In this document: positions 1 through 59,604 of the stretch, in pieces
Layout: the number at the start of each line of letters is the position of its first letter
Position numbering within the stretch: the stretch's first letter is position 1
Assembly: GCA_015523565.1 (NCBI GenBank)
Contig: WAKA01000131.1
Coordinates: 1-59,604 of the forward strand
Source of the DNA: Candidatus Heimdallarchaeota archaeon
Lineage (GTDB): Archaea > Asgardarchaeota > Heimdallarchaeia > Heimdallarchaeales > Kariarchaeaceae
Length of the DNA stretch: 59,604 bases
Reading direction: 5' to 3'
Translations under genes and position numbers: made by a program
The notes under the pieces: generated by a model
What the model was told of the DNA's origin: nothing
The model's database searches: none
Seen by the model: only the letters and a program-made list of their open reading frames with translations

Positions 1-202
1 CAAGAACCATGTCGCAATGGACAAATAAAAACACCGCGTCTTGGCAATACTCAATATCCGATTGGATTGCTGTAAAGCCAATGAAACCATCCTTGACAGG
101 CACTCGTTCCTTCAATGCATGTACCGATTGCGGAACGGATATTGTGGATGGTGCAAAAAGTATGATCATGAAAATAACACTTGACAGCTTTTTGTTAAGC
201 AT
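1..202 (-). CDS. Secreted protein 'A', 5' part only (runs off the window); paralog of 1600-2016
   Basis: Hand translation from ATG at 202: MLNKKLSSVIFMIILFAPSTISVPQSVHALKERVPVKDGFIGFTAIQSDIEYCQDAVFLFVHCDMVL; open to the window edge, signal-peptide-like N-terminus, near-identical to ORF 1600-2070. Confidence 0.75.
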   Translation of the reverse strand, partial: MLNKKLSSVIFMIILFAPSTISVPQSVHALKERVPVKDGFIGFTAIQSDIEYCQDAVFLFVHCDMVL

Positions 203-350
203 AATTTGTGCGAAAAAAAACTATAAAAAATTTTCGATTGTACCTTAAAAATGCGACAGAGTTGGGAAATAGAACCAAACAATCTATTTTTGACATAGAT
301 TACCTTTAATCCAAATTTTCAATGTTATATAGTAAAAAGAAAACAAAACA
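1..350. repeat. Diverged direct repeat of about 1816-2190 (gene A 5' end plus upstream region); also inverted copy near 4550-4745
   Basis: caagaaccatgtcgcaatggacaaataaaaacaccgcgtcttggcaatac occurs at 1 and at 1816; similarity continues, more weakly, into the upstream non-coding DNA. Confidence 0.9.
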
Positions 351-455
351 TTTGCATGCATGGTAAGATAAAAGGGAAGTTTATGAGGTAAATTTTTCAA
401 ATGATGCGTTGTCCCATTTGTTTATTGAAATTCCTTATGAGGAATCCCTTTTCAT

Positions 456-940
456 TCACATTGGGACAAAAACGAGCGTTATGAGTTCCTGCTTAAAATG
501 TGGTCTTCTTCCCTCACTGAAGTGGCGGGCAATAATGTTAGACCATGTCTCTTCGGGGCTGTTCCTGGCTGTTGCAATGATCTATAGCATCAATAGGTTT
601 CTCCATCCCTTTTATATTATAGGTTTCCTGATGAATCACTGCATCTCGAGGCAATCCTAGTTTCCTTGGTTTGACCCGCTTTTGATCTAATCAACCGATA
701 GCCAATCCAAAGACTTCATAGGCTCCTTCAGGAAGCTCAAAGATACAAGCGACTTCAAGGGAATTGTTCCTGATTCCTCCGACCATGGTAAAACCTTGCT
801 GAAAATTTAGAGAACTTTCTTGTCTCATCAGTTGATGCAGCCTTAGTCGGAATGACCCTTCAATGATTCCAATACTGACTTCATATGAGCAATTTGAATT
901 GTGGATTTCTTGAGGGGTTGGATTTGACTAGTTATACCAT
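456..940 (-). pseudogene. Nitroreductase pseudogene, decayed copy of 3645-4436, with large deletion, internal inversion and in-frame stop
   Basis: Minus strand 789-456 reads TMVGGIRNNSLEVACIFELPEGAYEVFGLAIG*LDQKRVKPRKLGLPRDAVIHQETY...WSNIIARHFSEGRRPHFKQEL; 940-861 matches the 5' end of the intact gene; 791-860 matches about 3980-4049 on the plus strand. Confidence 0.88.
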
Positions 941-958
941 TTTTGAAGTTTCCTGATT

Positions 959-1603
959 TCACTTTTGAAAAATATTTTTCGATATAGGATGAGATTCAAA
1001 ACTTTCTCTGTTTTTTCGTTTTATGACAAATATCATTGTCATTGTTCCCATTCCCAATATGAAAAATGAAACTGTAATGGGGACGGAGTTTGATGATGAT
1101 CCAAATGTAGAGGCATCATTATCTAGCCATGTGAAGAAACCTAAGTAAATTGACATTGTAACCTCTATGCTTTGGTTTCCAAAATAGTACACAGCCAGCT
1201 TGAAAACATTGGGATCATCCATAAATGTTCCATTTTCACTTTTAACTGCAAATGGATAGTTTATTCCTTTTGATCTCTTAAATGATTTAAAAATGATGAC
1301 ACCAAGATCATCGGTTCCGTTATTGTTCCCCTCTGGCGTGGATGCGGGAACTCTGTCTTCATTGTAAAAGAGAACTGCGCTGAACTGATCCCAATCAATG
1401 TCCGTCTCATTTTCAAAGACAATTGACATGCCGTCAAAGGTCATGTTCCGAACCGTATCATTGGCAGAATAAATGAATTCCTGAATTCCCGGTTTATCAA
1501 ATGAAAATGAAGTTCGGTCAATAAGGGGATGATTGTATCCAACTGTAGAAGTTGTTGTTATCAACATGCAAAATATAAGAAATGCAAATGTCTTTTTGAT
1601 CAT
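959..1603 (-). CDS. Secreted, C-terminally membrane-anchored protein 'B' of unknown function
   Basis: Probable start MIKKTFAFLIF (ATG 1603, overlapping the stop of gene A as ATGA, with GGTGA upstream); signal peptide, N-glycosylation sequons, C-terminal TM helix followed by KRKNR. Confidence 0.75.
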   Translation of the reverse strand: MIKKTFAFLIFCMLITTTSTVGYNHPLIDRTSFSFDKPGIQEFIYSANDTVRNMTFDGMSIVFENETDIDWDQFSAVLFYNEDRVPASTPEGNNNGTDDLGVIIFKSFKRSKGINYPFAVKSENGTFMDDPNVFKLAVYYFGNQSIEVTMSIYLGFFTWLDNDASTFGSSSNSVPITVSFFILGMGTMTMIFVIKRKNRESFESHPISKNIFQK

Positions 1604-2016
1604 GTTATCACCTTTAGAAAAAGCTCCCAAGAGAAGCAGCCATGGGTCAAATGAATGACATCCACACCACCATTGAAATCTTTGGTTAGATAGGCCAGAA
1701 TTTCAATGTTTATGCAATAGAGTGGGGAAGTCAATTCCTGCCAATCGCGAACTGAAAGACCATCGTCCATAATGACCACTGTTCCCTTGAATTCACCGTC
1801 AGATGGCAGTGAATCAAGAACCATGTCGCAATGGACAAATAAAAACACCGCGTCTTGGCAATACACAACATCCGATTGAATTGCTGTAAAGCCAATGAAT
1901 CCATCCTTGACAAGCACTCGTTCCTTCAATGCAAGTGTCGATTGTGGAACGTATATCATTGGTGATACAAGAAGCATTATCATAAATATTACACATGACT
2001 GCTTTTTGTAAAGCAC
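1600..2016 (-). CDS. Secreted protein 'A', second copy, possibly internally deleted; weak subtilase-like motifs
   Basis: GTG at 2016 aligns with ATG 202 of the paralog; signal peptide; GTVVIMDDG and GVDVIHLTHG loosely resemble S8 motifs. Confidence 0.55.
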   Translation of the reverse strand: MLYKKQSCVIFMIMLLVSPMIYVPQSTLALKERVLVKDGFIGFTAIQSDVVYCQDAVFLFVHCDMVLDSLPSDGEFKGTVVIMDDGLSVRDWQELTSPLYCINIEILAYLTKDFNGGVDVIHLTHGCFSWELFLKVIT

Positions 2017-2292
2017 GATTTGTACGAAAAAAAAATAAAAACTTTTCGATTTTGCCTCAAAAATCAACAAGGATTAGCATAAAGGAATAAATAAACCATT
2101 ATGATGAGGATTGCCCTTACTATAAATTTTCAGATTTATAGGACAAAAAGAAAACAATATGTTAATTTTATGGATAACGTAAAATAAGAAAAATACATCA
2201 TCTTCTCAAGTCATGAAATTTTGCAATAATGGATTCATCTTCTTGTCCTTTCGTCAAAAAAGGTTTATCAAAGGTAAGTTTTCAGGGTAATC

Positions 2293-3579
2293 ATGGCATT
2301 TGCGCAAGAAAGGATACAATTCAATTGGCTCCTGTCCCGCAATCGTGATCTTGCATATTATATTGGTTCCGCCCTTGTTGGATGGTTCTATGTTCTCATT
2401 ATCACCTATTCTGTCCGTTTGCTGGACAGTCCCCTTACAGATCCATTCACGACACTGTCAATTGGGAAATGGACTATCCCCTTGACGTTGGAGGTCCTTG
2501 TCGTGTTTTCATGGGCATTTCTACTTGATGCGCCCCATCTTTGGGGAACTCTTGCACGAACTTTTTTTGATCCAGATGAGTGGAGACAACGGAAAGGAGT
2601 GCTCATCAAGTCCTTTGTGTGGTTTCTTGTCGGTCCAGCAATGATAATTGGACCATACCTGATGGGAGACTTGCTTGCTGGTTTTGGGATAAATATTACA
2701 CCACCCACTTTGGTTCTTGGTTCCATTGTCTTTCTTATTTTTTTCAGGCTTTGGGCATATTACCATGTGGTACGTCAGCATTGGGGGTTTTTTCGCCTCT
2801 ACAAACGGAAGGCAAATGATTTTGATCCGTTCAGCGACAAGGTGGACACATGGTTCTTCAATCTCAGTCTTTACCTCCCTTTGCTGATTTTTTTGACCAG
2901 CACTTACTTTTATGAAACGCCGGGATTTGAATCCATCGATCTAGGTCTCAGATCGCCAATCCTCCCAAATGGTGCCAGTGTTGGAGGGATCCTGTATCCA
3001 ATATTTTGGACTGCATATCTCTTGACCATAATTGGGTATTTTTTGATTCAAATCAGGTTATATATTAGGGGGTCTCCATTGAACGGTTCAAAGCTCATAT
3101 ATATGGCACTTATCGTACCGCTTCATCTTGTTGCCTTTTCCCATCCCATCCTTGTAGTGTTTGTGACGCCCATTGTCACAGTGGGTCATAACATCCAGTA
3201 CCACGTGATTGTGTATGAATTTGCCAAAAAGAAATACAAGATGTCTGCGGATCCCAGATATCGTTTGGCTCGCCTTCTCTTCAAAAACATCTTGGTTTAT
3301 CTGCTCTTTGGGCTAGCATTTACCTTTCTATTCTATCGAGGGCCATTCATCAAATTCATGGAAAGTGTCACAGGATTGGCATTGGATGGGTTACTCTTCA
3401 ATTCCATTGGAATGATGGCAGGAATAAGACATCCAGAACAACTCAATCTTGGGCAGAAAGTGTTTGCCTCATTCTTGCTCGGTTGGGCAATGCAACATTA
3501 TTATTTGGATTCTAAAATTTGGAGAGTTTCAAGGGATAAGGGACTTCGAAAGGCTTTAGATCTTGAGGAATCCCCTTAG
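2293..3579 (+). CDS. Polytopic membrane protein with several His-containing motifs (putative membrane metalloenzyme)
   Basis: 428 aa, about 9-10 hydrophobic helices; motifs DAPHLWGT, YYHVVRQHWG, GHNIQYH, QHYYLDSKIW. Confidence 0.7.
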   Translation: MAFAQERIQFNWLLSRNRDLAYYIGSALVGWFYVLIITYSVRLLDSPLTDPFTTLSIGKWTIPLTLEVLVVFSWAFLLDAPHLWGTLARTFFDPDEWRQRKGVLIKSFVWFLVGPAMIIGPYLMGDLLAGFGINITPPTLVLGSIVFLIFFRLWAYYHVVRQHWGFFRLYKRKANDFDPFSDKVDTWFFNLSLYLPLLIFLTSTYFYETPGFESIDLGLRSPILPNGASVGGILYPIFWTAYLLTIIGYFLIQIRLYIRGSPLNGSKLIYMALIVPLHLVAFSHPILVVFVTPIVTVGHNIQYHVIVYEFAKKKYKMSADPRYRLARLLFKNILVYLLFGLAFTFLFYRGPFIKFMESVTGLALDGLLFNSIGMMAGIRHPEQLNLGQKVFASFLLGWAMQHYYLDSKIWRVSRDKGLRKALDLEESP

Positions 3580-3644
3580 GATTAAATTCATATTCCACAG
3601 GGAGTCCCATCATGAAGTTTTTGGAATAACAGAATGAATTTGGT

Positions 3645-4436
3645 TTGACTAGCCGAATACCAAACCTCAAGAAAGCCGTAGACCCAATTGGACATATGAA
3701 ATCAGTCATGCAAACACTAAAGGATCATGTCAGCATTCGTGAGTTCATTGACAAACCCATCGAGGATGACCTACTAATGGAACTAATTGATACAGCCCGC
3801 AGATCACCCACAAGTAGCAACATGCAGGCATACTCATTTGTAGTGATTAGGGACAGGCAACGAATCAAGCACATTGCATCTCTTGCAGGCAACCAAAAGT
3901 GGATAGAGAATGCCGCGGCGTTCATAGCAATTTGTGCAGACACATACCGATTACAAAAGGCCGCAGAAATCCATGAAAAAAATCTTGCCAAGAATTTTGA
4001 GAACTTTCTGGTCTCATCGGTTGATGCAGCGTTGGTCGGGATGTCCCTCAGTTTGGCCGCGGAATCGGTAGGATTGGGAACCACCATGGTCGGAGGGATA
4101 AGAAACAGACCAATTGAAGTTGCACGTTTCTTGGAGCTTCCCGAAGGTGTCTATGTAGTCTTTGGATTGGCTATCGGTTGGCCTGATTGGCAACGAGTCA
4201 AACCCAAAAAACCCAGATTGCCTCAAGAAGCGGTGACCCATCAGGAGACCTACAGTGCAAAAGGATTGGAAAAACATATCGAAGATTATGATCATGTCCT
4301 CTATGACTATTATACGATGACAGGAAGAAAAAGTCCAAAAGCGGCATGGTCAGGCATCATCGCCCGTCGTTTCAGTGAGGGAAGAAGACCACATCTCAAA
4401 AAAGATCTCGAAGAACTCGGTTTTATTCTTAAGTGA
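3645..4436 (+). CDS. nfsA: NADPH-dependent flavin oxidoreductase / nitroreductase (NfsA/Frp family)
   Basis: HVSIREF, SPTSSNMQAYSFVVI, LAGNQKWI, VDAAL...AAESVGLG...GGIRN, FGLAIGWP, KPRLP; true start may be ATG 3696. Confidence 0.9.
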   Translation: MTSRIPNLKKAVDPIGHMKSVMQTLKDHVSIREFIDKPIEDDLLMELIDTARRSPTSSNMQAYSFVVIRDRQRIKHIASLAGNQKWIENAAAFIAICADTYRLQKAAEIHEKNLAKNFENFLVSSVDAALVGMSLSLAAESVGLGTTMVGGIRNRPIEVARFLELPEGVYVVFGLAIGWPDWQRVKPKKPRLPQEAVTHQETYSAKGLEKHIEDYDHVLYDYYTMTGRKSPKAAWSGIIARRFSEGRRPHLKKDLEELGFILK

Positions 4437-4699
4437 AGATCAAAGAGTTATCAATGGAATCAGAGATTTTGCCCATAAATGCTGGAAACACATCAACTTG
4501 AGCCTTGATATCACCAAGTTCACACATTTTATATTATTAAGTTAAATTAATTATTGTTTTCTTTTTTATCCATAATTATGAAAATTTGAATAGAAACAAT
4601 CATTTAGGGAAAATAGAGGATCTGTTTCTTTTTATCTTATTTTCGCACAATTTTAAGACACAACCGTAATTTTTTAATATGTTTTTTTTCTCACAAATT

Positions 4700-4774
4700 A
4701 TGCTTTCTATAAAGCTATCAAGAGTGATTTTCATAATCATACTTCAAAAACAATTTATGTTATCCGTTCTTTGA
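4700..4774 (+). pseudogene. Remnant of gene A (third copy, inverted)
   Basis: cacaaattATGCTTTCTATAAAGCTATCAAGAGTGATTTTCATAATCATACTT aligns with the start of gene A (reverse complement of about 160-210); stops after 24 codons. Confidence 0.7.
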
Positions 4775-4842
4775 TAAGGGTTCCTTAACATGGAAAGGAC
4801 ATGACAACCATGCTTGGTAGCTTTATTTAGAAGGTGTCAAAC

Positions 4843-5220
4843 ATGACCAAAAAGACATTATCAATTTTCATTCTTGGTTTGTTGGCAATAACCTCTGTGT
4901 CTGTGGCTCGAAACCTTGGTTCATCAAAGGAAGTTTGATCTATGAGAGGGTACAAGGATTCAGGGATTTGTCTATTATGCAAATGAGACTGTTCGGAACA
5001 TGACCTACAATGACTTGGCATTAGAAGGCATTGAGCTGTCTTTAAAAACAAGACGAACATTGATTGGGATCAGTTCACGTTGGTTCTCTTTTATAATGAA
5101 GAAATAATTCCTGCCCCCACACCAGATCCAATGTCCTCGCCAGTTCAGATTTCAGTCACAATTATTATACTTGGAATAAGTCCCATGATATTCTTTTGAA
5201 TTCGTAAAAAACAAAGTTAG
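4843..5220 (+). pseudogene. Frameshifted and deleted remnant of gene B (inverted copy of 959-1603)
   Basis: Fragments MTKKTLSIFILGLL, IQGFVYYANETVRNMTY, FKNKTNIDWDQFTLVLFYNEEIIPAPTP and ISVTIIILGI match gene B, separated by stops and frameshifts. Confidence 0.85.
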
Positions 5221-5272
5221 TGCATGGACTTGGTCAGTTCATAATAATATGTGATGTATTTTATTTTGGGAA

Positions 5273-6463
5273 TCATTGTTTCACAAGTGCACTTGCTTTG
5301 TTGGCTTCTTCTTCAAGTTTTTTAATGGCATTAGTGAGTTCCTCTATTGCCGCACTGGTTTCTTCTGCAGAAGAAGCCACTTCTTCAGATGATGCCGCAG
5401 TTTCTTCAGAAAGTGCAGAAATTTCCTCCATTTTTTGGGAAAGGGTGCTGAATGCATTGTTTAGCATTTCAATTGTTTGGTCAGTTACCTTTTGTATTTC
5501 TTCTGCGGCATTTTTTGATTCTTCAGACAATTTTCGGACATTTTCAGCAACAACAGCAAATCCCCGCCCGTAGTCACCTGCACGGGATGCCTCGATACCT
5601 GCATTGAGTGCCAAGATGTTGGTTTCGAGTGATATTTCATCTACAGTTTTGGAATTTGCGGAAATTCTTTGAGTTACCTGTTGTATGGTTTTGCTTGTGT
5701 TTTTGAGCGTATTGAACATTTCCTGCACTTTTTGTGCCTGTTCATTTGCCACGTCGGACATTGATTGACTGGTTGTTGCAACACTTTCGGAAGAGGTGTG
5801 AATCTCTTCTGCGGCGGCATATATTGTTTTTGCAGTGTTAGCTATGTTGGATGTAAGGTTAAGTTGGTCTATGAGATTTTTTGATTGGGTGAATATACTA
5901 TTGAAATTATCAGCAAGTTTGGAAAAAGTTCTGTCTCCAACAATACGTTTATCGGTGATTTTGGTATCGAGATTTCCAGAGATGAATTCCAATGTGGCTT
6001 GATTGAATTTGTCAAAATAGACGTCAACTTCGACGAACAGTGACAGGACAATTCCCATGATTATGGGAAGTAGAATTACGGAAAGAATAATGAATCCTTG
6101 GAGAGAGGGATTTTCAAATTGGAAAAGAATGCCAAGGATATCGAAAATGTACAATCCAAGAGTCATTGCTAATATAGAGAAATGAAGGATTTGTCTGTAC
6201 CTATAGTCATTGAATCCCATCCAAGGTAGAGGGATCAGAGTCAAAAGAACCAATGGGAAAAAATAGACAATTGCAAAGATTTGAATCTGTTCAGGAGTCC
6301 ATCCTGCTGTCAAGTTAAAAAAGATGCCAAGTACAATTCCTAGAATCACAGTGAGCAGTCCAAGCAATTCAAGAATATTTACAATTGCAAGGTTGAATTT
6401 ACCTATTTTTATGTGGGGTTTCAGGAAGAAATCAGAAAAAGCTTGATTAATAGCCATATTCAT
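5273..6463 (-). CDS. Methyl-accepting chemotaxis-like protein (about 4 TM, HAMP, MCP signalling domain)
   Basis: Hairpin-tip motif ISLETNILALNAGIEASRAGDYGRGFAVVAENVRKLSEES; heptad methylation-like segment EETAASSEEVASSAEETSAAIEE. Confidence 0.92.
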   Translation of the reverse strand: MNMAINQAFSDFFLKPHIKIGKFNLAIVNILELLGLLTVILGIVLGIFFNLTAGWTPEQIQIFAIVYFFPLVLLTLIPLPWMGFNDYRYRQILHFSILAMTLGLYIFDILGILFQFENPSLQGFIILSVILLPIIMGIVLSLFVEVDVYFDKFNQATLEFISGNLDTKITDKRIVGDRTFSKLADNFNSIFTQSKNLIDQLNLTSNIANTAKTIYAAAEEIHTSSESVATTSQSMSDVANEQAQKVQEMFNTLKNTSKTIQQVTQRISANSKTVDEISLETNILALNAGIEASRAGDYGRGFAVVAENVRKLSEESKNAAEEIQKVTDQTIEMLNNAFSTLSQKMEEISALSEETAASSEEVASSAEETSAAIEELTNAIKKLEEEANKASALVKQ

Positions 6464-6566
6464 TTAATACAGGCACCAGACATATAAATATTCTTGACAT
6501 ATTGTTTGAATTTGTATAATCTAATGATAAATTAATAATTTTCTTGTTCAGGGATGGGAATCAAAG

Positions 6567-6974
6567 TCATTCCTTACCGTTTGGGGGAAGGATATAGCGA
6601 TAGGCATTTACAGATCCACCCCTTCTTAGAGCGAAAAATGTGGAGGAAAGTTGAGTGAAACCTTTCCTTGCCCAATTGAGGAGGTTGAAATCATTGAGGC
6701 ACGATTCGTCAACGTTCCTGAAGAGTTCGCAATAACTTTCCGCAAACCTTGCGAGGTTTTTGTATGCTTCGAAATATCCAGCAGTGCCTTTCATGGTATG
6801 GAAAATACGGAAAATTTCGCGATATCCATTAAGTCTAGTTTCAGGGGGTTCGATGGTTCGAAGTTGTTTCAAGGCGTGGGAATAGTTATCAAGCATAGAC
6901 TCGAATTCTTCTATGAAGACAGAATGGAACTCCTCATAATGGGCATCGTCTGAGGTCATTCCAGTAGACATCAA
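6567..6974 (-). CDS. Stand-alone Hpt (CheA P1-like) histidine phosphotransfer protein
   Basis: FIEE...L...L..L pattern and FRIFHTMKGTAG phospho-His motif; 135 aa, no kinase domain. Confidence 0.82.
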   Translation of the reverse strand: MMSTGMTSDDAHYEEFHSVFIEEFESMLDNYSHALKQLRTIEPPETRLNGYREIFRIFHTMKGTAGYFEAYKNLARFAESYCELFRNVDESCLNDFNLLNWARKGFTQLSSTFFALRRGGSVNAYRYILPPNGKE

Positions 6975-7040
6975 CTAGCATTTTACGCTAACATATTTAT
7001 GGGTTTTGAAATTCTTTTGTGAATTGAAGAAAGTCGGTTG

Positions 7041-7580
7041 TCATTTTTTCCAAAGGATGTCAGAGATGCCATCTAGATGGTTAAAAAGCCGTGCCCAGAC
7101 AAATAGCAAGTCGGACAGGCGGTTGACATATTTGAGAATTGTGGGATCAATGGCATTGGAATGGCTTAGTCCGACAATCCTTCTTTCAAATCTTCTTGCG
7201 ACAGTTCTTGCAACATGTGTTTCTGCAGCGAGAGAAGTGCCCCCTGGAAGTATGAACGATTGAAGAGGGGAAAGGAGTTCGGATGCTTTGTCTATAAGTT
7301 TTTCAAGGTCCATGACCCTTTGTTCATCAAGAATTACATTTGGATTTGGTGATGCAAGGATAGAACCTATGGTAAATAGATCAGACTGGATTTGTAGCAG
7401 GCTATCCCTGATTTCAGAATAAGGGGGTTCATTTTTGAGATGAGATACAATGAGACCCAATATGCTGTTTAGTTCATCAGCGGTTCCGTAAGCCTCAACT
7501 CTTAAGTTGTCTTTGGGAACTTTTTCCCCTCCGAAAAGAGAAGTGTATCCTTGGTCTCCTTTTCTTGTGTAGATTTTCAT
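7041..7580 (-). CDS. pduO: ATP:cob(I)alamin adenosyltransferase, PduO type
   Basis: MKIYTRKGDQGYTSL, EAYGTADELNS, FILPGG, RTVARRFER, YVNRLSDLLF. Confidence 0.95.
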   Translation of the reverse strand: MKIYTRKGDQGYTSLFGGEKVPKDNLRVEAYGTADELNSILGLIVSHLKNEPPYSEIRDSLLQIQSDLFTIGSILASPNPNVILDEQRVMDLEKLIDKASELLSPLQSFILPGGTSLAAETHVARTVARRFERRIVGLSHSNAIDPTILKYVNRLSDLLFVWARLFNHLDGISDILWKK

Positions 7581-7619
7581 GATGTGCAGAATTGAATGGA
7601 TACCATAAAAAGGCTTGAG

Positions 7620-8072
7620 TTACCAGTTCAGTTGTTTGAATGCATTCAATATCTGTTCACCAGCATTTGCGGTCTTTACTCCCTTAATAGTCTTGACAAG
7701 CATTCCGTTTTCGTCAAAAAAGTGGATATAGCGTTTTGTCCCCATGAATTTCTTTCCGTAAAGAGTTCTTTCCCCAAACATGCCGAGTTTTTCCAAAAGC
7801 TCATGCTCAGGGTCGGAAATTAGTGGATATTCCAAGTTGTATTTTTCAGCGAATTCCCTGTTTTTTTCAACAGGGTCTGTAGAGATGCCGAAAATAAGCA
7901 CGTTATGATTTTTGATTTGGGAGAAGCTGTCCTCAATTGAACACACTTCTTTTGTGCATCCAGGGGTGAATGCTTTGGGATATGAGAAAAGAACTACACG
8001 ATGACCTCGTAGATCCTTATCGGTTATGTCTTCACCAGTATGCAACTTGAGGTGGAATTTTGGAAGTTCCAT
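7620..8072 (-). CDS. bcp: Peroxiredoxin, BCP/PrxQ family
   Basis: YPKAFTPGCTKEVC motif, GISTD, LISDP. Confidence 0.93.
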   Translation of the reverse strand: MELPKFHLKLHTGEDITDKDLRGHRVVLFSYPKAFTPGCTKEVCSIEDSFSQIKNHNVLIFGISTDPVEKNREFAEKYNLEYPLISDPEHELLEKLGMFGERTLYGKKFMGTKRYIHFFDENGMLVKTIKGVKTANAGEQILNAFKQLNW

Positions 8073-8175
8073 AGGTTAAGGAAAAATTCAGGAAAATTTA
8101 AGTGAATTGGTTGGCAACCACCTTGATAAGCCAACATTGGAGATATGGGATGGATTTGTTCTTCATTCATTTAAC

Positions 8176-9084
8176 CTATATTATTTTTTTGCCCATGGCA
8201 GAAAGGATAAGCCCTACAGCAAGGGTTGCTGTTTTGTTTCTTGTATCAAGGACAGGATTGACTTCAACCATTTCAAATGATGCAAGTTTATTAGTGTCTG
8301 CAATCATCTCCAAGAAAAGATGTGCTTCCCTGTAAGTGAGTCCCCCCTTAACAGGAGTTCCAGTGCCTGGAGCTTCGTATGGGTCAACCACGTCAATATC
8401 AAAAGAGACATGCAGATAATCTACATTTTTAGTGGCGTGGGAAATGGCCTCTAGAGATGAGTTCAGGATACCATTTCGATCAATATCAGACATAGTGATT
8501 ACTTTTACACCAACCTTTTTTAGGTTGTCAATTTCTCCTTTGTCAAGATCCCTTGCGCCAAAAAGCACAGTGTTTTCAAGGGATACAGAAGGAGATGGCC
8601 CGATTTCAGTAAGAGAGGGGTCTCCATAGCCACAGACAACTGCAAAGGGCATGCCGTGGATGTTTCCAGAGGGGGTGGTTTCAGGAGTATTGAAATCACC
8701 ATGTGCATCTACCCAAATAATGCCTGTTTTTCCACCGTGTAATTTTTTCATGCCAGCCATAGTGCCAATGGTTATTGAATGGTCACCACCAATGATAATG
8801 GGAAAGAGACCCATTTCAATGGCAGTTTCAACGATTTGTTTCAGGTGTTTGGCAGTATCAGCAATATATGGCAGGAAACGTAGGCGAGGGTCCATTGTGT
8901 AGTTTTCTGTATGTTCATCGATATCGTGACAGTGAATGTTCCCAAAATCAAGGACATCATAACCTAGTTTCCGAAGATGTTTTTCAATGCCAGCAATGCG
9001 TATTGCTGACGGACCCATATCCACACCTCGTCGTGATGCACCCAAATCTTGAGGGACACCGATAAGTCCAATTTTTCTTTTCAT
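8176..9084 (-). CDS. rocF: Arginase
   Basis: GVDMGPSAIR, GGDHS, DAHGDFNTPETTPSGNIHGMP, SFDIDVVDP, EVNP. Confidence 0.95.
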   Translation of the reverse strand: MKRKIGLIGVPQDLGASRRGVDMGPSAIRIAGIEKHLRKLGYDVLDFGNIHCHDIDEHTENYTMDPRLRFLPYIADTAKHLKQIVETAIEMGLFPIIIGGDHSITIGTMAGMKKLHGGKTGIIWVDAHGDFNTPETTPSGNIHGMPFAVVCGYGDPSLTEIGPSPSVSLENTVLFGARDLDKGEIDNLKKVGVKVITMSDIDRNGILNSSLEAISHATKNVDYLHVSFDIDVVDPYEAPGTGTPVKGGLTYREAHLFLEMIADTNKLASFEMVEVNPVLDTRNKTATLAVGLILSAMGKKII

Positions 9085-9201
9085 AACGAGTCAATGAAGG
9101 CAGGATAGAAATAATTATTGGTATTGGAGGTCTAAATAGGATTTAGGGTTTTTAGAGTGTATAATATTTAAAATATAAATATTTGAGCATATAAATCACG
9201 A

Positions 9202-10170
9202 TTATTCCAGTAGTTCGTTGATTTCTTCAACATCAAGTTGTGATTTTATTTCTTGGATTGCAGAGACATATGTCTTTGGACCGTTCATGAGAAATGATGT
9301 TAACATGAATGGAACGGCACGAAATTCCTTCAGGATACTAGGAGCGGTTTTTGGATGGATTCCTCCAGTTGCAAAGATTGGCAGGTCGGAAAAGGTTGGG
9401 AATTCTTTCCTGAATTTACGCAAGTGTTGTTTCAAAGTCAAAAAAATGGGTTCGCCGCTTAATCCTCCTGTTTTTCTGGGATTCCCTAGTCTTTCATCAG
9501 AAATTGGCACTGTATTGATTAGGGTGACTCCCCTGATGTTAGAACGAACTTTTTTGATAAATTGAAGATTTTCGGAAGGAGAATATTCAGGACTTAGTTT
9601 TATCCAAATTTTGTCAGAAAGGCCAGCAATTGATTCGATAATTTTTACGGATTCTTGGATATCCATGACACCCTCTTCTGTGTTGGGACATGAAAAGTTG
9701 AGTTCCATTAGGGAAACCTTGGTATCAAATGCATCGATCATTTCCTGCCATTCGCCAATGTTTTCCCCTTTTAAACTCGCAATAAGGGGAATATTCGATT
9801 TAATTCTTTCAAGTTTTTGAAGCCACCAATCCATTCCCTTGTTTGGGAGACCCAAAGAATTGATAAGGCCATCAGAAAGTCTAATGACACGTGGTCTTGG
9901 ATTTCCAACTCTTGGCTTTCTGGTGATCGTCTTGATGATTGGGATGCCAACACCAAGCCTTATGGCAGTCTGTAATTTTGTTACATCATCGACCCATCCA
10001 CTTGGCATTCCTACAGGATATGGAAATCTTAATCCTTGAATGTCTATAGGAATTGGTTTTGGTTTCCTGACCAAAAGGGAGGCAAGTGAAAAGAAAGGAC
10101 CACCGCCCTTTTCAACAAGATTTTCGGGCATTTTTGAGACAATGTTGCGGTACCATACCCTGTAGAGCAC
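9202..10170 (-). CDS. pyrD: Dihydroorotate dehydrogenase family flavoprotein
   Basis: KTIT..PR.GNPRPR, LINSLGLPNKG, ELNFSCPN, IKLSP, INT, GGLSG, ATGGI. Confidence 0.85.
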   Translation of the reverse strand: MLYRVWYRNIVSKMPENLVEKGGGPFFSLASLLVRKPKPIPIDIQGLRFPYPVGMPSGWVDDVTKLQTAIRLGVGIPIIKTITRKPRVGNPRPRVIRLSDGLINSLGLPNKGMDWWLQKLERIKSNIPLIASLKGENIGEWQEMIDAFDTKVSLMELNFSCPNTEEGVMDIQESVKIIESIAGLSDKIWIKLSPEYSPSENLQFIKKVRSNIRGVTLINTVPISDERLGNPRKTGGLSGEPIFLTLKQHLRKFRKEFPTFSDLPIFATGGIHPKTAPSILKEFRAVPFMLTSFLMNGPKTYVSAIQEIKSQLDVEEINELLE

Positions 10171-10212
10171 AATTTTCCTTGAGAATTACCAAAACATAAT
10201 CTTTTAGGTCTT

Positions 10213-11028
10213 TTAACTGAAAAGATAGAAGAGAAGGTTATGATCTGTCAAACCCATTGTATCCACAAAATGGATAAACATGATGAGTGCATGAAAAATA
10301 AGGAGAAAGACAAGTATCCAATTGAACTTTCCATTGAAAGCAATTTTACCCACCACTTGGTCATTGTGCTTGAATTCAAAAAATATTCTACTGATTGAGT
10401 AGGTTGTGAAAAAAACAATGAGATGTACAATATTGGCAGTAATATCAGCATTGTTGATGAATGCCAATTTCAGGAAGAACTCCAAGAACAGCAATATGAT
10501 AATGGGGAGCCAATACATTTTCCTTTTTCGTGAGATCGGGACAGTCATTCCTATGGTTCCCCAAATCCCGACAGATGAACCAAGAAAATAGGTCTGTTTG
10601 AGGACGCCAAATGGAAGGGGCTCAGTCAGAGGGGCGAGTACCAAGAACAAAAGGGGACTTAAAATTATGGGCGCAAGGATTGCACTGAGGAAAAAGGTTA
10701 GATAGGTAATTTTCCAATTTGTTGCTCTTTCAAGACCTTGAGTATAAAAAAGCATCAGAAAACCAGAATAACCATAATGGACAAAAGCAAAGTGGATAAG
10801 ATAGAATGTGAACACCTGCCACTGCCAAACAAATACACCCTTCAAGGTAAACATGTCAAGAGTGGCAATAGAAACAATCCATGTGTCCATCCTGTATTGA
10901 GTCGGATCCGTAAACCTTGAGCCATCAAAAAGGACGAGACCAATCAAGTAAAAGAACGCAAGTAAGGTAAAGGTGCCAATTGGACGGCGGGAGTGCCATT
11001 TTGACAGATCATAAACTAGTTTTTCCAT
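10213..11028 (-). CDS. Rhomboid-like intramembrane serine protease
   Basis: About 7 TM helices; WQWQVFT...FVH loop, GSS candidate catalytic Ser, later TM His in ANIVHL. Confidence 0.65.
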   Translation of the reverse strand: MEKLVYDLSKWHSRRPIGTFTLLAFFYLIGLVLFDGSRFTDPTQYRMDTWIVSIATLDMFTLKGVFVWQWQVFTFYLIHFAFVHYGYSGFLMLFYTQGLERATNWKITYLTFFLSAILAPIILSPLLFLVLAPLTEPLPFGVLKQTYFLGSSVGIWGTIGMTVPISRKRKMYWLPIIILLFLEFFLKLAFINNADITANIVHLIVFFTTYSISRIFFEFKHNDQVVGKIAFNGKFNWILVFLLIFHALIMFIHFVDTMGLTDHNLLFYLFS

Positions 11029-11121
11029 ACAAAAGATACGTTCGGATAAAATTTAAGCATTTTCACCAGCAAACAAGTGATACAAAATTATCATGAAAAT
11101 GACAGCTACATCGTCTGATTT

Positions 11122-12027
11122 TTGTCCAATACCAATTCAGTCACTGAAACCATTGTTTTCAGACGGCTTGATAAAACGATTTCGCCGTTATCCCATGGGG
11201 ACGATGCAATGAGTTTTAACAGAAATGGGGTATTGGAAAATGTGAGAACCCTAAAGGCATTCAGCGTAAAATCAACGAAAATCATTGGGTTTGGGGAGTC
11301 TGTATATGATGAATTTGTCAAGTCCATAAATAAGGAGGGTATTACGTTGAAAAAGGGGGATGTTCTTGTAATTGCCTCCAAGGTCGTTGCGATGGAGCAA
11401 AAGGCGGCAGTAAAGTTAGATAGTATAAAGCCAAGCGATTGGGCAAAGGAATTGGGAGAGGAAGCAAAAATGGATTCAAGGGTTGCCCAGTTAGTAATTG
11501 ATGAATCCAAAGGGAAAATTTTCGGTTGTGTGCCAAAGGCAATACTGGCAAAAACACCCTATGGCATCAGTGCCAATGCGGGGATTGACTTAAGCAATGC
11601 CCCAGATGGTTATGCACTTTTGCTTCCACGTAATCCCAGTAGTTATGCAGAAACAATCCGAAAGAAAATTTTGGAAGATTTTGGGATTGATGTACCTGTG
11701 ATTATTGCAGACTCAAGAACCATTCCATTGAGAAGAGGAACAACAGGAGTAACGATCGGCTTAGCAGGAATGGATCCAGTGATTGATGAGAGAGGTAGTC
11801 ATGATTTATATGGATATGAGATGCAGATAACAACACGTGCAATAGCGGACAATCTGGCAACAGTTGCAAACCTATTGATGGGCGAAACTGATGAGCAAAC
11901 ACCTTTCGCCATCATTTCTGGAGTGGAATACAATCAGAATGAAAAGGCGACATTGAAATCAACACTTATGCCTGAGGATCAATGCATCTATTTTGCGCCC
12001 TTTATGAAATATTTCAATTCATCTTAG
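11122..12027 (+). CDS. cofE: Coenzyme F420-0:L-glutamate ligase
   Basis: GDVLVIASKVVA, ANAGIDLSN, LLPRNP, VIIADS..PLRRG..GV.IG.AG, DLYG, AIADNLA, MGE..E.TP; true start probably downstream (11208 or 11242). Confidence 0.92.
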   Translation: MSNTNSVTETIVFRRLDKTISPLSHGDDAMSFNRNGVLENVRTLKAFSVKSTKIIGFGESVYDEFVKSINKEGITLKKGDVLVIASKVVAMEQKAAVKLDSIKPSDWAKELGEEAKMDSRVAQLVIDESKGKIFGCVPKAILAKTPYGISANAGIDLSNAPDGYALLLPRNPSSYAETIRKKILEDFGIDVPVIIADSRTIPLRRGTTGVTIGLAGMDPVIDERGSHDLYGYEMQITTRAIADNLATVANLLMGETDEQTPFAIISGVEYNQNEKATLKSTLMPEDQCIYFAPFMKYFNSS

Positions 12028-12759
12028 CGGTGCACCGCAGACCATACAATTTTCTTGGGTAGCAGGAACAAAGGAGCTACAGGATTGGCAAACTATCGGA
12101 GCCTCACCAGATTTGATTATACTTTTGACTCTATTTGAGATAAGAATTGGAGGTTGAACAGGTTCGGAAGATTTGTTTCTTTTTTCAAGGATCTTGTGCA
12201 GGATTTGGATAAGGGACAATGGGACAATGATCCAACTGGCATAAACCGCGAAAAGAGTTGCTGAAAAGTAATTGAGACCAAGCCCTGCAAGAAAAAAAAG
12301 GAAAAAGACAGAAAGTATCAATGAAAATGGGAAGGAAAAGGTAAAGAGAGCAGATCCCATGAGAGGGGATAAAACCATTCCAAAAAGCAGATCCAAGGTA
12401 AATGACTTTTTGAAGGACACATCTGGATTTTCGAAAAACCAGTCAGTTTCAAGTTTTTCATAATTTTCAACATACAGATGTGGATTGCTTGGAAATGCAA
12501 TCAGGGTTAGAAAACCACCAAAAAAGACAGGGACAAGGATGAAGAATAGAGAAGATGTGAAAAAGGTTTTGGATGGAATTGAAAAGAGAGGATACTGTGA
12601 AAGTTGTGAGAGAATTTGGAATAACATAACTTGAACCAAAAGAAAAAGGAAAACCATTGAGAGGAAGAACAGGAATGCATCGGAAAGTAAATTCTCTTCT
12701 GATCTTTCCAGAAAATAGGAAAATGAAAGGGTGTTTTTCAAGGAAACACGGGATTTCAC
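12019..12759 (-). CDS. Membrane protein with C-terminal zinc ribbon
   Basis: 4-5 hydrophobic helices; terminal CQSC...CMVCG. Confidence 0.65.
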   Translation of the reverse strand: MKSRVSLKNTLSFSYFLERSEENLLSDAFLFFLSMVFLFLLVQVMLFQILSQLSQYPLFSIPSKTFFTSSLFFILVPVFFGGFLTLIAFPSNPHLYVENYEKLETDWFFENPDVSFKKSFTLDLLFGMVLSPLMGSALFTFSFPFSLILSVFFLFFLAGLGLNYFSATLFAVYASWIIVPLSLIQILHKILEKRNKSSEPVQPPILISNRVKSIIKSGEAPIVCQSCSSFVPATQENCMVCGAPLR

Positions 12760-12885
12760 ACAATCAGGAAGTTGGTTCTTTTAAAAAACCCTTTTTTCAT
12801 TGATTGGACAGACATCATATATTTTGCAGGATTAGCATTTCAATATTGATTTTTTTGATAGAGAAAAAGTAATGTATTTGAATGG

Positions 12886-14259
12886 ATGGATAAACGGAAT
12901 CTCATGAGTGAGCAATATGATGCCATTGTTGTAGGCGGTGGACCAGCAGGTGTCTTAAGTGCCTATACGTTGGCAACATACGGTCATAGTGTTGCATTGC
13001 TTGACAAAAAGAGACATGATCAGATTGGAAATAAGACGTGCGGAGATGCATTGGATACCAGCAGTGTTACAATGTTGCATCAGGCGTTGGGACTGGAACT
13101 TCCTGAAGGAGAAGAGGTTTCCGATGTTCTTGATACCATGACCATTGCAACTGAAGAAGGAAAATTGAGCTTAGAAGCTCCAGGCTATACTGTTGACAGG
13201 CACATATATGGGCAACGGCTTTTAAGGGAATGTGAAAACTTAGGGGTCAAGGTAATAGACAGTGCACCAGTAAGGGGAGTGATCATTGAAGAAGGATTTG
13301 TCAGAGGAGTGACTTACAAAAAGGAGGGAAAGGACGAGGACATTCGTGGAAAAATAGTGATCGATTGCTCAGGAACATGGGGTGCAGTCAGACGTAACCT
13401 TCCAGATGGATTTTCTGAGGGGTTGCATAAGGAGCTCCCAGACAACCACATAGCAGCCAGTTACAGGGAAATAATAGAATTAAACAAAGAACATGAATTC
13501 CTCCATGAAATTTACCTCTACTATGACAAGGAAATACCATCTCCTGGCTATATTTGGTATTTTACAAAAGGATCGAAAAGACTCAATGTTGGGACAGGAT
13601 GGTTGAAATCGGATACGAGCGTCATCAAGGGAAGCATGAAGAAAATTTTCAAAAATGCATTGCATAAGGTTTACAGTCCAGATGAGTATAAGGTATTAGT
13701 ATCAGGGGGTGGACAGATTCCCATTCGACCACCATTTGATTGCTTGACGTTCAATGGGGGAATGGTGGTTGGGGATGCGGGATGCCTTGTAGATCCAACA
13801 ACCGCAGAAGGGCATGGACCAGCACTTATGGGAGGCTATTATGCAGGGTTGGTTGCCAGTGAGGCATTAGAAACGGGAGATGTGTCAAGAGAAGGACTGT
13901 GGGGATATAATCGGTTGGTGATTGGGCACTTTGGTGCAAGACATGCCATGTCCTATATTTTCCTGAAGTATTTGCGAAAGATAGGACAGAAAGGAATTGG
14001 AACTGTAATAAAGAGAAGATTCTTTTCTGAAGAGGAACTGACAAGTATATTTTTGGGAAAGGAATTGGAGCTTGGAGTAGGTGCAGTCATCAAAAAGCTG
14101 TTAAGGATTTTTCCTCATTGGGGTATTGCGCTGACATTCAAGAAAATGAAAGAAGAAGTGATACAAATCCGCGATCATTACATGAAATATCCCCATGATC
14201 CATTAGAATTGCCAAAATGGAGAAAAGAAAGAGACCAACTGTTGGGTGAAAAACTGTAA
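12886..14259 (+). CDS. Geranylgeranyl reductase family (digeranylgeranylglycerophospholipid reductase-like)
   Basis: YDAIVVGGGPAG FAD motif, KTCGDA, PGYIWYF, VGDAG..VDP...EG. Confidence 0.88.
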   Translation: MDKRNLMSEQYDAIVVGGGPAGVLSAYTLATYGHSVALLDKKRHDQIGNKTCGDALDTSSVTMLHQALGLELPEGEEVSDVLDTMTIATEEGKLSLEAPGYTVDRHIYGQRLLRECENLGVKVIDSAPVRGVIIEEGFVRGVTYKKEGKDEDIRGKIVIDCSGTWGAVRRNLPDGFSEGLHKELPDNHIAASYREIIELNKEHEFLHEIYLYYDKEIPSPGYIWYFTKGSKRLNVGTGWLKSDTSVIKGSMKKIFKNALHKVYSPDEYKVLVSGGGQIPIRPPFDCLTFNGGMVVGDAGCLVDPTTAEGHGPALMGGYYAGLVASEALETGDVSREGLWGYNRLVIGHFGARHAMSYIFLKYLRKIGQKGIGTVIKRRFFSEEELTSIFLGKELELGVGAVIKKLLRIFPHWGIALTFKKMKEEVIQIRDHYMKYPHDPLELPKWRKERDQLLGEKL

Positions 14260-14271
14260 AGGGGAAATCAG

Positions 14272-14745
14272 ATGGAAGGCAGGATTGTACAAATTAATGT
14301 TAAACCAGAAGGTAAGGTAGGATTACCAAAAGAAAGAATTGAGGAGACCGAAATAAAGTTTGATGGGGTAGAAGGAGATTTCAATCATTATAGGTTTTAT
14401 CATAAGGAAAACACACCGAACCAAGCAGTTCTTCTGATTCCCATTGAGACAATAGAAGAGCTCAACAATGAAGGGTGGACAGTAAAACCAGGAGATTTAG
14501 GGGAAAATATTACAACAGAGGGAATTGAATTCAATGCTTTTAAGGAGGGAATGAGAATAAGAATGGGAGGAGCCATTATTGAGCTAACAAAACAAGCTAC
14601 ACCATGTAAGAATCTTTCCGTCCTCCCTTATGTGAGTGATGTCAATGAATTCATTGAAACAATGAAAGGAAGAAGGGGATGGTATGCAAAGGTTTTGAAA
14701 GAAGGAAAAGTGAAAACAGGAGATCATTTTATTGTTGAAATGTAG
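14272..14745 (+). CDS. MOSC domain protein (YiiM-like)
   Basis: GVEGD, AVLL, PGDLGENITTEG, TPCK, GWYAKVLKEG.V..GD. Confidence 0.9.
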   Translation: MEGRIVQINVKPEGKVGLPKERIEETEIKFDGVEGDFNHYRFYHKENTPNQAVLLIPIETIEELNNEGWTVKPGDLGENITTEGIEFNAFKEGMRIRMGGAIIELTKQATPCKNLSVLPYVSDVNEFIETMKGRRGWYAKVLKEGKVKTGDHFIVEM

Positions 14746-14766
14746 ACCCATCAAGTAAGGAAACGG

Positions 14767-15390
14767 TTGATGCAAAATAATTACATGACATTGAAAGAAA
14801 GGCACAAAATGAGAGTTTTAATTGAGAAACATTATACCCATATTGTGAATGACCCTGACGGTCCTCTTTTCAAAGATGCTTTTTTAGTGGAACATAAATA
14901 TGACTATATTAAGAAGGAAGGCAAATACAAAAATGCCACCAGATATGAGGAACAAAATGAAAGGAAATGTACAATCTGCTCCATAGTTCAAGGAGATAAA
15001 AATGTTCCAAGCTACGAAATTTATAGGAATGAGAATTTCATTGTGTTTTTGAACTTGTTCCCCTATACATCAGGGCACCTGTTGATTTCACCACTTCAGC
15101 ATTTTGAGGAATATGAGACAATGCCTGATGGATTGATTGCGGAATTCGGCAAAGAAGTGAAACGAGCCATAAATTTGGTCAAGAATGCGACAAGGACAAA
15201 TTCAGTCAATGTGGGATGGAATCAGGGACCAAACGCAGGTGGGTCAATTAAGCATTTCCATGCACATGTTGTCCCTCGTTTCCCTAGAGAGATGAATTTT
15301 ATTGAAATAATTGCCCATTCAAGACCAATGATAGTTTCATTGGAGAAAATGCAGGAAATATACAAGAAAGCACTAGAAGACATAAAATGA
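14767..15390 (+). CDS. HIT family nucleotide hydrolase/phosphorylase (Ap4A phosphorylase-like)
   Basis: CTIC, NLFPYTSGHLLI, N.GWNQG..AGGSI.HFHAHVVPR. Confidence 0.9.
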   Translation: MMQNNYMTLKERHKMRVLIEKHYTHIVNDPDGPLFKDAFLVEHKYDYIKKEGKYKNATRYEEQNERKCTICSIVQGDKNVPSYEIYRNENFIVFLNLFPYTSGHLLISPLQHFEEYETMPDGLIAEFGKEVKRAINLVKNATRTNSVNVGWNQGPNAGGSIKHFHAHVVPRFPREMNFIEIIAHSRPMIVSLEKMQEIYKKALEDIK

Positions 15391-15899
15391 ATTACCAAAA
15401 TAAGCCAAGAGTATTACACCCCATTATCAATATCAAACAGGAAAAAAAAGGTATGGTTGATCCCGTCACATTGACATTGTCATTGTCCACAGGACTAGCA
15501 GGCATAGTAATAGGAAAGATTACGGGCAGGAACAAAAAAGAGGCATTACCAGTTAAAAAACCCATACAAACAGAAGAAAAGACAAATCCACGATTGAATT
15601 TTATTTCGATAACTGAGGAAATTGATGTGGATGAGCTTTTGAATCGAGCAAAAACAGGAGAACCAGTATTTATAAACTTAAAACCATTGAGAACTGCGCC
15701 GTATGCAAGAAACAATATCTTGAGAAGCTTGAGTGTTGCGGCAAGCCTTTCAGATCTCATTTTTCAAGAAGTGGCGACGGATCTCTTCCTCTTGGGTGAA
15801 AAAACATTGGAAATGAGAGTTGAGGCATTAAGGGCAACACCCTCACCAGTTGCAAGGGCACCAATAGATCATGCATTGGAAAATATTGTTGGAAGCTAA
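15387..15899 (+). CDS. SepF-like protein (divergent)
   Basis: ITEEIDVDELLNRAKTGEPVFINLKPL...NILRSL...QEVATDLFLL fits the archaeal SepF core pattern; likely start ATG 15453. Confidence 0.5.
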   Translation: MNYQNKPRVLHPIINIKQEKKGMVDPVTLTLSLSTGLAGIVIGKITGRNKKEALPVKKPIQTEEKTNPRLNFISITEEIDVDELLNRAKTGEPVFINLKPLRTAPYARNNILRSLSVAASLSDLIFQEVATDLFLLGEKTLEMRVEALRATPSPVARAPIDHALENIVGS

Positions 15900-15904
15900 C
15901 AGGA

Positions 15905-16243
15905 TTAAAGTGTATCAGAAGGTCGTGGACCAGGATCATCCCAACTTTGCTCATGAACAAGTTTAAGTGGCTTGACAGTCATATCCCTATCGACAAGGAT
16001 TTGACAGGAAAGCCGATATTTCCCTAAAGCATCAGAGGACAGGAGTTTTTCCTTTTCCCTCTCATTCATTTCAGATGGTTCTCCTTCAATGAATTCAACT
16101 CGGCATGTTGTACATTTTGCATTCCCCCCGCAACGGTGTGAAATGTCGACTCCAGAATCTTCAATAGCCAATACGAGTCTTTTGTTTTCTGCCACATTGA
16201 CAGTTTTTTGACCATCAGGTGTTATTATTGTTAGAGATGGCAT
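15905..16243 (-). CDS. 2Fe-2S ferredoxin
   Basis: HRCGGNAKCTTCRV and RLSCQ. Confidence 0.92.
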   Translation of the reverse strand: MPSLTIITPDGQKTVNVAENKRLVLAIEDSGVDISHRCGGNAKCTTCRVEFIEGEPSEMNEREKEKLLSSDALGKYRLSCQILVDRDMTVKPLKLVHEQSWDDPGPRPSDTL

Positions 16244-16318
16244 ATCAAAAGCATACTTAGTAATGAAATAAAATGTTTCGAAAGGAGAAAACTACCAATG
16301 CTGAAAGCATTTTTTGGA

Positions 16319-17323
16319 TCAATCGTTTCGCCAAGTCACTTCAACTTCTTCAGGTCGAAAATGTTGCCTGACCAAAGTATCTGACAATTGTTGACGATAG
16401 CCAGAACGGTACATTTGTAAACCAGTCCAAGCGATCATTGCACCATTGTCAATTGCGGTTGCTGGAGGCAGACCTGAGAATCTGGCGTCGTGATCTTCAG
16501 CCATTTCGTTCAGCATCTGCTTCAGACGATTGTTTGAAGCAACCCCACCTGTAACGAGAAGTTCGTCCTTCTTGAGGTGAGCCAAAGCTCTTTCTGCAAC
16601 TTCAGTCACCATTGCAAAACAGGTTTCCTGCAAACTGTTGGCAACAACCTCTACAGAGTATCCCTCTTCTTTCACTTTCCGGATTGAGGCAGTTAGAATA
16701 CCAGAAAAAGAGAGATCCATTCCTTTAACAGAGTATGGGAGGGGGACATATTCATCTGTTGTTTCTGCAAGTTCTTCAATGACTCTTCCCATTGGTGCCT
16801 TAGATGCATCCAATTTCATTTCTCTTCCAAAGACGTCTAAACAGTTGCCGAGAGGAATATCAAGAGTTTCTCCAAAAACATGGTAGCGATGGTGTGAATA
16901 TGCAATAATCTGTGAGTTTCCACCACTGACATAGAGAACAACAGGATCCATAAGTTTTCCAATCAAACGACCAATTTCCACATGGGCTATTTGGTGGTTA
17001 ACACCGATAATCGGTTTGTTTAGGGAGATAGCCATTGTTCTTGCGGCAATTGCATCGACCCTAAGACAAGGACCCATTCCACTGCCTTGTGTAAAGCATA
17101 TTAAGTCAATGTCCTTAGCTGAAAGGCTTGCCTCTTCCAATGCGGTCTTCAGCAAATTTGGCATAACCTCTGCATGATGTTCTGCGGCATCTCTTGGAAT
17201 TACACCATGCCCTATTTCTGGCTTGTATGTGGCACGTTGGTTGGCAAGGATGTTGCCATCCTCATCAACAATGCCAACACCCACCTTATCAGCAGAGCTT
17301 TCAAACCCAATTGAGATTAGCAC
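16319..17323 (-). CDS. kae1: tRNA N6-adenosine threonylcarbamoyltransferase Kae1 (KEOPS)
   Basis: GFESSA, PRDAAEHH, GMGPCL, VNHQIAHVEIG, LYVSGGNSQ, GETLDI, YSVKGMDLSFSG, DNGAMIAW. Confidence 0.95.
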   Translation of the reverse strand: MLISIGFESSADKVGVGIVDEDGNILANQRATYKPEIGHGVIPRDAAEHHAEVMPNLLKTALEEASLSAKDIDLICFTQGSGMGPCLRVDAIAARTMAISLNKPIIGVNHQIAHVEIGRLIGKLMDPVVLYVSGGNSQIIAYSHHRYHVFGETLDIPLGNCLDVFGREMKLDASKAPMGRVIEELAETTDEYVPLPYSVKGMDLSFSGILTASIRKVKEEGYSVEVVANSLQETCFAMVTEVAERALAHLKKDELLVTGGVASNNRLKQMLNEMAEDHDARFSGLPPATAIDNGAMIAWTGLQMYRSGYRQQLSDTLVRQHFRPEEVEVTWRND

Positions 17324-17359
17324 ATGTTTTGAGTGATTTTTAGGTTATTAAAGGTTCAT

Positions 17360-17590
17360 TTATAGAAGGAAGAGCAGGAGTTCGATAGGAACCCCCTTTT
17401 TACCAGTTATCCTGTCTTTTGCGAAGTTAACTGTTTCCTTGGCAATCTCTCCAGTTTTCTTTGCGACATTTTTTGCATCCGCACCAAGTTTACGTGTTAC
17501 CTTTCCAAGTTTTGATTCAGACCCCATTTCATTTTTGAGTTTTGATGTTATTTCATTGATTTTTTTCTTTGGAAAAAGGTCTTCCATCAT
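17360..17590 (-). CDS. Small basic hypothetical protein
   Basis: 76 aa, Lys-rich, fills the gap between kae1 and the divergent gene. Confidence 0.5.
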   Translation of the reverse strand: MMEDLFPKKKINEITSKLKNEMGSESKLGKVTRKLGADAKNVAKKTGEIAKETVNFAKDRITGKKGVPIELLLFLL

Positions 17591-17691
17591 AGAAATATTG
17601 GCGCATCTCTTTTATAAAGTTGTAGAATAAACGAGAAAAAAAACCTTGCCTTATCAAATAGATTAATACAGGGTCAGATGGAAGGTCAAAC

Positions 17692-19125
17692 ATGATACCT
17701 TCTGCCTCAATAATATTATGGACAAAAGGGAAAATATTGATGATGAAACGTGGAGGCAAAATGAGTTTTTTTCCCAACTCATGGGTTTTTCCAGGGGGGA
17801 AACTGGAAAAAGAACCAATCCAAGGCTATAAGGGTGATGAAATAGTATTCAAGGAAAGGGGATTGCAAGAGCTTTACGAGGAAGTGGGAATTATTCCCAC
17901 AGAACCACCAATCATCCATGAGACAAGGGAAGAATCAGTAAACCACGTAATTGATGCAGATACAAAACAAGAAATTTTCAAGAGAATGAAATTTATGGGA
18001 AGGCGACAGACACCCCCGTTTTCAAGTAGGATATATGATGCGGCATATTTTTTGTTGAATGTAAAAGAGGAGATAGAGCCAAGACCAGATGGAATTGAAG
18101 CAACAGAAGCACAATGGGTAACACCTGAACAAATGCTGGAGAAATGGAAAAAAGGGCAGATAATTGTGCCACCACCCATTGTCAGGTTACTTAAATTGTT
18201 AACATTACCAATAGAGAAGGCAATCCAAGAGTCATTGAAAGACATGAATAAGCCAATAGGTGTACAGACACCAATTGAGTTTGCAGATGGGGTGGAGCTG
18301 GTTCCCTTATCGGCAAATACAGCAAAACCATTCAAGCACACAAATTTGACATTATTCAGGGGGGACAAGAAGACATTGATTGTGGATCCAGGATGGAATT
18401 CAGAAGCTACGAACAGTGATGCAATATTAGATACAATCAAAACTGAAGAGTTGCTTGTATTTCTTACCCACCATCATAAAGACCATGTTAACGCATTGGA
18501 TATTATTGAGAAACGATTTCCGCATGCATTGCTATATGCGCATCCCTTCACATTAGAGCGGATTGAAACAGGGTTAAAGAGTCAAAAGGTAGAGAAAGGA
18601 ACCATTGACCTTGAAAAAGATGGAGAAAAATGGCCAATAAGGATTATCGGATTGCCAGGTCATACAAAAGGGCATATGGGTCTACATGACGAGCGAAATA
18701 ATGTCGTGATTGCAGGCGATCATGTGGTTGGACGTGGAACAGCCCTTTTGGATCCCAGAAGTGGGTCTGTTGCCGATTATTTGAAGAGTATAGAATTTCT
18801 GCTTAAACTGAAACCACGATTAATCTTTCCCGCACATGGACCAGTCATATTCAAACCAGAAAAGACATTGAATTATTATTACAAGCACCGAATGGAACGT
18901 GAACAGCAAATAATTGAATCCTTGCAAAACGGAAATGATACAGTACACAAAATAGTTAGGGACATATACAGAGATGTCAGCCAAGCACTTTGGAGATACG
19001 CAGGGTTCAATGTCTTTCTTCATTTAAAAAAACTGATGGAGGAAGGAAAGGTAAAAATTAAGGGAGATAAAGAGATTTCAGAAGAAAATTATGAGATCAT
19101 AAAGTTTCAGTTGGTTCAAAGCTAG
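17692..19125 (+). CDS. NUDIX - metallo-beta-lactamase (LACTB2-like) - winged-helix fusion hydrolase
   Basis: WVFPGG...QELYEEVGI Nudix box; THHHKDH, PGHTKGH, AGDH, PAHG; C-terminal HLKKLMEEGKV wHTH. Confidence 0.88.
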   Translation: MIPSASIILWTKGKILMMKRGGKMSFFPNSWVFPGGKLEKEPIQGYKGDEIVFKERGLQELYEEVGIIPTEPPIIHETREESVNHVIDADTKQEIFKRMKFMGRRQTPPFSSRIYDAAYFLLNVKEEIEPRPDGIEATEAQWVTPEQMLEKWKKGQIIVPPPIVRLLKLLTLPIEKAIQESLKDMNKPIGVQTPIEFADGVELVPLSANTAKPFKHTNLTLFRGDKKTLIVDPGWNSEATNSDAILDTIKTEELLVFLTHHHKDHVNALDIIEKRFPHALLYAHPFTLERIETGLKSQKVEKGTIDLEKDGEKWPIRIIGLPGHTKGHMGLHDERNNVVIAGDHVVGRGTALLDPRSGSVADYLKSIEFLLKLKPRLIFPAHGPVIFKPEKTLNYYYKHRMEREQQIIESLQNGNDTVHKIVRDIYRDVSQALWRYAGFNVFLHLKKLMEEGKVKIKGDKEISEENYEIIKFQLVQS

Positions 19126-19126
19126 C

Positions 19127-20014
19127 TTATAAAAGGGATTCAAGTTCCTGTTCATTCAACACATGGTTAAGATTGTATTTGGCAAGCCACTTTTGTAGTG
19201 TCGCAGGTGCAACAGGCACGATACTCTGATCAAAAGCGGAAATTGTTGGAATGCCAAAAGCCCGAGCCCATCGGTCGCTTCCCCGTGTCAATTCATCAGG
19301 AGAAATCAGATTCCTCATGTATCTATGTTTAAGGGAACCATCTTCAAATTCTTCAAATATCCGCCCATAGCTCTTTCTCTCCAAAAAAGAGGAGAAATAA
19401 TAGTTGGACGAACGAGTCAACGGAATATTGACAGAAAGCAAATGTATTGATGTTGGAGGGGATTCGATAAATCGATGAACCAGTTTCGGGAAGATAGCCA
19501 ATGCTTTTCCAAAGTTTTCAGGGGTTCGAGGTTCATTTGCATATGGGGCACTGACCGCTATAGCTCTGACACCTGCAATGACTCCTTCAATGGCACCCCC
19601 GACAGTACCAGATGAAAAGAAATGACCTAAACTGGTATTGCTTCCAACATTCATTCCAGATATAACGAGCTGTGGTTTTTTATCTGATTTGTATATGCCA
19701 TAGTTCACGCAATCAGAAGGGGTTCCAGTTAATGTTGTTACAGTAAAGCCATCAACCTTGTAATTCTTGTCAATTTTAATGGTGTCCCTAATACTGATCT
19801 TTTTGGAGATCCAAGACTGCTCGTCGGCAGGGACAATAACTTCAAGGGAAATGTCCAAACCATAAGGAGGATCCTGTAATCGAAGAATTGATTCAATGGT
19901 TGGAACCAATGAGGGAGAGTTAACACCGTCATCATTGGTCAACAATATTCTTGTTTTTTTCACTGATAGTATTGGAGAAATATCCCACATAAAAATTGGC
20001 AAAGATATAAGCAA
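19127..20014 (-). CDS. surE: 5'/3'-nucleotidase SurE
   Basis: ILLTNDDG, P..EQS, GTPSDCV, VISGMNVGSN, SGTVGGAIEG. Confidence 0.93.
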   Translation of the reverse strand: MLISLPIFMWDISPILSVKKTRILLTNDDGVNSPSLVPTIESILRLQDPPYGLDISLEVIVPADEQSWISKKISIRDTIKIDKNYKVDGFTVTTLTGTPSDCVNYGIYKSDKKPQLVISGMNVGSNTSLGHFFSSGTVGGAIEGVIAGVRAIAVSAPYANEPRTPENFGKALAIFPKLVHRFIESPPTSIHLLSVNIPLTRSSNYYFSSFLERKSYGRIFEEFEDGSLKHRYMRNLISPDELTRGSDRWARAFGIPTISAFDQSIVPVAPATLQKWLAKYNLNHVLNEQELESLL

Positions 20015-20088
20015 ATGGAGAGGAAATTTATTGCAAAATCAATCAAGTGAAAAAATAAATTTTAAGACCGTATTTTCGAGGGCAGGAT

Positions 20089-21414
20089 ATGGGTTCGGCT
20101 TTCGGAAAACTCATCCACACCCTGTTAGAGAAAGCCAATACCGAAAAGATGAGAGAAACAATTATTCTTTTGAGGAAAAGGGAGTACCGAAAATTATGGG
20201 GGTCGGAATTCATTTCCGAAATTGGAAACTATTTTTCTTTTTTTGGTATTATTTTTTATGTCATTAAATTGACGGAAGAGGGTGGGACATTGGAAGCCGC
20301 CCAAACATTAACCGTCATAGTCATTTTCCAAGTGGTTCCAACATTGATTATCGGACCTTTCATAGGTGTGCTTGTAGATAAAATCAATAGGAAGATAATT
20401 TTATTGAGTGCAAATATTATGGGAGCATTTGTAGCATATGGGTATAGTCAATCCACAACCATTTCACAGATTTATGCATTGGTTATTGTTCATTCATTTG
20501 TAAGATTGGTGTTCTATCCGACACGAACGGCAATCCTGCCGAGACTTGTTGAAAAAGAAGAACTGTTGCATGCAAATTCAATGATTCAAATATCGGTTCA
20601 ATTTTCAAGATTGATTGGCCCGTTGTTGGCAGGCATTGTCCTAAGTCAGTTCGGATTTAGAACAGGGTTCCTCATTGATGGAGTATCCTATATTATTGCG
20701 GCAATCATAGTAGTGATGATTTCCACAAACCTATCCCCAAAGGGAGGAGAAATTAAGACATCACCATTGCATGACATGAATTTTGCACTTAAAGAGATCA
20801 ATAAGAGTTCACAACTGAGATTTCTTTTCACCTCATCATTCATATTGTTGGTAGGGGTTGGAATTTTGGACCCATTGTTGGCACCATATTTGAACAGTGC
20901 ATTTGGATTTTCTCCAAGGGAATTTGGTGGACTTTTGGCATTTTCTGCGGTAAGTGGGGCATTTTCGACAGTTTTACTTATTGCAAAGGGGAAGTTTTCC
21001 AATAAGTTGAAATTGATTGCATATGGGTATATCTTGGGGGGAATTGCCATGATTTTATTGGGAGAGGCTTCCCAATACAATAACATACTTCTGCTCTACA
21101 TTGCAGCAGGTTTTTTGGGAATTGTGAATGTAGGGGTATATATTCTTACAGCGACCTTTATTCAAGAGACTGTCAAAGATGAACATCTTGGAAAAATAAA
21201 TGGGATGTTTGCTACAAATCTTGTGCTCGGACAGTTGGTGGGATCATTTGTGGCCTCATTGTTGATTAGGCATTTGGCATATGAAGAAATTTTCATGATG
21301 GTGGGACTAATTATCACCATATCAGGTTCACTTTCAGTATATTCAATTAGTAAGTATGATTTAGACCAAACAGAGCAAGAATTTCCATATATTGCTCTAG
21401 GATTTGGAAAATGA
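20089..21414 (+). CDS. MFS transporter (DHA3/macrolide-efflux-like)
   Basis: About 12 TM helices; motif A GVLVDKINRK, LLHANS, IGPLLAG, IDGVSY. Confidence 0.9.
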   Translation: MGSAFGKLIHTLLEKANTEKMRETIILLRKREYRKLWGSEFISEIGNYFSFFGIIFYVIKLTEEGGTLEAAQTLTVIVIFQVVPTLIIGPFIGVLVDKINRKIILLSANIMGAFVAYGYSQSTTISQIYALVIVHSFVRLVFYPTRTAILPRLVEKEELLHANSMIQISVQFSRLIGPLLAGIVLSQFGFRTGFLIDGVSYIIAAIIVVMISTNLSPKGGEIKTSPLHDMNFALKEINKSSQLRFLFTSSFILLVGVGILDPLLAPYLNSAFGFSPREFGGLLAFSAVSGAFSTVLLIAKGKFSNKLKLIAYGYILGGIAMILLGEASQYNNILLLYIAAGFLGIVNVGVYILTATFIQETVKDEHLGKINGMFATNLVLGQLVGSFVASLLIRHLAYEEIFMMVGLIITISGSLSVYSISKYDLDQTEQEFPYIALGFGK

Positions 21415-21854
21415 TCACGGCAGAAAAAGCGGCAGAAACATTTGTATCGGTCACAAGGCTTAGGAAAGGCTATTTTTTGGTTTATAGGATATTGGTTATT
21501 GCAATATTGATTTCATTTATTTTTTCTAGGGAAAGGACAACTACCGTATTGTTGTCTTTAGTGATCTTATTGGGTGCCTTGATTTATTTGGCGGCTTTGG
21601 TTTTCGAGAATTTCATAAAAATGGGTGTTTTAGGAGACATGTTCGGCAAAATGGCACTGAAAGAGGGGAATTCGTGGGTGTCAAAACAAGACAAGGACAT
21701 CAGGCTTGAATTTGGAAAGGGAGAAATGAGGCTTTTGAATGGAAATAATGAATTAGACAAAATGAGATCAGACATTTTGGAAGAGAAGTCTATAGGACAG
21801 TTTCTGGAGAAAAGTCTTAACTTGTTCAAAACACAGAAAAATTTGAAGAAATGA
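21411..21854 (+). CDS. Hypothetical two-TM membrane protein
   Basis: Overlaps both neighbours by ATGA; two hydrophobic segments. Confidence 0.65.
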   Translation: MITAEKAAETFVSVTRLRKGYFLVYRILVIAILISFIFSRERTTTVLLSLVILLGALIYLAALVFENFIKMGVLGDMFGKMALKEGNSWVSKQDKDIRLEFGKGEMRLLNGNNELDKMRSDILEEKSIGQFLEKSLNLFKTQKNLKK

Positions 21855-22750
21855 GCGATATTGATTTTTATTCAAGATTGAGTAATTCCCTTGTAAAAGA
21901 GGAAAAGTTGTCAAGACCTGTCGTAATAAGGGGTCAATATAAGGAGGCACTGGAACTTCTAGAGGATGCCGCGGCAAGTCAATTGACACCAATGCTCTTG
22001 GGACCTCCAGGAACTGGGAAAACAATTATTGCGAGGTATTTTGCGGAAAAGCAAAAGGTTCCATTTGAGTGGATGACGTTTGATGAGGCAACAAAGCCCC
22101 AACATTTGGTGGGGTCTTTTGATCCAGCAATTGCCTTCAAAAAAGGATTTACAAATGATGCATTTGTGCCAGGACCATTAACAAAGATGATGGTGAACGG
22201 GGGCATTTTTTTTGCAAACGAATTGAACAGAGCCACAGAATACACACAAAACACATTATTGGAACCATTGGAGGAAAGGAGCATCTATTTGCCAAGGATT
22301 GGAAGAATTCAAGCACATGAGAACTTTTTCATGATCGCTGCGGCAAACCCTGCCGATTTGGCGGGAACATATAGGTTGTCAGAAGCATTGAAGGATCGAA
22401 TCAAAGTATGGATATCGTTGACATACCCTGAAAGAGAGGTTGAGATTGAGATAATCAAGGCAAACATTCCTGAAGTGCAGTTAAACGATTACTATATTGA
22501 GAAGGTTCATGATCTTATTGCAGTGACACGAAATTCAAAGGAAGTCGAAAGACCTGCATCAATCCGAACAGGTATAGCTTTGGCAAAATTGATTTGGAAA
22601 AAAATAGAGAAAGAAGGCGATATTGATGAAAGGGATCTGGAAAACATTGCCTATAGGGTATTATTAGGAGGGATAAAATTTAAGCCGGGAATCGATAGGG
22701 AGAAGGCAATTTGGACAGTGATAAAAACGGGACTCAAAGGAGAGCCATGA
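21851..22750 (+). CDS. MoxR-family AAA+ ATPase
   Basis: GPPGTGKT Walker A, FVPGPL, FFANELNRA variant Walker B, AAANP, LSEALKDR. Confidence 0.92.
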   Translation: MSDIDFYSRLSNSLVKEEKLSRPVVIRGQYKEALELLEDAAASQLTPMLLGPPGTGKTIIARYFAEKQKVPFEWMTFDEATKPQHLVGSFDPAIAFKKGFTNDAFVPGPLTKMMVNGGIFFANELNRATEYTQNTLLEPLEERSIYLPRIGRIQAHENFFMIAAANPADLAGTYRLSEALKDRIKVWISLTYPEREVEIEIIKANIPEVQLNDYYIEKVHDLIAVTRNSKEVERPASIRTGIALAKLIWKKIEKEGDIDERDLENIAYRVLLGGIKFKPGIDREKAIWTVIKTGLKGEP

Positions 22751-24700
22751 ATGCTGACAAGTATTGAAGAATTTGCCATAGAATTTGTCAAAAGGGCAAG
22801 AAATCAACACCTTTTGTTATCAACAAGACAAGCGATTACAATTACACAGTTGGGAACATCAAGAAGAATCAGAAAAAGACGAATCACAGTTTCAGATCTG
22901 GTGGAAATTGCAAAAATAACAACACCACCACCACATCAGGAGTTGGCGGAAAAAATAGCGAGGAATATCTTGTCAGGAAAGTCCCTGCAACGCATAGAAA
23001 CAAACAAGGAATTGCAAGATGAATTGGATAAGTTCAAGAAAAAAAAGGCATCAAAACTGGAAAAATCACAAAAAGAGAAAATAGTTTTTCAATCAGACAC
23101 ATCAAACGATATTTTTGCAAAATTGAAAATCAACCCTGAAACCATAACAATGGAAGATTTTGAAGAAGGAATAAAGGAAAAGGTAGATTCCTTGGGTGCA
23201 GTTAAGACATTGGAAGAATTGGGAAAGATAGACATGCTTGAAAATACAGATTTTACAAGTTATTTCAGGGAATTAGAAGCGGAAAAACTTGAAAAGGCAT
23301 CAATTGAGGAATTACTAGAACATGCAATAGAAAACGAGACATGGATTGAGTTACTCAAGAAAAAAGTTGAGGGAATACGTCAACAGAACAAAGAAACCAT
23401 TGAAAGAATATTGGAAAAATTACTACAGACAACACAGAATTTTTTGGATGAAGAAATTAAATTTGAACTTAAAGAAGATGTAATTTCGAAGTTATTTAAA
23501 GAATTGGTGGATAAAGCAGAGAACTATGAAGAACTCAAACAAATCAAGGAAGATTTCAGGGATATGGAAACAAATATTGAGCAAATCCTTATGGAAAAGG
23601 GAAAGGAATTGGGATTGAACGAGATAGAGTTGTCAAACCTTTCAATGGATAGTTATAGCATTCTCCAAACAATGATAAAGTTTGATGTTGATGATTTCAG
23701 GGAATTTTCAACGATCTTAAGCAAATCTAGCTTGAACATTATGCAGATAGACAATATCATAAAAAGTGCAATTTCAAAAAAGATGGCAAGTGCCACTGCT
23801 GCATTAATGGAAAAGCATTTTTTGCAAACAACTAGGGAGCTTGCTAAGCATGAAAATGGGGAAGAACTCTTCAGAAATGCGCTGGGAATGGCACATGGGG
23901 AAAACCTGCTGAGAAATTATTACAAGGTTGGGGATTCTATTCCAAGTCCATTAAAGGAGATATTGAAGGAATATGCAAAACAAATACTGATCGAAACCGC
24001 AAAAGTTCGAAAACATGAATATGGTCTTGGAATGGGATTTGGTAATTTGTTGGGAGTATTGAGACCATATACATTGGGAGATGAATTTGAACAAATTGAC
24101 ATTGAAAATTCATTGGATCATCTCTTGCTTTTGGGGAAGACACCAGATAATTTTGAATTGGAAGAATTATTGGTAAGAGATTATGAAAAGGGAAAAAGGG
24201 ACATTATCATTTTAATTGATAAAAGTGGAAGCATGACAGGACAATCCATTGCAACTGCGGCATTATCCACAATGATATTGACATATGCATTGGAGAAAGA
24301 TAATTTAGGGGTTGCATTTTTTGATTCCAATACATCAGTTGCCTGTAACCTGACGGATAGAGAAAAAGACATGCAATTATTGTTGGAAACAATTCTTGGA
24401 TTGAAAGCGCAGGGTGGGACAATGATTGGAAGAGCCTTGGACTGGGCCAATGACCAGTTCAACAAATCAAAATCAAAAGAACAGGGGCTCTTTGTAGTGA
24501 CAGACAGCCAGATTGCAGACATTGACCATAAATTGGATCTATTGCAAAAACTAGTCGAAAGAAATGTAAAGGTAACATTTTTGATGACGAAGGAACAAGT
24601 GAATAAAACTGTGTTGACAAAGATAGGGATAACAACAGTTTTTATGAATTCTTGGGATGAACTTGTTCCAAAACTTGCATCAATTCTTGAAAACAGATGA
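22751..24700 (+). CDS. von Willebrand factor A (vWA/CoxE-like) domain protein with long helical N-terminus
   Basis: MIDAS LIDKSGSM, GGT.IG.AL, VVTD; LRPY..GD...IDIENSL pre-vWA segment. Confidence 0.88.
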   Translation: MLTSIEEFAIEFVKRARNQHLLLSTRQAITITQLGTSRRIRKRRITVSDLVEIAKITTPPPHQELAEKIARNILSGKSLQRIETNKELQDELDKFKKKKASKLEKSQKEKIVFQSDTSNDIFAKLKINPETITMEDFEEGIKEKVDSLGAVKTLEELGKIDMLENTDFTSYFRELEAEKLEKASIEELLEHAIENETWIELLKKKVEGIRQQNKETIERILEKLLQTTQNFLDEEIKFELKEDVISKLFKELVDKAENYEELKQIKEDFRDMETNIEQILMEKGKELGLNEIELSNLSMDSYSILQTMIKFDVDDFREFSTILSKSSLNIMQIDNIIKSAISKKMASATAALMEKHFLQTTRELAKHENGEELFRNALGMAHGENLLRNYYKVGDSIPSPLKEILKEYAKQILIETAKVRKHEYGLGMGFGNLLGVLRPYTLGDEFEQIDIENSLDHLLLLGKTPDNFELEELLVRDYEKGKRDIIILIDKSGSMTGQSIATAALSTMILTYALEKDNLGVAFFDSNTSVACNLTDREKDMQLLLETILGLKAQGGTMIGRALDWANDQFNKSKSKEQGLFVVTDSQIADIDHKLDLLQKLVERNVKVTFLMTKEQVNKTVLTKIGITTVFMNSWDELVPKLASILENR

Positions 24701-24706
24701 TGTCAA

Positions 24707-26596
24707 ATGGTGAAAGACAATAAAATCAGAGTTGGAAAAACCACAGGAGTAATTGAATGGGGCATTTCAGAAGATAGGGGATATTGTATCATTGAGGAAA
24801 ACAACAACATAATTTACGTGGCAAAAGAACAAGATACAATTGTTCATCATTGTTCAAAGACAATAAACACATGTAAGCATATTGATGAGCTCAGCCATTT
24901 TTATAGGCAACAGGGCATTCCGTTTATTGCAAGGAAAAGGAGTTTTGAAAGTGCCAGAAAAGCATCAATAAAAATTTTGTCACAATTATTGCAGGAGGGG
25001 AAGATAAGTGCAGAATCACCAATACAATTGCTCCGTGTCTTTCAATTGATGCCAGAGAGACAATTCAGAATGCTTTGGAGACAGATTTCATTGAAATGGG
25101 TAAATCAATCGCCACTCAATAGAATGTTTGAACTAACAGGGGTAACCATAAGTGCAGTTCGACAGATTTCTGCAATGAAGGGAAAGGAAGGACTAGCAAG
25201 CAGATCCATTAGAATCGTGGAAGAGCAACTTTTTAACAAACATCTTGTTTCAGAAATTGATGCAGAAAATTGGAAAACAATCCTTAAGGAAGTCTATAAT
25301 ACATATCAATCAGCAAAGGAACAGGTAATAAAAGAAATTAAGAGAAGAGTAGATGGATTTTGGAAAGACAGGAATGAAGAAATTGTTAAAACCATGTTCA
25401 TGATGCATTGCATTGATACTTGGATTAAAGAAATAGAGGAATGGACAGGGATAAATCCCACCATGAACATAAAACATGAAATCACGCCATATCTAGACAA
25501 ATTCAAGAATTCAAATTCAAAAATTGCAAGGAACAAGATAGGTTTTGCTTTAGCTCTTGCCAATGAAACCCACCCACCAATGGATTTGAAGAAACTGAGA
25601 TTGAGAAAGTTGGAACTTAAGAAATATATGAGTGAAACATTTGGGATCAGCAATGAGAAAAGACGGAAGAATGCAATTACATTGGACGATTTCTTTATCT
25701 ATCTGTTGGAAAAATTGAAAGCAAGACCCTCATATGATTTCCCCATTCGCAGATATTATGACAATGTATATCTTCCAGAATCCATTCTTATGGACTATCC
25801 AATTTTAAGATTCATATTGGAAAGAATCAAACAAGAGAATTATTTGACATATGATGATGTGACAAACCATTTGAAATTGTTCAAATGGCTTGGAGGAGAA
25901 AAAATCCAATCAAATTATAAAGACAGACTTTTAGGGACAAGCAATCCCATAATACCAGCCAATGCGTTCATTGTCCAATGGGATATCCGTTCAAATTATG
26001 GAGAAGGGGACATAATGCATTTCCAATATGATGGCAGGACATATGAGCTTGATTTCAGTGAAGCAATAAAAATGGGAATAGCACCCTTTTCTTACACAGT
26101 CTGTACCATTGAAAGAGAAGGAAAGATCAATATATTTGAAATCATCAATGCAGAGACGGTTTTAAAATCAATCGAGAGCCAACCAATTAAGATAGTAAGT
26201 TCATTACTCCCTTGGTATCTATTGACAGACAAAGAGACAATAGAATTGACACAATTGAACAAGGGAATCAGGGAATGCAAAGAAAAATGGTTTATCCAAG
26301 GTGCACAAATATTGGAGAAGAAACTGCAGGAATTTCTGGAAAATGAGTGGTGGTATCATGATTCAAGAAAATATGAAGAAATAAAGGAGAGATTGATCAA
26401 CGGGGAGTTCAAATATGGAAAAGAAGAACTATGGGATTTAATCCCGAAACGAATACAAGAACTAATGGAAATGGACATTCCTGAAAGTAAGGTCAGAGAC
26501 ATGCTGTTGATTGAGGCAATTAAGATATCACCAGACATATATACAGCTCTTGAATACATCATTAAGAAATTTGGGAGAAATGACAGCCGTAATTAA
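24707..26596 (+). CDS. Hypothetical protein with N-terminal SWIM-like zinc finger
   Basis: HHCSKTINTCKHI after beta-strand segment; closely follows the vWA gene. Confidence 0.6.
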   Translation: MVKDNKIRVGKTTGVIEWGISEDRGYCIIEENNNIIYVAKEQDTIVHHCSKTINTCKHIDELSHFYRQQGIPFIARKRSFESARKASIKILSQLLQEGKISAESPIQLLRVFQLMPERQFRMLWRQISLKWVNQSPLNRMFELTGVTISAVRQISAMKGKEGLASRSIRIVEEQLFNKHLVSEIDAENWKTILKEVYNTYQSAKEQVIKEIKRRVDGFWKDRNEEIVKTMFMMHCIDTWIKEIEEWTGINPTMNIKHEITPYLDKFKNSNSKIARNKIGFALALANETHPPMDLKKLRLRKLELKKYMSETFGISNEKRRKNAITLDDFFIYLLEKLKARPSYDFPIRRYYDNVYLPESILMDYPILRFILERIKQENYLTYDDVTNHLKLFKWLGGEKIQSNYKDRLLGTSNPIIPANAFIVQWDIRSNYGEGDIMHFQYDGRTYELDFSEAIKMGIAPFSYTVCTIEREGKINIFEIINAETVLKSIESQPIKIVSSLLPWYLLTDKETIELTQLNKGIRECKEKWFIQGAQILEKKLQEFLENEWWYHDSRKYEEIKERLINGEFKYGKEELWDLIPKRIQELMEMDIPESKVRDMLLIEAIKISPDIYTALEYIIKKFGRNDSRN

Positions 26597-26630
26597 AGAG
26601 GATTATAAAGTTTGAAAATTTATTTGGATT

Positions 26631-27893
26631 GTGCCCCATATTTCAGAGAAAATGATCATAGCCTCAATTTTGGTGGGAATCGTTGTCATTGCACCCATTT
26701 CCATGTGGGTATATGTGGACAATCAAGCAGAAAAAGCAAAACAAGACCTAGAGAATGCACAATTTATGATATATGATGTGGACATCCTGAACATAAGCAA
26801 TGGGCAAATATTTTTTAATATTACAGGGGAAGTTAAAAATTTGAATACAACACGTTCAGAAGTGTTTACGATAGAGAGTTTTCAATTGATTTTGGATCCA
26901 AATGCATCCAGACCAGTTGTTATTCCAGTTGACACTAATGCGATATCAACCGTAATGGACAATATGTCATTTTCATTTGTTTCGTCAATTGAAATTAAAG
27001 ATTTGGAAAATTCCGACAGCCCTTTTTTGGGGAATTTAATCTCTTCAGGAATGTTTGACATCCCATTTCTTGGAAGAATTTCTGCCAAAGCAAATGGAAT
27101 CAGGAAAAGCATTGAATTTGACAATGTCCTACATTTTTACTTATCAAGGGGCATTGTAATGAATGTAACAGAAATCTCAAATCCAATCAGTTCCAAATCA
27201 GTTGACACCAATGTTACAATCATGATTTCAAATCAGTTTTCTGCTGATTTTGACATTACAGGAATTGTAAAAGTAAATATGGGGGAATTAGTATTGGGAA
27301 ATATAGATTTAACCAATCCATTGACTTTAGAGTCGGGATCCAAAGAATATAAGCTTCCATTAAAGTTGGAAAGATCATACAAAGAGAGTCTTCAAAGTCT
27401 GATTACAAGTGAAAATTTCACTTTTGTAGTAGAAGGGGAGATAACTGTAGTCAATGAGAATGCGGAAATCCCTGCGGAAATTCAATTGAAAGTTGAAACG
27501 GGTGAGGGGTTAACACCTTTGGGGTGGCAAGTTGACAATTTTGTTATCAATGATTATGATCCATTTAGTGGAAACGGGACAGTTGTCTTTAATATAACAA
27601 TATTCAACAACCTACCAATCACAATCCCCATCAATTTCCTTGAAATGGACCTGGCAACACTTACCAACATAAATTTTGCAACTGTCTTTTGGGACGGGAA
27701 GGCAACATACATTCCAAAATATTCCTATGAAAAGCTTTTCAATGTCACAGGATTTTTGAAGGGCGTGAATGCAATCCTTTTGGGCAAGATTACTCAAGAC
27801 AAGGCAATCAAGGTTCCAAAAGCAATAATAAGGATATTTACACAACTTGACGAGTTTGATCTGGTTTTTTCCATAGACCATATCGATCTATAA
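26631..27893 (+). CDS. N-terminally anchored extracellular beta-sandwich protein (LEA_2/WHy-like repeats)
   Basis: Single N-terminal TM; three beta-rich modules with I.N-type motifs (EVKNLN, ISNQFS, IFNNLPITI); many N-X-S/T. Confidence 0.55.
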   Translation: MPHISEKMIIASILVGIVVIAPISMWVYVDNQAEKAKQDLENAQFMIYDVDILNISNGQIFFNITGEVKNLNTTRSEVFTIESFQLILDPNASRPVVIPVDTNAISTVMDNMSFSFVSSIEIKDLENSDSPFLGNLISSGMFDIPFLGRISAKANGIRKSIEFDNVLHFYLSRGIVMNVTEISNPISSKSVDTNVTIMISNQFSADFDITGIVKVNMGELVLGNIDLTNPLTLESGSKEYKLPLKLERSYKESLQSLITSENFTFVVEGEITVVNENAEIPAEIQLKVETGEGLTPLGWQVDNFVINDYDPFSGNGTVVFNITIFNNLPITIPINFLEMDLATLTNINFATVFWDGKATYIPKYSYEKLFNVTGFLKGVNAILLGKITQDKAIKVPKAIIRIFTQLDEFDLVFSIDHIDL

Positions 27894-28757
27894 GAAAAGA
27901 GATGAAATAAGTATCAGTGGATATAAAGACAAAAATGTAATCAGAATTGAATCAGTAAATTCAAAATCAAATTGCTCCATTAAAAATGAGACTTGAAAAA
28001 TCGCCAACATTGTGCTGCTTAGAAAGGCAAGAACCCCTTGAAAAATTGGAATTGAGACCACATCAGGTGAATTTTCAATGAGCAAAACAAGTCCAAATAT
28101 AATCCCAGGAATAAACAGTGGGGAGAGAAAAACATAGTTTCTGAGAAAGGCAGACACAATGGTAGATTTAGGAGGAAAATCCAATGTCCCCTTTACCTTG
28201 CGGTAAGCCATGGAAACAAAGAAGATCATGAGATTCATAGAAGATGCCCAAATGATGATGGACAAGAAAGAATCCCAAAAGTCAACCTTAGTTCGAAAAT
28301 CAACCAATGTTCCAAACTGAATCATTTGGGTCGATGAATATAGGGACGAAAGAAGTAAATAGAGTATAATAACTTGTTGAATCACGAACCAAAGGGGTGC
28401 TTGGTTTATCCTATGCATTGCCTTGCTCAAGAACATTGGTACAACGGGTTTTTCTTCCACCTCTATGGTTTCATCCTCATCTTTCAAGATAAGTAAAGCC
28501 TTTTGACCCAGATCGCTAAGTATATATTTTTTGTCAAAGGTTTGTTGTATTAACCCTTTCATTTTTTTGATATGCCAATAGAACGATCCACTTTCCATCC
28601 CTGTCTCTTCAAGGATTTCAGAATAGGATATTGGACCATCTGCAATCAAGAAAAATAGTTTCAATCTATTGGTATTGCTTAATGGCTTGAATATTTCCTC
28701 AACTCGGGTTTTCAATAGATCAAAGTCATGTTGATCGCCTTTATCCCGAGAGAGCAT
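27888..28757 (-). CDS. ArsR-like winged-helix regulator fused to a multi-pass membrane domain
   Basis: IFKPLSNTNRLKLFFLIADGPISYSEI...SGSFYWHIKKM...YILSDLG, then about 5 TM helices. Confidence 0.82.
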   Translation of the reverse strand: MLSRDKGDQHDFDLLKTRVEEIFKPLSNTNRLKLFFLIADGPISYSEILEETGMESGSFYWHIKKMKGLIQQTFDKKYILSDLGQKALLILKDEDETIEVEEKPVVPMFLSKAMHRINQAPLWFVIQQVIILYLLLSSLYSSTQMIQFGTLVDFRTKVDFWDSFLSIIIWASSMNLMIFFVSMAYRKVKGTLDFPPKSTIVSAFLRNYVFLSPLFIPGIIFGLVLLIENSPDVVSIPIFQGVLAFLSSTMLAIFQVSFLMEQFDFEFTDSILITFLSLYPLILISSLFL

Positions 28758-28783
28758 TAATTACAGAACCTACCTTATCTGTT

Positions 28784-29941
28784 TTAAGGGTATTTCTTTT
28801 TTTTCTGCATAATCACAAGAAGTGCTGTAATGAACGGCAATGCAACAAGTTGTCCATACCATTGTATCTGCGGGGATAATGAAACAATTTTTTGATATTC
28901 TTGAAATAGGCTTGCACTAAAATCGGGGTCGTGAATAATCATCCTACCAGATGGATAAATCAGCCCATAGCCAAGAGAAGCATCCTTTTTTAAGCGATAA
29001 TATGTTTGGTTAAGTTTTGCCAAACGGGTGGAATAATTGCTTTTTTGTTTTTTGACATTGACAACCTTGTCCATTCCATCAACTTTCACATTAGGAACCC
29101 AAGAATAATTAATATTTAATAGAGAGCCATGTCGCAATGATATTTTGGAAGGGCGGATAGAGGTATTCCCTATATTCTCATACTTTTGGACTGTCTGGAT
29201 CTGGGATCTTGCCTCGAGAAAATCCTTGGGAAAATCAACTCTCATGAAAATTCTCAGGAGTACTGGAAGGATGATAAGATTAATTCTTTCTTTAGGCATG
29301 TTGAACAAATAATGGTTGATTTTCAAACTTAAACCAATGTTCCTCCCAAAACTTTTTTTCTCAGATATTGAATAGGAATTGATGTTTTCTTGTCTGATAA
29401 CTGGAATTTTTTTTGTGGTCTCTATTTGTGATGCATTAATTTGAAAATTAAGTACGATACTTGAATTTTTTAAGGCAGGAACAACGTCCAGACTTGCGGA
29501 CAAGTTGACTGATAACTGTGCAATTGTACCAATCCGTCTCTTTTGAACATCTATATTCCAATCCAAGTTAGAGAACATGAGGTGCTGACGAAAAGTTTTG
29601 CCTTGTGGATTACGGATTTGAAATAAAAGTTTCGGGAACGAAAGAAATATAACCTGTGTTGATTGGATTGGGATTTTGTATCCATTTTTTTCAAAGTATG
29701 CCAGATTTGTTTGGGTAATCATTGCAAAATGTGCGGCATAGCTATTGTTGCTTTGTCCTGCAAGGAACAGACCCATGAAATTATCATATCGGACACCATA
29801 AAATTTTGTATTTGTTGAATTAAAGGATACTCCATGGTATTCTTGGAAAATTGCACGCCGAACTGGACGGACATTGGCTTGAGCAGGCAACAAGGGCATT
29901 ACAAGCAACAATACAATAAAAATTGAATGAATGGATTTCAA
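28784..29941 (-). CDS. Secreted, C-terminally anchored surface protein (HDPDF motif), basic
   Basis: Signal peptide ending AQA, beta-rich body, YPSGRMIIHDPDFS, terminal TM plus KKKK. Confidence 0.7.
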   Translation of the reverse strand: MKSIHSIFIVLLLVMPLLPAQANVRPVRRAIFQEYHGVSFNSTNTKFYGVRYDNFMGLFLAGQSNNSYAAHFAMITQTNLAYFEKNGYKIPIQSTQVIFLSFPKLLFQIRNPQGKTFRQHLMFSNLDWNIDVQKRRIGTIAQLSVNLSASLDVVPALKNSSIVLNFQINASQIETTKKIPVIRQENINSYSISEKKSFGRNIGLSLKINHYLFNMPKERINLIILPVLLRIFMRVDFPKDFLEARSQIQTVQKYENIGNTSIRPSKISLRHGSLLNINYSWVPNVKVDGMDKVVNVKKQKSNYSTRLAKLNQTYYRLKKDASLGYGLIYPSGRMIIHDPDFSASLFQEYQKIVSLSPQIQWYGQLVALPFITALLVIMQKKKKYP

Positions 29942-30007
29942 TTGTCTTCAATTATATATGATGCCTTAGGGCATATATACTTACAGCTTAAGAAATCTTG
30001 GGGTGTA

Positions 30008-31894
30008 TCAAAAGAGAAAGGAAAGGGTATCGTAGAGCTCTTGCAGATCAATTGAAACATCAATTGATTCAAAATAATTGGACCAAGCTGTATCAAGGGC
30101 TTTACGAGTCCCTTTTTCTATTTGTTTTGAAATTGGAGGAAGATCCATGAATCTTAGTTTATCAAATTCACCAAGTATTTTCTGGCGAAAGATTGGTGGA
30201 ACAGAGATAGGATTTATCATAAGGGGCTCATTGGAGTAATCAACGATTTGAAGTCTCCCAAGGTCACGACCGATTATCCTTCTGCTCCGCATGAAAAAGT
30301 ACAAGAAAAAACTGGAAGAAAACCATGAAGCAAGGAGTTTCAAAGTTTCTTTTTCACCCCTGAACATGTAAAAGTTTTTGGTGGGGATGACAAGATCGTC
30401 CATAAAGTGCACATATGTACCTACAGTTTTCATGCCAAACTTGTCAACCATTGCAAGATTAGTGAAAGGAGATTTTGTCTGGACTTGAAAATAAGGATGA
30501 TGTATCCATTGGGCACCAAATTTTTTTATGGCTGGTGTAGCATAGGCTTTTGTCCTAGCAACATATTCCTGAACAGCCTTATGGGATTCCTGATTTGGGG
30601 GGATAATGAGAAGATAATGCATAACATTTGGAGAGATTTTGTTTTTGTAGAGGGAGGGCTTCCTGAGAGCCTTTTTCAAGAATGAACGAGGCATTTCAAG
30701 AATATATCCGTCTGGGGACACAATTGCAATTGTATCATGTTTTTCATCCAAAATCCGCCAAGTTTTATTGGGTATCAGAAAGAATTCGGGACCATACATC
30801 TCTACACCACGTCTGAGCAAATTTTCATGGGCAGATGTCGTTTGAAGGCATTGGGATTGAAGAACCTTAAGTTGAGGGGAGACTGGATAAATGAATTTGA
30901 GCCAATTCCAGGCACCTTCCAATTCTTTTTGAGAAATTGAATTTATGTTGTGCATTTTTTTGGCTTGATCAATTTGGGAAAATGTGACAACATTTGTATC
31001 TGGAATGGATTTGCTTGCAATTAAAATTAGCTCACGGATTTTACTGCCATCGGAAAATGATGTCATTCCAGGGTTTCCAATGATTTGATGAATCGTATAA
31101 TTTTGAAGCAGGAATTTCTTAATTCCAGAGGCATATTTTGCAGTAAAGGTTCCAGACGGAAGAATAGCAATAAGTGTCCCACCAGTCGTTAGCATTTTAT
31201 CTGCCAAGAAGAGGGAATAGACATGCAACCCCATCTGTCCTTCAAAGTACTCCATATAGGATGAAAGAGACTCTTTTATTGTATCAAGCGAGCTAGGAGT
31301 CAAATAATGGGGACGAGTAAACGGAGGATTCATGACAACAATGTCAAAAAGATTAGAGATATTTTGTAGCTTGAATGCATTTGAATGAAAAATGGTTAAT
31401 TCTGTGGAGTGTGTAAGCATCAATGGCATAAGGGTTTGAAGAGAGGAGAGAACAGAGGGGAAATAAATTTCAGACCCGAAGATTGACAGAGGATGGGAAT
31501 AAGACTTTTGCATTTCAAATAATAACCTACCACTGCCATGGAATGGATCAGTCACTTTTCTTGCCGTAGGATTATATCGATAAGCAAGTTTTCCAAGAAA
31601 CTTGGCAATGGGTTTATTGGTGAAGTTTGCAGAAAGCCTTCTTTTTAACCCAAGATTAATTTTTTGTAAAGATCGACCATAATTGGGGTTCTCTGCAATG
31701 AGATTTTCCCCTAGTTCCTTTAATTCATTTAAGAGAAGAGAATTGATGAAAACCTGTTTTTTGTAAGTCTTTAATTTGTCCAACAATTTGCGATCCAAAA
31801 TTGGACAAACATCCCTAGAAAATCCTAAACCCTCAATATCCGATGATGTTATGCCAAAAGGAGAAAAAGATGAAAAAACATGATCAAGAATCAT
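30008..31894 (-). CDS. N6-adenine DNA methyltransferase (gamma-class / Eco57I-like), apparently orphan
   Basis: Motif I DPFHGSGRLL, motif IV DIVVMNPPF, GG.LIAILP, long C-terminal target-recognition region. Confidence 0.85.
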   Translation of the reverse strand: MILDHVFSSFSPFGITSSDIEGLGFSRDVCPILDRKLLDKLKTYKKQVFINSLLLNELKELGENLIAENPNYGRSLQKINLGLKRRLSANFTNKPIAKFLGKLAYRYNPTARKVTDPFHGSGRLLFEMQKSYSHPLSIFGSEIYFPSVLSSLQTLMPLMLTHSTELTIFHSNAFKLQNISNLFDIVVMNPPFTRPHYLTPSSLDTIKESLSSYMEYFEGQMGLHVYSLFLADKMLTTGGTLIAILPSGTFTAKYASGIKKFLLQNYTIHQIIGNPGMTSFSDGSKIRELILIASKSIPDTNVVTFSQIDQAKKMHNINSISQKELEGAWNWLKFIYPVSPQLKVLQSQCLQTTSAHENLLRRGVEMYGPEFFLIPNKTWRILDEKHDTIAIVSPDGYILEMPRSFLKKALRKPSLYKNKISPNVMHYLLIIPPNQESHKAVQEYVARTKAYATPAIKKFGAQWIHHPYFQVQTKSPFTNLAMVDKFGMKTVGTYVHFMDDLVIPTKNFYMFRGEKETLKLLASWFSSSFFLYFFMRSRRIIGRDLGRLQIVDYSNEPLMINPISVPPIFRQKILGEFDKLRFMDLPPISKQIEKGTRKALDTAWSNYFESIDVSIDLQELYDTLSFLF

Positions 31895-31952
31895 TTTGCA
31901 ATAGATAGAGATAATTTACGGACTTTATTTTTATTGCTATGAAGTTTTGTGT

Positions 31953-34900
31953 CTATTGAACGGGTGTTTTTTTGACGGGGTTATCAACCATATAAAATTC
32001 AGTAGAGATATTAAGAACAGCAGATCCATCAATAGTGACAACTAAACCATGCTGTGCTTGGAATTCAGAAGAGTAGATACCCAATTGATAGCTGTAAGCC
32101 ACGTATGTCCCATCTCCTACACCAAGGAATGTAGCTATTCCACTGGAGTTAGTAATGGCATAGTATCCAGTCCATTGATAGTATCCATTACCAGAAGGCA
32201 GGTAAAGGTAGACATAGGCCGATGTAAGAGGAGTGCCATCATAGTCAATCAATTTGACATAGACAGTTCCACCACCAATGTTTACTTCATGGATATCGCC
32301 AGATTTGGCAGTTATTTGACCACCAATATACGACTGGCCATAGGTAAAGTATGCTTTAGTTACAACTAAGACATATTTGCTTTGGTTGTTGGCATAGACA
32401 GTTGCAACACCAGAGGAATTTGTATAACCATAGCCAGCTTGAATCCCCTGATATGAGAGATACACCCTCATTTGGGGAACGGTATTGTTGGCACCATCTA
32501 GAACCCGTATATATATTGGGACAGGATGGATTTCCACATTTTTGTTGGCAGTCGCATTGAAGAGATTTGAGTATACATAGCCCTTGCCAGGATAGTAGGA
32601 ATAGGCAAGATATGAGGCATTGACAACCGCATTCAGAACAGCAACACCTGAGGCATTTGTTTTTGCCCATCCACCCCAATAGCCCTCTGTAGTCCGCAGA
32701 TATACCCATTGGTCTGCACCTACCTTGGATGTGGAATCAATTTGATATACACTTACAGAGACGGTTGTCGTTGCTAATGAATACTCGAACAATGTATTCC
32801 CAGTCACATTGAATGTTGATGATTTCTGCGATACAACAGGATACTTGTATATTCTTAGATAATATGAGTCATTTATCACGAATGAAAACACGGCGTATCC
32901 AGTCGTATTAGTTTTAGCCCAGCCAGAATACGTACCTAGTTCAGAGGAATATAAGTACACATAGGCATTTTGCAATGCAGAACCGTTGTTCAGTATTCGA
33001 ACTGTAAGTTGATGACCAATGACAACAATGGTAGTGACAAGTCCATCAGATGAATTTAAGGGTGAGGACAATATTTCCCTTCCTGACAGATATAACCGAG
33101 CCACAAGTTCAGTATTGTTTGGTGCAAGAACCGTGGCAATCCCTGATGAATTGAAAACACCATATCCTATATAGCTGTTATTGGAATTGAAGTAGATATA
33201 TGTATAAGTCCAAGAATTAGGTGGCTGGAACCCATTGCCGTTACTATCCACTAGTTTCACATATATTGTCACCAAATCAAACAGGACAGTGTTGACCGTA
33301 TTTTCCACTAATGTTATGGGCTTTGAATACAAGGAACCCATTCGGATCTTGTAAGTGGATCCATTACTGATGGTAACTGTGGCATATCCTGTTGAATTGG
33401 TTTTGCCCCATCCTGCGTATGAATTCTGGAGGGTATACAGATAGAAATAGGAATTCTTCAATGGTTGTCCAGAAGTTGTCATAAGACGTATTGTGGTGCT
33501 TGCAGGCTGAACCACAACTGTTCCACCGTTTGTTATGGTGAAATTGCTCGAGTAAAAGTACAGATATGGGCTATAAGAATAGACATAGACGCGATACATT
33601 CCAGATTCAGGAGCATTGAAGTTGGCTTTCCCATTAGAATCAGTTGTGGAATAACCAAGATAGACCCACCCAGAGGTGGCTGCATAAAGGTAAACCCTTG
33701 CATTCGCCAAATTGGTTCCATCTGAATTCTTTACATGAATGGTGAATGGAACCACATTGACAACCAACAAGACAGATGTGGTTATTGAAGTGTTGAATAC
33801 AGCAGTCTGTATTATGGTGCCATAATCAATGCCAATAGTGTAATTGGTGTTGGGCAACAATGCAAATGTGGCATTGCCATTTGCATTCAAATATTGTGTC
33901 ACATAGATTTCACCATTCAGATATGCATTCACCCTAGTGTATTTTATTGGATTGCCAGAATTATCTTGGACATGCACTTCGACCAATGTACCGCCAAGTT
34001 TAAACTGCACAACCATACCGTTTGTGGCGTTAAATGAGAGACTTCTTGCTTGGGTATATTTTCCACTGATGTAGAAGTACGTCCTCAGGTAGACACTGGT
34101 ATTTTCAGAAACCGTGGTTATAAACGTTGCAATTCCAGAAGTATTGGTTCTGGCAAATCCAAGATATTTGTTGTCTTTTGATGACATCAGATATACATAT
34201 TGATTTTGTCGTGGAGATCCATTCGGATTGGTCACATTCGCATAAATGACCAAACCTTGGATTGTGATGTTGTAAACCAGGTCTGAATTGACACTGAATT
34301 TGCTTGTGGAATGATATGAAGAACCAGCATAGTATTTAAGGTAATAAGATCCATTCTTCAGACCATAAAAGTCCGCAAATCCCGTATTGTTTGTTCTTTG
34401 GGAGCTTAAAGCCCTTCCAAACTCATCATACAATGAAACATATATAGAGGAAACGGGATCACCAGAAGAAGTGGTAACATTTACGGACAGATGATTTCCA
34501 TCCAAGTAAAATTCATAGACAGAACCTGGAACCACTTTGAATATACCAGAATTGTAGGTTTTTCCTTTTGTCACTTGTATTTTAAATTCGCTTGCAGGAA
34601 TTGAAAACGCAGCGTATCCTGTTGCATTGGTGTATTTATATCCGACGTATGTTGCAGAGGATCCAATTACGGAATATGCACGGACAAATGCAGAAGAAAT
34701 GCCGACGTTATTCTGTTGCAGGACTTTGACATAAACAACACCAGGGTTGGTATTGATGTAAACATCCTTTGTTTGAGATACGTCAACAAAAGAGCTTGAA
34801 GCAGGAACGGTGGAACCATGATAGGCGTTAAATTTATATTCACCATTCAAAAGGTAAAAAGTGGCTGAGCCATTAATATTTGTAGTTTTTGAGATGCCTG

Positions 34901-35816
34901 TGACTTGTTCCACAACCTTGTTGTTTACAATGACTTTTTTGTATGAATAAATGGTTGCTCCATCAACAGGAACATCATTTTCGGAATAGTGAACGTTTAC
35001 AGCCTGGATTTGGCTTTTTATGGGAACCTTCCTGAATAGCTTAAAGTTGTCCAATCTTGCAGGATGAGTAAACACAGCAGTTTTCTTGACATCTGTTGGC
35101 GAAATGTAGATTTTCAGGTAGTATTTCCCAGCCCTTAACCTAAAAGAAGCCTTGCCATTATCATCTGTTACTTTTTCGACAGATGCAGGCAAGTCTTTTC
35201 TGGCATCAAAGGGGACAACCTTAATACCCTTGAGTTTGCGACCACCAGCTTGAAGCAGTTCGACTGCGTCTGGTTCATTTCTGGATGCGGCCATTTCCAA
35301 TTGCATTCTTAGTGTGGCAGATATTACAGTGCTATCCTGTAATTGAAATGTTAGAGGGTCAGTAGGGTTGATTTCAGTCACAGAACCAGTAAGTTTTGCG
35401 TTTCCACCAGCCATAGAGAATATTAATGTATATGAATCCCCAATTGAAAATTGTTCGCTGGATTTTCCAGCGGTTATTACCAATTTCCCTGGTTCAGAGG
35501 CACTGATAGAATCTGATGTTAGTGGCAGAGACCACCAAGAATCTCCTACGAAGACTCCATTTGAAAAAATGACCGACACATTGGCAATTGGAACTGAATT
35601 CACAGTCTTGGTTGTTAAGTCAAAGACTGCCAAATCAGCCTTGCCATCACCGTCAAAATCATAAAATTTGTCTTCGCTAAGTGAGACATCATATATTGAG
35701 GATCCCTTATTAATATAATAATTCACCAATAATGCCACGGATGCTGCGGCGGCAACAACAATAGCGATCAAAAGCATTGTAGCGACAATTGGAGAGACTG
35801 CTTTTCTACCTTTCAT
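31953..35816 (-). CDS. Giant type IV pilin-like protein with about 13 tandem carboxypeptidase-regulatory/transthyretin-like beta-sandwich repeats
   Basis: Class III signal MKGRKA|VSPIVATMLLIAIVVAAA; DFDGDGKAD loop; repeats of V.V.D..G.P....V.LY...TN..G.A.F; no C-terminal TM. Confidence 0.85.
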   Translation of the reverse strand: MKGRKAVSPIVATMLLIAIVVAAAASVALLVNYYINKGSSIYDVSLSEDKFYDFDGDGKADLAVFDLTTKTVNSVPIANVSVIFSNGVFVGDSWWSLPLTSDSISASEPGKLVITAGKSSEQFSIGDSYTLIFSMAGGNAKLTGSVTEINPTDPLTFQLQDSTVISATLRMQLEMAASRNEPDAVELLQAGGRKLKGIKVVPFDARKDLPASVEKVTDDNGKASFRLRAGKYYLKIYISPTDVKKTAVFTHPARLDNFKLFRKVPIKSQIQAVNVHYSENDVPVDGATIYSYKKVIVNNKVVEQVTGISKTTNINGSATFYLLNGEYKFNAYHGSTVPASSSFVDVSQTKDVYINTNPGVVYVKVLQQNNVGISSAFVRAYSVIGSSATYVGYKYTNATGYAAFSIPASEFKIQVTKGKTYNSGIFKVVPGSVYEFYLDGNHLSVNVTTSSGDPVSSIYVSLYDEFGRALSSQRTNNTGFADFYGLKNGSYYLKYYAGSSYHSTSKFSVNSDLVYNITIQGLVIYANVTNPNGSPRQNQYVYLMSSKDNKYLGFARTNTSGIATFITTVSENTSVYLRTYFYISGKYTQARSLSFNATNGMVVQFKLGGTLVEVHVQDNSGNPIKYTRVNAYLNGEIYVTQYLNANGNATFALLPNTNYTIGIDYGTIIQTAVFNTSITTSVLLVVNVVPFTIHVKNSDGTNLANARVYLYAATSGWVYLGYSTTDSNGKANFNAPESGMYRVYVYSYSPYLYFYSSNFTITNGGTVVVQPASTTIRLMTTSGQPLKNSYFYLYTLQNSYAGWGKTNSTGYATVTISNGSTYKIRMGSLYSKPITLVENTVNTVLFDLVTIYVKLVDSNGNGFQPPNSWTYTYIYFNSNNSYIGYGVFNSSGIATVLAPNNTELVARLYLSGREILSSPLNSSDGLVTTIVVIGHQLTVRILNNGSALQNAYVYLYSSELGTYSGWAKTNTTGYAVFSFVINDSYYLRIYKYPVVSQKSSTFNVTGNTLFEYSLATTTVSVSVYQIDSTSKVGADQWVYLRTTEGYWGGWAKTNASGVAVLNAVVNASYLAYSYYPGKGYVYSNLFNATANKNVEIHPVPIYIRVLDGANNTVPQMRVYLSYQGIQAGYGYTNSSGVATVYANNQSKYVLVVTKAYFTYGQSYIGGQITAKSGDIHEVNIGGGTVYVKLIDYDGTPLTSAYVYLYLPSGNGYYQWTGYYAITNSSGIATFLGVGDGTYVAYSYQLGIYSSEFQAQHGLVVTIDGSAVLNISTEFYMVDNPVKKTPVQ
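32020..35250 (-). repeat. Protein-level tandem repeat array, about 13 units of about 80-85 aa
   Basis: Recurrent cores TDDNGKASF, TNINGSATF, TNATGYAAF, TNNTGFADF, TNTSGIATF, LNANGNATF, TDSNGKANF, TNSTGYATV, FNSSGIATV, TNTTGYAVF, TNASGVAVL, TNSSGVATV, TNSSGIATF. Confidence 0.88.
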
Positions 35817-35826
35817 GGTTCTTCAC

Positions 35827-37701
35827 CTAACCTTTCTTTTTAATTATGACGAATATTACACCGAATATGCCAATTATGGTGCCGATTATTCCCACCAATA
35901 ATATTGGAGAATTTCCATCATTAAAGTTGCCATTTAAAATCTCATTTATTCCACCTTGTGAGGAGGAGGATAAGAATGCCCCCGTAGATTGGGATTGGTT
36001 TTGTGGTACTATTTTTGTCGTAAATGACCATTCCATCAACAAATTCAGGTCAGAAATGGAAATGGAACCTGAAAAATTAAGATCCAAAGGTTCATCAAGT
36101 AAATCAAATCCTTTTGCAATCCAGACAAATGTAATCATTCCTGAGGAATTGGTCAACCCTACAGCAGTAGTGTCGTTGGATGATTCAAACACACCCAATA
36201 TTGTTGAAATTGATACTAAAGCACCTGAGTATGGTTGAGATGTTTCATTGTAGACCATAATTGTTATCTTCAGTTTTTCGTTAGGATGAACCTCGTCGTT
36301 ATCCGCCATGACATCATATGAAAAGCTCAATGGCAACGGCTTGACATGAATGTTTGCAGAATTTGTTGCAATTCCAGTCTCGTTGCCATATGCCTCTACA
36401 AGAATACTGACAGTTGTTCCGATAATTGAAAGAGGAATTAAATCAGCAACCCAGATTGCGGATGCCCTACCATTCCCATCTGACTTCAGCAACAATTTTG
36501 TTTTCCCGTTTTCCAAGAAATAGCCTTCATTACTTGTCAACGATATTGTTGCCCCAATTACCTTGGTTGTTTTGTGGGTAATCTCCAAGTTGATGAGAAC
36601 AGTTTGATTGACTTCGACATCAGTCTCGTTGATACTCAAATTAATTGTATAAATGATGGGGGAAACCTGTAAGGTTTTATTGATTGTGATTTGAGCACCT
36701 GCTTTGGTTATTATTGCTTGGAAATTGACATTAATTTCACTGGCAACGGATGGGGCAGTCCACAAAAATGTTGCAACTCCAGTTGAGTTCGTTGTTGACT
36801 GTTCGCTGAAGGATCCTAAGGAATTTTGGAATAATATAACCTCTGCATTTGATACGGTACCATCGGTTCCATTAGCTAAAACAAAAATTTGTACGGATTC
36901 ATTGGTTTCAATAGATGATTTTGAAAACAAAATGAATGATCCATTGAGATCATATTGCTTAAGTTGAATTTGAATGGTTGAGATGTAATTAAGTCCTGAG
37001 CGAATTGTTGCAGTGGCTTGAAGGGTGACGTTAATGTCTTCAGAAATGCTGGGAGGAGCAGACCATAAAGTGGATGCCTTTCCCAATGAATCAGTCAAAA
37101 CATTAGTTGAAGAAAAGTTGCCGATACCATCTGAGGAGTTGAAAAAGACTTGAATGCCACTGAGATCACCTCCATTGATCGAAAATGAGGAAAAGGTTAA
37201 TGAAACCGTTTCTCCAGGGTGGACAACAGAAGTGTTACCATCCAAAGACGTTGATGTCAATTCAACAGCAGAAGGGGTGATTGTAATAAATTGACTTTGC
37301 AATGAATATGTATCGCCACCATAGGTCACATTCACCTTGATTTCCACGTTTGGTATTTCGATGTTCGATTCAGGAACATACCATAGCAGGGAAATATAAC
37401 CAGACGTATTCGATGGGCCAAATACGGAAGGAACATTTGCAGATTCATTTCTAATGAGGTCTCCAACAATTCCCGAATCGCCAAAAGGGGAAATGATTTG
37501 GATAGAAGCATCAGCACCTGATACTGAACCACTTGAATTTGCGGTATAGATATTTATTTGTGTTACACTTCCATCCAAAACAAAACCAGTTCCATTCCCA
37601 ACAGAAAAGGTTGAGGAATCCAAGATAATGGCGGTGGGAGGAAGAATGATAAAACTGCTTAGAAGTAGAGAAAGAAGAAGTAATGATTGTTTTTGAAGCA
37701 T
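35827..37701 (-). CDS. Membrane-anchored surface protein with about 5 invasin/intimin-type (Big-1-like) Ig domains
   Basis: Signal peptide; repeats TDSLGKASTLWSAP, TNSTGVATFLWTAP, SDGNGRASAIWVA, TNSSGMITFVWIA; C-terminal TM plus KKKG. Confidence 0.8.
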   Translation of the reverse strand: MLQKQSLLLLSLLLSSFIILPPTAIILDSSTFSVGNGTGFVLDGSVTQINIYTANSSGSVSGADASIQIISPFGDSGIVGDLIRNESANVPSVFGPSNTSGYISLLWYVPESNIEIPNVEIKVNVTYGGDTYSLQSQFITITPSAVELTSTSLDGNTSVVHPGETVSLTFSSFSINGGDLSGIQVFFNSSDGIGNFSSTNVLTDSLGKASTLWSAPPSISEDINVTLQATATIRSGLNYISTIQIQLKQYDLNGSFILFSKSSIETNESVQIFVLANGTDGTVSNAEVILFQNSLGSFSEQSTTNSTGVATFLWTAPSVASEINVNFQAIITKAGAQITINKTLQVSPIIYTINLSINETDVEVNQTVLINLEITHKTTKVIGATISLTSNEGYFLENGKTKLLLKSDGNGRASAIWVADLIPLSIIGTTVSILVEAYGNETGIATNSANIHVKPLPLSFSYDVMADNDEVHPNEKLKITIMVYNETSQPYSGALVSISTILGVFESSNDTTAVGLTNSSGMITFVWIAKGFDLLDEPLDLNFSGSISISDLNLLMEWSFTTKIVPQNQSQSTGAFLSSSSQGGINEILNGNFNDGNSPILLVGIIGTIIGIFGVIFVIIKKKG

Positions 37702-37826
37702 CTCGCGTTAAATTAGCTTTGCAACCTATTTAAATAAATTGACATTTAAACAGGATTTTTCTTCTTTTTTTAAAAATCGAAAGAAAAGCAAGATTATAGA
37801 ATTCAAACAACAGGATAAAGGGAGAG

Positions 37827-40800
37827 TCAAGCTTCTAAAACAGAACCATACAAATTCTGTATATCCCATGATTGTTTTTTAAGGAAATTCAGAATTTGTG
37901 CTTTGGAATCATCAGGAAGACTATGGAACAATTCCTTGATACGTGAAGAAGAGGAAAGGAAGGATCGAAGTTGAAGTTCAACAGCCAAATTCTCATCAGG
38001 AGAAGAATGCATGTTTTTCATTGAATTGAGGATTTGTTGTGGATTCCTTACCAGCCAATTAGAGAAAGCATGTGTCAAAACAGAGAGGTAGGCGATAGAA
38101 GTGATTTCTACCTTATGAAGAAGGGATTGCAAATAGCCTTCCAATAAGCGATAAAATATAACCATTAAAAATCCATGAGGAAGGTTTTCAGTTGTGACAA
38201 GATCGTCAATAACAGAAGTCAGAAATTTTGATCCCTGAAACCCATTTTTCATGATATGATCCAACATTGTCTTGTCAAAAAATATTTTTTGAATAACAAG
38301 ATATTTTACATAATTGCTAATGCATGAAAGTTCTGATAAATTTGGGATGGGGTCTGGAAATCTAAGGAATTGGAGAAGTTGTGCAAGGCAATCAAGCTTA
38401 GTCTTGACCTGAGAGGAAAGTGAAGAGGGAAACTCAACATTTTCTTTCAACATTAGAGAGAGAAATGCAAAGTCAGAAACCAATTCACCATAATAATCAC
38501 CAAGTTTATCCCATTCCATGAACAATGTGGGGGTAACCTCATTCCAAAGAAAAAGAAAAATTTGTAAGAATACCTTTTTTGTTCTTTTGTTAAACCAAAA
38601 TGCAAGAAACTCATTGATTACCTCAATCCTATCTCGAATGATAGAAGATACACAGGCTATAGTGATGACTTTATTGAATTGGGAAAAGTCATCGATACGG
38701 TCTAAAATCACCTCTAGGAATTTTTGGAGATACCATTGCTCCTTTGGAAAGAAAGACATTACAAGAAATGGAACAGCTTTTGGGTATAAGGAATAATTGA
38801 CCTTAGCAATTGATAGAAATTGGAAAAACTCATCAATCCTTCCTTCAATTGGTAGATTCTCAACATGTGTACTAAACAGTTCTTTGATAAGGCGTTCTTG
38901 ACCAATAAGTTGTTTTGGATATTTCCATCCTTTAACTAGATATTCAATCAAGAATTGTTTCAGATGTTTATCTCGATATCTTAAGGTAAAAATAATTGAA
39001 GTTGGCAATTGCAAAACAAATGCATATCCCGCAATTTTTATGGCATAGAAATCTGTGAGATTGATGTCGGGTAAGACATTCTGGATAGATATGAAAGACA
39101 AAGCTTCATCTTCATTGAATTGTGCAAGATGGTCAAGAAAAGCTTGAAGGAGTGACTGTAATGAGTTAATAGTGATAGGATCATGATCAAACAATAGCAG
39201 ATATAATGAGATAATGGGAAAATCATCAACAAACCTAAGTTTTCCGTTAATTTGGGGGAGACAATATTCCATCAATGTTTTTAGGGAGGGGGAACGGGAT
39301 TCTACAAAATGCAATAATTCCTCAATAAGGTCTGGTTCAATCAAGAATTCACCTTTCAATAATAGGTCCATATATTGGTAGAAGGCATTATCAGACCAAT
39401 TGGCATTAAGATAATGCATAATCAGACGATTAACGAATTTGTGGTTAAGTTCATCGCGAGGTATTTTTGATGCAAATGAAGCAAACGAAACCGTATTGTC
39501 AGATGAATAAAGTAGTTCATTGAACTTTTCACCAAAAGAAATGATAAAGTCAATCAAGGTCATCATCTTATGGTTTGAGGAATAATGCCAAGTTAATGCA
39601 TTTAGCACCAAATCAGGGAAGTATTGGTCAGGAAGATATACAAAACATTCGACGAGCGATCCAGCAAGATTTCGAAGGGTTCTTGAAGATTGGGTAAGTT
39701 CCAGCAAGTTGATGGAAAAGGTTTCCAAAAGTTGGGTTTTTTCATGAATTGGATTCTGAATTGTTTGCAAAAGAGACAATGTTTCCATCAAAACATCTTC
39801 CAAGTAAGGGAAGGTAGCTTCAATCAATTGTTCCGATACCGTTGTACCAGAAATAAGCAAAAGCGAAGTAAAATAAGCACAATGTTCCAAATTGATTCTC
39901 TGCATTTTGGATCTGTTTCCAAGCAGTTGAAGAAGAAGAGAATGAAGTTCCTCCAATTCCGCACGATCATATGGATTGAAATATACAAGTTGGGATTCCC
40001 ATGATTTGAATGTTTTTTTCACATTGGACATCTTATTGATTACATCCATGTCAATTGGGGAAAACGAATAAGTTTTTACTTCACGAATGATTTTCCTTAA
40101 TGTCTCGTCAGAAGTTATACGAACATGATTGTTACACAATTCAGTATGCAACAATATGAATTTGAATTTACTTCGGCATTTTTCAATTAGCGTGGATAGA
40201 CCATTGGTGGGGATGGGTATCCAATCTCGAAATGACCATTCAAAGGAGGGGAAAGACAAATCTGTATAGTGTTTTTCATAAAGTCTCATTATTTCCCCAA
40301 AAAACCTTGATCCTTCAGAAGTTTCCAGTATTGAAATTATATAGGGTGTAAAATCAATGATTTCCTTCAATTTAAGTGGGTTTTCAAATAGGAGATTGGG
40401 AGTTTCAATAATTTGGAACCCTAAAAACATCAGGGAATTCATGGAAAGTGTTTTGTTAGAAATAGTTTCCATGTCTAGAAGCTTTGTTTGAAAATCATCG
40501 ATTAATTGACCTAAAACATAGTCTTGGTCAAGTTTTTGGAAGTGGTTTTTTAACCAACAGGAAATGGCAAAATCAGCAAATGAACGTCTTGATATGGGGG
40601 GAAATATGAAATAATCACCATTGGGTTCATTAAATAAAGGAGGGCTTTTGATATTAAAGATGAAATGACTTCTTGTTTTTTTGGCTGACAGCACCTTTTT
40701 GAATAGTTTTGAAATGTTGGGAGGAATTTTATCAGGATTTAGAAATAAAATGTCTGCGTGATCAATTGCGAAAATTACTTCCTTTGGTTTAAAGAGCTTG

Positions 40801-41687
40801 TGCAATGATGAGATGATTGCAGTAAAGGATTTGGCGGAGGCAATCTTGTCAAGGACATCATCCACCATATCGGCGGAATTTCCAATAAGAGCGTCTTGAA
40901 AATCATTTTCGAGACGATTAACCAAATATTCTTGAAAAGAGGAAGAAAGAAATATGGTTGGCAAATCCAAGTATATCACAACCATATCATCCCATAACCT
41001 CTGTACATGTTGTAAAAAGGCGGAGGATCCATCATTATGCTGGGAAATCATTATTTTCAGATCATCATGCTTTTTGATGCAATACTGTTTGAACTGATTA
41101 AACTGATTCTTGCGCAATAGAGGAAGCGTAGGAATAGCAAATTTCTGAAGAAAATAATCTGAAAAATAGTTTCTGTCTAAAAAATATTCAGATGTACAGG
41201 GAGAAAGTTGATTTCCTTGTTCCTTTTCCAAGCATAGTGATACCAACCATCCCTTTATAGTTAGTACAATCCCATCCCATCCAGTTTTCTTTCCTTTTGG
41301 TCGAATCAATGAGATCAGATTTTCATTGGATAGGGATTCAATGACATTAGTGTTGAATAATTGACGAAATTTTTTTTTGTTTCCAAATAGGGCACCCCAC
41401 TGGTCAACCTTTCCTTTTTTATCTGCCTGGTGCATAAGCATTATTTCTTTCCGTGATACTTTTCGGAATGCAGCACTTGGGACAAAAAGGTCAAGAGGGG
41501 TTTCGGGATTTTGGCATATGGATTCATGGATCAGGCGTGCAGAATGAAGCAAAAATTGGGCAGGGATAAGATTTAAACTCTTGCAATACCCTTTGACTTG
41601 ATTAAAGAAGTCTTGTGACAGTAGGGTATCATAGGAAATTTCAGGAAAATTTTCAATTGGCAAGGCACGATCATGTTCATTATGCAT
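37827..41687 (-). CDS. Large hypothetical protein: putative wHTH, degenerate P-loop ATPase (STAND/archaeal-ATPase-like) and Leu/Phe-rich helical region
   Basis: 1286 aa open frame; IMISQHNDGSSAFL at the Walker A position, VIYLDL, VIFAIDHAD at the Walker B position, IFPPIS. Confidence 0.55.
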   Translation of the reverse strand: MHNEHDRALPIENFPEISYDTLLSQDFFNQVKGYCKSLNLIPAQFLLHSARLIHESICQNPETPLDLFVPSAAFRKVSRKEIMLMHQADKKGKVDQWGALFGNKKKFRQLFNTNVIESLSNENLISLIRPKGKKTGWDGIVLTIKGWLVSLCLEKEQGNQLSPCTSEYFLDRNYFSDYFLQKFAIPTLPLLRKNQFNQFKQYCIKKHDDLKIMISQHNDGSSAFLQHVQRLWDDMVVIYLDLPTIFLSSSFQEYLVNRLENDFQDALIGNSADMVDDVLDKIASAKSFTAIISSLHKLFKPKEVIFAIDHADILFLNPDKIPPNISKLFKKVLSAKKTRSHFIFNIKSPPLFNEPNGDYFIFPPISRRSFADFAISCWLKNHFQKLDQDYVLGQLIDDFQTKLLDMETISNKTLSMNSLMFLGFQIIETPNLLFENPLKLKEIIDFTPYIISILETSEGSRFFGEIMRLYEKHYTDLSFPSFEWSFRDWIPIPTNGLSTLIEKCRSKFKFILLHTELCNNHVRITSDETLRKIIREVKTYSFSPIDMDVINKMSNVKKTFKSWESQLVYFNPYDRAELEELHSLLLQLLGNRSKMQRINLEHCAYFTSLLLISGTTVSEQLIEATFPYLEDVLMETLSLLQTIQNPIHEKTQLLETFSINLLELTQSSRTLRNLAGSLVECFVYLPDQYFPDLVLNALTWHYSSNHKMMTLIDFIISFGEKFNELLYSSDNTVSFASFASKIPRDELNHKFVNRLIMHYLNANWSDNAFYQYMDLLLKGEFLIEPDLIEELLHFVESRSPSLKTLMEYCLPQINGKLRFVDDFPIISLYLLLFDHDPITINSLQSLLQAFLDHLAQFNEDEALSFISIQNVLPDINLTDFYAIKIAGYAFVLQLPTSIIFTLRYRDKHLKQFLIEYLVKGWKYPKQLIGQERLIKELFSTHVENLPIEGRIDEFFQFLSIAKVNYSLYPKAVPFLVMSFFPKEQWYLQKFLEVILDRIDDFSQFNKVITIACVSSIIRDRIEVINEFLAFWFNKRTKKVFLQIFLFLWNEVTPTLFMEWDKLGDYYGELVSDFAFLSLMLKENVEFPSSLSSQVKTKLDCLAQLLQFLRFPDPIPNLSELSCISNYVKYLVIQKIFFDKTMLDHIMKNGFQGSKFLTSVIDDLVTTENLPHGFLMVIFYRLLEGYLQSLLHKVEITSIAYLSVLTHAFSNWLVRNPQQILNSMKNMHSSPDENLAVELQLRSFLSSSSRIKELFHSLPDDSKAQILNFLKKQSWDIQNLYGSVLEA

Positions 41688-41706
41688 TTTTTCACCGTGA
41701 AAGCCA

Positions 41707-42258
41707 TTAGTCCATTTGTAAAGAAGCTATGATTTCATCGACTAAATCTTCAAAAACTTTTTCTACATTGAATCCAAGCAAGGCAGAGGTTTCAATATAA
41801 CCAACATCATAACCAGACCAATCCGAAAGGGTTTCTGCGTACTGTTTAGCAACATCTGTTGGCACACACCATTTTTCACCCTCTTTTCTAAGATCAACCT
41901 TGTTTCCAACAAGGATAAAGGGAATCATTTTGCCAACGTTTTTCACAACCTCATTGATCCATTGTGGGATATGTTCATATGTTTGAGGTCTTGTCACATC
42001 AAAAACAACCAATGCACCATTTGCACCATTATAGTATCCCTCCCTGACAATTTCAAAATTTTCTTGACCTGCAAGATCCCATATTTGGAAAATGGTGTTT
42101 CCAACCCTTTTAATTCCAAAATCGGCACCAATAGTCATTAAGTAATTGTATGAAAAGCCTTCTCCAAGGTATCTTCTCCGTAGAGAAGTCTTCCCCACCA
42201 TAGGGTCACCGACTAGAACAAGCTTGAATGTTTGCTTTTGATCGAAATCCATCTTCAA
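41707..42258 (-). CDS. Rab-like small GTPase (Ras superfamily, eukaryotic signature protein)
   Basis: G1 GDPMVGKTS, G2 TIGADF, G3 WDLAGQE, YYNGANGALVVFDVT, G4 NKVD, G5 ETSA; no C-terminal prenylation Cys. Confidence 0.95.
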   Translation of the reverse strand: MKMDFDQKQTFKLVLVGDPMVGKTSLRRRYLGEGFSYNYLMTIGADFGIKRVGNTIFQIWDLAGQENFEIVREGYYNGANGALVVFDVTRPQTYEHIPQWINEVVKNVGKMIPFILVGNKVDLRKEGEKWCVPTDVAKQYAETLSDWSGYDVGYIETSALLGFNVEKVFEDLVDEIIASLQMD

Positions 42259-42375
42259 TTTGTTCTTTTAAGGAAATAATAGTATTTGTACTTATCCGTA
42301 TCTGAGTTAGATAAGTGCACCATTTCTCCAATCTACTGTGAAAAATAAAAAATAGGTGGAGATTTTAACAAACCT

Positions 42376-43131
42376 ATGCTGCCAGGAATAACCACCTCCC
42401 AAATGGAAGAGGTTGACAGGATTATGGTAGAAAACTTGAAGGTTCCAGTTGAACTAATGATGGAGAATGCAGGGGTTGCCATGGCAGAACTTGCATGTGA
42501 AATCTCATCACAAAAAGGGTTTTTGGTGATTGCTGGAAAGGGAAATAATGGAGGAGGAGGTATTGTCGCGGCAAGAAGATTGACCGCATGGGATGAAAAG
42601 GTGACGATATGGCTTCCATTTGGCAAGAAACAACTGAGGGAACTGCCAGCAAGACAATTGGAAAGGACTGAAAAATTTGGGGCAAAAGTAATTGAAGGAG
42701 TTGGAAATTTCCCAATAGAAGATTATGAAGGATGGATGATCATTGATGCATTTATAGGGTATGGCTATACTGGTGTTCCTAGAGGAGTTGTAAAAGATGT
42801 ATTTGAGTTTCTTTCACATCACAAAACGATAATTTCTTTAGATGCACCATCAGGACTAGATACAACAACAGGTACAATGCACAGTGATTTCAGTCCAATG
42901 AAAACGCTTACATTGGCCTTTCCAAAAACGGGATTGTTAAAGGCAAGGGATAAAGTGGGATCTTTGGAGTTGGCAGACATAGGCGTTCCAAAATATGTAT
43001 TTGAAAAGATGATAGACATTGATTGGAATAGTTATGAAAAGGACAATCTTGATTTATTATATTCAAAGTTTAAAGAAAGAAGAAGAGTCAATGTTCAAAT
43101 TATTGATTACAACAATTGGAGCTTACACTAA
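42376..43131 (+). CDS. nnrE: NAD(P)H-hydrate epimerase (YjeF N-terminal)
   Basis: LMMENAG, GKGNNGGGG, IDAFIGYG, LDAPSG, LADIGVP. Confidence 0.92.
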   Translation: MLPGITTSQMEEVDRIMVENLKVPVELMMENAGVAMAELACEISSQKGFLVIAGKGNNGGGGIVAARRLTAWDEKVTIWLPFGKKQLRELPARQLERTEKFGAKVIEGVGNFPIEDYEGWMIIDAFIGYGYTGVPRGVVKDVFEFLSHHKTIISLDAPSGLDTTTGTMHSDFSPMKTLTLAFPKTGLLKARDKVGSLELADIGVPKYVFEKMIDIDWNSYEKDNLDLLYSKFKERRRVNVQIIDYNNWSLH

Positions 43132-45551
43132 TTTTTTTTCCTCTGACGAAGAATTACGACACCAAAAGCAACAGCCATTAACAATGGCAATGCCATGATG
43201 GGACCATTGTCGGCACTTGTGTTTTGAGGGACAGGGGAAGTAGTTTCAGGAGGGGATGCAGAAGTGGTTGCTTGAGGTGTTGTAGTAGACGGAGTGGTGT
43301 CACTTGTCGTGTTTGAACTGGTTGGAGGGGGGGAGGAAGTGGTAGGAGGTGCTGAACTAGTGGTGGTTGAACTTGAGGTGGCAGGAGGTGATGTGCTGGT
43401 GGTGGGAGGAATTGTACTAGATGAAGGGGGAGAGGTGGAGGTGGTGGTTGGCGCAGTTGCAGTTGGTTCATAGTTCAAATTGAAATCAGGATCATGGACA
43501 ATTGAGCCACCATTCCATACGTCATAACTGACAACAATCAAGTTCGATTGATAGAAAAAGTTAACAGTTACGGATTCAACCAAGGAGCCAACTGTGGCAG
43601 TTCCAGCACTATCTGCAGATTCAGATTCTAGTGGACTGACAGATGTTTCTTTAAATGATCCACTAATCTGAATTAAAGTAATGGCATCAAATGCCGCACC
43701 ATAGGTCACATTGTTTAAAGTGTAATTTGCTTTGGGACCAGTTACATCTATTTCAGATGTTGGTTGACCTACACCAGTATTGATTGCCAATCTTCCAAAC
43801 CTTTCGGATCTGCTTGATGGAACTGTCTCATTGGACTCAGTAGCAGTGTATAGTGCCTGAGCGGCAAAGAATTCCGATTTGTAAACCGTTGACAGTGACA
43901 GACCATTCATTGCAGAGGTTAGCGAGGGATCTGTAACTCCATTGTAAATCCAAGTTGGACTAATTTTGACAAAACCAGTATCAGGATTGATGAGAACTAC
44001 ATAATTGTAACCTATGGTTTCTTGATCAATCACAGAGTTTCTGGGATTGGAAACATTGTACCATGTTACAGGAAAGTCATTGTAAGTTATGCCAAAATCA
44101 AATTTAACAGTGCCATTATCTGTGACAATTGGATCATTCCATCTAAAATCAGCAGAGGTGTTTGCATTTACATCACCATAACCAAAACTTTCAACATTAA
44201 AGAATGTCCTGTTGGAGCTTACATTGGTCTCATTCTGAGAAACACCCAAGCCATGGAAAACAACACTGGAATTATAGGTTGATTCCTTGTATCGACCGTT
44301 AACAATTGTGGTTTGGAATGCCTCCCCCAATCCAACATATGCCAATCTATCATCAGAATCAATCGTCAACCCGTCATCAGTCAATGCAAGGTCGAATCTT
44401 CCATTCCCGTTACCATCTTCGTAAGCGGCCATTGTTGTACTTGCTTGGATACCCCAAATAGCCAAACGTGCTTCAACATTGGTTTGGTTCATGTCAGTCA
44501 TGTTTGATGCTTTGGAGACAAAAAGGCTCGTGATACTCTGAAAAGTTGATATTGCGGTGGTTGATACTTGTTGGAAACCTGCTTCAACAAAATATCCTGA
44601 TGAAGAAGCAGTTATGGGCAACATATTACGGGGATACATGTCAAATGGGACAGCAGTCCCGTTTCTGGTTCCATTGGACGCAAATTCAAGATAAGTGAAG
44701 TCAACTGAATAGAATTGATAAGTGACAAAAGAGAAGATGGAATGGGTATAATTCGCCTGTATCCTGTCAAACATGTTGAATTCAAGCCCCAAGTTTTCCC
44801 CATTTGTTATTCTCACTTGGTATGCCTGTGCAGTTACATTGTATACAAACGATTGTGCAACATAATAATTGACAATAGAAATTGCCAGCTTAGTCCTTTC
44901 AACATAAACTTCATAAGACTTGGTTTGGACGTCAAAGATCAAAACTTCAGGGAAAATGACACCTGCCCTCCTTGTTACAGTGCCATTCTGGTATTTATGG
45001 AAATACTCCAAATAAGTAGAGTTGACAGGAAACTGCCCTAAGAATTTGCCAGTAGTAGAGATAACGTATGCAGTTTCTAGGCTGTACGCTTCAGTGACAT
45101 TAAGCTTCATCTGAAGTTTTCCATCTGTGCTGTTCAAAGGATTGAATCGTGAAGGAACAATAGTTCCCAACGTGACATTGACAAAAAAGTCAAGTGTTTG
45201 TTGGTTGTAGTATTCATCATAAGAAAATGTTTCATTCCCTCGTTCTTCTTGCCACGTTGTTTTGTAGAGTGTATTCATATGTGTGGCATTAGTAATTAAG
45301 TCAATATTTCTGACACCAGATCGAGTGTCATTCAACGTTTCAACTATTGACCCATTGAATGATTGTGTAAAATTTCCACTTGTAGAAAAATCAATGGACC
45401 CATAGGAGTAATTAAGGCCATTAATAGATCCACTGTTTATTGTTGCAAGTTTATGTTCTTGCATCGGTGTTTTTTTGAGGGGGGGCTGAAAGCCATTACC
45501 CATCACTAAAATTGCTGTGATAAAAATCAGAAGGAGAATTTTAAATCTCAT
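43128..45551 (-). CDS. Cell-surface glycoprotein with Ser/Thr/Pro-rich stalk and C-terminal anchor (HDPDF motif)
   Basis: Signal peptide, many N-X-S/T sequons, YEDGNGNGRFD loop, IVHDPDFN, long S/T/P tract, TM plus RQRKKN. Confidence 0.82.
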   Translation of the reverse strand: MRFKILLLIFITAILVMGNGFQPPLKKTPMQEHKLATINSGSINGLNYSYGSIDFSTSGNFTQSFNGSIVETLNDTRSGVRNIDLITNATHMNTLYKTTWQEERGNETFSYDEYYNQQTLDFFVNVTLGTIVPSRFNPLNSTDGKLQMKLNVTEAYSLETAYVISTTGKFLGQFPVNSTYLEYFHKYQNGTVTRRAGVIFPEVLIFDVQTKSYEVYVERTKLAISIVNYYVAQSFVYNVTAQAYQVRITNGENLGLEFNMFDRIQANYTHSIFSFVTYQFYSVDFTYLEFASNGTRNGTAVPFDMYPRNMLPITASSSGYFVEAGFQQVSTTAISTFQSITSLFVSKASNMTDMNQTNVEARLAIWGIQASTTMAAYEDGNGNGRFDLALTDDGLTIDSDDRLAYVGLGEAFQTTIVNGRYKESTYNSSVVFHGLGVSQNETNVSSNRTFFNVESFGYGDVNANTSADFRWNDPIVTDNGTVKFDFGITYNDFPVTWYNVSNPRNSVIDQETIGYNYVVLINPDTGFVKISPTWIYNGVTDPSLTSAMNGLSLSTVYKSEFFAAQALYTATESNETVPSSRSERFGRLAINTGVGQPTSEIDVTGPKANYTLNNVTYGAAFDAITLIQISGSFKETSVSPLESESADSAGTATVGSLVESVTVNFFYQSNLIVVSYDVWNGGSIVHDPDFNLNYEPTATAPTTTSTSPPSSSTIPPTTSTSPPATSSSTTTSSAPPTTSSPPPTSSNTTSDTTPSTTTPQATTSASPPETTSPVPQNTSADNGPIMALPLLMAVAFGVVILRQRKKN
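43215..43465 (-). repeat. Low-complexity Thr/Ser/Pro (mucin-like) linker
   Basis: PTTTSTSPPSSSTIPPTTSTSPPATSSSTTTSSAPPTTSSPPPTSS... Confidence 0.85.
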
Positions 45552-45638
45552 GGTACAAGAGAAAGGAAAAACAAAAATAAAAACAATTGGTAATGGAAAT
45601 TCACAATAAGATTAGGAAAAAAGACTCAAAAACAAAAA

Positions 45639-46142
45639 TTACTTAATTTTTTCCCACTTCTGAAGCATAAGTGATCCATCTTTTTTTTCAACAATTGCCC
45701 CCTCATAGTATGATAAAATATGGGGGTTTTCTAAATACTCTTTGATGACAAGCTCATCAGAAGGAACAATAGGTTTTGGAAGGTCATCAAGAGATGCCCA
45801 ATGCAAGGTTCCCTCTTTTGTAGGAATAACGGACTTATCTTTGGAAAATGAAACCCAATAATGTATCAAGAAATGAGCGATTTGTTTTTCACCAGAATAA
45901 AATATTTCATTCAAAATGGCAAATAGACGACCCCTTTTGATTGATATGCCAGTTTCTTCTTTTGTCTCCCTTTGCAAGGACTCAAACAAGGATTCTCCAA
46001 ATTCAGTCTTTCCTCCAATGAGTGCATAGTGATTGGCATAAGGGGCTTTGGTACGGTGGATTAACAAAATTTCAGACCCGTCAGGACTAAACAAGAGGTT
46101 GGCGGCAATAACAAGGATTTTCACAATGTGAATGAGAAGCAA
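45639..46142 (-). CDS. NUDIX hydrolase (MutT-like)
   Basis: GGKTEFGESLFESLQRETKEETG Nudix box. Confidence 0.9.
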   Translation of the reverse strand: MLLIHIVKILVIAANLLFSPDGSEILLIHRTKAPYANHYALIGGKTEFGESLFESLQRETKEETGISIKRGRLFAILNEIFYSGEKQIAHFLIHYWVSFSKDKSVIPTKEGTLHWASLDDLPKPIVPSDELVIKEYLENPHILSYYEGAIVEKKDGSLMLQKWEKIK

Positions 46143-46157
46143 CAGAAATTAAATGTT

Positions 46158-47186
46158 TCAAATACTTGACCAATAGTTTCTAAAAATTGCCTTCGCTTTT
46201 CGCAATGTGTTTTCAAACATTTCGGAAAAAACATCGTTGGAGAATTCAATCATTCGAGGGGTTTTCAAACCTGAAAAAAAGTTTACAGTTGCTTCCCCTA
46301 TTTTTCCGTAGTTATAACCACCTTCCAAAGTGACTGCAATACGTTGATGGCAGTTTTTATCTGCCAAATATGAGATGAGATGACCAAGTTGTGTGAATGC
46401 AGTAGTTGAGAGGGACAATGCACCATAGGGGTCTCCCGCCAATCCGTCAAGACCGAGGGATACAAGGATCATATCAGGTGAGAATTCATTGATTACTGGC
46501 AAGAATATTTCAGTAAAGGCAGTAAGATATTCTTCATCGCCTGTTTTTGGAGGAAGTGGAAAATTCAATGTCTTTCCAATCCCTTCGCCCTCTCCAATTT
46601 GTTCCAACCACCCAGTTCCAGGATATGCCACTCGTGGAGATGCATGGAGAGAAGCGTATAGGACATCTGCCCTGTGATAGAATATATCTTGTGTTCCGTT
46701 GCCGTGATGGTTGTCAATATCCACAATTGCAATCCTGTTAACTTGAAATGTCTTGTGCAATATTTCAGCGGCAATTGCAATATTATTGAAAAAGCAGAAT
46801 CCCATTGCAGCATTGACGGTTGCATGGTGTCCAGGGGGTCGTAACATTGCAAAAGAAACATGCTTTTTTTTGTATGATTCAAATGCCGCCTGAATGCTCC
46901 CTCCTGCAGCGTGAAGAGCGGCATTCCAAGTATGCTGGTTTGCGATGGTATCAGGAGTAAATTCGGTCCAGCGGTACAGCGAACTTTCTTTTATTTCTGC
47001 AATTAATTCAGGTGAATGAACTGCAAGGAGTTGCTTTTCAGTAACAGGAATAGAAGGGATGAACTCAAAGCCGAGATTGGACTTTTCTAAAGCTTGTTTA
47101 ATTAGAGTCAGCCTAACGGGTGCTTCCAAATGACCAGGACCCATTTCATGCAATAAACCTGTTGAGGATTCATAAACTGGGATCAT
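46158..47186 (-). CDS. Zn-dependent histone deacetylase family protein (class II-like / acetylpolyamine amidohydrolase)
   Basis: HLEAPVRL, RPPGHHA, GFCFFNN, DIDNHHGNGTQ, YPGTG, G.D...DP, LEGGY. Confidence 0.93.
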   Translation of the reverse strand: MIPVYESSTGLLHEMGPGHLEAPVRLTLIKQALEKSNLGFEFIPSIPVTEKQLLAVHSPELIAEIKESSLYRWTEFTPDTIANQHTWNAALHAAGGSIQAAFESYKKKHVSFAMLRPPGHHATVNAAMGFCFFNNIAIAAEILHKTFQVNRIAIVDIDNHHGNGTQDIFYHRADVLYASLHASPRVAYPGTGWLEQIGEGEGIGKTLNFPLPPKTGDEEYLTAFTEIFLPVINEFSPDMILVSLGLDGLAGDPYGALSLSTTAFTQLGHLISYLADKNCHQRIAVTLEGGYNYGKIGEATVNFFSGLKTPRMIEFSNDVFSEMFENTLRKAKAIFRNYWSSI

Positions 47187-47335
47187 TGACTAGATGTCGC
47201 TAGAATATTGATCTTTTATGAGTTATTGTCAGAACAGTGTGAAGAATACCACACCCTAGTGAAAGGAAATTTTTCTTTCAAAATTTCATTTTTCTTGAAA
47301 AGGGATTATAAGGTTAAATTGAGACATTCAGATGC

Positions 47336-47764
47336 ATGAAATCGTCAGTTAATGACTATGTTATAAGAGAGGCAACTGCAGAGGATCATGGCATGATATA
47401 TGATTTTTCATTGATTGCCAGTAAGGATGAGACAGTTCCTGATTTTTTGAGAAATGCAGGGGAGTTTGTGATTAAGAAAATTGAAGAGGGGAGATCAGGA
47501 GTCTTACTTGCTTTTTCTGATGAAGAATTAGCTGGAATTGTTGATGCCGACATTCTAGAATCAAAAATTGAGATCAGATCCGTTTATGTTCGAAAAGACC
47601 ATCGTAGAAAAGGTTTGGCAAGCCACTTGGTTAATAAGCTTATGGAGATATATCCAAATAAGGAAATGGTATTGGCAACTGCGGTGACAGAGAAGGGGAA
47701 AAAGTTTTGGGAATCAAATGGGTTTAGGGTTATGGAATGGAAAATGGTTAAAAAGATGGATTAA
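47336..47764 (+). CDS. GNAT-family acetyltransferase
   Basis: VYVRKDHRRKGLAS acetyl-CoA motif; FWESNGF. Confidence 0.9.
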   Translation: MKSSVNDYVIREATAEDHGMIYDFSLIASKDETVPDFLRNAGEFVIKKIEEGRSGVLLAFSDEELAGIVDADILESKIEIRSVYVRKDHRRKGLASHLVNKLMEIYPNKEMVLATAVTEKGKKFWESNGFRVMEWKMVKKMD

Positions 47765-49476
47765 GTGTATAACGTTGTAATCTTGGAGATGATTGCTTCA
47801 TTTCCAAGCACTTCCACAGCTTTCGGGAAACCAAATTCAGTCAATTGATTCAAGGAATCAAAAATTTGGAACGCTAGTGTGGCATCATTGGTTTTCAAGA
47901 GCCAATTTGCCATAAATTCAATAGTTCCTTCAACACCATATTTGTTCCAATATAGCCTTTGATGTCTGCGGATCCATCGTCCAAATGCTAAAAAAGCCTC
48001 ATCCATATCTTTTGCACCAGCAAATTCCAAAGTGAATTCATCAACATCGGTGTATTCACTCAGTCGCATTTGTAGGACAATATGCCAATCTTGTCTGACA
48101 CTTGGTAATTCAAGATTTTTCTTGAAAAATTCTTCCCATGGCAAATCAGGGTCAGAAATAAGGAAGGTTCCTGCACGAGTTCCATTGGCATCATGAATAA
48201 GGACACGAAATCCCCATTGATTGCTTTGACGAGGAGGAAGTTTAAGTAAATCTAATTTTAATTTTTCTTTAGTAATTTGTGCAGTATTGGCAAGAATAGT
48301 TGGCAGAGAAGGCGCCAATTCAACGAATTTTCCTGTTTCAAGGGCCCGGTGTATTTCTTCGCTGGGGAGTAGCGTAAGGGCATACATCAATCTTTCGTCT
48401 CCAGGTTGTAGAGTGCCATTGGTCCAGTATTCAAGATCAAAGGTTTCTTCAAGCACGATATATGGGCTTGGACTACCCAAAGTTATGTCAACAAGTCTAT
48501 TTGGGTTATCCCTGAGAAAATCTTCAGAAAGTTGTCCTGTCAGTCTCCATTCACTTTTCCCCTCACGAAAGATATCTTGAAGAATTTCAAGCATGACACG
48601 TGTCATCGTTCCTTCTCGTTCCACATGGTGCAATAGTCGTTCAAAGAAAACAAGTATTTGTGCAAAATCATTTCCGGTAATACCGTTCTGCCAATCCAAT
48701 AAATCATTGAATTGGACAATGAGATATCTGTCTTCCAACTTTGCAACATCCAAAGCATTTTCAAGTTGTTCCAGTTCATCAATCTCATCTTCAGTTTCAT
48801 CTTGTTCAAAAAGGTCACCAAGATCTTCATCTAAGCTACTGAAAACTTCAAGAAGCTCATCTTCTGCGATACCTAGTTCTGGGATAGTGCTAGGAGGAGT
48901 TTCAGAAACTGGAGAAGTGGAACCAAAATTTTCCAGTTCTGCAAATGGATTATCTAGGCTGGGTTGAAGAGGTGTATTTTGTTTCTCTTCTTTTACTTTC
49001 ACTTGTGAAAGGTTTGAACGTTTTTGTTTCCCTTTAGGGATTTTTGCCCAAAGGTCTTCAAGTTCAATTTCCTCTTTCATTTCAAAGAGTTTTTCAATTT
49101 CTTGTTCAATGATCTCTATGACACGAAAATATGACCAAATATAGGGGATTGACTTGAATGCCCCCTTATAGGTTCGAAGGTTCTCAAGACCTTGTTGAAG
49201 AGTGGTTCTAAATGCTACAGGCTCTACACGGAATGCCGCAAGTTGTTCTAGATCAAAATCCCTCCGAACCTTTTTAATGCTATCAGGAATGAGCTCTTTT
49301 CGGGTCACTAAATCCTCAGGCTGAAATAACAGGAACCACGCAAGGGGGATCATGTTTCTGCCGATGAATGACGGAAGGGCATCGTCACCAAGCAGTTTAG
49401 AGGAACCAATATAGAGAAAAGAGTCCATTTCAAGCCAATAACAGAGTCGTCCTAAATAAGATTGTAGGTTTATCAA
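47761..49476 (-). CDS. Hypothetical protein with central acidic disordered linker
   Basis: 571-aa ORF, likely start MDSFLY at 49428; acidic stretch EDELLEVFSSLDEDLGDLFEQDETEDEIDELEQLE between two globular parts. Confidence 0.7.
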   Translation of the reverse strand: MINLQSYLGRLCYWLEMDSFLYIGSSKLLGDDALPSFIGRNMIPLAWFLLFQPEDLVTRKELIPDSIKKVRRDFDLEQLAAFRVEPVAFRTTLQQGLENLRTYKGAFKSIPYIWSYFRVIEIIEQEIEKLFEMKEEIELEDLWAKIPKGKQKRSNLSQVKVKEEKQNTPLQPSLDNPFAELENFGSTSPVSETPPSTIPELGIAEDELLEVFSSLDEDLGDLFEQDETEDEIDELEQLENALDVAKLEDRYLIVQFNDLLDWQNGITGNDFAQILVFFERLLHHVEREGTMTRVMLEILQDIFREGKSEWRLTGQLSEDFLRDNPNRLVDITLGSPSPYIVLEETFDLEYWTNGTLQPGDERLMYALTLLPSEEIHRALETGKFVELAPSLPTILANTAQITKEKLKLDLLKLPPRQSNQWGFRVLIHDANGTRAGTFLISDPDLPWEEFFKKNLELPSVRQDWHIVLQMRLSEYTDVDEFTLEFAGAKDMDEAFLAFGRWIRRHQRLYWNKYGVEGTIEFMANWLLKTNDATLAFQIFDSLNQLTEFGFPKAVEVLGNEAIISKITTLYT

Positions 49477-49527
49477 TTATCAGAAATGCAAGAAAATTTT
49501 AACTTATTAAATAAGCAAGGATATAAG

Positions 49528-49971
49528 TTAAGTGGCAAGTATTTTGAATGGAATTTCAATAAATTTTTCCCGATCGATGGAAAGTTTCCAAAAACGTATT
49601 TTTGGGTTATTTCCATCAAACGAGACAAGTCCATAGACCCAATTGGGAAGTGCGTTTTGTAAATCCATAGAGGACAATCGGGATGTTCCATCAGGATGTG
49701 AATGATAAATACCAATGATATCTTGTCCTTCAGAATAAACCATTTCTTCAATATCTATTAGTTCCATTGGATCAACCAAGTATCTGTTTGTTTGATTTTG
49801 TGCAATATTTTTAAGGGGACGTGTGGAGATGATCAAGTCAGTTGACCCTACAAGCAATCCACATACCTCATTAGGAAGACCATGCAATGCATGGGTAGAC
49901 ATTTCATTGATAGCGTTCAATGAGACAGTCAAGAAGTCATACAATTGGGACGAACCCCTTGTCTTTTCCAT
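49528..49971 (-). CDS. JAB1/MPN+ (JAMM, M67) metalloisopeptidase
   Basis: PNEVCGLL and GIYHSHPDGTSRLSSMD (E...HxH x7 S x2 D). Confidence 0.92.
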   Translation of the reverse strand: MEKTRGSSQLYDFLTVSLNAINEMSTHALHGLPNEVCGLLVGSTDLIISTRPLKNIAQNQTNRYLVDPMELIDIEEMVYSEGQDIIGIYHSHPDGTSRLSSMDLQNALPNWVYGLVSFDGNNPKIRFWKLSIDREKFIEIPFKILAT

Positions 49972-50764
49972 TCAACAATGAATATACCTTTTGGTAAATG
50001 TATCTGAGGGCAATGACATCATACCTATTGTATTCAATCATTTTGTTTCTAAGGGAATTGTTGAGAACTTTTTTTTCATAGGCAAGGGCAAACAGATATC
50101 CAAGGCTTTTGCTTTTTTTGCTGTAGGCACCTAATTTTTTCTTAAGGGAATCAAGGCTGGGATCCCACAATTCCTTTTCATAATTTGAATAACCTAACAA
50201 ATAGCTTAATTTTTTCACACTGAAACCAACAGGCGTGACAACCTTGTTTTTTAGTATTTTCATCAAATCTTGATGCTGTAGCTCATCTAGAATAGGAGAC
50301 CATTTATCCGCAATTTTAAGGGATTTTCTTAAACAGATGTAGTCAAAATCATTTCCAGAAGAAGAAAGGAGGATTGAGTCGGTATGAGTTTCTAGGAATT
50401 CCTTCACTTTCTTTTCGAAAAACCCAGGTTTTTTCTTGAAGTAAGAGACAGGTTCACTATCATTTGTCGCAAATGAGATCAAAAACAAGGAATGTTTGGT
50501 TGCGCTAGCCTCAACATCATAAAAAATTATGTTTTTTGGATCGGGAAGTGAAATGTGTTGTTTGATATAAAATGCTCTTTTTTTCAGGAGCATGGCTCGG
50601 AATTTGATGGTTTGCACTTCTGGAATATTTTGAATGCCAAGTACAGATGCAAGCATTTCGTCATTTTTGCTCAACAATGCATCAATGGTTTCAATTCCCG
50701 TATCCGTCAACTTATGCATACGATTTTTTGAAATTCCTTCGATCATTGCCAAATTTTGGAGCAT
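49937..50764 (-). CDS. HhH plus RNase H-like DEDD exonuclease (YprB / RNase_H_2-like)
   Basis: IEGISKNRMHKL..TGI HhH; IFYDVEA, GNDFD, FSVKKL...LGY, YNRYDV. Confidence 0.8.
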   Translation of the reverse strand: MLQNLAMIEGISKNRMHKLTDTGIETIDALLSKNDEMLASVLGIQNIPEVQTIKFRAMLLKKRAFYIKQHISLPDPKNIIFYDVEASATKHSLFLISFATNDSEPVSYFKKKPGFFEKKVKEFLETHTDSILLSSSGNDFDYICLRKSLKIADKWSPILDELQHQDLMKILKNKVVTPVGFSVKKLSYLLGYSNYEKELWDPSLDSLKKKLGAYSKKSKSLGYLFALAYEKKVLNNSLRNKMIEYNRYDVIALRYIYQKVYSLLNGKDKGFVPIV

Positions 50765-50834
50765 GTGTTAATATAATTAAAGATCGGCAAATTATTAACT
50801 TTATGCAAAATTAATAGCTTTAAGTGGAGACCGT

Positions 50835-51182
50835 TTATTCGACAGAATATTCATTTATCTTGTCAATTAAATGTTGATCCCGCAAAATGAGTATATCGTC
50901 ACTTTTATCGCTTGTTTGTTTGTCATTGATGAACCCGATAATTTCTTTTTCTAGTATTAGGGTTAGTAAACATTTGTTCAGGGTTTCAAAGTCCATTTCC
51001 AATGACTTAGACATCACATCGAAAGGGATCTCGTCATGGAATTTTTTGCGATTTTCCTTTACAAATTCCAAAACAGAAATCAAATCAGCGGGAGGAATTG
51101 TTTCTTTTTGGATTTTCAATGAATCTTTCAAATTCTGTAATGCTTTCTTGACTTCATCTTTCTCATTAAACAATTTTATCAC
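50835..51182 (-). CDS. Small protein with a PCI-like winged-helix domain
   Basis: EIPFDVMSKSLEMDFETLNKCLLTLILEKEIIGFIND fits the PCI consensus (i.f..la..l.l....ve..l..li....i.g.id). Confidence 0.6.
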   Translation of the reverse strand: MIKLFNEKDEVKKALQNLKDSLKIQKETIPPADLISVLEFVKENRKKFHDEIPFDVMSKSLEMDFETLNKCLLTLILEKEIIGFINDKQTSDKSDDILILRDQHLIDKINEYSVE

Positions 51183-51284
51183 GTTTTCTCACATTTTTGA
51201 AGATAAAAACCTTTTTCCCAAAATGATGGAAATCAACTTTATTTCCAAAAGATTTTTTAAAGAACCATATTACACTTGATTTGA

Positions 51285-51470
51285 ATGAAATACATGATTG
51301 GGCTTTCAATCTTCCTGTTTTTTTCCAGCATATTAATGATCAATGCCACAAATAATGAGCCCATTATTAAATCAGGAATTAATGGAACAATCCCCATTCT
51401 TGCATTGGCGTTCCTTGGATTTGTTCTTCCAAAGCTTATCAAAAGAGATCAGAATGATGCGGAAAGTTAA
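51285..51470 (+). CDS. Small two-TM hypothetical protein
   Basis: 61 aa, two hydrophobic stretches, 4-nt convergent overlap with the next gene. Confidence 0.4.
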   Translation: MKYMIGLSIFLFFSSILMINATNNEPIIKSGINGTIPILALAFLGFVLPKLIKRDQNDAES

Positions 51471-52123
51471 TCCTCAGTAATGATTTCAACATCAAATCCG
51501 TCATCTTCAATGAAATCATCGTCTTCATCAATCAACTCATCGTCGTCGTAAAAATCCTCATCATCATCAAATTCGTCTAAATCTTCGAAATCCTCGTCAT
51601 CCTCATATTCAACAGAAACATCATAGCCATGAATTGGAGTATTGAAATCAACATCAGTTTCAAATTCACCTTCTTCAATTGCAAATTCCACGCTTTCTGC
51701 ATCAATGTCTTCTTCAACATATTCTTCAAAGCTTTCTCCAAATTCATCCTCCAATAGGTTGTTTTCTGGGAATTCCTCATCAATATCGAAAAATTCATCT
51801 GGACCATAACTATCCAAATCTTCATCGCTTGCTACAAACTCTACCCCTTCATCAGACAGAAGGTCAAAATCATCCATCAATCCTTCGTCGAAATTTTCGT
51901 CTGCATAAAATCCATCATCAAAATCGTTATCAAACTCAAAATCAATGTCGTCAACTATGTCTTCCAAGTCATCAAAGAATTCTTCTTCTAGGTAAAATTT
52001 GTTGTCCTTAGACCTAGAGACAGTTGACGTTGTTTTACACTTGTAGCAGACAATTTGGTCTCCTTCGTTTACCCATTTTAGTTTGATTATGGTTTCACAT
52101 GAGGGACAAGTCAGAAATATCAT
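51467..52123 (-). CDS. Zn-ribbon (LysW-like) protein with a very long Asp/Glu-rich tail
   Basis: CPSC...GDQIVCYKC, then about 170 aa dominated by D/E/F with essentially no K/R. Confidence 0.8.
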   Translation of the reverse strand: MIFLTCPSCETIIKLKWVNEGDQIVCYKCKTTSTVSRSKDNKFYLEEEFFDDLEDIVDDIDFEFDNDFDDGFYADENFDEGLMDDFDLLSDEGVEFVASDEDLDSYGPDEFFDIDEEFPENNLLEDEFGESFEEYVEEDIDAESVEFAIEEGEFETDVDFNTPIHGYDVSVEYEDDEDFEDLDEFDDDEDFYDDDELIDEDDDFIEDDGFDVEIITED

Positions 52124-52170
52124 AATTCTTACACTTTTAGTCCAATTGATAATTAAGAATTTATCGGAAA

Positions 52171-54069
52171 CTAACTACTTTGTCTATTTCCATACTGCAT
52201 TTTTCTGACTTTGGAATAGAGATCCCAAATCATTCTTTTCTTTTCATTATCTTCTTCAATGGTATTTTGGTCAGTCAATCCAGAGGAAATCAATAATCTT
52301 TGGAAAGTTATCAGGTTTTGTTTTAAGGATTTATGGAGGGAGATATATCGTGTTCTTAATGATTCCAGCATTTCCCCATATTTTTTTTCCTTGTTTGCAA
52401 CCTTGTCCATTTGTTCTTCAACTTCTGCTGTAAAATCAGGGCGGATAACTTCCGACCATATGGGAGCCAATGATAGGATTAAGACCCGTCCCCAAAGAGT
52501 GGAAGTCAATTGAGTGCCTTTTCTGACAATATAATTCCGATCCTGCAATTTCTTGATGATTTCTGGTCTAGAGCTTTTTGTTCCGATACGTTTCTTTTCC
52601 ATTTCAACAAGGAGCATACTATCACTGATTCGTTTTGGGGGCTGGGTTTTTGTTTCAAGAAGAGAAATTTTCTTAATGCCAAGTTTGTTCAATCCACTTA
52701 ATTCAATTTCGTCACTCCGGACAGAGTGCCAGTTGGCGGATTCCTTCCACCCCAATTGGACAGTTTTTTTAAGCCGACCAACAAACGGTTCATCACTGAT
52801 TGTCACTTGAAGGAGTACGTTCTCTGAAATAAAGTCATGCATAAACATGGCGATATAATGTCTAGTAATGATTTCCCAAGTTCGGTAAACATTTGGCGAC
52901 AATGTTGCAAGCATTTTCATTTCACCAGTAGGATGAATTGGATCGTGATCTTCGGTTTCCATTTTCTTTCCGTTTCGCCGAACCTGTTTTTTTTCTGTTA
53001 TTTTTGAGATCAGGGCATGGAGGGGGGGAAAAACGTCAAGCTTATCCAGAATCTCGGTATGAGGAAAATTATCGGAAAATTTTGTATTTTCGGTTCGTGG
53101 ATATGAAATGAGTTCTTTTTCATATAATTCTTCAAGATATGAGAGACAGACGGAAGATGGCTTTTTCAAAAGCCGGCTTAATAGAGCAATTGCAGCAGTA
53201 GTATTAAGTGGGACAGGTGGTTTTTCAGATTTCTGTTGAACATTTATGTTTTTTATCATTCCATTTTTCTCGTCTTTTACTTTTTGGAATATTGCATTTG
53301 CATCTTCTTTTTTAGAAAACGGTTGTTTTTCATGAGTCAATTTTAACCGTCCATATTCTGTTAACGCCTCTATGTTCCATTTTTTTTTACTCTTGAATTG
53401 CTCATGCTCAAAATCCCTTTCTACAACCATATGCAAGGTAGGCAATTGAACCCTCCCTAAAGATATCACCTTTACTTTAGCAACCTTTCGTGCAGCCATT
53501 GTCACCTCCCTTGTTCCTGCAAAACCAAGCCAAGCATCAGTATACCTTCGTCCCATAACGGCCAATGCTAGATTGTCCTCCCATTGCAGGGGATGGTCAA
53601 ATGATCGAAGAATTTCTTTTTTTGTGAGAGAGGAATTCCAAATCCTTCGAATAGGTAAATTATGCTTCTTGACCAAAGGAGAGAGTATTTGCAATGCCTC
53701 GTAAGCAATATTATCGCCTTCAGAATCAGGATCAGTTGCGAACCAGATCTCGTCCATCCCCTCTGCATTTTTTTTAAGGATGGAGACATAAGGTCGTTTA
53801 TTGACCAGATGCAGGGCATTTTTGTTTTCCACTAAGTCCAAGGGATCACATTCACCCCAACCAAATCCTTTTCTTGTTTCAATTGTAGTGATATGACCAG
53901 CCAATGGCAAAAAGGTAAATACAAAAACTTCTCCGTGACTAGTTTTTCTGTTTCCAGTGTAGGTATAGATAAACTTAGCTTGTTTTTTGGAGGTAAAACT
54001 TCCACAAACAGCTTCTGCGAATTTTTTCACTTGACTTGTCTTTTCGCCGATCACTAATATTTTTCGCAT
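52171..54069 (-). CDS. topA: DNA topoisomerase IA (archaeal TopA / Topo III-like)
   Basis: TOPRIM IGEK, LAGHI, ATDPDSEG, SLGRVQLPTL, catalytic ISYPRTE, DHDPIHPT, IGT.SSR..II; no C-terminal Zn ribbons. Confidence 0.93.
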   Translation of the reverse strand: MRKILVIGEKTSQVKKFAEAVCGSFTSKKQAKFIYTYTGNRKTSHGEVFVFTFLPLAGHITTIETRKGFGWGECDPLDLVENKNALHLVNKRPYVSILKKNAEGMDEIWFATDPDSEGDNIAYEALQILSPLVKKHNLPIRRIWNSSLTKKEILRSFDHPLQWEDNLALAVMGRRYTDAWLGFAGTREVTMAARKVAKVKVISLGRVQLPTLHMVVERDFEHEQFKSKKKWNIEALTEYGRLKLTHEKQPFSKKEDANAIFQKVKDEKNGMIKNINVQQKSEKPPVPLNTTAAIALLSRLLKKPSSVCLSYLEELYEKELISYPRTENTKFSDNFPHTEILDKLDVFPPLHALISKITEKKQVRRNGKKMETEDHDPIHPTGEMKMLATLSPNVYRTWEIITRHYIAMFMHDFISENVLLQVTISDEPFVGRLKKTVQLGWKESANWHSVRSDEIELSGLNKLGIKKISLLETKTQPPKRISDSMLLVEMEKKRIGTKSSRPEIIKKLQDRNYIVRKGTQLTSTLWGRVLILSLAPIWSEVIRPDFTAEVEEQMDKVANKEKKYGEMLESLRTRYISLHKSLKQNLITFQRLLISSGLTDQNTIEEDNEKKRMIWDLYSKVRKMQYGNRQSS

Positions 54070-54125
54070 TCAATCAAATTCAGTTCAAGACATTTTAAAA
54101 CATCAAGTATTATCCTGAAATACAA

Positions 54126-55967
54126 TTGGTGTCTGAATTGGAAAATAAGCAAAAAGAATTGAAAAGAAAAACCAGTCAAATCAAAAAGAAAAAACTGAAA
54201 CAGATACGTTTACTTGCAATATTTTTCGCGATAGTCTTGATAGAAATCATTACTTTGTTTTTTCTATCCAGAAAGCTAAGTCCAGACATATCGGACACAA
54301 ACCCGACCAATATTTTGGGGAAGGAAGCAATACATTTTGGTTTGGGAATCTTTGGATTTTTGTTGTTTTTTACAATTACCTTCGCATTTACAAGAGCAGT
54401 ATTCATCAACCAGCGTAAAAAAATGGGATTACAACCCATGATTTCAAAAAAATCAGTGCTCTATATTGTCGTTCAATTACTGTTCATATCCTTACTTTTT
54501 ATATTGGTTGACATTTCACTTATCAATGTATTTACCCTGCATGGGCTTGTTGTACCTACATGGCTTATAGTCATAGACTTACCCTTGGATTTTGCCACAT
54601 TCCTGCCGAGGGACACTGACCTTATTGCTTATGCAACATATCGAGCCTACTTTTTCATAGGGTTTCTTTCTGTTTTGTTGCTTTTTCCGATAGCTTCTAT
54701 GATTGCAATCTTGACTAGATATGGGAGGAAAAAATTAAATGAAATTGATGCAAAATCCTTGCTTCTTGCAAAATCACCTTTGATATCTGCATTTTACAAG
54801 GGAATTTCCATTATTGTCGTATCCATAGGGATAATTGTCATGAGCTATTTGCTGATCATAAATCCTGCATCTTGGGTTTCCATTCTGGTTTTGGGAAGTG
54901 TCATGATTGCACTTACCCTGTTGTTTTTGGCAGTGTTCTTTTTGCTTTTAGACATGCTTCGCAGGCTTTTGAGACTCAGTTTCGCCATAGGCGGTTATAA
55001 TATAATGATGTCCATTCCAGTTGTTTTCATTTTTTACATTCTTCCAGTACTGCTATGGACATTTTGGGATCTTTTTGTGATATTGTCAAGGAAAACTACG
55101 GAACGAACAGTATATGATACGTCTAATGTAGTGGTTGGCATAGAAATACCAAACATTGACCCTTCGACTTATACACTTGCCTCTTCACCCACATCACTCA
55201 TCGAATTAGGTATTCAAACTCTTAAATTGAATTTTTTCAGCCCTATAAGAATCTACGAGCTTGACTTTATTTTCATTGTGGGAATAAGTGCAATTGTTTT
55301 AGGATTTGCAGAAGGGTTTTCAGTCATTTCAATTTTTAAGAGAATGTTAAGTGGCATTAGAGGAGGGGAATCTATTGGAACAATACAAGGGTCAACAGCC
55401 CTTTTTAGATTGGGGCAGTCTCTTCTTTTGCTTTCTTGGACAATTATAGCATGGGATAGGTTTGTTGGATTTTTTAGATTTCTGGGAGATGAGTTTGGTT
55501 TTAATTTTGGTTTTGAGTTTTTGGTGTCTCTTGACTTTATTTTTTCATTTTTACAGGGATATCCAGTTCCGCAAGAGCTTGTTGAGGCAATCATCCTCTT
55601 TGTGGTACCATTGTACATTATTTTTGTTTCCAGTTTGAAATTTTTCTCAATTACATTGGTAATGGATAAGGTTAAGGATGATCTGGCAATATTCCTGTTG
55701 TTGATCAGTTCTGCATTCACCTTGATTGTCACGAAGATTTATAGTGACATTTCTGAATTGCCACAGTTTGATGGACCACATAAAAAGGATCTACCCTTTG
55801 AAATTCTTCAAACAAACACGCCATTGCCCTTTGTAATGAAAATTTTCAGAAACATTGAAAGTATCGCATTTTATGCAGGGGTTGGATGGGCAATCATATA
55901 TGCATTCAGATCACTGAAACAAAAGCTCCAAGATAAAAAGAAAAATAAAGAGTTGGAGTTTATGTAA
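54126..55967 (+). CDS. Large polytopic membrane protein of unknown function
   Basis: 613 aa, about 11-13 hydrophobic helices, basic N- and C-termini. Confidence 0.75.
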   Translation: MVSELENKQKELKRKTSQIKKKKLKQIRLLAIFFAIVLIEIITLFFLSRKLSPDISDTNPTNILGKEAIHFGLGIFGFLLFFTITFAFTRAVFINQRKKMGLQPMISKKSVLYIVVQLLFISLLFILVDISLINVFTLHGLVVPTWLIVIDLPLDFATFLPRDTDLIAYATYRAYFFIGFLSVLLLFPIASMIAILTRYGRKKLNEIDAKSLLLAKSPLISAFYKGISIIVVSIGIIVMSYLLIINPASWVSILVLGSVMIALTLLFLAVFFLLLDMLRRLLRLSFAIGGYNIMMSIPVVFIFYILPVLLWTFWDLFVILSRKTTERTVYDTSNVVVGIEIPNIDPSTYTLASSPTSLIELGIQTLKLNFFSPIRIYELDFIFIVGISAIVLGFAEGFSVISIFKRMLSGIRGGESIGTIQGSTALFRLGQSLLLLSWTIIAWDRFVGFFRFLGDEFGFNFGFEFLVSLDFIFSFLQGYPVPQELVEAIILFVVPLYIIFVSSLKFFSITLVMDKVKDDLAIFLLLISSAFTLIVTKIYSDISELPQFDGPHKKDLPFEILQTNTPLPFVMKIFRNIESIAFYAGVGWAIIYAFRSLKQKLQDKKKNKELEFM

Positions 55968-55995
55968 TTTGTTGATCTTTAATAATTGATATAGG

Positions 55996-57132
55996 GTGGA
56001 TAAAATATCTGAGTTCATTGATTCCACAATTGCAGAGATCATTGCGAAAGAACATCGGAAGATACGTCAGAGAGAGATTTGGTTAACAAAATTTCGGAGA
56101 ATTGAAATCCCACGACTTCCAAGTACAGTATGGAAAGAGGAGAAGCTATTCCACCAAATCCCAAAAAAAGTTTCCAAGTATTTGCGGATTGCTGCAGTTG
56201 ATGGAGGATTGATACAGCAGGAGCTCAGGGGATTTGACCTTATCCTAACCCGCGCAGTTGTGCCAATTTTTAAGGGATTGGGGGATCGAGTTACTGTTGA
56301 ATATTTTCCTGAATTTAACCCACGCCCACAATTTTCTATTCATCCATCTTTTGAGAGTAGACAGCAATTGAGCCGGATTGCAACTCTGAAAAGATTAAAA
56401 ACAGAGTATGAAATTGCGCTTCAAGCTTTACAGGTGCAAAAACCAAAGATTCTTTTTATTGATGGATCTGTAAAACCTTTAAAAAGCGATTTTTCAAATG
56501 TAAATGAAACAGAAATTCTTCAAGTTTTGGAAAATGAGGTTAAATCAATTTATCTGGAACTCGTAAGGGAATCAATCAGAAATGAAACCATTCTGATAGG
56601 GCTAGTAAAGGATTCCCGTTCAAGAGAATTGGCAACCCATTTATCATCTACAATTATACAATGGATAAGGGAGAGAAAAATAAAGACAGAAGAGATAAAA
56701 GGGCACCGACTCGTTCTAACGACCATTCTCGATGCGGAACTATGTTCATACCTTTTGGAAGTGGGACAAAGAACAGCATGGTTTCAGTCATTGACACCTT
56801 CGTGGATTCCACTCAATCCAAAAATTGAATTTTGGATCTCATACATAAAACCCGTTGCAAATGATTTGCCATTGAGAATTGAAGTTGTGTATCCAATAGG
56901 TGAAGGATGGTTCAAAAAACACTTGGATCTTGCATTGGGTTCTCTTTATGTCATGTCTCAACATGGATTGGAAACTTCACTTCCATCAATCTTGATGGAG
57001 GCTGATGAAAGGGCAAAAATCCCCTTGACCACAGCAGAATTCATTGTTGAACAATTAGCAATGATGTTGGGTGTTCCTCTTTCATTCTTAAAAAAAAGGC
57101 GAAGCTACTTGCTGGACATGGATAACAGCTAA
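55996..57132 (+). CDS. nurA: NurA family DNA double-strand-break repair nuclease
   Basis: IAAVDGG, LFIDGS, LIGLVKDS, PLRIEV, LP..LMEADERAKI. Confidence 0.88.
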   Translation: MDKISEFIDSTIAEIIAKEHRKIRQREIWLTKFRRIEIPRLPSTVWKEEKLFHQIPKKVSKYLRIAAVDGGLIQQELRGFDLILTRAVVPIFKGLGDRVTVEYFPEFNPRPQFSIHPSFESRQQLSRIATLKRLKTEYEIALQALQVQKPKILFIDGSVKPLKSDFSNVNETEILQVLENEVKSIYLELVRESIRNETILIGLVKDSRSRELATHLSSTIIQWIRERKIKTEEIKGHRLVLTTILDAELCSYLLEVGQRTAWFQSLTPSWIPLNPKIEFWISYIKPVANDLPLRIEVVYPIGEGWFKKHLDLALGSLYVMSQHGLETSLPSILMEADERAKIPLTTAEFIVEQLAMMLGVPLSFLKKRRSYLLDMDNS

Positions 57133-58259
57133 TTTTTTGTGTCGGGAGTGGTATTAATCGCCAAGTCAAGGAAATCTTGGTAGGTCATCATATCTAAACG
57201 TTCCTTGAGACGGAGATTTTTCCTGATTTTGATTTCCACTTCTTCCAGTTCGTTCTCAATAATGGATTTGAGATTTCGAATTTGGAGAAGATGGTAGACC
57301 ATATTTTTCTTTTCAGCGATAGTTTTTGCTTGATCAAGGAGGTCATACGCATGATCCAAATTCATTTCCAGGATTGCAAATTTCGCTTCAAGTAAAAGGA
57401 CATTAACCAAAAGGGTGTTGGATTCTTTGGATTTAGCTAAATCGTAAATTTTTCTTGTGATTCTCTTGGTTTTTTCCAAGAGTTCAGCGTTGTCTACGCT
57501 TCTTAGCTGTTCCAACAATAAGTCGCAATATTGGGTAAGGGTAAAAACATGCATTTCATACTTTAAATCAGGGAGTTTTAGGATTTGCTCAAAATATTCC
57601 TCTGCTTTCACTTTTTCTTTCCATGTCGATTTGGTTTTGGCATACATTGCGTCAATCAGCATGAGCTCTGTTTTTGAAGGAGCACAGAATTCGACATTAT
57701 TTTCCAGCAGATCTCGGGTTTTTTGAAGGGAATGCTCATCATTTGTTTCAATGTAGCTCAAGGCCAAATAAAAAAGGATTTGACATTCATTGTATCTCAA
57801 CCCATATTTTTCGATGATATGCAATGCCTTTGAAAGATTTTGTATTGCATCTTCAAATAGTCCTTGGTTATAATTCAAGATACCCAAGCTTTCATAGGAA
57901 CGAGCCACTGCCTCTTGTGTTGTGTCTAAGTCAACACCTTCCCTGATTTTCTCCTTTGTCAATGTCATGATTTCATAGCATTCCTTGAATTTTCCCTGTT
58001 TCCAAAGATCCCCCAACTGCAATATCCGATCCTTCAAATTTATGATATAGTCCCTTCGGGAAACGCTGAGGCTGACTGCTTTTTCGGCGTATTCAAGAGC
58101 ACTGTCGAATTCACCCTTCAGCATGTTTATTTTTGCATGTAAAGCCAAAGCCTCAATTTCATCTTCCTCTTTTTCAAAGGTTTGATCGCGTAAGATGGAA
58201 AGAGCCTCCTTTAAAAGCCCTTTATCTATCATTTCCTTGGCTTGTGCCAAAGCATCCAT
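57129..58259 (-). CDS. Tetratricopeptide repeat protein
   Basis: Repeated TPR helices such as ARSYESLGILNYNQGLFEDAIQNLSKAL and AKINMLKGEFDSALEYAEKA. Confidence 0.85.
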   Translation of the reverse strand: MDALAQAKEMIDKGLLKEALSILRDQTFEKEEDEIEALALHAKINMLKGEFDSALEYAEKAVSLSVSRRDYIINLKDRILQLGDLWKQGKFKECYEIMTLTKEKIREGVDLDTTQEAVARSYESLGILNYNQGLFEDAIQNLSKALHIIEKYGLRYNECQILFYLALSYIETNDEHSLQKTRDLLENNVEFCAPSKTELMLIDAMYAKTKSTWKEKVKAEEYFEQILKLPDLKYEMHVFTLTQYCDLLLEQLRSVDNAELLEKTKRITRKIYDLAKSKESNTLLVNVLLLEAKFAILEMNLDHAYDLLDQAKTIAEKKNMVYHLLQIRNLKSIIENELEEVEIKIRKNLRLKERLDMMTYQDFLDLAINTTPDTKN

Positions 58260-58315
58260 ATGGTACAGGTAAAAGAAGCAAATTTAATTTTGTTTCAAAA
58301 AAAATGAAAAAATAA

Positions 58316-58996
58316 TCAATTATTTGATGAATCTTCTGCAAAGACATTGTCATACAAAAGACCTGCGAGACAGCCTCCAATAATTGGACCCAACCAATAA
58401 ACAAAATGATTTGCAAAATCAAAAGAAACCAAGGCAGGACCAAATACCCGAGCAGGGTTGAGTGCGGCACCAGTCATCGGACCAATTGCCAAGATCATAA
58501 ATCCGACAGTTCCGCCTATTGCATACCCGAATATTTGATCTGGAGCCCTATGATCTGCAGCAACTGCCCAAATGACAAATACCAAGAAAAATGTACCAAC
58601 AGCCTCGGCAAGTACTGCGATCCATATGTTATAGTTTGGAGAGACGTGGGGGAAACCCAAAATGCTTGGTGCATTGTCCATTGAAGAAGGTTTTAGCACG
58701 ACCAATAGTATCCCTGCAAAAATTGACCCCGTCAATTGTGCAAGTATATAGATTGCAGAAGATTGTAAATCCAATTTTTTAGTGACTGTGAATGAGAGTG
58801 TGACAGCAGGATTATAGTGAGCACCACTAAATCGACCACCAAAGTAAATCATTATTGACAACACCAAAAAGTGAGCAATGGCAACCCCAAGCAATGTCAA
58901 ATTGCCGATATCCGCTTGGAGAACTGCAAAGCCACCCACAAAAACCAGTCCAAAAGTTCCTAAAAACTCTGCAACAATACCTCGTTTGTCAATCAT
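58316..58996 (-). CDS. Aquaporin / MIP channel
   Basis: AEFLGTF, SGAHYNPAVT, TGAALNPARVFGP, YWLGP. Confidence 0.95.
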   Translation of the reverse strand: MIDKRGIVAEFLGTFGLVFVGGFAVLQADIGNLTLLGVAIAHFLVLSIMIYFGGRFSGAHYNPAVTLSFTVTKKLDLQSSAIYILAQLTGSIFAGILLVVLKPSSMDNAPSILGFPHVSPNYNIWIAVLAEAVGTFFLVFVIWAVAADHRAPDQIFGYAIGGTVGFMILAIGPMTGAALNPARVFGPALVSFDFANHFVYWLGPIIGGCLAGLLYDNVFAEDSSNN

Positions 58997-59065
58997 GATA
59001 TGCTATATTATGAGATAGTTAAAATCCTGTTGGTAATTGAAATACATAATATCATTTTTTTGAAA

Positions 59066-59533
59066 CTAATCTGGAATGTATTGGACTTTATTGGGACGTC
59101 CAGGATACAGTTTTAATTTGTTTTGCTTATTTTTGGACAATTTACGGACGTAAGTTCGAACAGTAGGCTGTGGAACATTTAAGGCAAAAGCGATTTCAAT
59201 TGTGCTGAAGATTTCATTTGGATGTGACTTGAGGAAATTATATACATGATCATAGATATAACCGGGTGGACGTCGCCTATTTTTAGAAGGATTGACAGAG
59301 TTGATTTTTGTTGGAGGTGGATCCGAATTGGCAAGGGCAGATTTTATTTTGTTTATTCTCTGCTCCAAAGACAAATTCATCAATTCCTCATTTTTTAAGA
59401 GTTCAAAATAGACATGAATTGCTTCAACGGTAAACTGGGTTTGACTAATGTCAAGTTTTTCCGATCCCGATTTGACTAGGTTCAGTGTTTCTTCGTCCCA
59501 CCTCTGCGAGACGGCAACTTTACGTTTCCCCAA
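59066..59533 (-). CDS. Putative DNA-binding protein (N-terminal ribbon-helix-helix-like, C-terminal winged helix)
   Basis: VAVSQRWDEETLNLV...ISQTQFTVEAI and VYNFLKSHPNEIFSTIEIAFALNVPQPTVRTYVRKL; TTG start. Confidence 0.65.
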   Translation of the reverse strand: MGKRKVAVSQRWDEETLNLVKSGSEKLDISQTQFTVEAIHVYFELLKNEELMNLSLEQRINKIKSALANSDPPPTKINSVNPSKNRRRPPGYIYDHVYNFLKSHPNEIFSTIEIAFALNVPQPTVRTYVRKLSKNKQNKLKLYPGRPNKVQYIPD

Positions 59534-59604
59534 AATTCACTCAGGTTATTTTGGATTCCAAATAATAAAATTCCTTTGGTATGAATGTGGTTTATCCTTT
59601 ATAC

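Follow-up and report, generated by a model that had tools for sequence, protein, structure and literature searches.

The 59.6-kb stretch of Candidatus Heimdallarchaeota archaeon DNA analysed here (the window) carries two adjacent minus-strand genes whose products probably build an attachment or spacing fibre: P0001 (31953-35816, 1287 aa), an archaeal modular, or 'giant', type IV pilin-like surface protein, together with P0002 (35827-37701, 624 aa), a membrane-anchored protein that is probably its dedicated partner. The two ORFs are not chance products, because full-length orthologues of both exist in other genomes. The pair is real and conserved, and probably serves as an adhesive module of the cell surface, of a kind that is broadly known. 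Both proteins bear an extracellular signature, with no cysteine and with more sequons than expected (34 versus 18.7 in P0001 and 23 versus 10.7 in P0002).

A spacer of only 10 nt (35817-35826) separates the P0002 stop from the P0001 start, and a Shine-Dalgarno-like GGTGA (35823-35827) spans its beginning together with the last base (35827) of the TAG stop codon of P0002. These are the distance and the ribosome-binding-like site given in the initial annotation of this DNA. Upstream of the pair, an A/T-rich TATA-like element read from the sequence (ATTTATTTAAATA, 37727..37739, minus strand, as are the parts of P0001 and P0002 described below), 26-38 nt before the P0002 start codon, is a possible archaeal promoter of P0002. 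An oligo-T stretch that follows the upstream gene precedes this element.

Signal, head and rod of P0001

Class III signals consist of a short basic leader, with a basic residue at position -2 and a small residue at -1, followed by a hydrophobic helix of about 20-30 residues, the -1/-2 rule being derived from FlaFind/PibD substrates. The N-terminus of P0001 reads MKGRKA/VSPIVATMLLIAIVVAAAASVALLV (the slash marks the putative cleavage site) and presents each of these elements: leader, -1/-2 residues and hydrophobic helix. This region (residues 1-36, 35709..35816) scores 27.6 bits against both Pilin_N PF07790 (curated cut-off 25.2) and TIGR02537 (curated cut-off 20), and a six-frame search of the genome gives 30.1 bits; an NCBIfam scan (E<=0.1) returned only TIGR02537 and no bacterial N-methyl pilin model (IPR012902-type motif). 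The predicted model places a helix at residues 9-36. Since residues 4-35 are the sole hydrophobic segment of the protein, P0001 has no C-terminal transmembrane (TM) helix. Both the class III signal on so large a protein and the missing C-terminal TM helix had been noticed initially, and the two profiles and the hydrophobicity scan uphold them.

All P0001 orthologues keep the motif [KR]-x-[AGS]/VSP[IV] followed by about 27 hydrophobic residues, with V7, S8, P9 and A12 invariant (11-13 orthologues). The cleavage-site context [KR]x[AGS]/VSP is retained down to 24-31% overall identity among orthologues, which suggests that processing is under selection, and the motif recurs in the same genome, both in a 142-aa pilin and in four further large proteins.

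Behind the helix, residues 37-166 (35319..35708) form the head, which in the AF2 model is a beta-sandwich of the pilin/archaellin type (pLDDT 80 when modelled on its own, about 80-93 across the domain). The top PDB matches of the head in Foldseek are archaellins, FlaF/FlaG and archaeal type IV pili (9eq7, 5tfy, 6pbk, 8fj5, 8q30, 6w8u, 8fk7). With VIA-align, which is independent of Foldseek, nine archaeal type IV filament (T4F) subunits rank first (Z 8.3-10.6), including 5tfy (Z 10.6 over 149 aa) and FlaF 4p94 (Z 9.8, rmsd 2.2 over 95 aa). As modelled, the head is a real pilin/archaellin-type module with the helix-plus-beta-sandwich 'lollipop' fold, and the pilin module accounts for about 13% of P0001. 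Within it, the DxDxDGxxD loop (residues 53-61, 35634..35660) reads D53-F-D55-G-D57-G58-K-A-D61; across 11 orthologues, D53 never varies, and the conservation of G58 and D61 is 90% or more. With several hundred FG-GAP-type motif matches, this loop is a candidate FG-GAP-like Ca2+ site. The pilin-sized head with a DxDxDG loop read from the DNA is thus recovered by structure prediction and Foldseek as an archaeal pilin/archaellin/FlaF-like fold.

The head is followed by a helical linker (residues 167-195, 35232..35318; modelled with helices at 167-178 and 182-189), which is the least conserved part of the protein (mean identity to orthologues 22%), and by a rod of 13 CarboxypepD_reg/transthyretin-like repeats (residues ~196-1259, 32040..35231), predicted to be beta-sandwiches. 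By a custom HMM, residues 170-1259 contain 13 repeats, each about 84 aa long, and P0001 scores 69.4 bits against CarboxypepD_reg PF13620 (cut-off 32.3) and 73.5 bits against Ig_DR_A0283-like PF24025 (cut-off 27.1). Tyr and Trp make up 9.7% of P0001, compared with 3-5% in neighbouring proteins, so the long arm of about 13 Tyr/Trp-rich beta-sandwich repeats initially placed behind the pilin head is confirmed. The repeats share 40-56% identity with the orthologous repeat, as against 23% with one another inside P0001; their number is fixed, and all 12 P0001 orthologues are 1255-1330 aa long. The best conserved parts are the last repeat (R13) and the N-terminal helix. A TNx[ST]G sequon is conserved in most repeats, and the abundance of sequons suggests that P0001 is glycosylated. 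The protein ends in a short non-hydrophobic tail (residues 1260-1287 plus the stop codon, 31953..32039; 24% mean identity). A ligand-binding domain was not recognised.

The anchored partner, the pairing and the filament machinery

P0002 comprises a Sec-type signal, five Ig-like domains, a Ser-rich linker and a C-terminal TM helix followed by KKKG. The putative signal peptide (residues ~1-28, 37618..37701) was identified from a hydrophobic segment (6-28) and from the like N-termini of all orthologues. The C-terminal anchor (residues 597-623, 35833..35913) has a hydrophobicity of 2.93, and all six P0002 orthologues end in a TM helix and a basic tail. Five evenly spaced copies of the motif T[DN]xxGxA[ST]xxW accompany the Ig-like domains, which are about 105 aa long. 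Of the membrane-anchored, Big-1-like Ig protein proposed in the initial annotation, the C-terminal anchor and the Ig-like domains stand, while 'Big-1-like' describes a resemblance only, because the Pfam matches to Big_1 and MG4 are sub-threshold (Big_1 15.6 bits, cut-off 34.9). A profile search of PDB sequences with P0002 found nothing. The label 'invasin-like anchor' had to be dropped: an invasin/intimin-type adhesin was considered and rejected, as Big_1 stays below threshold, no outer-membrane beta-barrel (N-terminal in such adhesins) appears among the Pfam matches of P0002, and the anchor is instead a single C-terminal TM helix. To our knowledge, archaea have no outer membrane.

The conserved order of the two genes, which had been put forward as a check, is found in every locus where it could be read: a full-length P0002 orthologue (24-50% identity) immediately precedes the pilin orthologue in each of the six loci whose upstream sequence is available, some of them with unrelated flanks, and the spacer within these six orthologous pairs is 0-23 nt. 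The pairing extends to more distant members. In the same genome, a paralogous locus on contig C122 has a 1003-aa pilin gene flanked by P0002-like genes of 398 and 647 aa, P0002-like/pilin pairs also occur in five genomes (G045, G006, G036, G005 and G002), and across the 83 genomes of the class at least 17 of the 24 P0002-like genes adjoin a pilin gene of at least 900 aa. Full-length orthologues are present in six of these 83 genomes, the window's own included. The locus is dispensable: a genome of the same genus, 93% complete, lacks the block of five genes (27888-37701) at the syntenic site.

Co-folding of P0002 (residues 29-624) with P0001 (residues 7-350) gave a score of 0.52 (best of three controls, 0.00), which falls in a weak band where, by the tool's calibration, wrong results outnumber right ones unless there is a strong prior. 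In that calibration, 58 of the 80 solved complexes and 2 of the 110 mismatched pairs attained the mark; at scores <=0.60, only 7 of the 80 did so, together with both mismatches. The runs share at least 36% of contacts, with a partner pLDDT of at least 76. The model hints, weakly, at direct contact between the two proteins.

The search for PibD, PilB and PilC counterparts was successful in the genome. A gene for a protein with Peptidase_A24 and Arc_PepC_II matches (a PibD/FlaK-type peptidase) is located on C122, C145 (130.8 bits) and C157 encode T2SSE secretion ATPases, C72 carries two T2SSF ORFs (TadC/FlaJ platform) along with pilin-like ORFs, and the 142-aa Pilin_N pilin is encoded on C198. 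All this machinery is on other contigs; because no T4F assembly gene lies within the window, it is the signal and the fold alone that link P0001 to filaments. The type IV filament genes of Heimdall-group Asgard archaea have been described as scattered and without assignment (PMC13705601).

Proposed working and alternative readings

P0001 and P0002 would be made from a single transcript. P0002 would be exported through Sec and tethered by its C-terminal helix, exposing five glycosylated Ig-like domains, and P0001 would be inserted via its class III signal and, as its N-terminal residues suggest, cut after Ala6 (KA/VSP) by the PibD/FlaK-type peptidase encoded on C122. Mature P0001 would then begin with the N-terminal hydrophobic helix, which would carry the archaellin/pilin-type head, with its probable Ca2+ loop, and then the rod; the 13 beta-sandwich domains would make this rod rigid and N-glycosylated, with an estimated length of about 45-50 nm if extended. 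The helix may remain in the membrane beside P0002, like FlaF/FlaG or bindosome proteins, or the scattered ATPase/platform machinery may extract it, so that P0001 would cap a short filament of the 142-aa pilin; either way, the rod would project from the cell as an attachment or spacing fibre. A membrane-resident complex is a tentative but reasonable possibility and display on a pilus tip is rather doubtful; a membrane-fixed P0002 is hard to reconcile with P0001 at the far end of a long pilus. The adhesive role is probable from the architecture, and the idea that the pair mediates syntrophic contact is speculation.

P0001 could also be a plain signal-anchor surface protein, whose uncut helix only tethers it and makes no contact with the pilus machinery, the pilin-like head being an evolutionary relic. 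Such a protein would agree with the lack of T4F genes nearby, with the membrane anchorage of P0002 and with the fact that, at low rmsd, the beta-sandwich matches FlaF/FlaG best, these being stator proteins that reside in the membrane rather than subunits of a filament; it is nevertheless unlikely in view of the cleavage-site context kept between distant orthologues, the recurrence of the motif in other proteins of the genome and the presence of a peptidase gene.

The architecture of the pair, a large glycosylation-rich all-beta protein adjoining a smaller, C-terminally anchored beta-sandwich protein, likewise recalls a two-component coat of the SlaA/SlaB type, in which P0002 would be the stalk and P0001 the outer glycoprotein of a lattice or dense glycocalyx, rather than of discrete adhesive fibres. 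The constant repeat number and length of P0001, which suggest a structural ruler, and the wide spread of related pairs in the order point in the same direction. SlaA, however, is devoid of a membrane helix and pilin head of the kind that P0001 has, a close relative lacks the locus, and at least two paralogous pairs are found per genome. No S-layer family is among the Pfam matches of P0001 and P0002. Makarova et al. take the C-anchored large proteins of pilus loci as S-layer-like (PMC4858521), but a different, tetrameric S-layer family is reported as conserved across Asgard lineages (bioRxiv 10.1101/2025.02.26.640444), and a coat is on balance improbable. A bindosome-like capture device, with P0001 on a short pseudopilus and a rod that binds glycans, peptides or particles for uptake and not for cell attachment, is very unlikely: class-III-signal binding proteins encoded apart from pilus loci do occur widely among archaea, where a role in functionalising T4F machineries is proposed for them (PMC13705601), and T4F genes are scattered in this genome, but neither a substrate-binding-protein fold nor an ABC transporter beside the pair is found, and the P0001 domains are generic structural beta-sandwiches.

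Relation to known systems and significance

Modular type IV pilins are known in bacteria, for instance Streptococcus sanguinis PilB, with a vWA module, and PilC, with a lectin module (PMC8179133, PMC9934059), and a survey of them includes multi-repeat cases, the most extreme of 860 aa with 12 repeats (PMC8179133). P0001 likewise has an N-terminal pilin module with grafted C-terminal display modules, a class III signal and a proposed adhesive role, and its pilin module (1-166), linker (167-195) and 13 CarboxypepD_reg-type domains conform to the definition of a modular pilin by Raynaud et al. 2021 (PMC8179133). It differs in carrying archaeal Pilin_N/TIGR02537 instead of the IPR012902 methylation motif, which makes it an archaeal counterpart outside the bacterial set, in its greater length (1287 aa, 13 domains) without a recognisable ligand-binding module, and in being encoded not in a pilus operon but always next to a C-terminally anchored Ig-domain protein.

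Archaeal Pilin_N pilins and archaellins (Haloferax volcanii 8fj5, S. solfataricus 8fjs, Pyrobaculum 6w8u/8fk7, archaellins 5tfy/9eq7) share with P0001 the class III signal, the hydrophobic helix and the Ig-like beta-sandwich head, but they are filament subunits of 130-300 aa, whereas the pilin module is only a small part of the 1287-aa P0001, which is at most a candidate filament component. FlaF/FlaG (ArlF/ArlG; 4p94, 5tug, 6pbk), the best low-rmsd matches of the head (Z 9.5-9.8, rmsd 2.2-5.3, at an identity of only 10-13%), resemble P0001 as archaellin-like proteins held in the membrane by an N-terminal helix and paired with a partner; they differ in their size (115-165 residues), their place in the archaellum operon and the lack of a repeat rod. 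A comparable layout is described for Thermoproteales pilus loci (clades 4B/4G; arCOG05616, arCOG07037), where a large class-III-signal protein, read as a minor pilin or adhesin, accompanies a C-anchored 'S-layer-like' protein (PMC4858521, PMC13705601). As in P0001/P0002, one large protein has the signal peptide, the other the C-terminal TM helix, and both consist of Ig folds, but the Thermoproteales pairs are Cys-rich and lie inside ordered T4F operons, while P0001/P0002 stand alone, have no Cys and are confined to Heimdall-group Asgard archaea. Finally, in the solute-binding-fold cargo system, a large non-pilin cargo is also carried on a pilin-type N-terminus; its gene lies apart from those for assembly, and it is served by shared base machinery. 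There, the cargo is found beside an ABC transporter, in contrast to a structural repeat rod beside an anchored Ig protein.

Databases name the P0001 orthologues 'type IV pilin', 'flagellin-like protein' or 'hypothetical'. The initial description of the system as undescribed holds in part, given that orthologues are already named type IV pilin or flagellin-like, modular pilins are known in bacteria (PMC8179133) and the Thermoproteales pairs have been noted (PMC4858521).

At the contact sites of cultured Hodarchaeales with partner methanogens, 15-25-nm knob-tipped filaments have been reported and are as yet unexplained (bioRxiv 10.1101/2025.02.26.640444). It would be a long shot that giant pilins and their anchored partners form a surface organelle specific to the Heimdall group, the heads polymerising or clustering on P0002-type pedestals into thick rod-bristled filaments or patches, which could underlie those contact filaments.

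No closer relatives of eukaryotes are known than the Heimdall-group Asgard archaea, which live attached to partner microbes and whose surface molecules are barely characterised. As a conserved pair of genes, P0001/P0002 offer a concrete candidate for a surface fibre; its putative processing site is defined, its length is fixed at 13 domains, and it has a probable Ca2+ loop as well as a candidate binding partner. They also extend the 'modular pilin' idea from bacteria to archaea in an extreme form. If the pair were merely one more glycosylated adhesin, the gain would be the correct annotation of a family now called 'hypothetical', 'type IV pilin' or 'flagellin-like'; if the organelle reading were true, the gene pair would give a handle on how cells make contact in the archaea most closely related to eukaryotes.

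Architecture of the gene pair and its products

The window is the whole of contig C131 (WAKA01000131.1), and the genome that holds it comprises 3.57 Mb and is about 90% complete. On the reverse strand of this contig, the 624-aa ORF of the anchored Ig-domain partner P0002 (35827-37701) is followed, after a spacing of 10 nt, by the co-oriented 1287-aa ORF of the giant pilin-like protein P0001 (31953-35816). A GGTGA motif (35823-35827, reverse strand) includes the final base of the stop codon of P0002, and a putative TATA-like A/T block, read by eye, lies 26-38 nt upstream of P0002 on the same strand, preceded by an oligo-T stretch that comes after the preceding gene. What the initial annotation had observed in the sequence of this two-gene locus is confirmed by ORF, domain and conservation checks. 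The sizes of the reverse-strand ORFs (628, 1287, 624 and 1286 aa) suggested a tandem duplication of the pair, which is rejected because the neighbours are unrelated: the 628-aa product is an Eco57I-type N6-methylase, the 1286-aa product, whose gene adjoins that of a Ras-like GTPase, is helical, cytosolic and without a Pfam match, and their likeness in size to the pair is a coincidence.

The N-terminus of P0001, MKGRKA|VSPIVATMLLIAIVVAAAASVALLV, reaches 27.6 bits with both Pilin_N (curated threshold of 25.2) and TIGR02537 (threshold of 20), and contains the sole hydrophobic segment of the protein. AF2 models of the N-terminal part, built on 11-13 orthologues (pLDDT of 82 for the three-domain model and of 80 for the head), start with a helix (residues 9-36) and a beta-sandwich (44-164), which a short helical linker (167-189) joins to the beta-sandwich repeats. 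With the three-domain model (residues 1-350), Foldseek retrieves nothing beyond generic tandem-Ig proteins (TIE, SdrD, complement C3 MG domains, GhpA and Gram-positive pilins), which are uninformative on the head, and the head was therefore modelled alone. In two independent searches with the head, archaeal type IV filament (T4F) subunits come first: 9eq7, 5tfy, 6pbk, 7ofq, 8fj5, 8q30, 6w8u and 8fk7 with Foldseek, and the top nine of 48,161 representative chains with VIA-align (Z of 8.3-10.6), where FlaF and FlaG give the closest superpositions. The head also carries a conserved loop, D53-x-D55-x-D57-G58-x-x-D61, within a confidently modelled hairpin. Because this loop resembles FG-GAP Ca2+ loops, an exhaustive representative search with residues 1-175 returns several hundred motif-only matches (approximately 500, to the FG-GAP-like DFDGDGxAD motif); the whole head is matched by only about 10 proteins, most of them 1250-1300 aa long.

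Most of the remainder of P0001 is a rod of 13 repeats (R1-R13) of about 84 aa each (residues 170-1259), delimited with an HMM built from P0001 itself and labelled by Pfam as CarboxypepD_reg, Ig_DR_A0283-like, Big_1 or MG-like. The protein has no cysteine, contains 9.7% Tyr+Trp, and bears 34 N-x-S/T sequons where 18.7 would be expected; many of these occupy the same TNx[ST]G position from repeat to repeat. All 12 orthologues measure 1255-1330 aa, and the repeats are 40-56% identical to the orthologous repeat versus a mean of 23% to the remaining repeats within one protein. Judged from these sequence comparisons, the fixed length and the greater closeness of repeats to their orthologues than to each other, the rod is an old fixed-length array and not a rapidly expanding repeat adhesin. 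Conservation is highest in the N-terminal helix and the last repeat, and lowest in the linker, the head and the C-terminal tail.

P0002 presents a signal-like N-terminal segment (residues 6-28) and a C-terminal transmembrane helix (residues 597-623) followed by KKKG. Between them, a T[DN]xxGxA[ST]xxW motif recurs five times at even spacing, from which five Ig-like domains of about 105 aa are predicted; cysteine is absent, and the 23 sequons exceed the 10.7 expected. Pfam and NCBIfam give no match at threshold (Big_1 scores 15.6 against a cut-off of 34.9), and a profile search of PDB sequences with its alignment gives nothing meaningful and no sequence-related solved structure. The description of P0002 as invasin-like therefore reduces to a loose resemblance. 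Of the reading first proposed for the locus, the class III signal, the pilin head, the repeat arm and the paired order stand, and the invasin-like label, for which Big_1 is below threshold, does not.

Conservation of the pair within Heimdallarchaeia

Near-full-length homologues of P0001 are scarce, with only eight among 5.8 billion clustered proteins; the copy in one source is named "type IV pilin [Candidatus Kariarchaeaceae archaeon]" and that in another "flagellin-like protein". Within the class, full-length orthologues occur in 6 of 83 genomes (that of the window included), spread over three families of the order. In all six loci with upstream sequence, a full-length P0002 orthologue (24-50% identity) lies 0-23 nt upstream of the pilin orthologue, and the pairing is kept even where the flanking genes are unrelated. 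At L010:9291-13153 (GCA_003696825.1), the orthologous pilin is called as two genes, of 230 aa (with Pilin_N) and 1050 aa, which reflects either a frameshift or an assembly error.

Comparison within the genus shows the locus to be dispensable. The GTPase gene and its large neighbour persist at the syntenic site (L034) of a 93% complete genome of the same genus, where block 27888-37701 is absent and two small genes take its place. This block comprises five genes, encoding a DUF7347 wHTH membrane protein, a 385-aa secreted or anchored protein, the orphan Eco57I-type N6-methylase, P0001 and P0002, and looks like an accessory indel block; the genome that lacks it retains a paralogous three-gene locus. 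In a congener (L027), P0002 is 50% and P0001 63% identical to the proteins of the window. Against window positions 37827-42258, the Ras-like GTPase of L027 is 92% identical and the 1286-aa neighbour only 26%; evolutionary rates are very unequal within one syntenic stretch.

The window's own genome also holds a paralogous three-gene locus (C122:2852-9009, on another contig), with overlapping or nearly abutting start and stop codons. Its central product has 1003 aa, a class III signal and CarboxypepD_reg repeats, and shares 23.5% identity with P0001 across some 1000 aa; the genes on either side encode P0002-like anchored proteins of 398 and 647 aa. Class III signal proteins of this genome were sought with a loose regular expression, whose 110 matches are mostly spurious; the selection was narrowed to the six that carry [KR]x[SA][VI]SP, which were checked by similarity. 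Two class-III-signal proteins of 671 aa (C122:33269-39014) and 280 aa (C181:15022-18235) each lie one gene from a secreted protein with a C-terminal transmembrane anchor (753 and 634 aa, respectively), and the pairing rule may extend beyond giant pilins.

Across the 83 genomes, Pilin_N ORFs cluster in discrete sizes of about 150, 390, 600, 1000 and 1290 aa; those of at least 900 aa number about 32 in about 29 genomes, and genus g12 has mostly the 600-aa class. Fetched loci of genomes G045, G006, G036, G005 and G002 show an anchored partner paired with a giant pilin, and the stop codon of one gene often overlaps the start codon of the next. The giant pilin occurs without such a partner in three fetched loci of the large-genome family f5, whose pilins are about 1000 aa long, and in one of family f7. 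A P0002 profile finds 24 loci in 20 genomes, at least 17 of which adjoin a giant pilin gene by coordinates. Given this recurrence across the class, the pairing is old and selected, which is the main reason to think that P0001 and P0002 work together.

Filament machinery and proposed placement at the cell surface

The genome encodes T4F machinery on other contigs: a 271-aa Peptidase_A24 and Arc_PepC_II protein (C122:47774-48589), a T2SSE ATPase whose C-terminus resembles PilB3 below the cut-off of that model (C145), a second T2SSE protein (C157) and a 142-aa Pilin_N pilin (C198). C72:15411-20132 is probably a type IV filament locus. Its two T2SSF ORFs, which would represent a platform gene that was split or duplicated, precede an ORF of 141 aa and three pilin-like ORFs of 380, 170 and 210 aa without a Pfam match; this contig ends after the pilin-like ORFs, before any ATPase gene could appear. 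None of these listed genes lies on C131, and membership of the pair in a pilus operon is rejected, as T2SSE, T2SSF and Peptidase_A24 are all without match on that contig. The layout agrees with a recent survey that found the T4F genes of Asgard archaea dispersed over their genomes (PMC13705601).

Physical association of the two proteins is weakly supported by modelling. A controlled co-fold of P0002 (29-624) with P0001 (7-350) scores 0.52, the best of three controls scoring 0.00, with at least 36% of contacts in agreement between runs and a partner pLDDT of at least 76. In the calibration of the method, 58 of 80 solved complexes attain the mark, as do 2 of 110 mismatched pairs; with scores of 0.60 or below, only 7 of the 80 complexes and both mismatches do so. 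The co-fold would thus add a small increase to a prior for binding already raised by gene linkage. In the proposed sequence of events, P0002 would leave via Sec and be anchored C-terminally, P0001 would be cut after Ala6 by class III processing, and a glycosylated 13-domain rod would project from a pilin-type base. This base may be membrane-resident beside P0002, like FlaF/FlaG and bindosome proteins, or may sit at the tip of a filament built from the 142-aa pilin, the position suggested for modular pilins in bacteria (PMC8179133). Since the partner is membrane-fixed, the head FlaF-like and the machinery unlinked, the balance tips slightly towards the membrane-resident base.

Large class-III-signal proteins alongside C-anchored "S-layer-like" proteins are described from Thermoproteales pilus operons (PMC4858521); a literature search found no description of a stand-alone Asgard pair. 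Another reading would make P0001 and P0002 a SlaA/SlaB-like two-component surface layer, against which counts the separate S-layer protein family of cultured Hodarchaeales (bioRxiv 10.1101/2025.02.26.640444). The same organisms form unexplained thick, knob-tipped filaments at partner contacts (bioRxiv 10.1101/2025.02.26.640444), and a link of these filaments to giant pilin-partner pairs is speculative. Domain analysis recognised no ligand-binding module; from its architecture, the P0001 rod would serve in adhesion or spacing. The closest concept is the bacterial modular pilin, of which P0001 would be the archaeal counterpart in an extreme form.

Follow-up and report, generated by a model that had tools for sequence, protein, structure and literature searches.

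A Rab-like GTPase gene linked to the gene for a large, probably STAND-derived protein in two Heimdallarchaeial genera

Several described systems are close to the gene pair reported here. STAND NTPases include the NLR/NACHT and NB-ARC proteins, MalT, Avs, and archaeal ATPase_2 proteins such as PAB2304 and SSO1545. MalT and the SARP/AfsR-type regulators require ATP binding and contact DNA through domains of the LuxR or OmpR families. Small GTPases that act with alpha-solenoid partners are represented in eukaryotes by Ran-karyopherin, Rab-HOPS/CORVET, and Rab with the ARM domain of LRRK2. Asgard archaea carry dozens of Ras/Rab/Arf-like GTPases (21 at E < 1e-15 in the genome analyzed here), almost none of which, to our knowledge, has a known partner. 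It has been noted for the Asgard strain MK-D1 that small GTPases generally lie outside operons with regulators, which makes their partners hard to predict (Tran et al. 2024; PMC10933270). In Haloferax, the archaeal small GTPase ArvA shares a conserved operon with ArvB and ArvC, its functional partners, which are small DUF2073 and DUF2072 Zn-ribbon proteins (PMC10927574). In Myxococcus, the prokaryotic small GTPase MglA is coupled to SgmX, a protein of some 1000 aa or more built of helical repeats.

We analyzed a 59,604-nucleotide stretch of Candidatus Heimdallarchaeota archaeon DNA (contig WAKA01000131.1; this whole stretch is called the window), in which a Rab-like GTPase gene lies directly before the gene for a 1286-aa protein, hereafter the large protein. 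As in STAND NTPases, a predicted NBD, helical domain, and winged helix are followed by a long helical C-terminus; LGR.EEL, Walker A, and Walker B come in the expected order, and GxxGxGK and hhhhDE are retained in one distant member of the family. In contrast to STAND NTPases, the window's protein lacks the Walker A lysine, an intact Walker B acidic pair, and any Pfam STAND match, and it has a basic N-terminal winged helix and a constant, separate Rab-like GTPase partner. MalT and the SARP/AfsR-type regulators differ in having no GTPase partner, and DNA binding by the winged helix of the large protein is only putative. MglA belongs to a different GTPase family, and SgmX, a TPR protein, lacks a STAND core; the likeness is an analogy only. 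ArvA is closest to Arf by profile search and has no STAND or helical-repeat partner (PMC10927574). For the eukaryotic GTPase/alpha-solenoid pairs, a weak Foldseek match of the large protein to Kap114 in its RanGTP complex was observed (E 2.6e-3), but no sequence relation was found, and the archaeal partner carries a STAND core and a winged helix. Because the family is confined to two archaeal genera, the pair is not an ancestor of these eukaryotic systems. We tentatively read the large protein, at a likelihood just short of even, as a STAND-derived signalling scaffold that is switched in trans by the co-encoded GTPase. The features on which this reading is built are listed in Table 1.

Table 1. 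Features of the GTPase and large-protein locus, in window coordinates
Feature	Position	Strand	Remarks
Rab-like small GTPase gene	41707..42252	(-)	181 aa from ATG 42252; 183 aa if TTG 42258 (41707-42258)
Gene for 1286-aa protein, predicted STAND-fold pseudo-NTPase scaffold (whole gene)	37827..41687	(-)	ORF from ATG; AF2 model pLDDT 72
Intergenic spacer, 19 nt	41688..41706	(-)	GGTGA 41692-41696, then four A, ATG at 41687
A/T-rich promoter-like element (putative)	42273..42301	(-)	ACGGATAAGTAcAAATAct...; ~30-45 nt 5′ of GTPase ATG
Spacer 3′ of large gene, 125 nt	37702..37826	(-)	T-runs cttgcttttctttcgattttt, then TATA-like tttaaata before next gene
Basic winged-helix-like N-terminal domain (aa ~28-165)	41193..41606	(-)	Invariant KKFRQ.F, R75, R79, H86, W137
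STAND/ORC-type NBD - helical domain - winged helix module (aa 184-541)	40065..41138	(-)	
Degenerate Walker A, SQHNDGSS (aa 215-222)	41022..41045	(-)	Directly after strand 211-214 of model
Degenerate Walker B, AIDHAD (aa 307-312)	40752..40769	(-)	End of strand 303-309 of model
All-helical C-terminal region (aa 544-1286)	37830..40058	(-)	DSSP: helices only, 544-1200

The first-pass annotation had described a 19-nt gap between the GTPase and the 1286-aa ORF with GGTGA upstream, and a direct reading of the junction agreed: the GTPase gene stops with TAA at 41707-41709, and GGTGA sits 4 nt 5′ of the large-gene ATG. The probable GTPase start is ATG 42252 (MDFDQ...), because the gene calls of homologues begin there. 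The spacer is 7 nt in three relatives (G001, L012, and L014) compared to 19 nt in the window, and spacers of 7-19 nt suggest that the pair is co-transcribed. The A/T-rich element, a putative promoter, is kept in the upstream intergenic regions of G000, G001, L012, and L014, and the T-run spacer on the other side probably marks the end of the two-gene unit. A scan for sigma-70 promoters and hairpin terminators, which is ill-suited to archaea, gave sites not above those of shuffled sequence. An inverted repeat, TCCGT-N11-ACGGA, present in G001, L012, and L014, was considered as a conserved upstream operator and rejected; its left arm is deleted in the window.

The GTPase proved to be Rab-like with intact G1-G5, as had been proposed. 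It matched Pfam Ras (E 7.9e-43; 146 bits, cut-off 21.6), and all five motifs were located: G1 GDPMVGKT (aa 17-24), G2 T42 in MTIGADF, G3 DLAGQ (61-65), G4 NKVD (119-122), and G5 ETSAL (156-160). They were invariant across 12 relatives, and both the motifs and the profile match place the protein among the Rab-like members of the Ras superfamily. The closest solved structures were the Thorarchaeota Rab 7EZB (1e-33), followed by Rab11 and Rab1 (about 1e-30). A C-terminal Cys prenylation motif was absent from the GTPase, which ends ...EIIASLQMD, and from every relative compared, indicating that it is Rab-like but not a eukaryote-type lipidated Rab. The window GTPase shared 92% identity with that of G001 and 72% with that of G003.

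An AlphaFold (AF2) model of the large protein, built from a 9-row alignment (pLDDT 72, pTM 0.44) and ending at residue 1200, was divided into a predicted N-terminal winged helix, a STAND/ORC-type module, and an all-helical remainder; a single-sequence AF2 run of aa 1-480 was unusable (pLDDT 34.6). Structure prediction had been suggested earlier as a check for a P-loop fold and a solenoid, and the module and the helical region were indeed obtained. The domain order of the module is that typical of STAND NTPases, with moderate model confidence in the NBD (pLDDT 55-78). Its best structural matches (aa 184-541) were NLRs, NOD2, MalT, PAB2304, and Avs3/4. Similarly, the Leu/Phe-rich helical character claimed for the remainder was observed, with 15.4% Leu and 7.8% Phe over residues 480-1286 and a pLDDT of 80-94 over 540-720, then mostly 80-91 on to 1000 with short dips. 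This region contains the conserved patches FPYLED...HEK.QLLE.FS.NLL (aa ~626-670) and LTHAFSNW (1204-1211). It weakly matched HEAT/ARM-type solenoids (Kap114, Integrator, and an SSU-processome chain) and the Avs3 sensor in Foldseek, the latter in a loose alignment with an rmsd of about 10.

Searches of Pfam, NCBIfam, PADLOC, and PDB sequences returned no match for the large protein and nothing significant for its relatives or for the winged-helix domain alone. Within the large protein, the winged helix is the most conserved part (35% identity) and the NBD is among the least conserved (17%), with most of the protein at 15-22%. Because the basic winged helix is the best-conserved part, a signalling or regulatory scaffold is more likely than a coat. 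The first-pass annotation had missed this domain and also the confinement of the family to two genera. No beta-propeller, membrane-binding element, or transmembrane segment was found in the large protein, nor any recognisable domain of a known GTPase-binding, GAP, or GEF type. This last result bears on the reverse relationship, in which the large protein regulates the GTPase as a GEF, GAP, GDI, or chaperone instead of being switched by it. Linkage as tight and conserved as that seen here would suit such a regulator, and eukaryotic small-GTPase regulators are often large and multi-domain. However, Pfam and fold searches returned none of the known GAP/GEF folds, such as TBC, DENN, longin, roadblock, and Sec7, and contact with the invariant switch regions predicts an interface better conserved than 15-22%. 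We consider this relationship rather improbable.

The assignment of SQHNDGSS and AIDHAD to the Walker A and Walker B positions, made originally from the sequence, was borne out by their placement after and at the corresponding model strands. The window's protein departs from GxxxxGK[ST] and lacks the lysine; its Walker B reads VIFAID-H, in which the first Asp is retained at the strand end and the second acidic residue is His. In one genus (g1), the Walker A column reads SQHNDGSS, SNHNDGST, SASNDGSS, or DPFDGGSW, and in distant members it reads GDSGAGKNT (P0015) or GRVGAGLPS (the G007 homologue). Only the distant homologue P0015 keeps the lysine, and its Walker B, LQLFDEV, aligns with AIDHAD and keeps hhhhDE. 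The upstream LGR.EEL motif was found in the two distant members. Residues 1-520 of P0015 gave weak Pfam matches at the P-loop (nSTAND3, E 0.033, below the cut-off; AAA_22, 0.037). An hhalign comparison with the archaeal ATPase_2/AAA_16 proteins encoded in the genome of the window put all three motifs in register at E 0.016 and a probability of 2.9%. The window's protein matched no curated STAND profile (NACHT, NB-ARC, AAA_16, ATPase_2, or nSTAND) in Pfam or NCBIfam. Sequence-level backing for P-loop homology is thus weak; retention of GDSGAGKNT and hhhhDE in one distant homologue indicates that the ancestor of the family was a true P-loop NTPase. Since this one member has a near-canonical P-loop, the family need not be uniformly inactive. 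A dead NTPase joined to a helical scaffold, as suggested in the first pass, is therefore supported, given the missing lysine, its retention in P0015, and the long helical region; the effector, tether, or coat role offered with it is putative.

In all seven lineages whose flank could be read, the large-protein gene has the GTPase gene beside it; the two share a strand in five and are divergent in L011 and G007. The linkage thus recurs even across a change of orientation, the neighbourhood conservation that had been proposed as a check, and indicates that the pair is more than chance. Among 56 paralogues and relatives, the seven linked GTPases fall into a single clade (UFBoot 93 / aLRT 96). Alternatively, the two genes could be mere neighbours that are held together by local synteny and have no direct functional interaction. 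Most sampled loci are close kin, and within g1 the whole neighbourhood is syntenic. Furthermore, other GTPase paralogues in this genome adjoin unrelated large genes (for an S8 peptidase protein and a coiled-coil protein), indicating that a large gene as neighbour is nothing exceptional for these GTPases. Against mere proximity, adjacency is kept in L011 and G007 despite an inverted orientation and an otherwise different set of neighbours, the linked GTPases belong to a single clade, and the short spacers suggest co-transcription. We regard mere proximity as very unlikely, compared with a GTPase-switched scaffold.

The large-protein family comprised 6 representatives among 1.84 billion proteins and occurred in only two genera among 83 Heimdallarchaeia genomes, which marks it as an invention of this lineage rather than a component general to Asgard archaea or like those of eukaryotes. 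When homologues were sought by word index, starting from the single protein or from a profile, only the protein itself was recovered, and a scan for the conserved winged-helix motif in JGI metagenome contigs and IMG/VR gave no further members; alignment A2 was too divergent for pattern scans. The rates in the neighbourhood were very unequal: between G000 and G001, identity was 92% for the GTPase, 40-74% for the neighbours, and 26% for the large protein, the lowest value there. Such divergence and the very narrow taxonomic range would be expected if the large protein were an antiviral or conflict STAND sensor of the Avs/NLR type, whose helical C-terminus recognises an invader protein and to which the GTPase is accessory or downstream. 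Avs3, Avs4, and SAMD9 also lead its Foldseek matches, and one relative carries an Eco57I-like gene within a few genes of the locus. However, apart from the winged helix, no effector domain (nuclease, protease, TIR, or Sir2) was recognisable, and the P-loop lysine that Avs/NLR activation needs is gone. The gene is single-copy, and throughout the genus it occupies one syntenic site in the chromosome, flanked by YjeF_N, NUDIX, and deacetylase genes; PADLOC was empty for four family members and the GTPase, and the IMG/VR motif search found no relative. The GTPase is under strong purifying selection, in contrast to typical defence accessories. A defence function is therefore distinctly unlikely in our view.

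For the preferred reading, a GTPase-switched scaffold, we propose that the two genes are a conserved module of a small Heimdallarchaeial lineage. The GTPase would be soluble and catalytically complete, and the large protein would be cytosolic, comprising the basic winged helix, the STAND/ORC-type module, and ~740 aa of helical sequence. Having lost the lysine of Walker A and an intact acidic pair in Walker B, the STAND module would no longer run its own ATP cycle, and the GTPase would supply the nucleotide-dependent switch in trans. In one of its nucleotide states it may bind to the scaffold, probably through a conserved surface (winged helix or first helical segment), and binding may control the conformation or assembly of the scaffold; the output would come from the winged helix, through binding to DNA or protein. 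An uncontrolled co-folding run covering aa 30-800 of the large protein together with the GTPase, GTP, and Mg reached 0.31 at best against a mark of 0.32 and spoke neither for nor against binding. A more specific version, in which a STAND/NLR-type switch has handed its nucleotide step to the Rab-like GTPase so that the GTP/GDP state, and not ATP binding by the NOD, gates scaffold assembly or opening and the winged-helix output, seems unlikely.

The module might instead control the surface genes that follow it, by analogy with MglA-SgmX. A Big_1-like membrane protein and a giant adhesin with a pilin signal are encoded after the pair on the same strand in G000, G001, G002, and L012, and the action of MglA through SgmX on type IV pili in Myxococcus is reported as a precedent (PMC7668184). 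However, these genes are absent beside the pair in G003, L011, and G007, which places them outside the conserved core, and in the window the 125-nt spacer with its T-runs and TATA-like box intervenes. Control of the surface genes is highly improbable.

If the GTPase has in fact taken over the nucleotide step of a STAND/NLR-type switch, the pair would represent an archaeal, genetically hard-wired case of an NLR-like protein under the control of a small GTPase, and no GTPase-partner pair would have been defined earlier in Heimdallarchaeia. The pair can be read from the genome, one GTPase clade always lying beside one orphan family, even across an inversion, and it gives one small GTPase of Asgard archaea a concrete candidate partner that can be tested. 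The large protein also suggests that a STAND switch can lose its own P-loop with selection persisting at the winged helix, which bears on the coupling of NLR-like scaffolds and small GTPases. Because only two genera carry it, the pair says little on eukaryogenesis. Separately, a ~780-aa orphan that adjoins the sister GTPase clade in other genera of the same family was considered as a diverged large protein and rejected: the hhalign probability was 0.08%, and its family has a separate copy in this genome (C203:6798-9143), indicating that it is a different family.

The GTPase gene and the large gene are adjacent, and the junction was read as a TAA stop codon, 19 nt including a GGTGA site (41692-41696), and an ATG, in line with the 19-nt gap and GGTGA site of the first-pass annotation. 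The GTPase probably starts at ATG 42252, since the gene calls of close homologues begin at MDFDQ. Its description as a Rab-like GTPase with intact G1-G5 motifs was borne out by a Pfam Ras match (E 7.9e-43) and the presence of all five motifs. Among solved structures, Thorarchaeota Rab 7EZB was the nearest, followed by Rab11 and Rab1. The protein carries no C-terminal cysteine. The P-loop reads GDPMVGKT, in which aa 19-20 (42190-42195) are Pro and Met; these positions are G12 and G13 in Ras, S and G in Rab, PR, AR or PA in the sister-clade GTPases, and GG in the distant orthologue P0016. The window's genome (3.57 Mb, 90% complete) contains 21 Ras-family paralogues at E < 1e-15, and Ras-family matches at E < 1e-30 were found in 83/83 genomes searched in the class.

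Conservation of the gene neighbourhood, which had been proposed as a check, was then analyzed. A Ras-family GTPase adjoined the large gene in all lineages with a readable flank; the related genome G002 is outside this count, as its contig ends before the GTPase position. The GTPase gene lies 7-66 nt upstream on the same strand in the window's genome, G001, G003, L012 and L014/L015, and is divergent from the large gene across a short intergenic region in L011 and G007, with no other neighbour in common. In a maximum-likelihood tree of 56 GTPases (the 21 paralogues plus the best matches from relatives), the seven linked GTPases formed one clade (UFBoot 93 / SH-aLRT 96), whose sister comprised GTPases from the family's other genera (joint support 100/98). 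This single clade and the adjacency in both orientations indicate that the pairing is specific to one orthologous GTPase and was kept through an inversion. That the two genes are mere neighbours is very unlikely. Between the window's genome and G001, identity was 92% for the GTPase, 40-74% for syntenic neighbours and 26% for the large protein, so that the slowest and the fastest genes of the region are adjacent to each other. The large protein is itself unevenly conserved: its N-terminal domain scored highest (mean pairwise 35%), and its nucleotide-binding region was among the lowest (17%).

Next, the structure of the large protein was predicted for aa 1-1200 from a 9-row alignment, as a single sequence was insufficient. 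The model (pLDDT 72, and >80 across most of 540-1000) predicted a basic winged helix, followed by the nucleotide-binding domain (NBD), a helical domain and a second winged helix, and then a long helical region; the Leu/Phe-rich composition of the ~800 C-terminal residues agreed with the first-pass annotation. The N-terminal winged helix has a pI of 8.1-9.7, compared to 5.4-6.9 for the protein overall, and a hydropathy scan of the large protein gave no evident transmembrane segment. Both strings that had been taken as degenerate Walker motifs, SQHNDGSS (aa 215-222) and AIDHAD (aa 307-312), were found; in the model, the former directly follows strand 211-214 at the Walker A position, and the latter closes strand 303-309 at the Walker B position. 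The same alignment columns read GDSGAGKNT and LQLFDEV in P0015, the most distant homologue, while the homologue from G007 has GRVGAGLPS and TLINEV there; in both proteins, the P-loop is preceded by an LGR.EEL motif. Furthermore, P0015 gave weak nSTAND3 and AAA_22 matches in Pfam at the P-loop site, and the family profile aligned all three motifs in register with ATPase_2/AAA_16 proteins of the window's genome, but weakly (E 0.016, probability 2.9%). These motifs and weak matches argue that the family is descended from a P-loop STAND-type NTPase. The Walker A lysine is gone from the window's protein, a loss that fits the poorly conserved NBD.

The large protein had no match in Pfam, NCBIfam, PADLOC or PDB sequences. 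Although it resembles STAND scaffolds by fold, it lacks the Walker A motif and a match to any curated profile, two sequence features that define STAND NTPases; we therefore file it as STAND-derived, outside any named family. It is unlikely to be a defence-type STAND sensor. When 1.84 billion representative proteins were searched exhaustively with HMMER, 6 family members were returned, including the query's own entry; scanning JGI metagenome contigs and IMG/VR by motif added no further members. Among the 83 class genomes, the family profile matched only the window's genus (4/4) and one other genus of the same family, with a single copy per genome; the pair is confined to these two genera. The members P0012 (1073 aa) and P0014 (649 aa), from L014:1344-4565 and L015 (GCA_026997455.1, JALTSK010000209.1), overlap identically and diverge at ...SSLN, and are probably a single gene broken by a frameshift or assembly error. 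Neither the pair nor the large-protein family was described in the papers searched. In the Asgard strain MK-D1, genes for small GTPases generally lie outside operons with regulators (Tran et al. 2024, PMC10933270). The pair is a concrete, testable candidate for a GTPase and its partner.

The large protein has a decayed internal nucleotide site, and a complete GTPase gene is fixed beside its gene. In STAND proteins, C-terminal repeats normally sense a ligand, followed by nucleotide exchange and oligomerisation, and the N-terminal effector domain is activated. Among the possible readings, we tentatively favour one in which the GTPase would act in trans as the switch of the large protein, whose winged helix would be the output, and we infer that the two proteins bind directly. 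A role of the large protein as a regulator of the GTPase is rather improbable. By analogy with the MglA-SgmX model, the pair could instead control the adjacent surface-protein genes, which we regard as quite unlikely; these genes are outside the conserved core, as the pair lacks them as neighbours in G003, L011 and G007, and T-runs and a TATA-like box lie between them and the pair in the window.

Coordinates of the gene pair, its surroundings and other GTPase-linked genes
Feature	Position	Strand	Remarks
Rab-like GTPase ORF	41707-42258	-	183 aa counted from TTG
Large-protein ORF	37827-41687	-	1286 aa; next ORF after GTPase
Surface-protein genes just downstream of the pair	31953-37701	-	two proteins, 624 aa and 1287 aa
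ORF between YjeF_N and NUDIX genes	43128-45551	-	807 aa, no Pfam match
GTCCGTTTGTAACCAGACGGAT-bearing upstream regions	L006:12716-12842; L012:3776-3911; L014:656-790		
~780-aa orphan family	L048:4850-7198; L049:1767-4142; L051:6200-8527; L052:5455-7437; own genome G000:C203:6798-9143		
GTPase paralogue and large gene (L083)	G000:C95:3-647 and 708-4940	same strand	1411 aa, S8 subtilase domain, 61-nt gap
GTPase paralogue and large gene (L084)	G000:C232:26667-27272 and 23679-26648	same strand	990 aa, coiled-coil-like (apolipoprotein-type), 19-nt gap

The 624-aa surface protein is an Ig-like membrane protein with faint Big_1 and MG4 matches, and the 1287-aa one has the N-terminus of an archaeal pilin, along with numerous repeats of the Ig-like or CarboxypepD_reg type; both genes are kept in G001, G002 and L012. 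The 807-aa ORF is 64% identical in G001, and its position in G003 is occupied by a shorter ORF (556 aa) with no similarity detected to it. The region upstream of the GTPase gene has GTCCGTTTGTAACCAGACGGAT in three relatives, an inverted repeat (TCCGT-N11-ACGGA) directly before a TATA-like element; in the window, a 13-nt deletion takes out its left arm.

In four other genera of the same family, the neighbour of the sister-clade GTPase is a member of a second orphan protein family, of ~780 aa and with no Pfam or PDB match; the two genes are mostly divergent. This second family has several copies in those genera and also occurs in the window's genus. A comparison by hhalign revealed no kinship with the 1286-aa family. 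The arrangement of a GTPase gene followed by a large gene was seen again in the window's genome, with unrelated partners.
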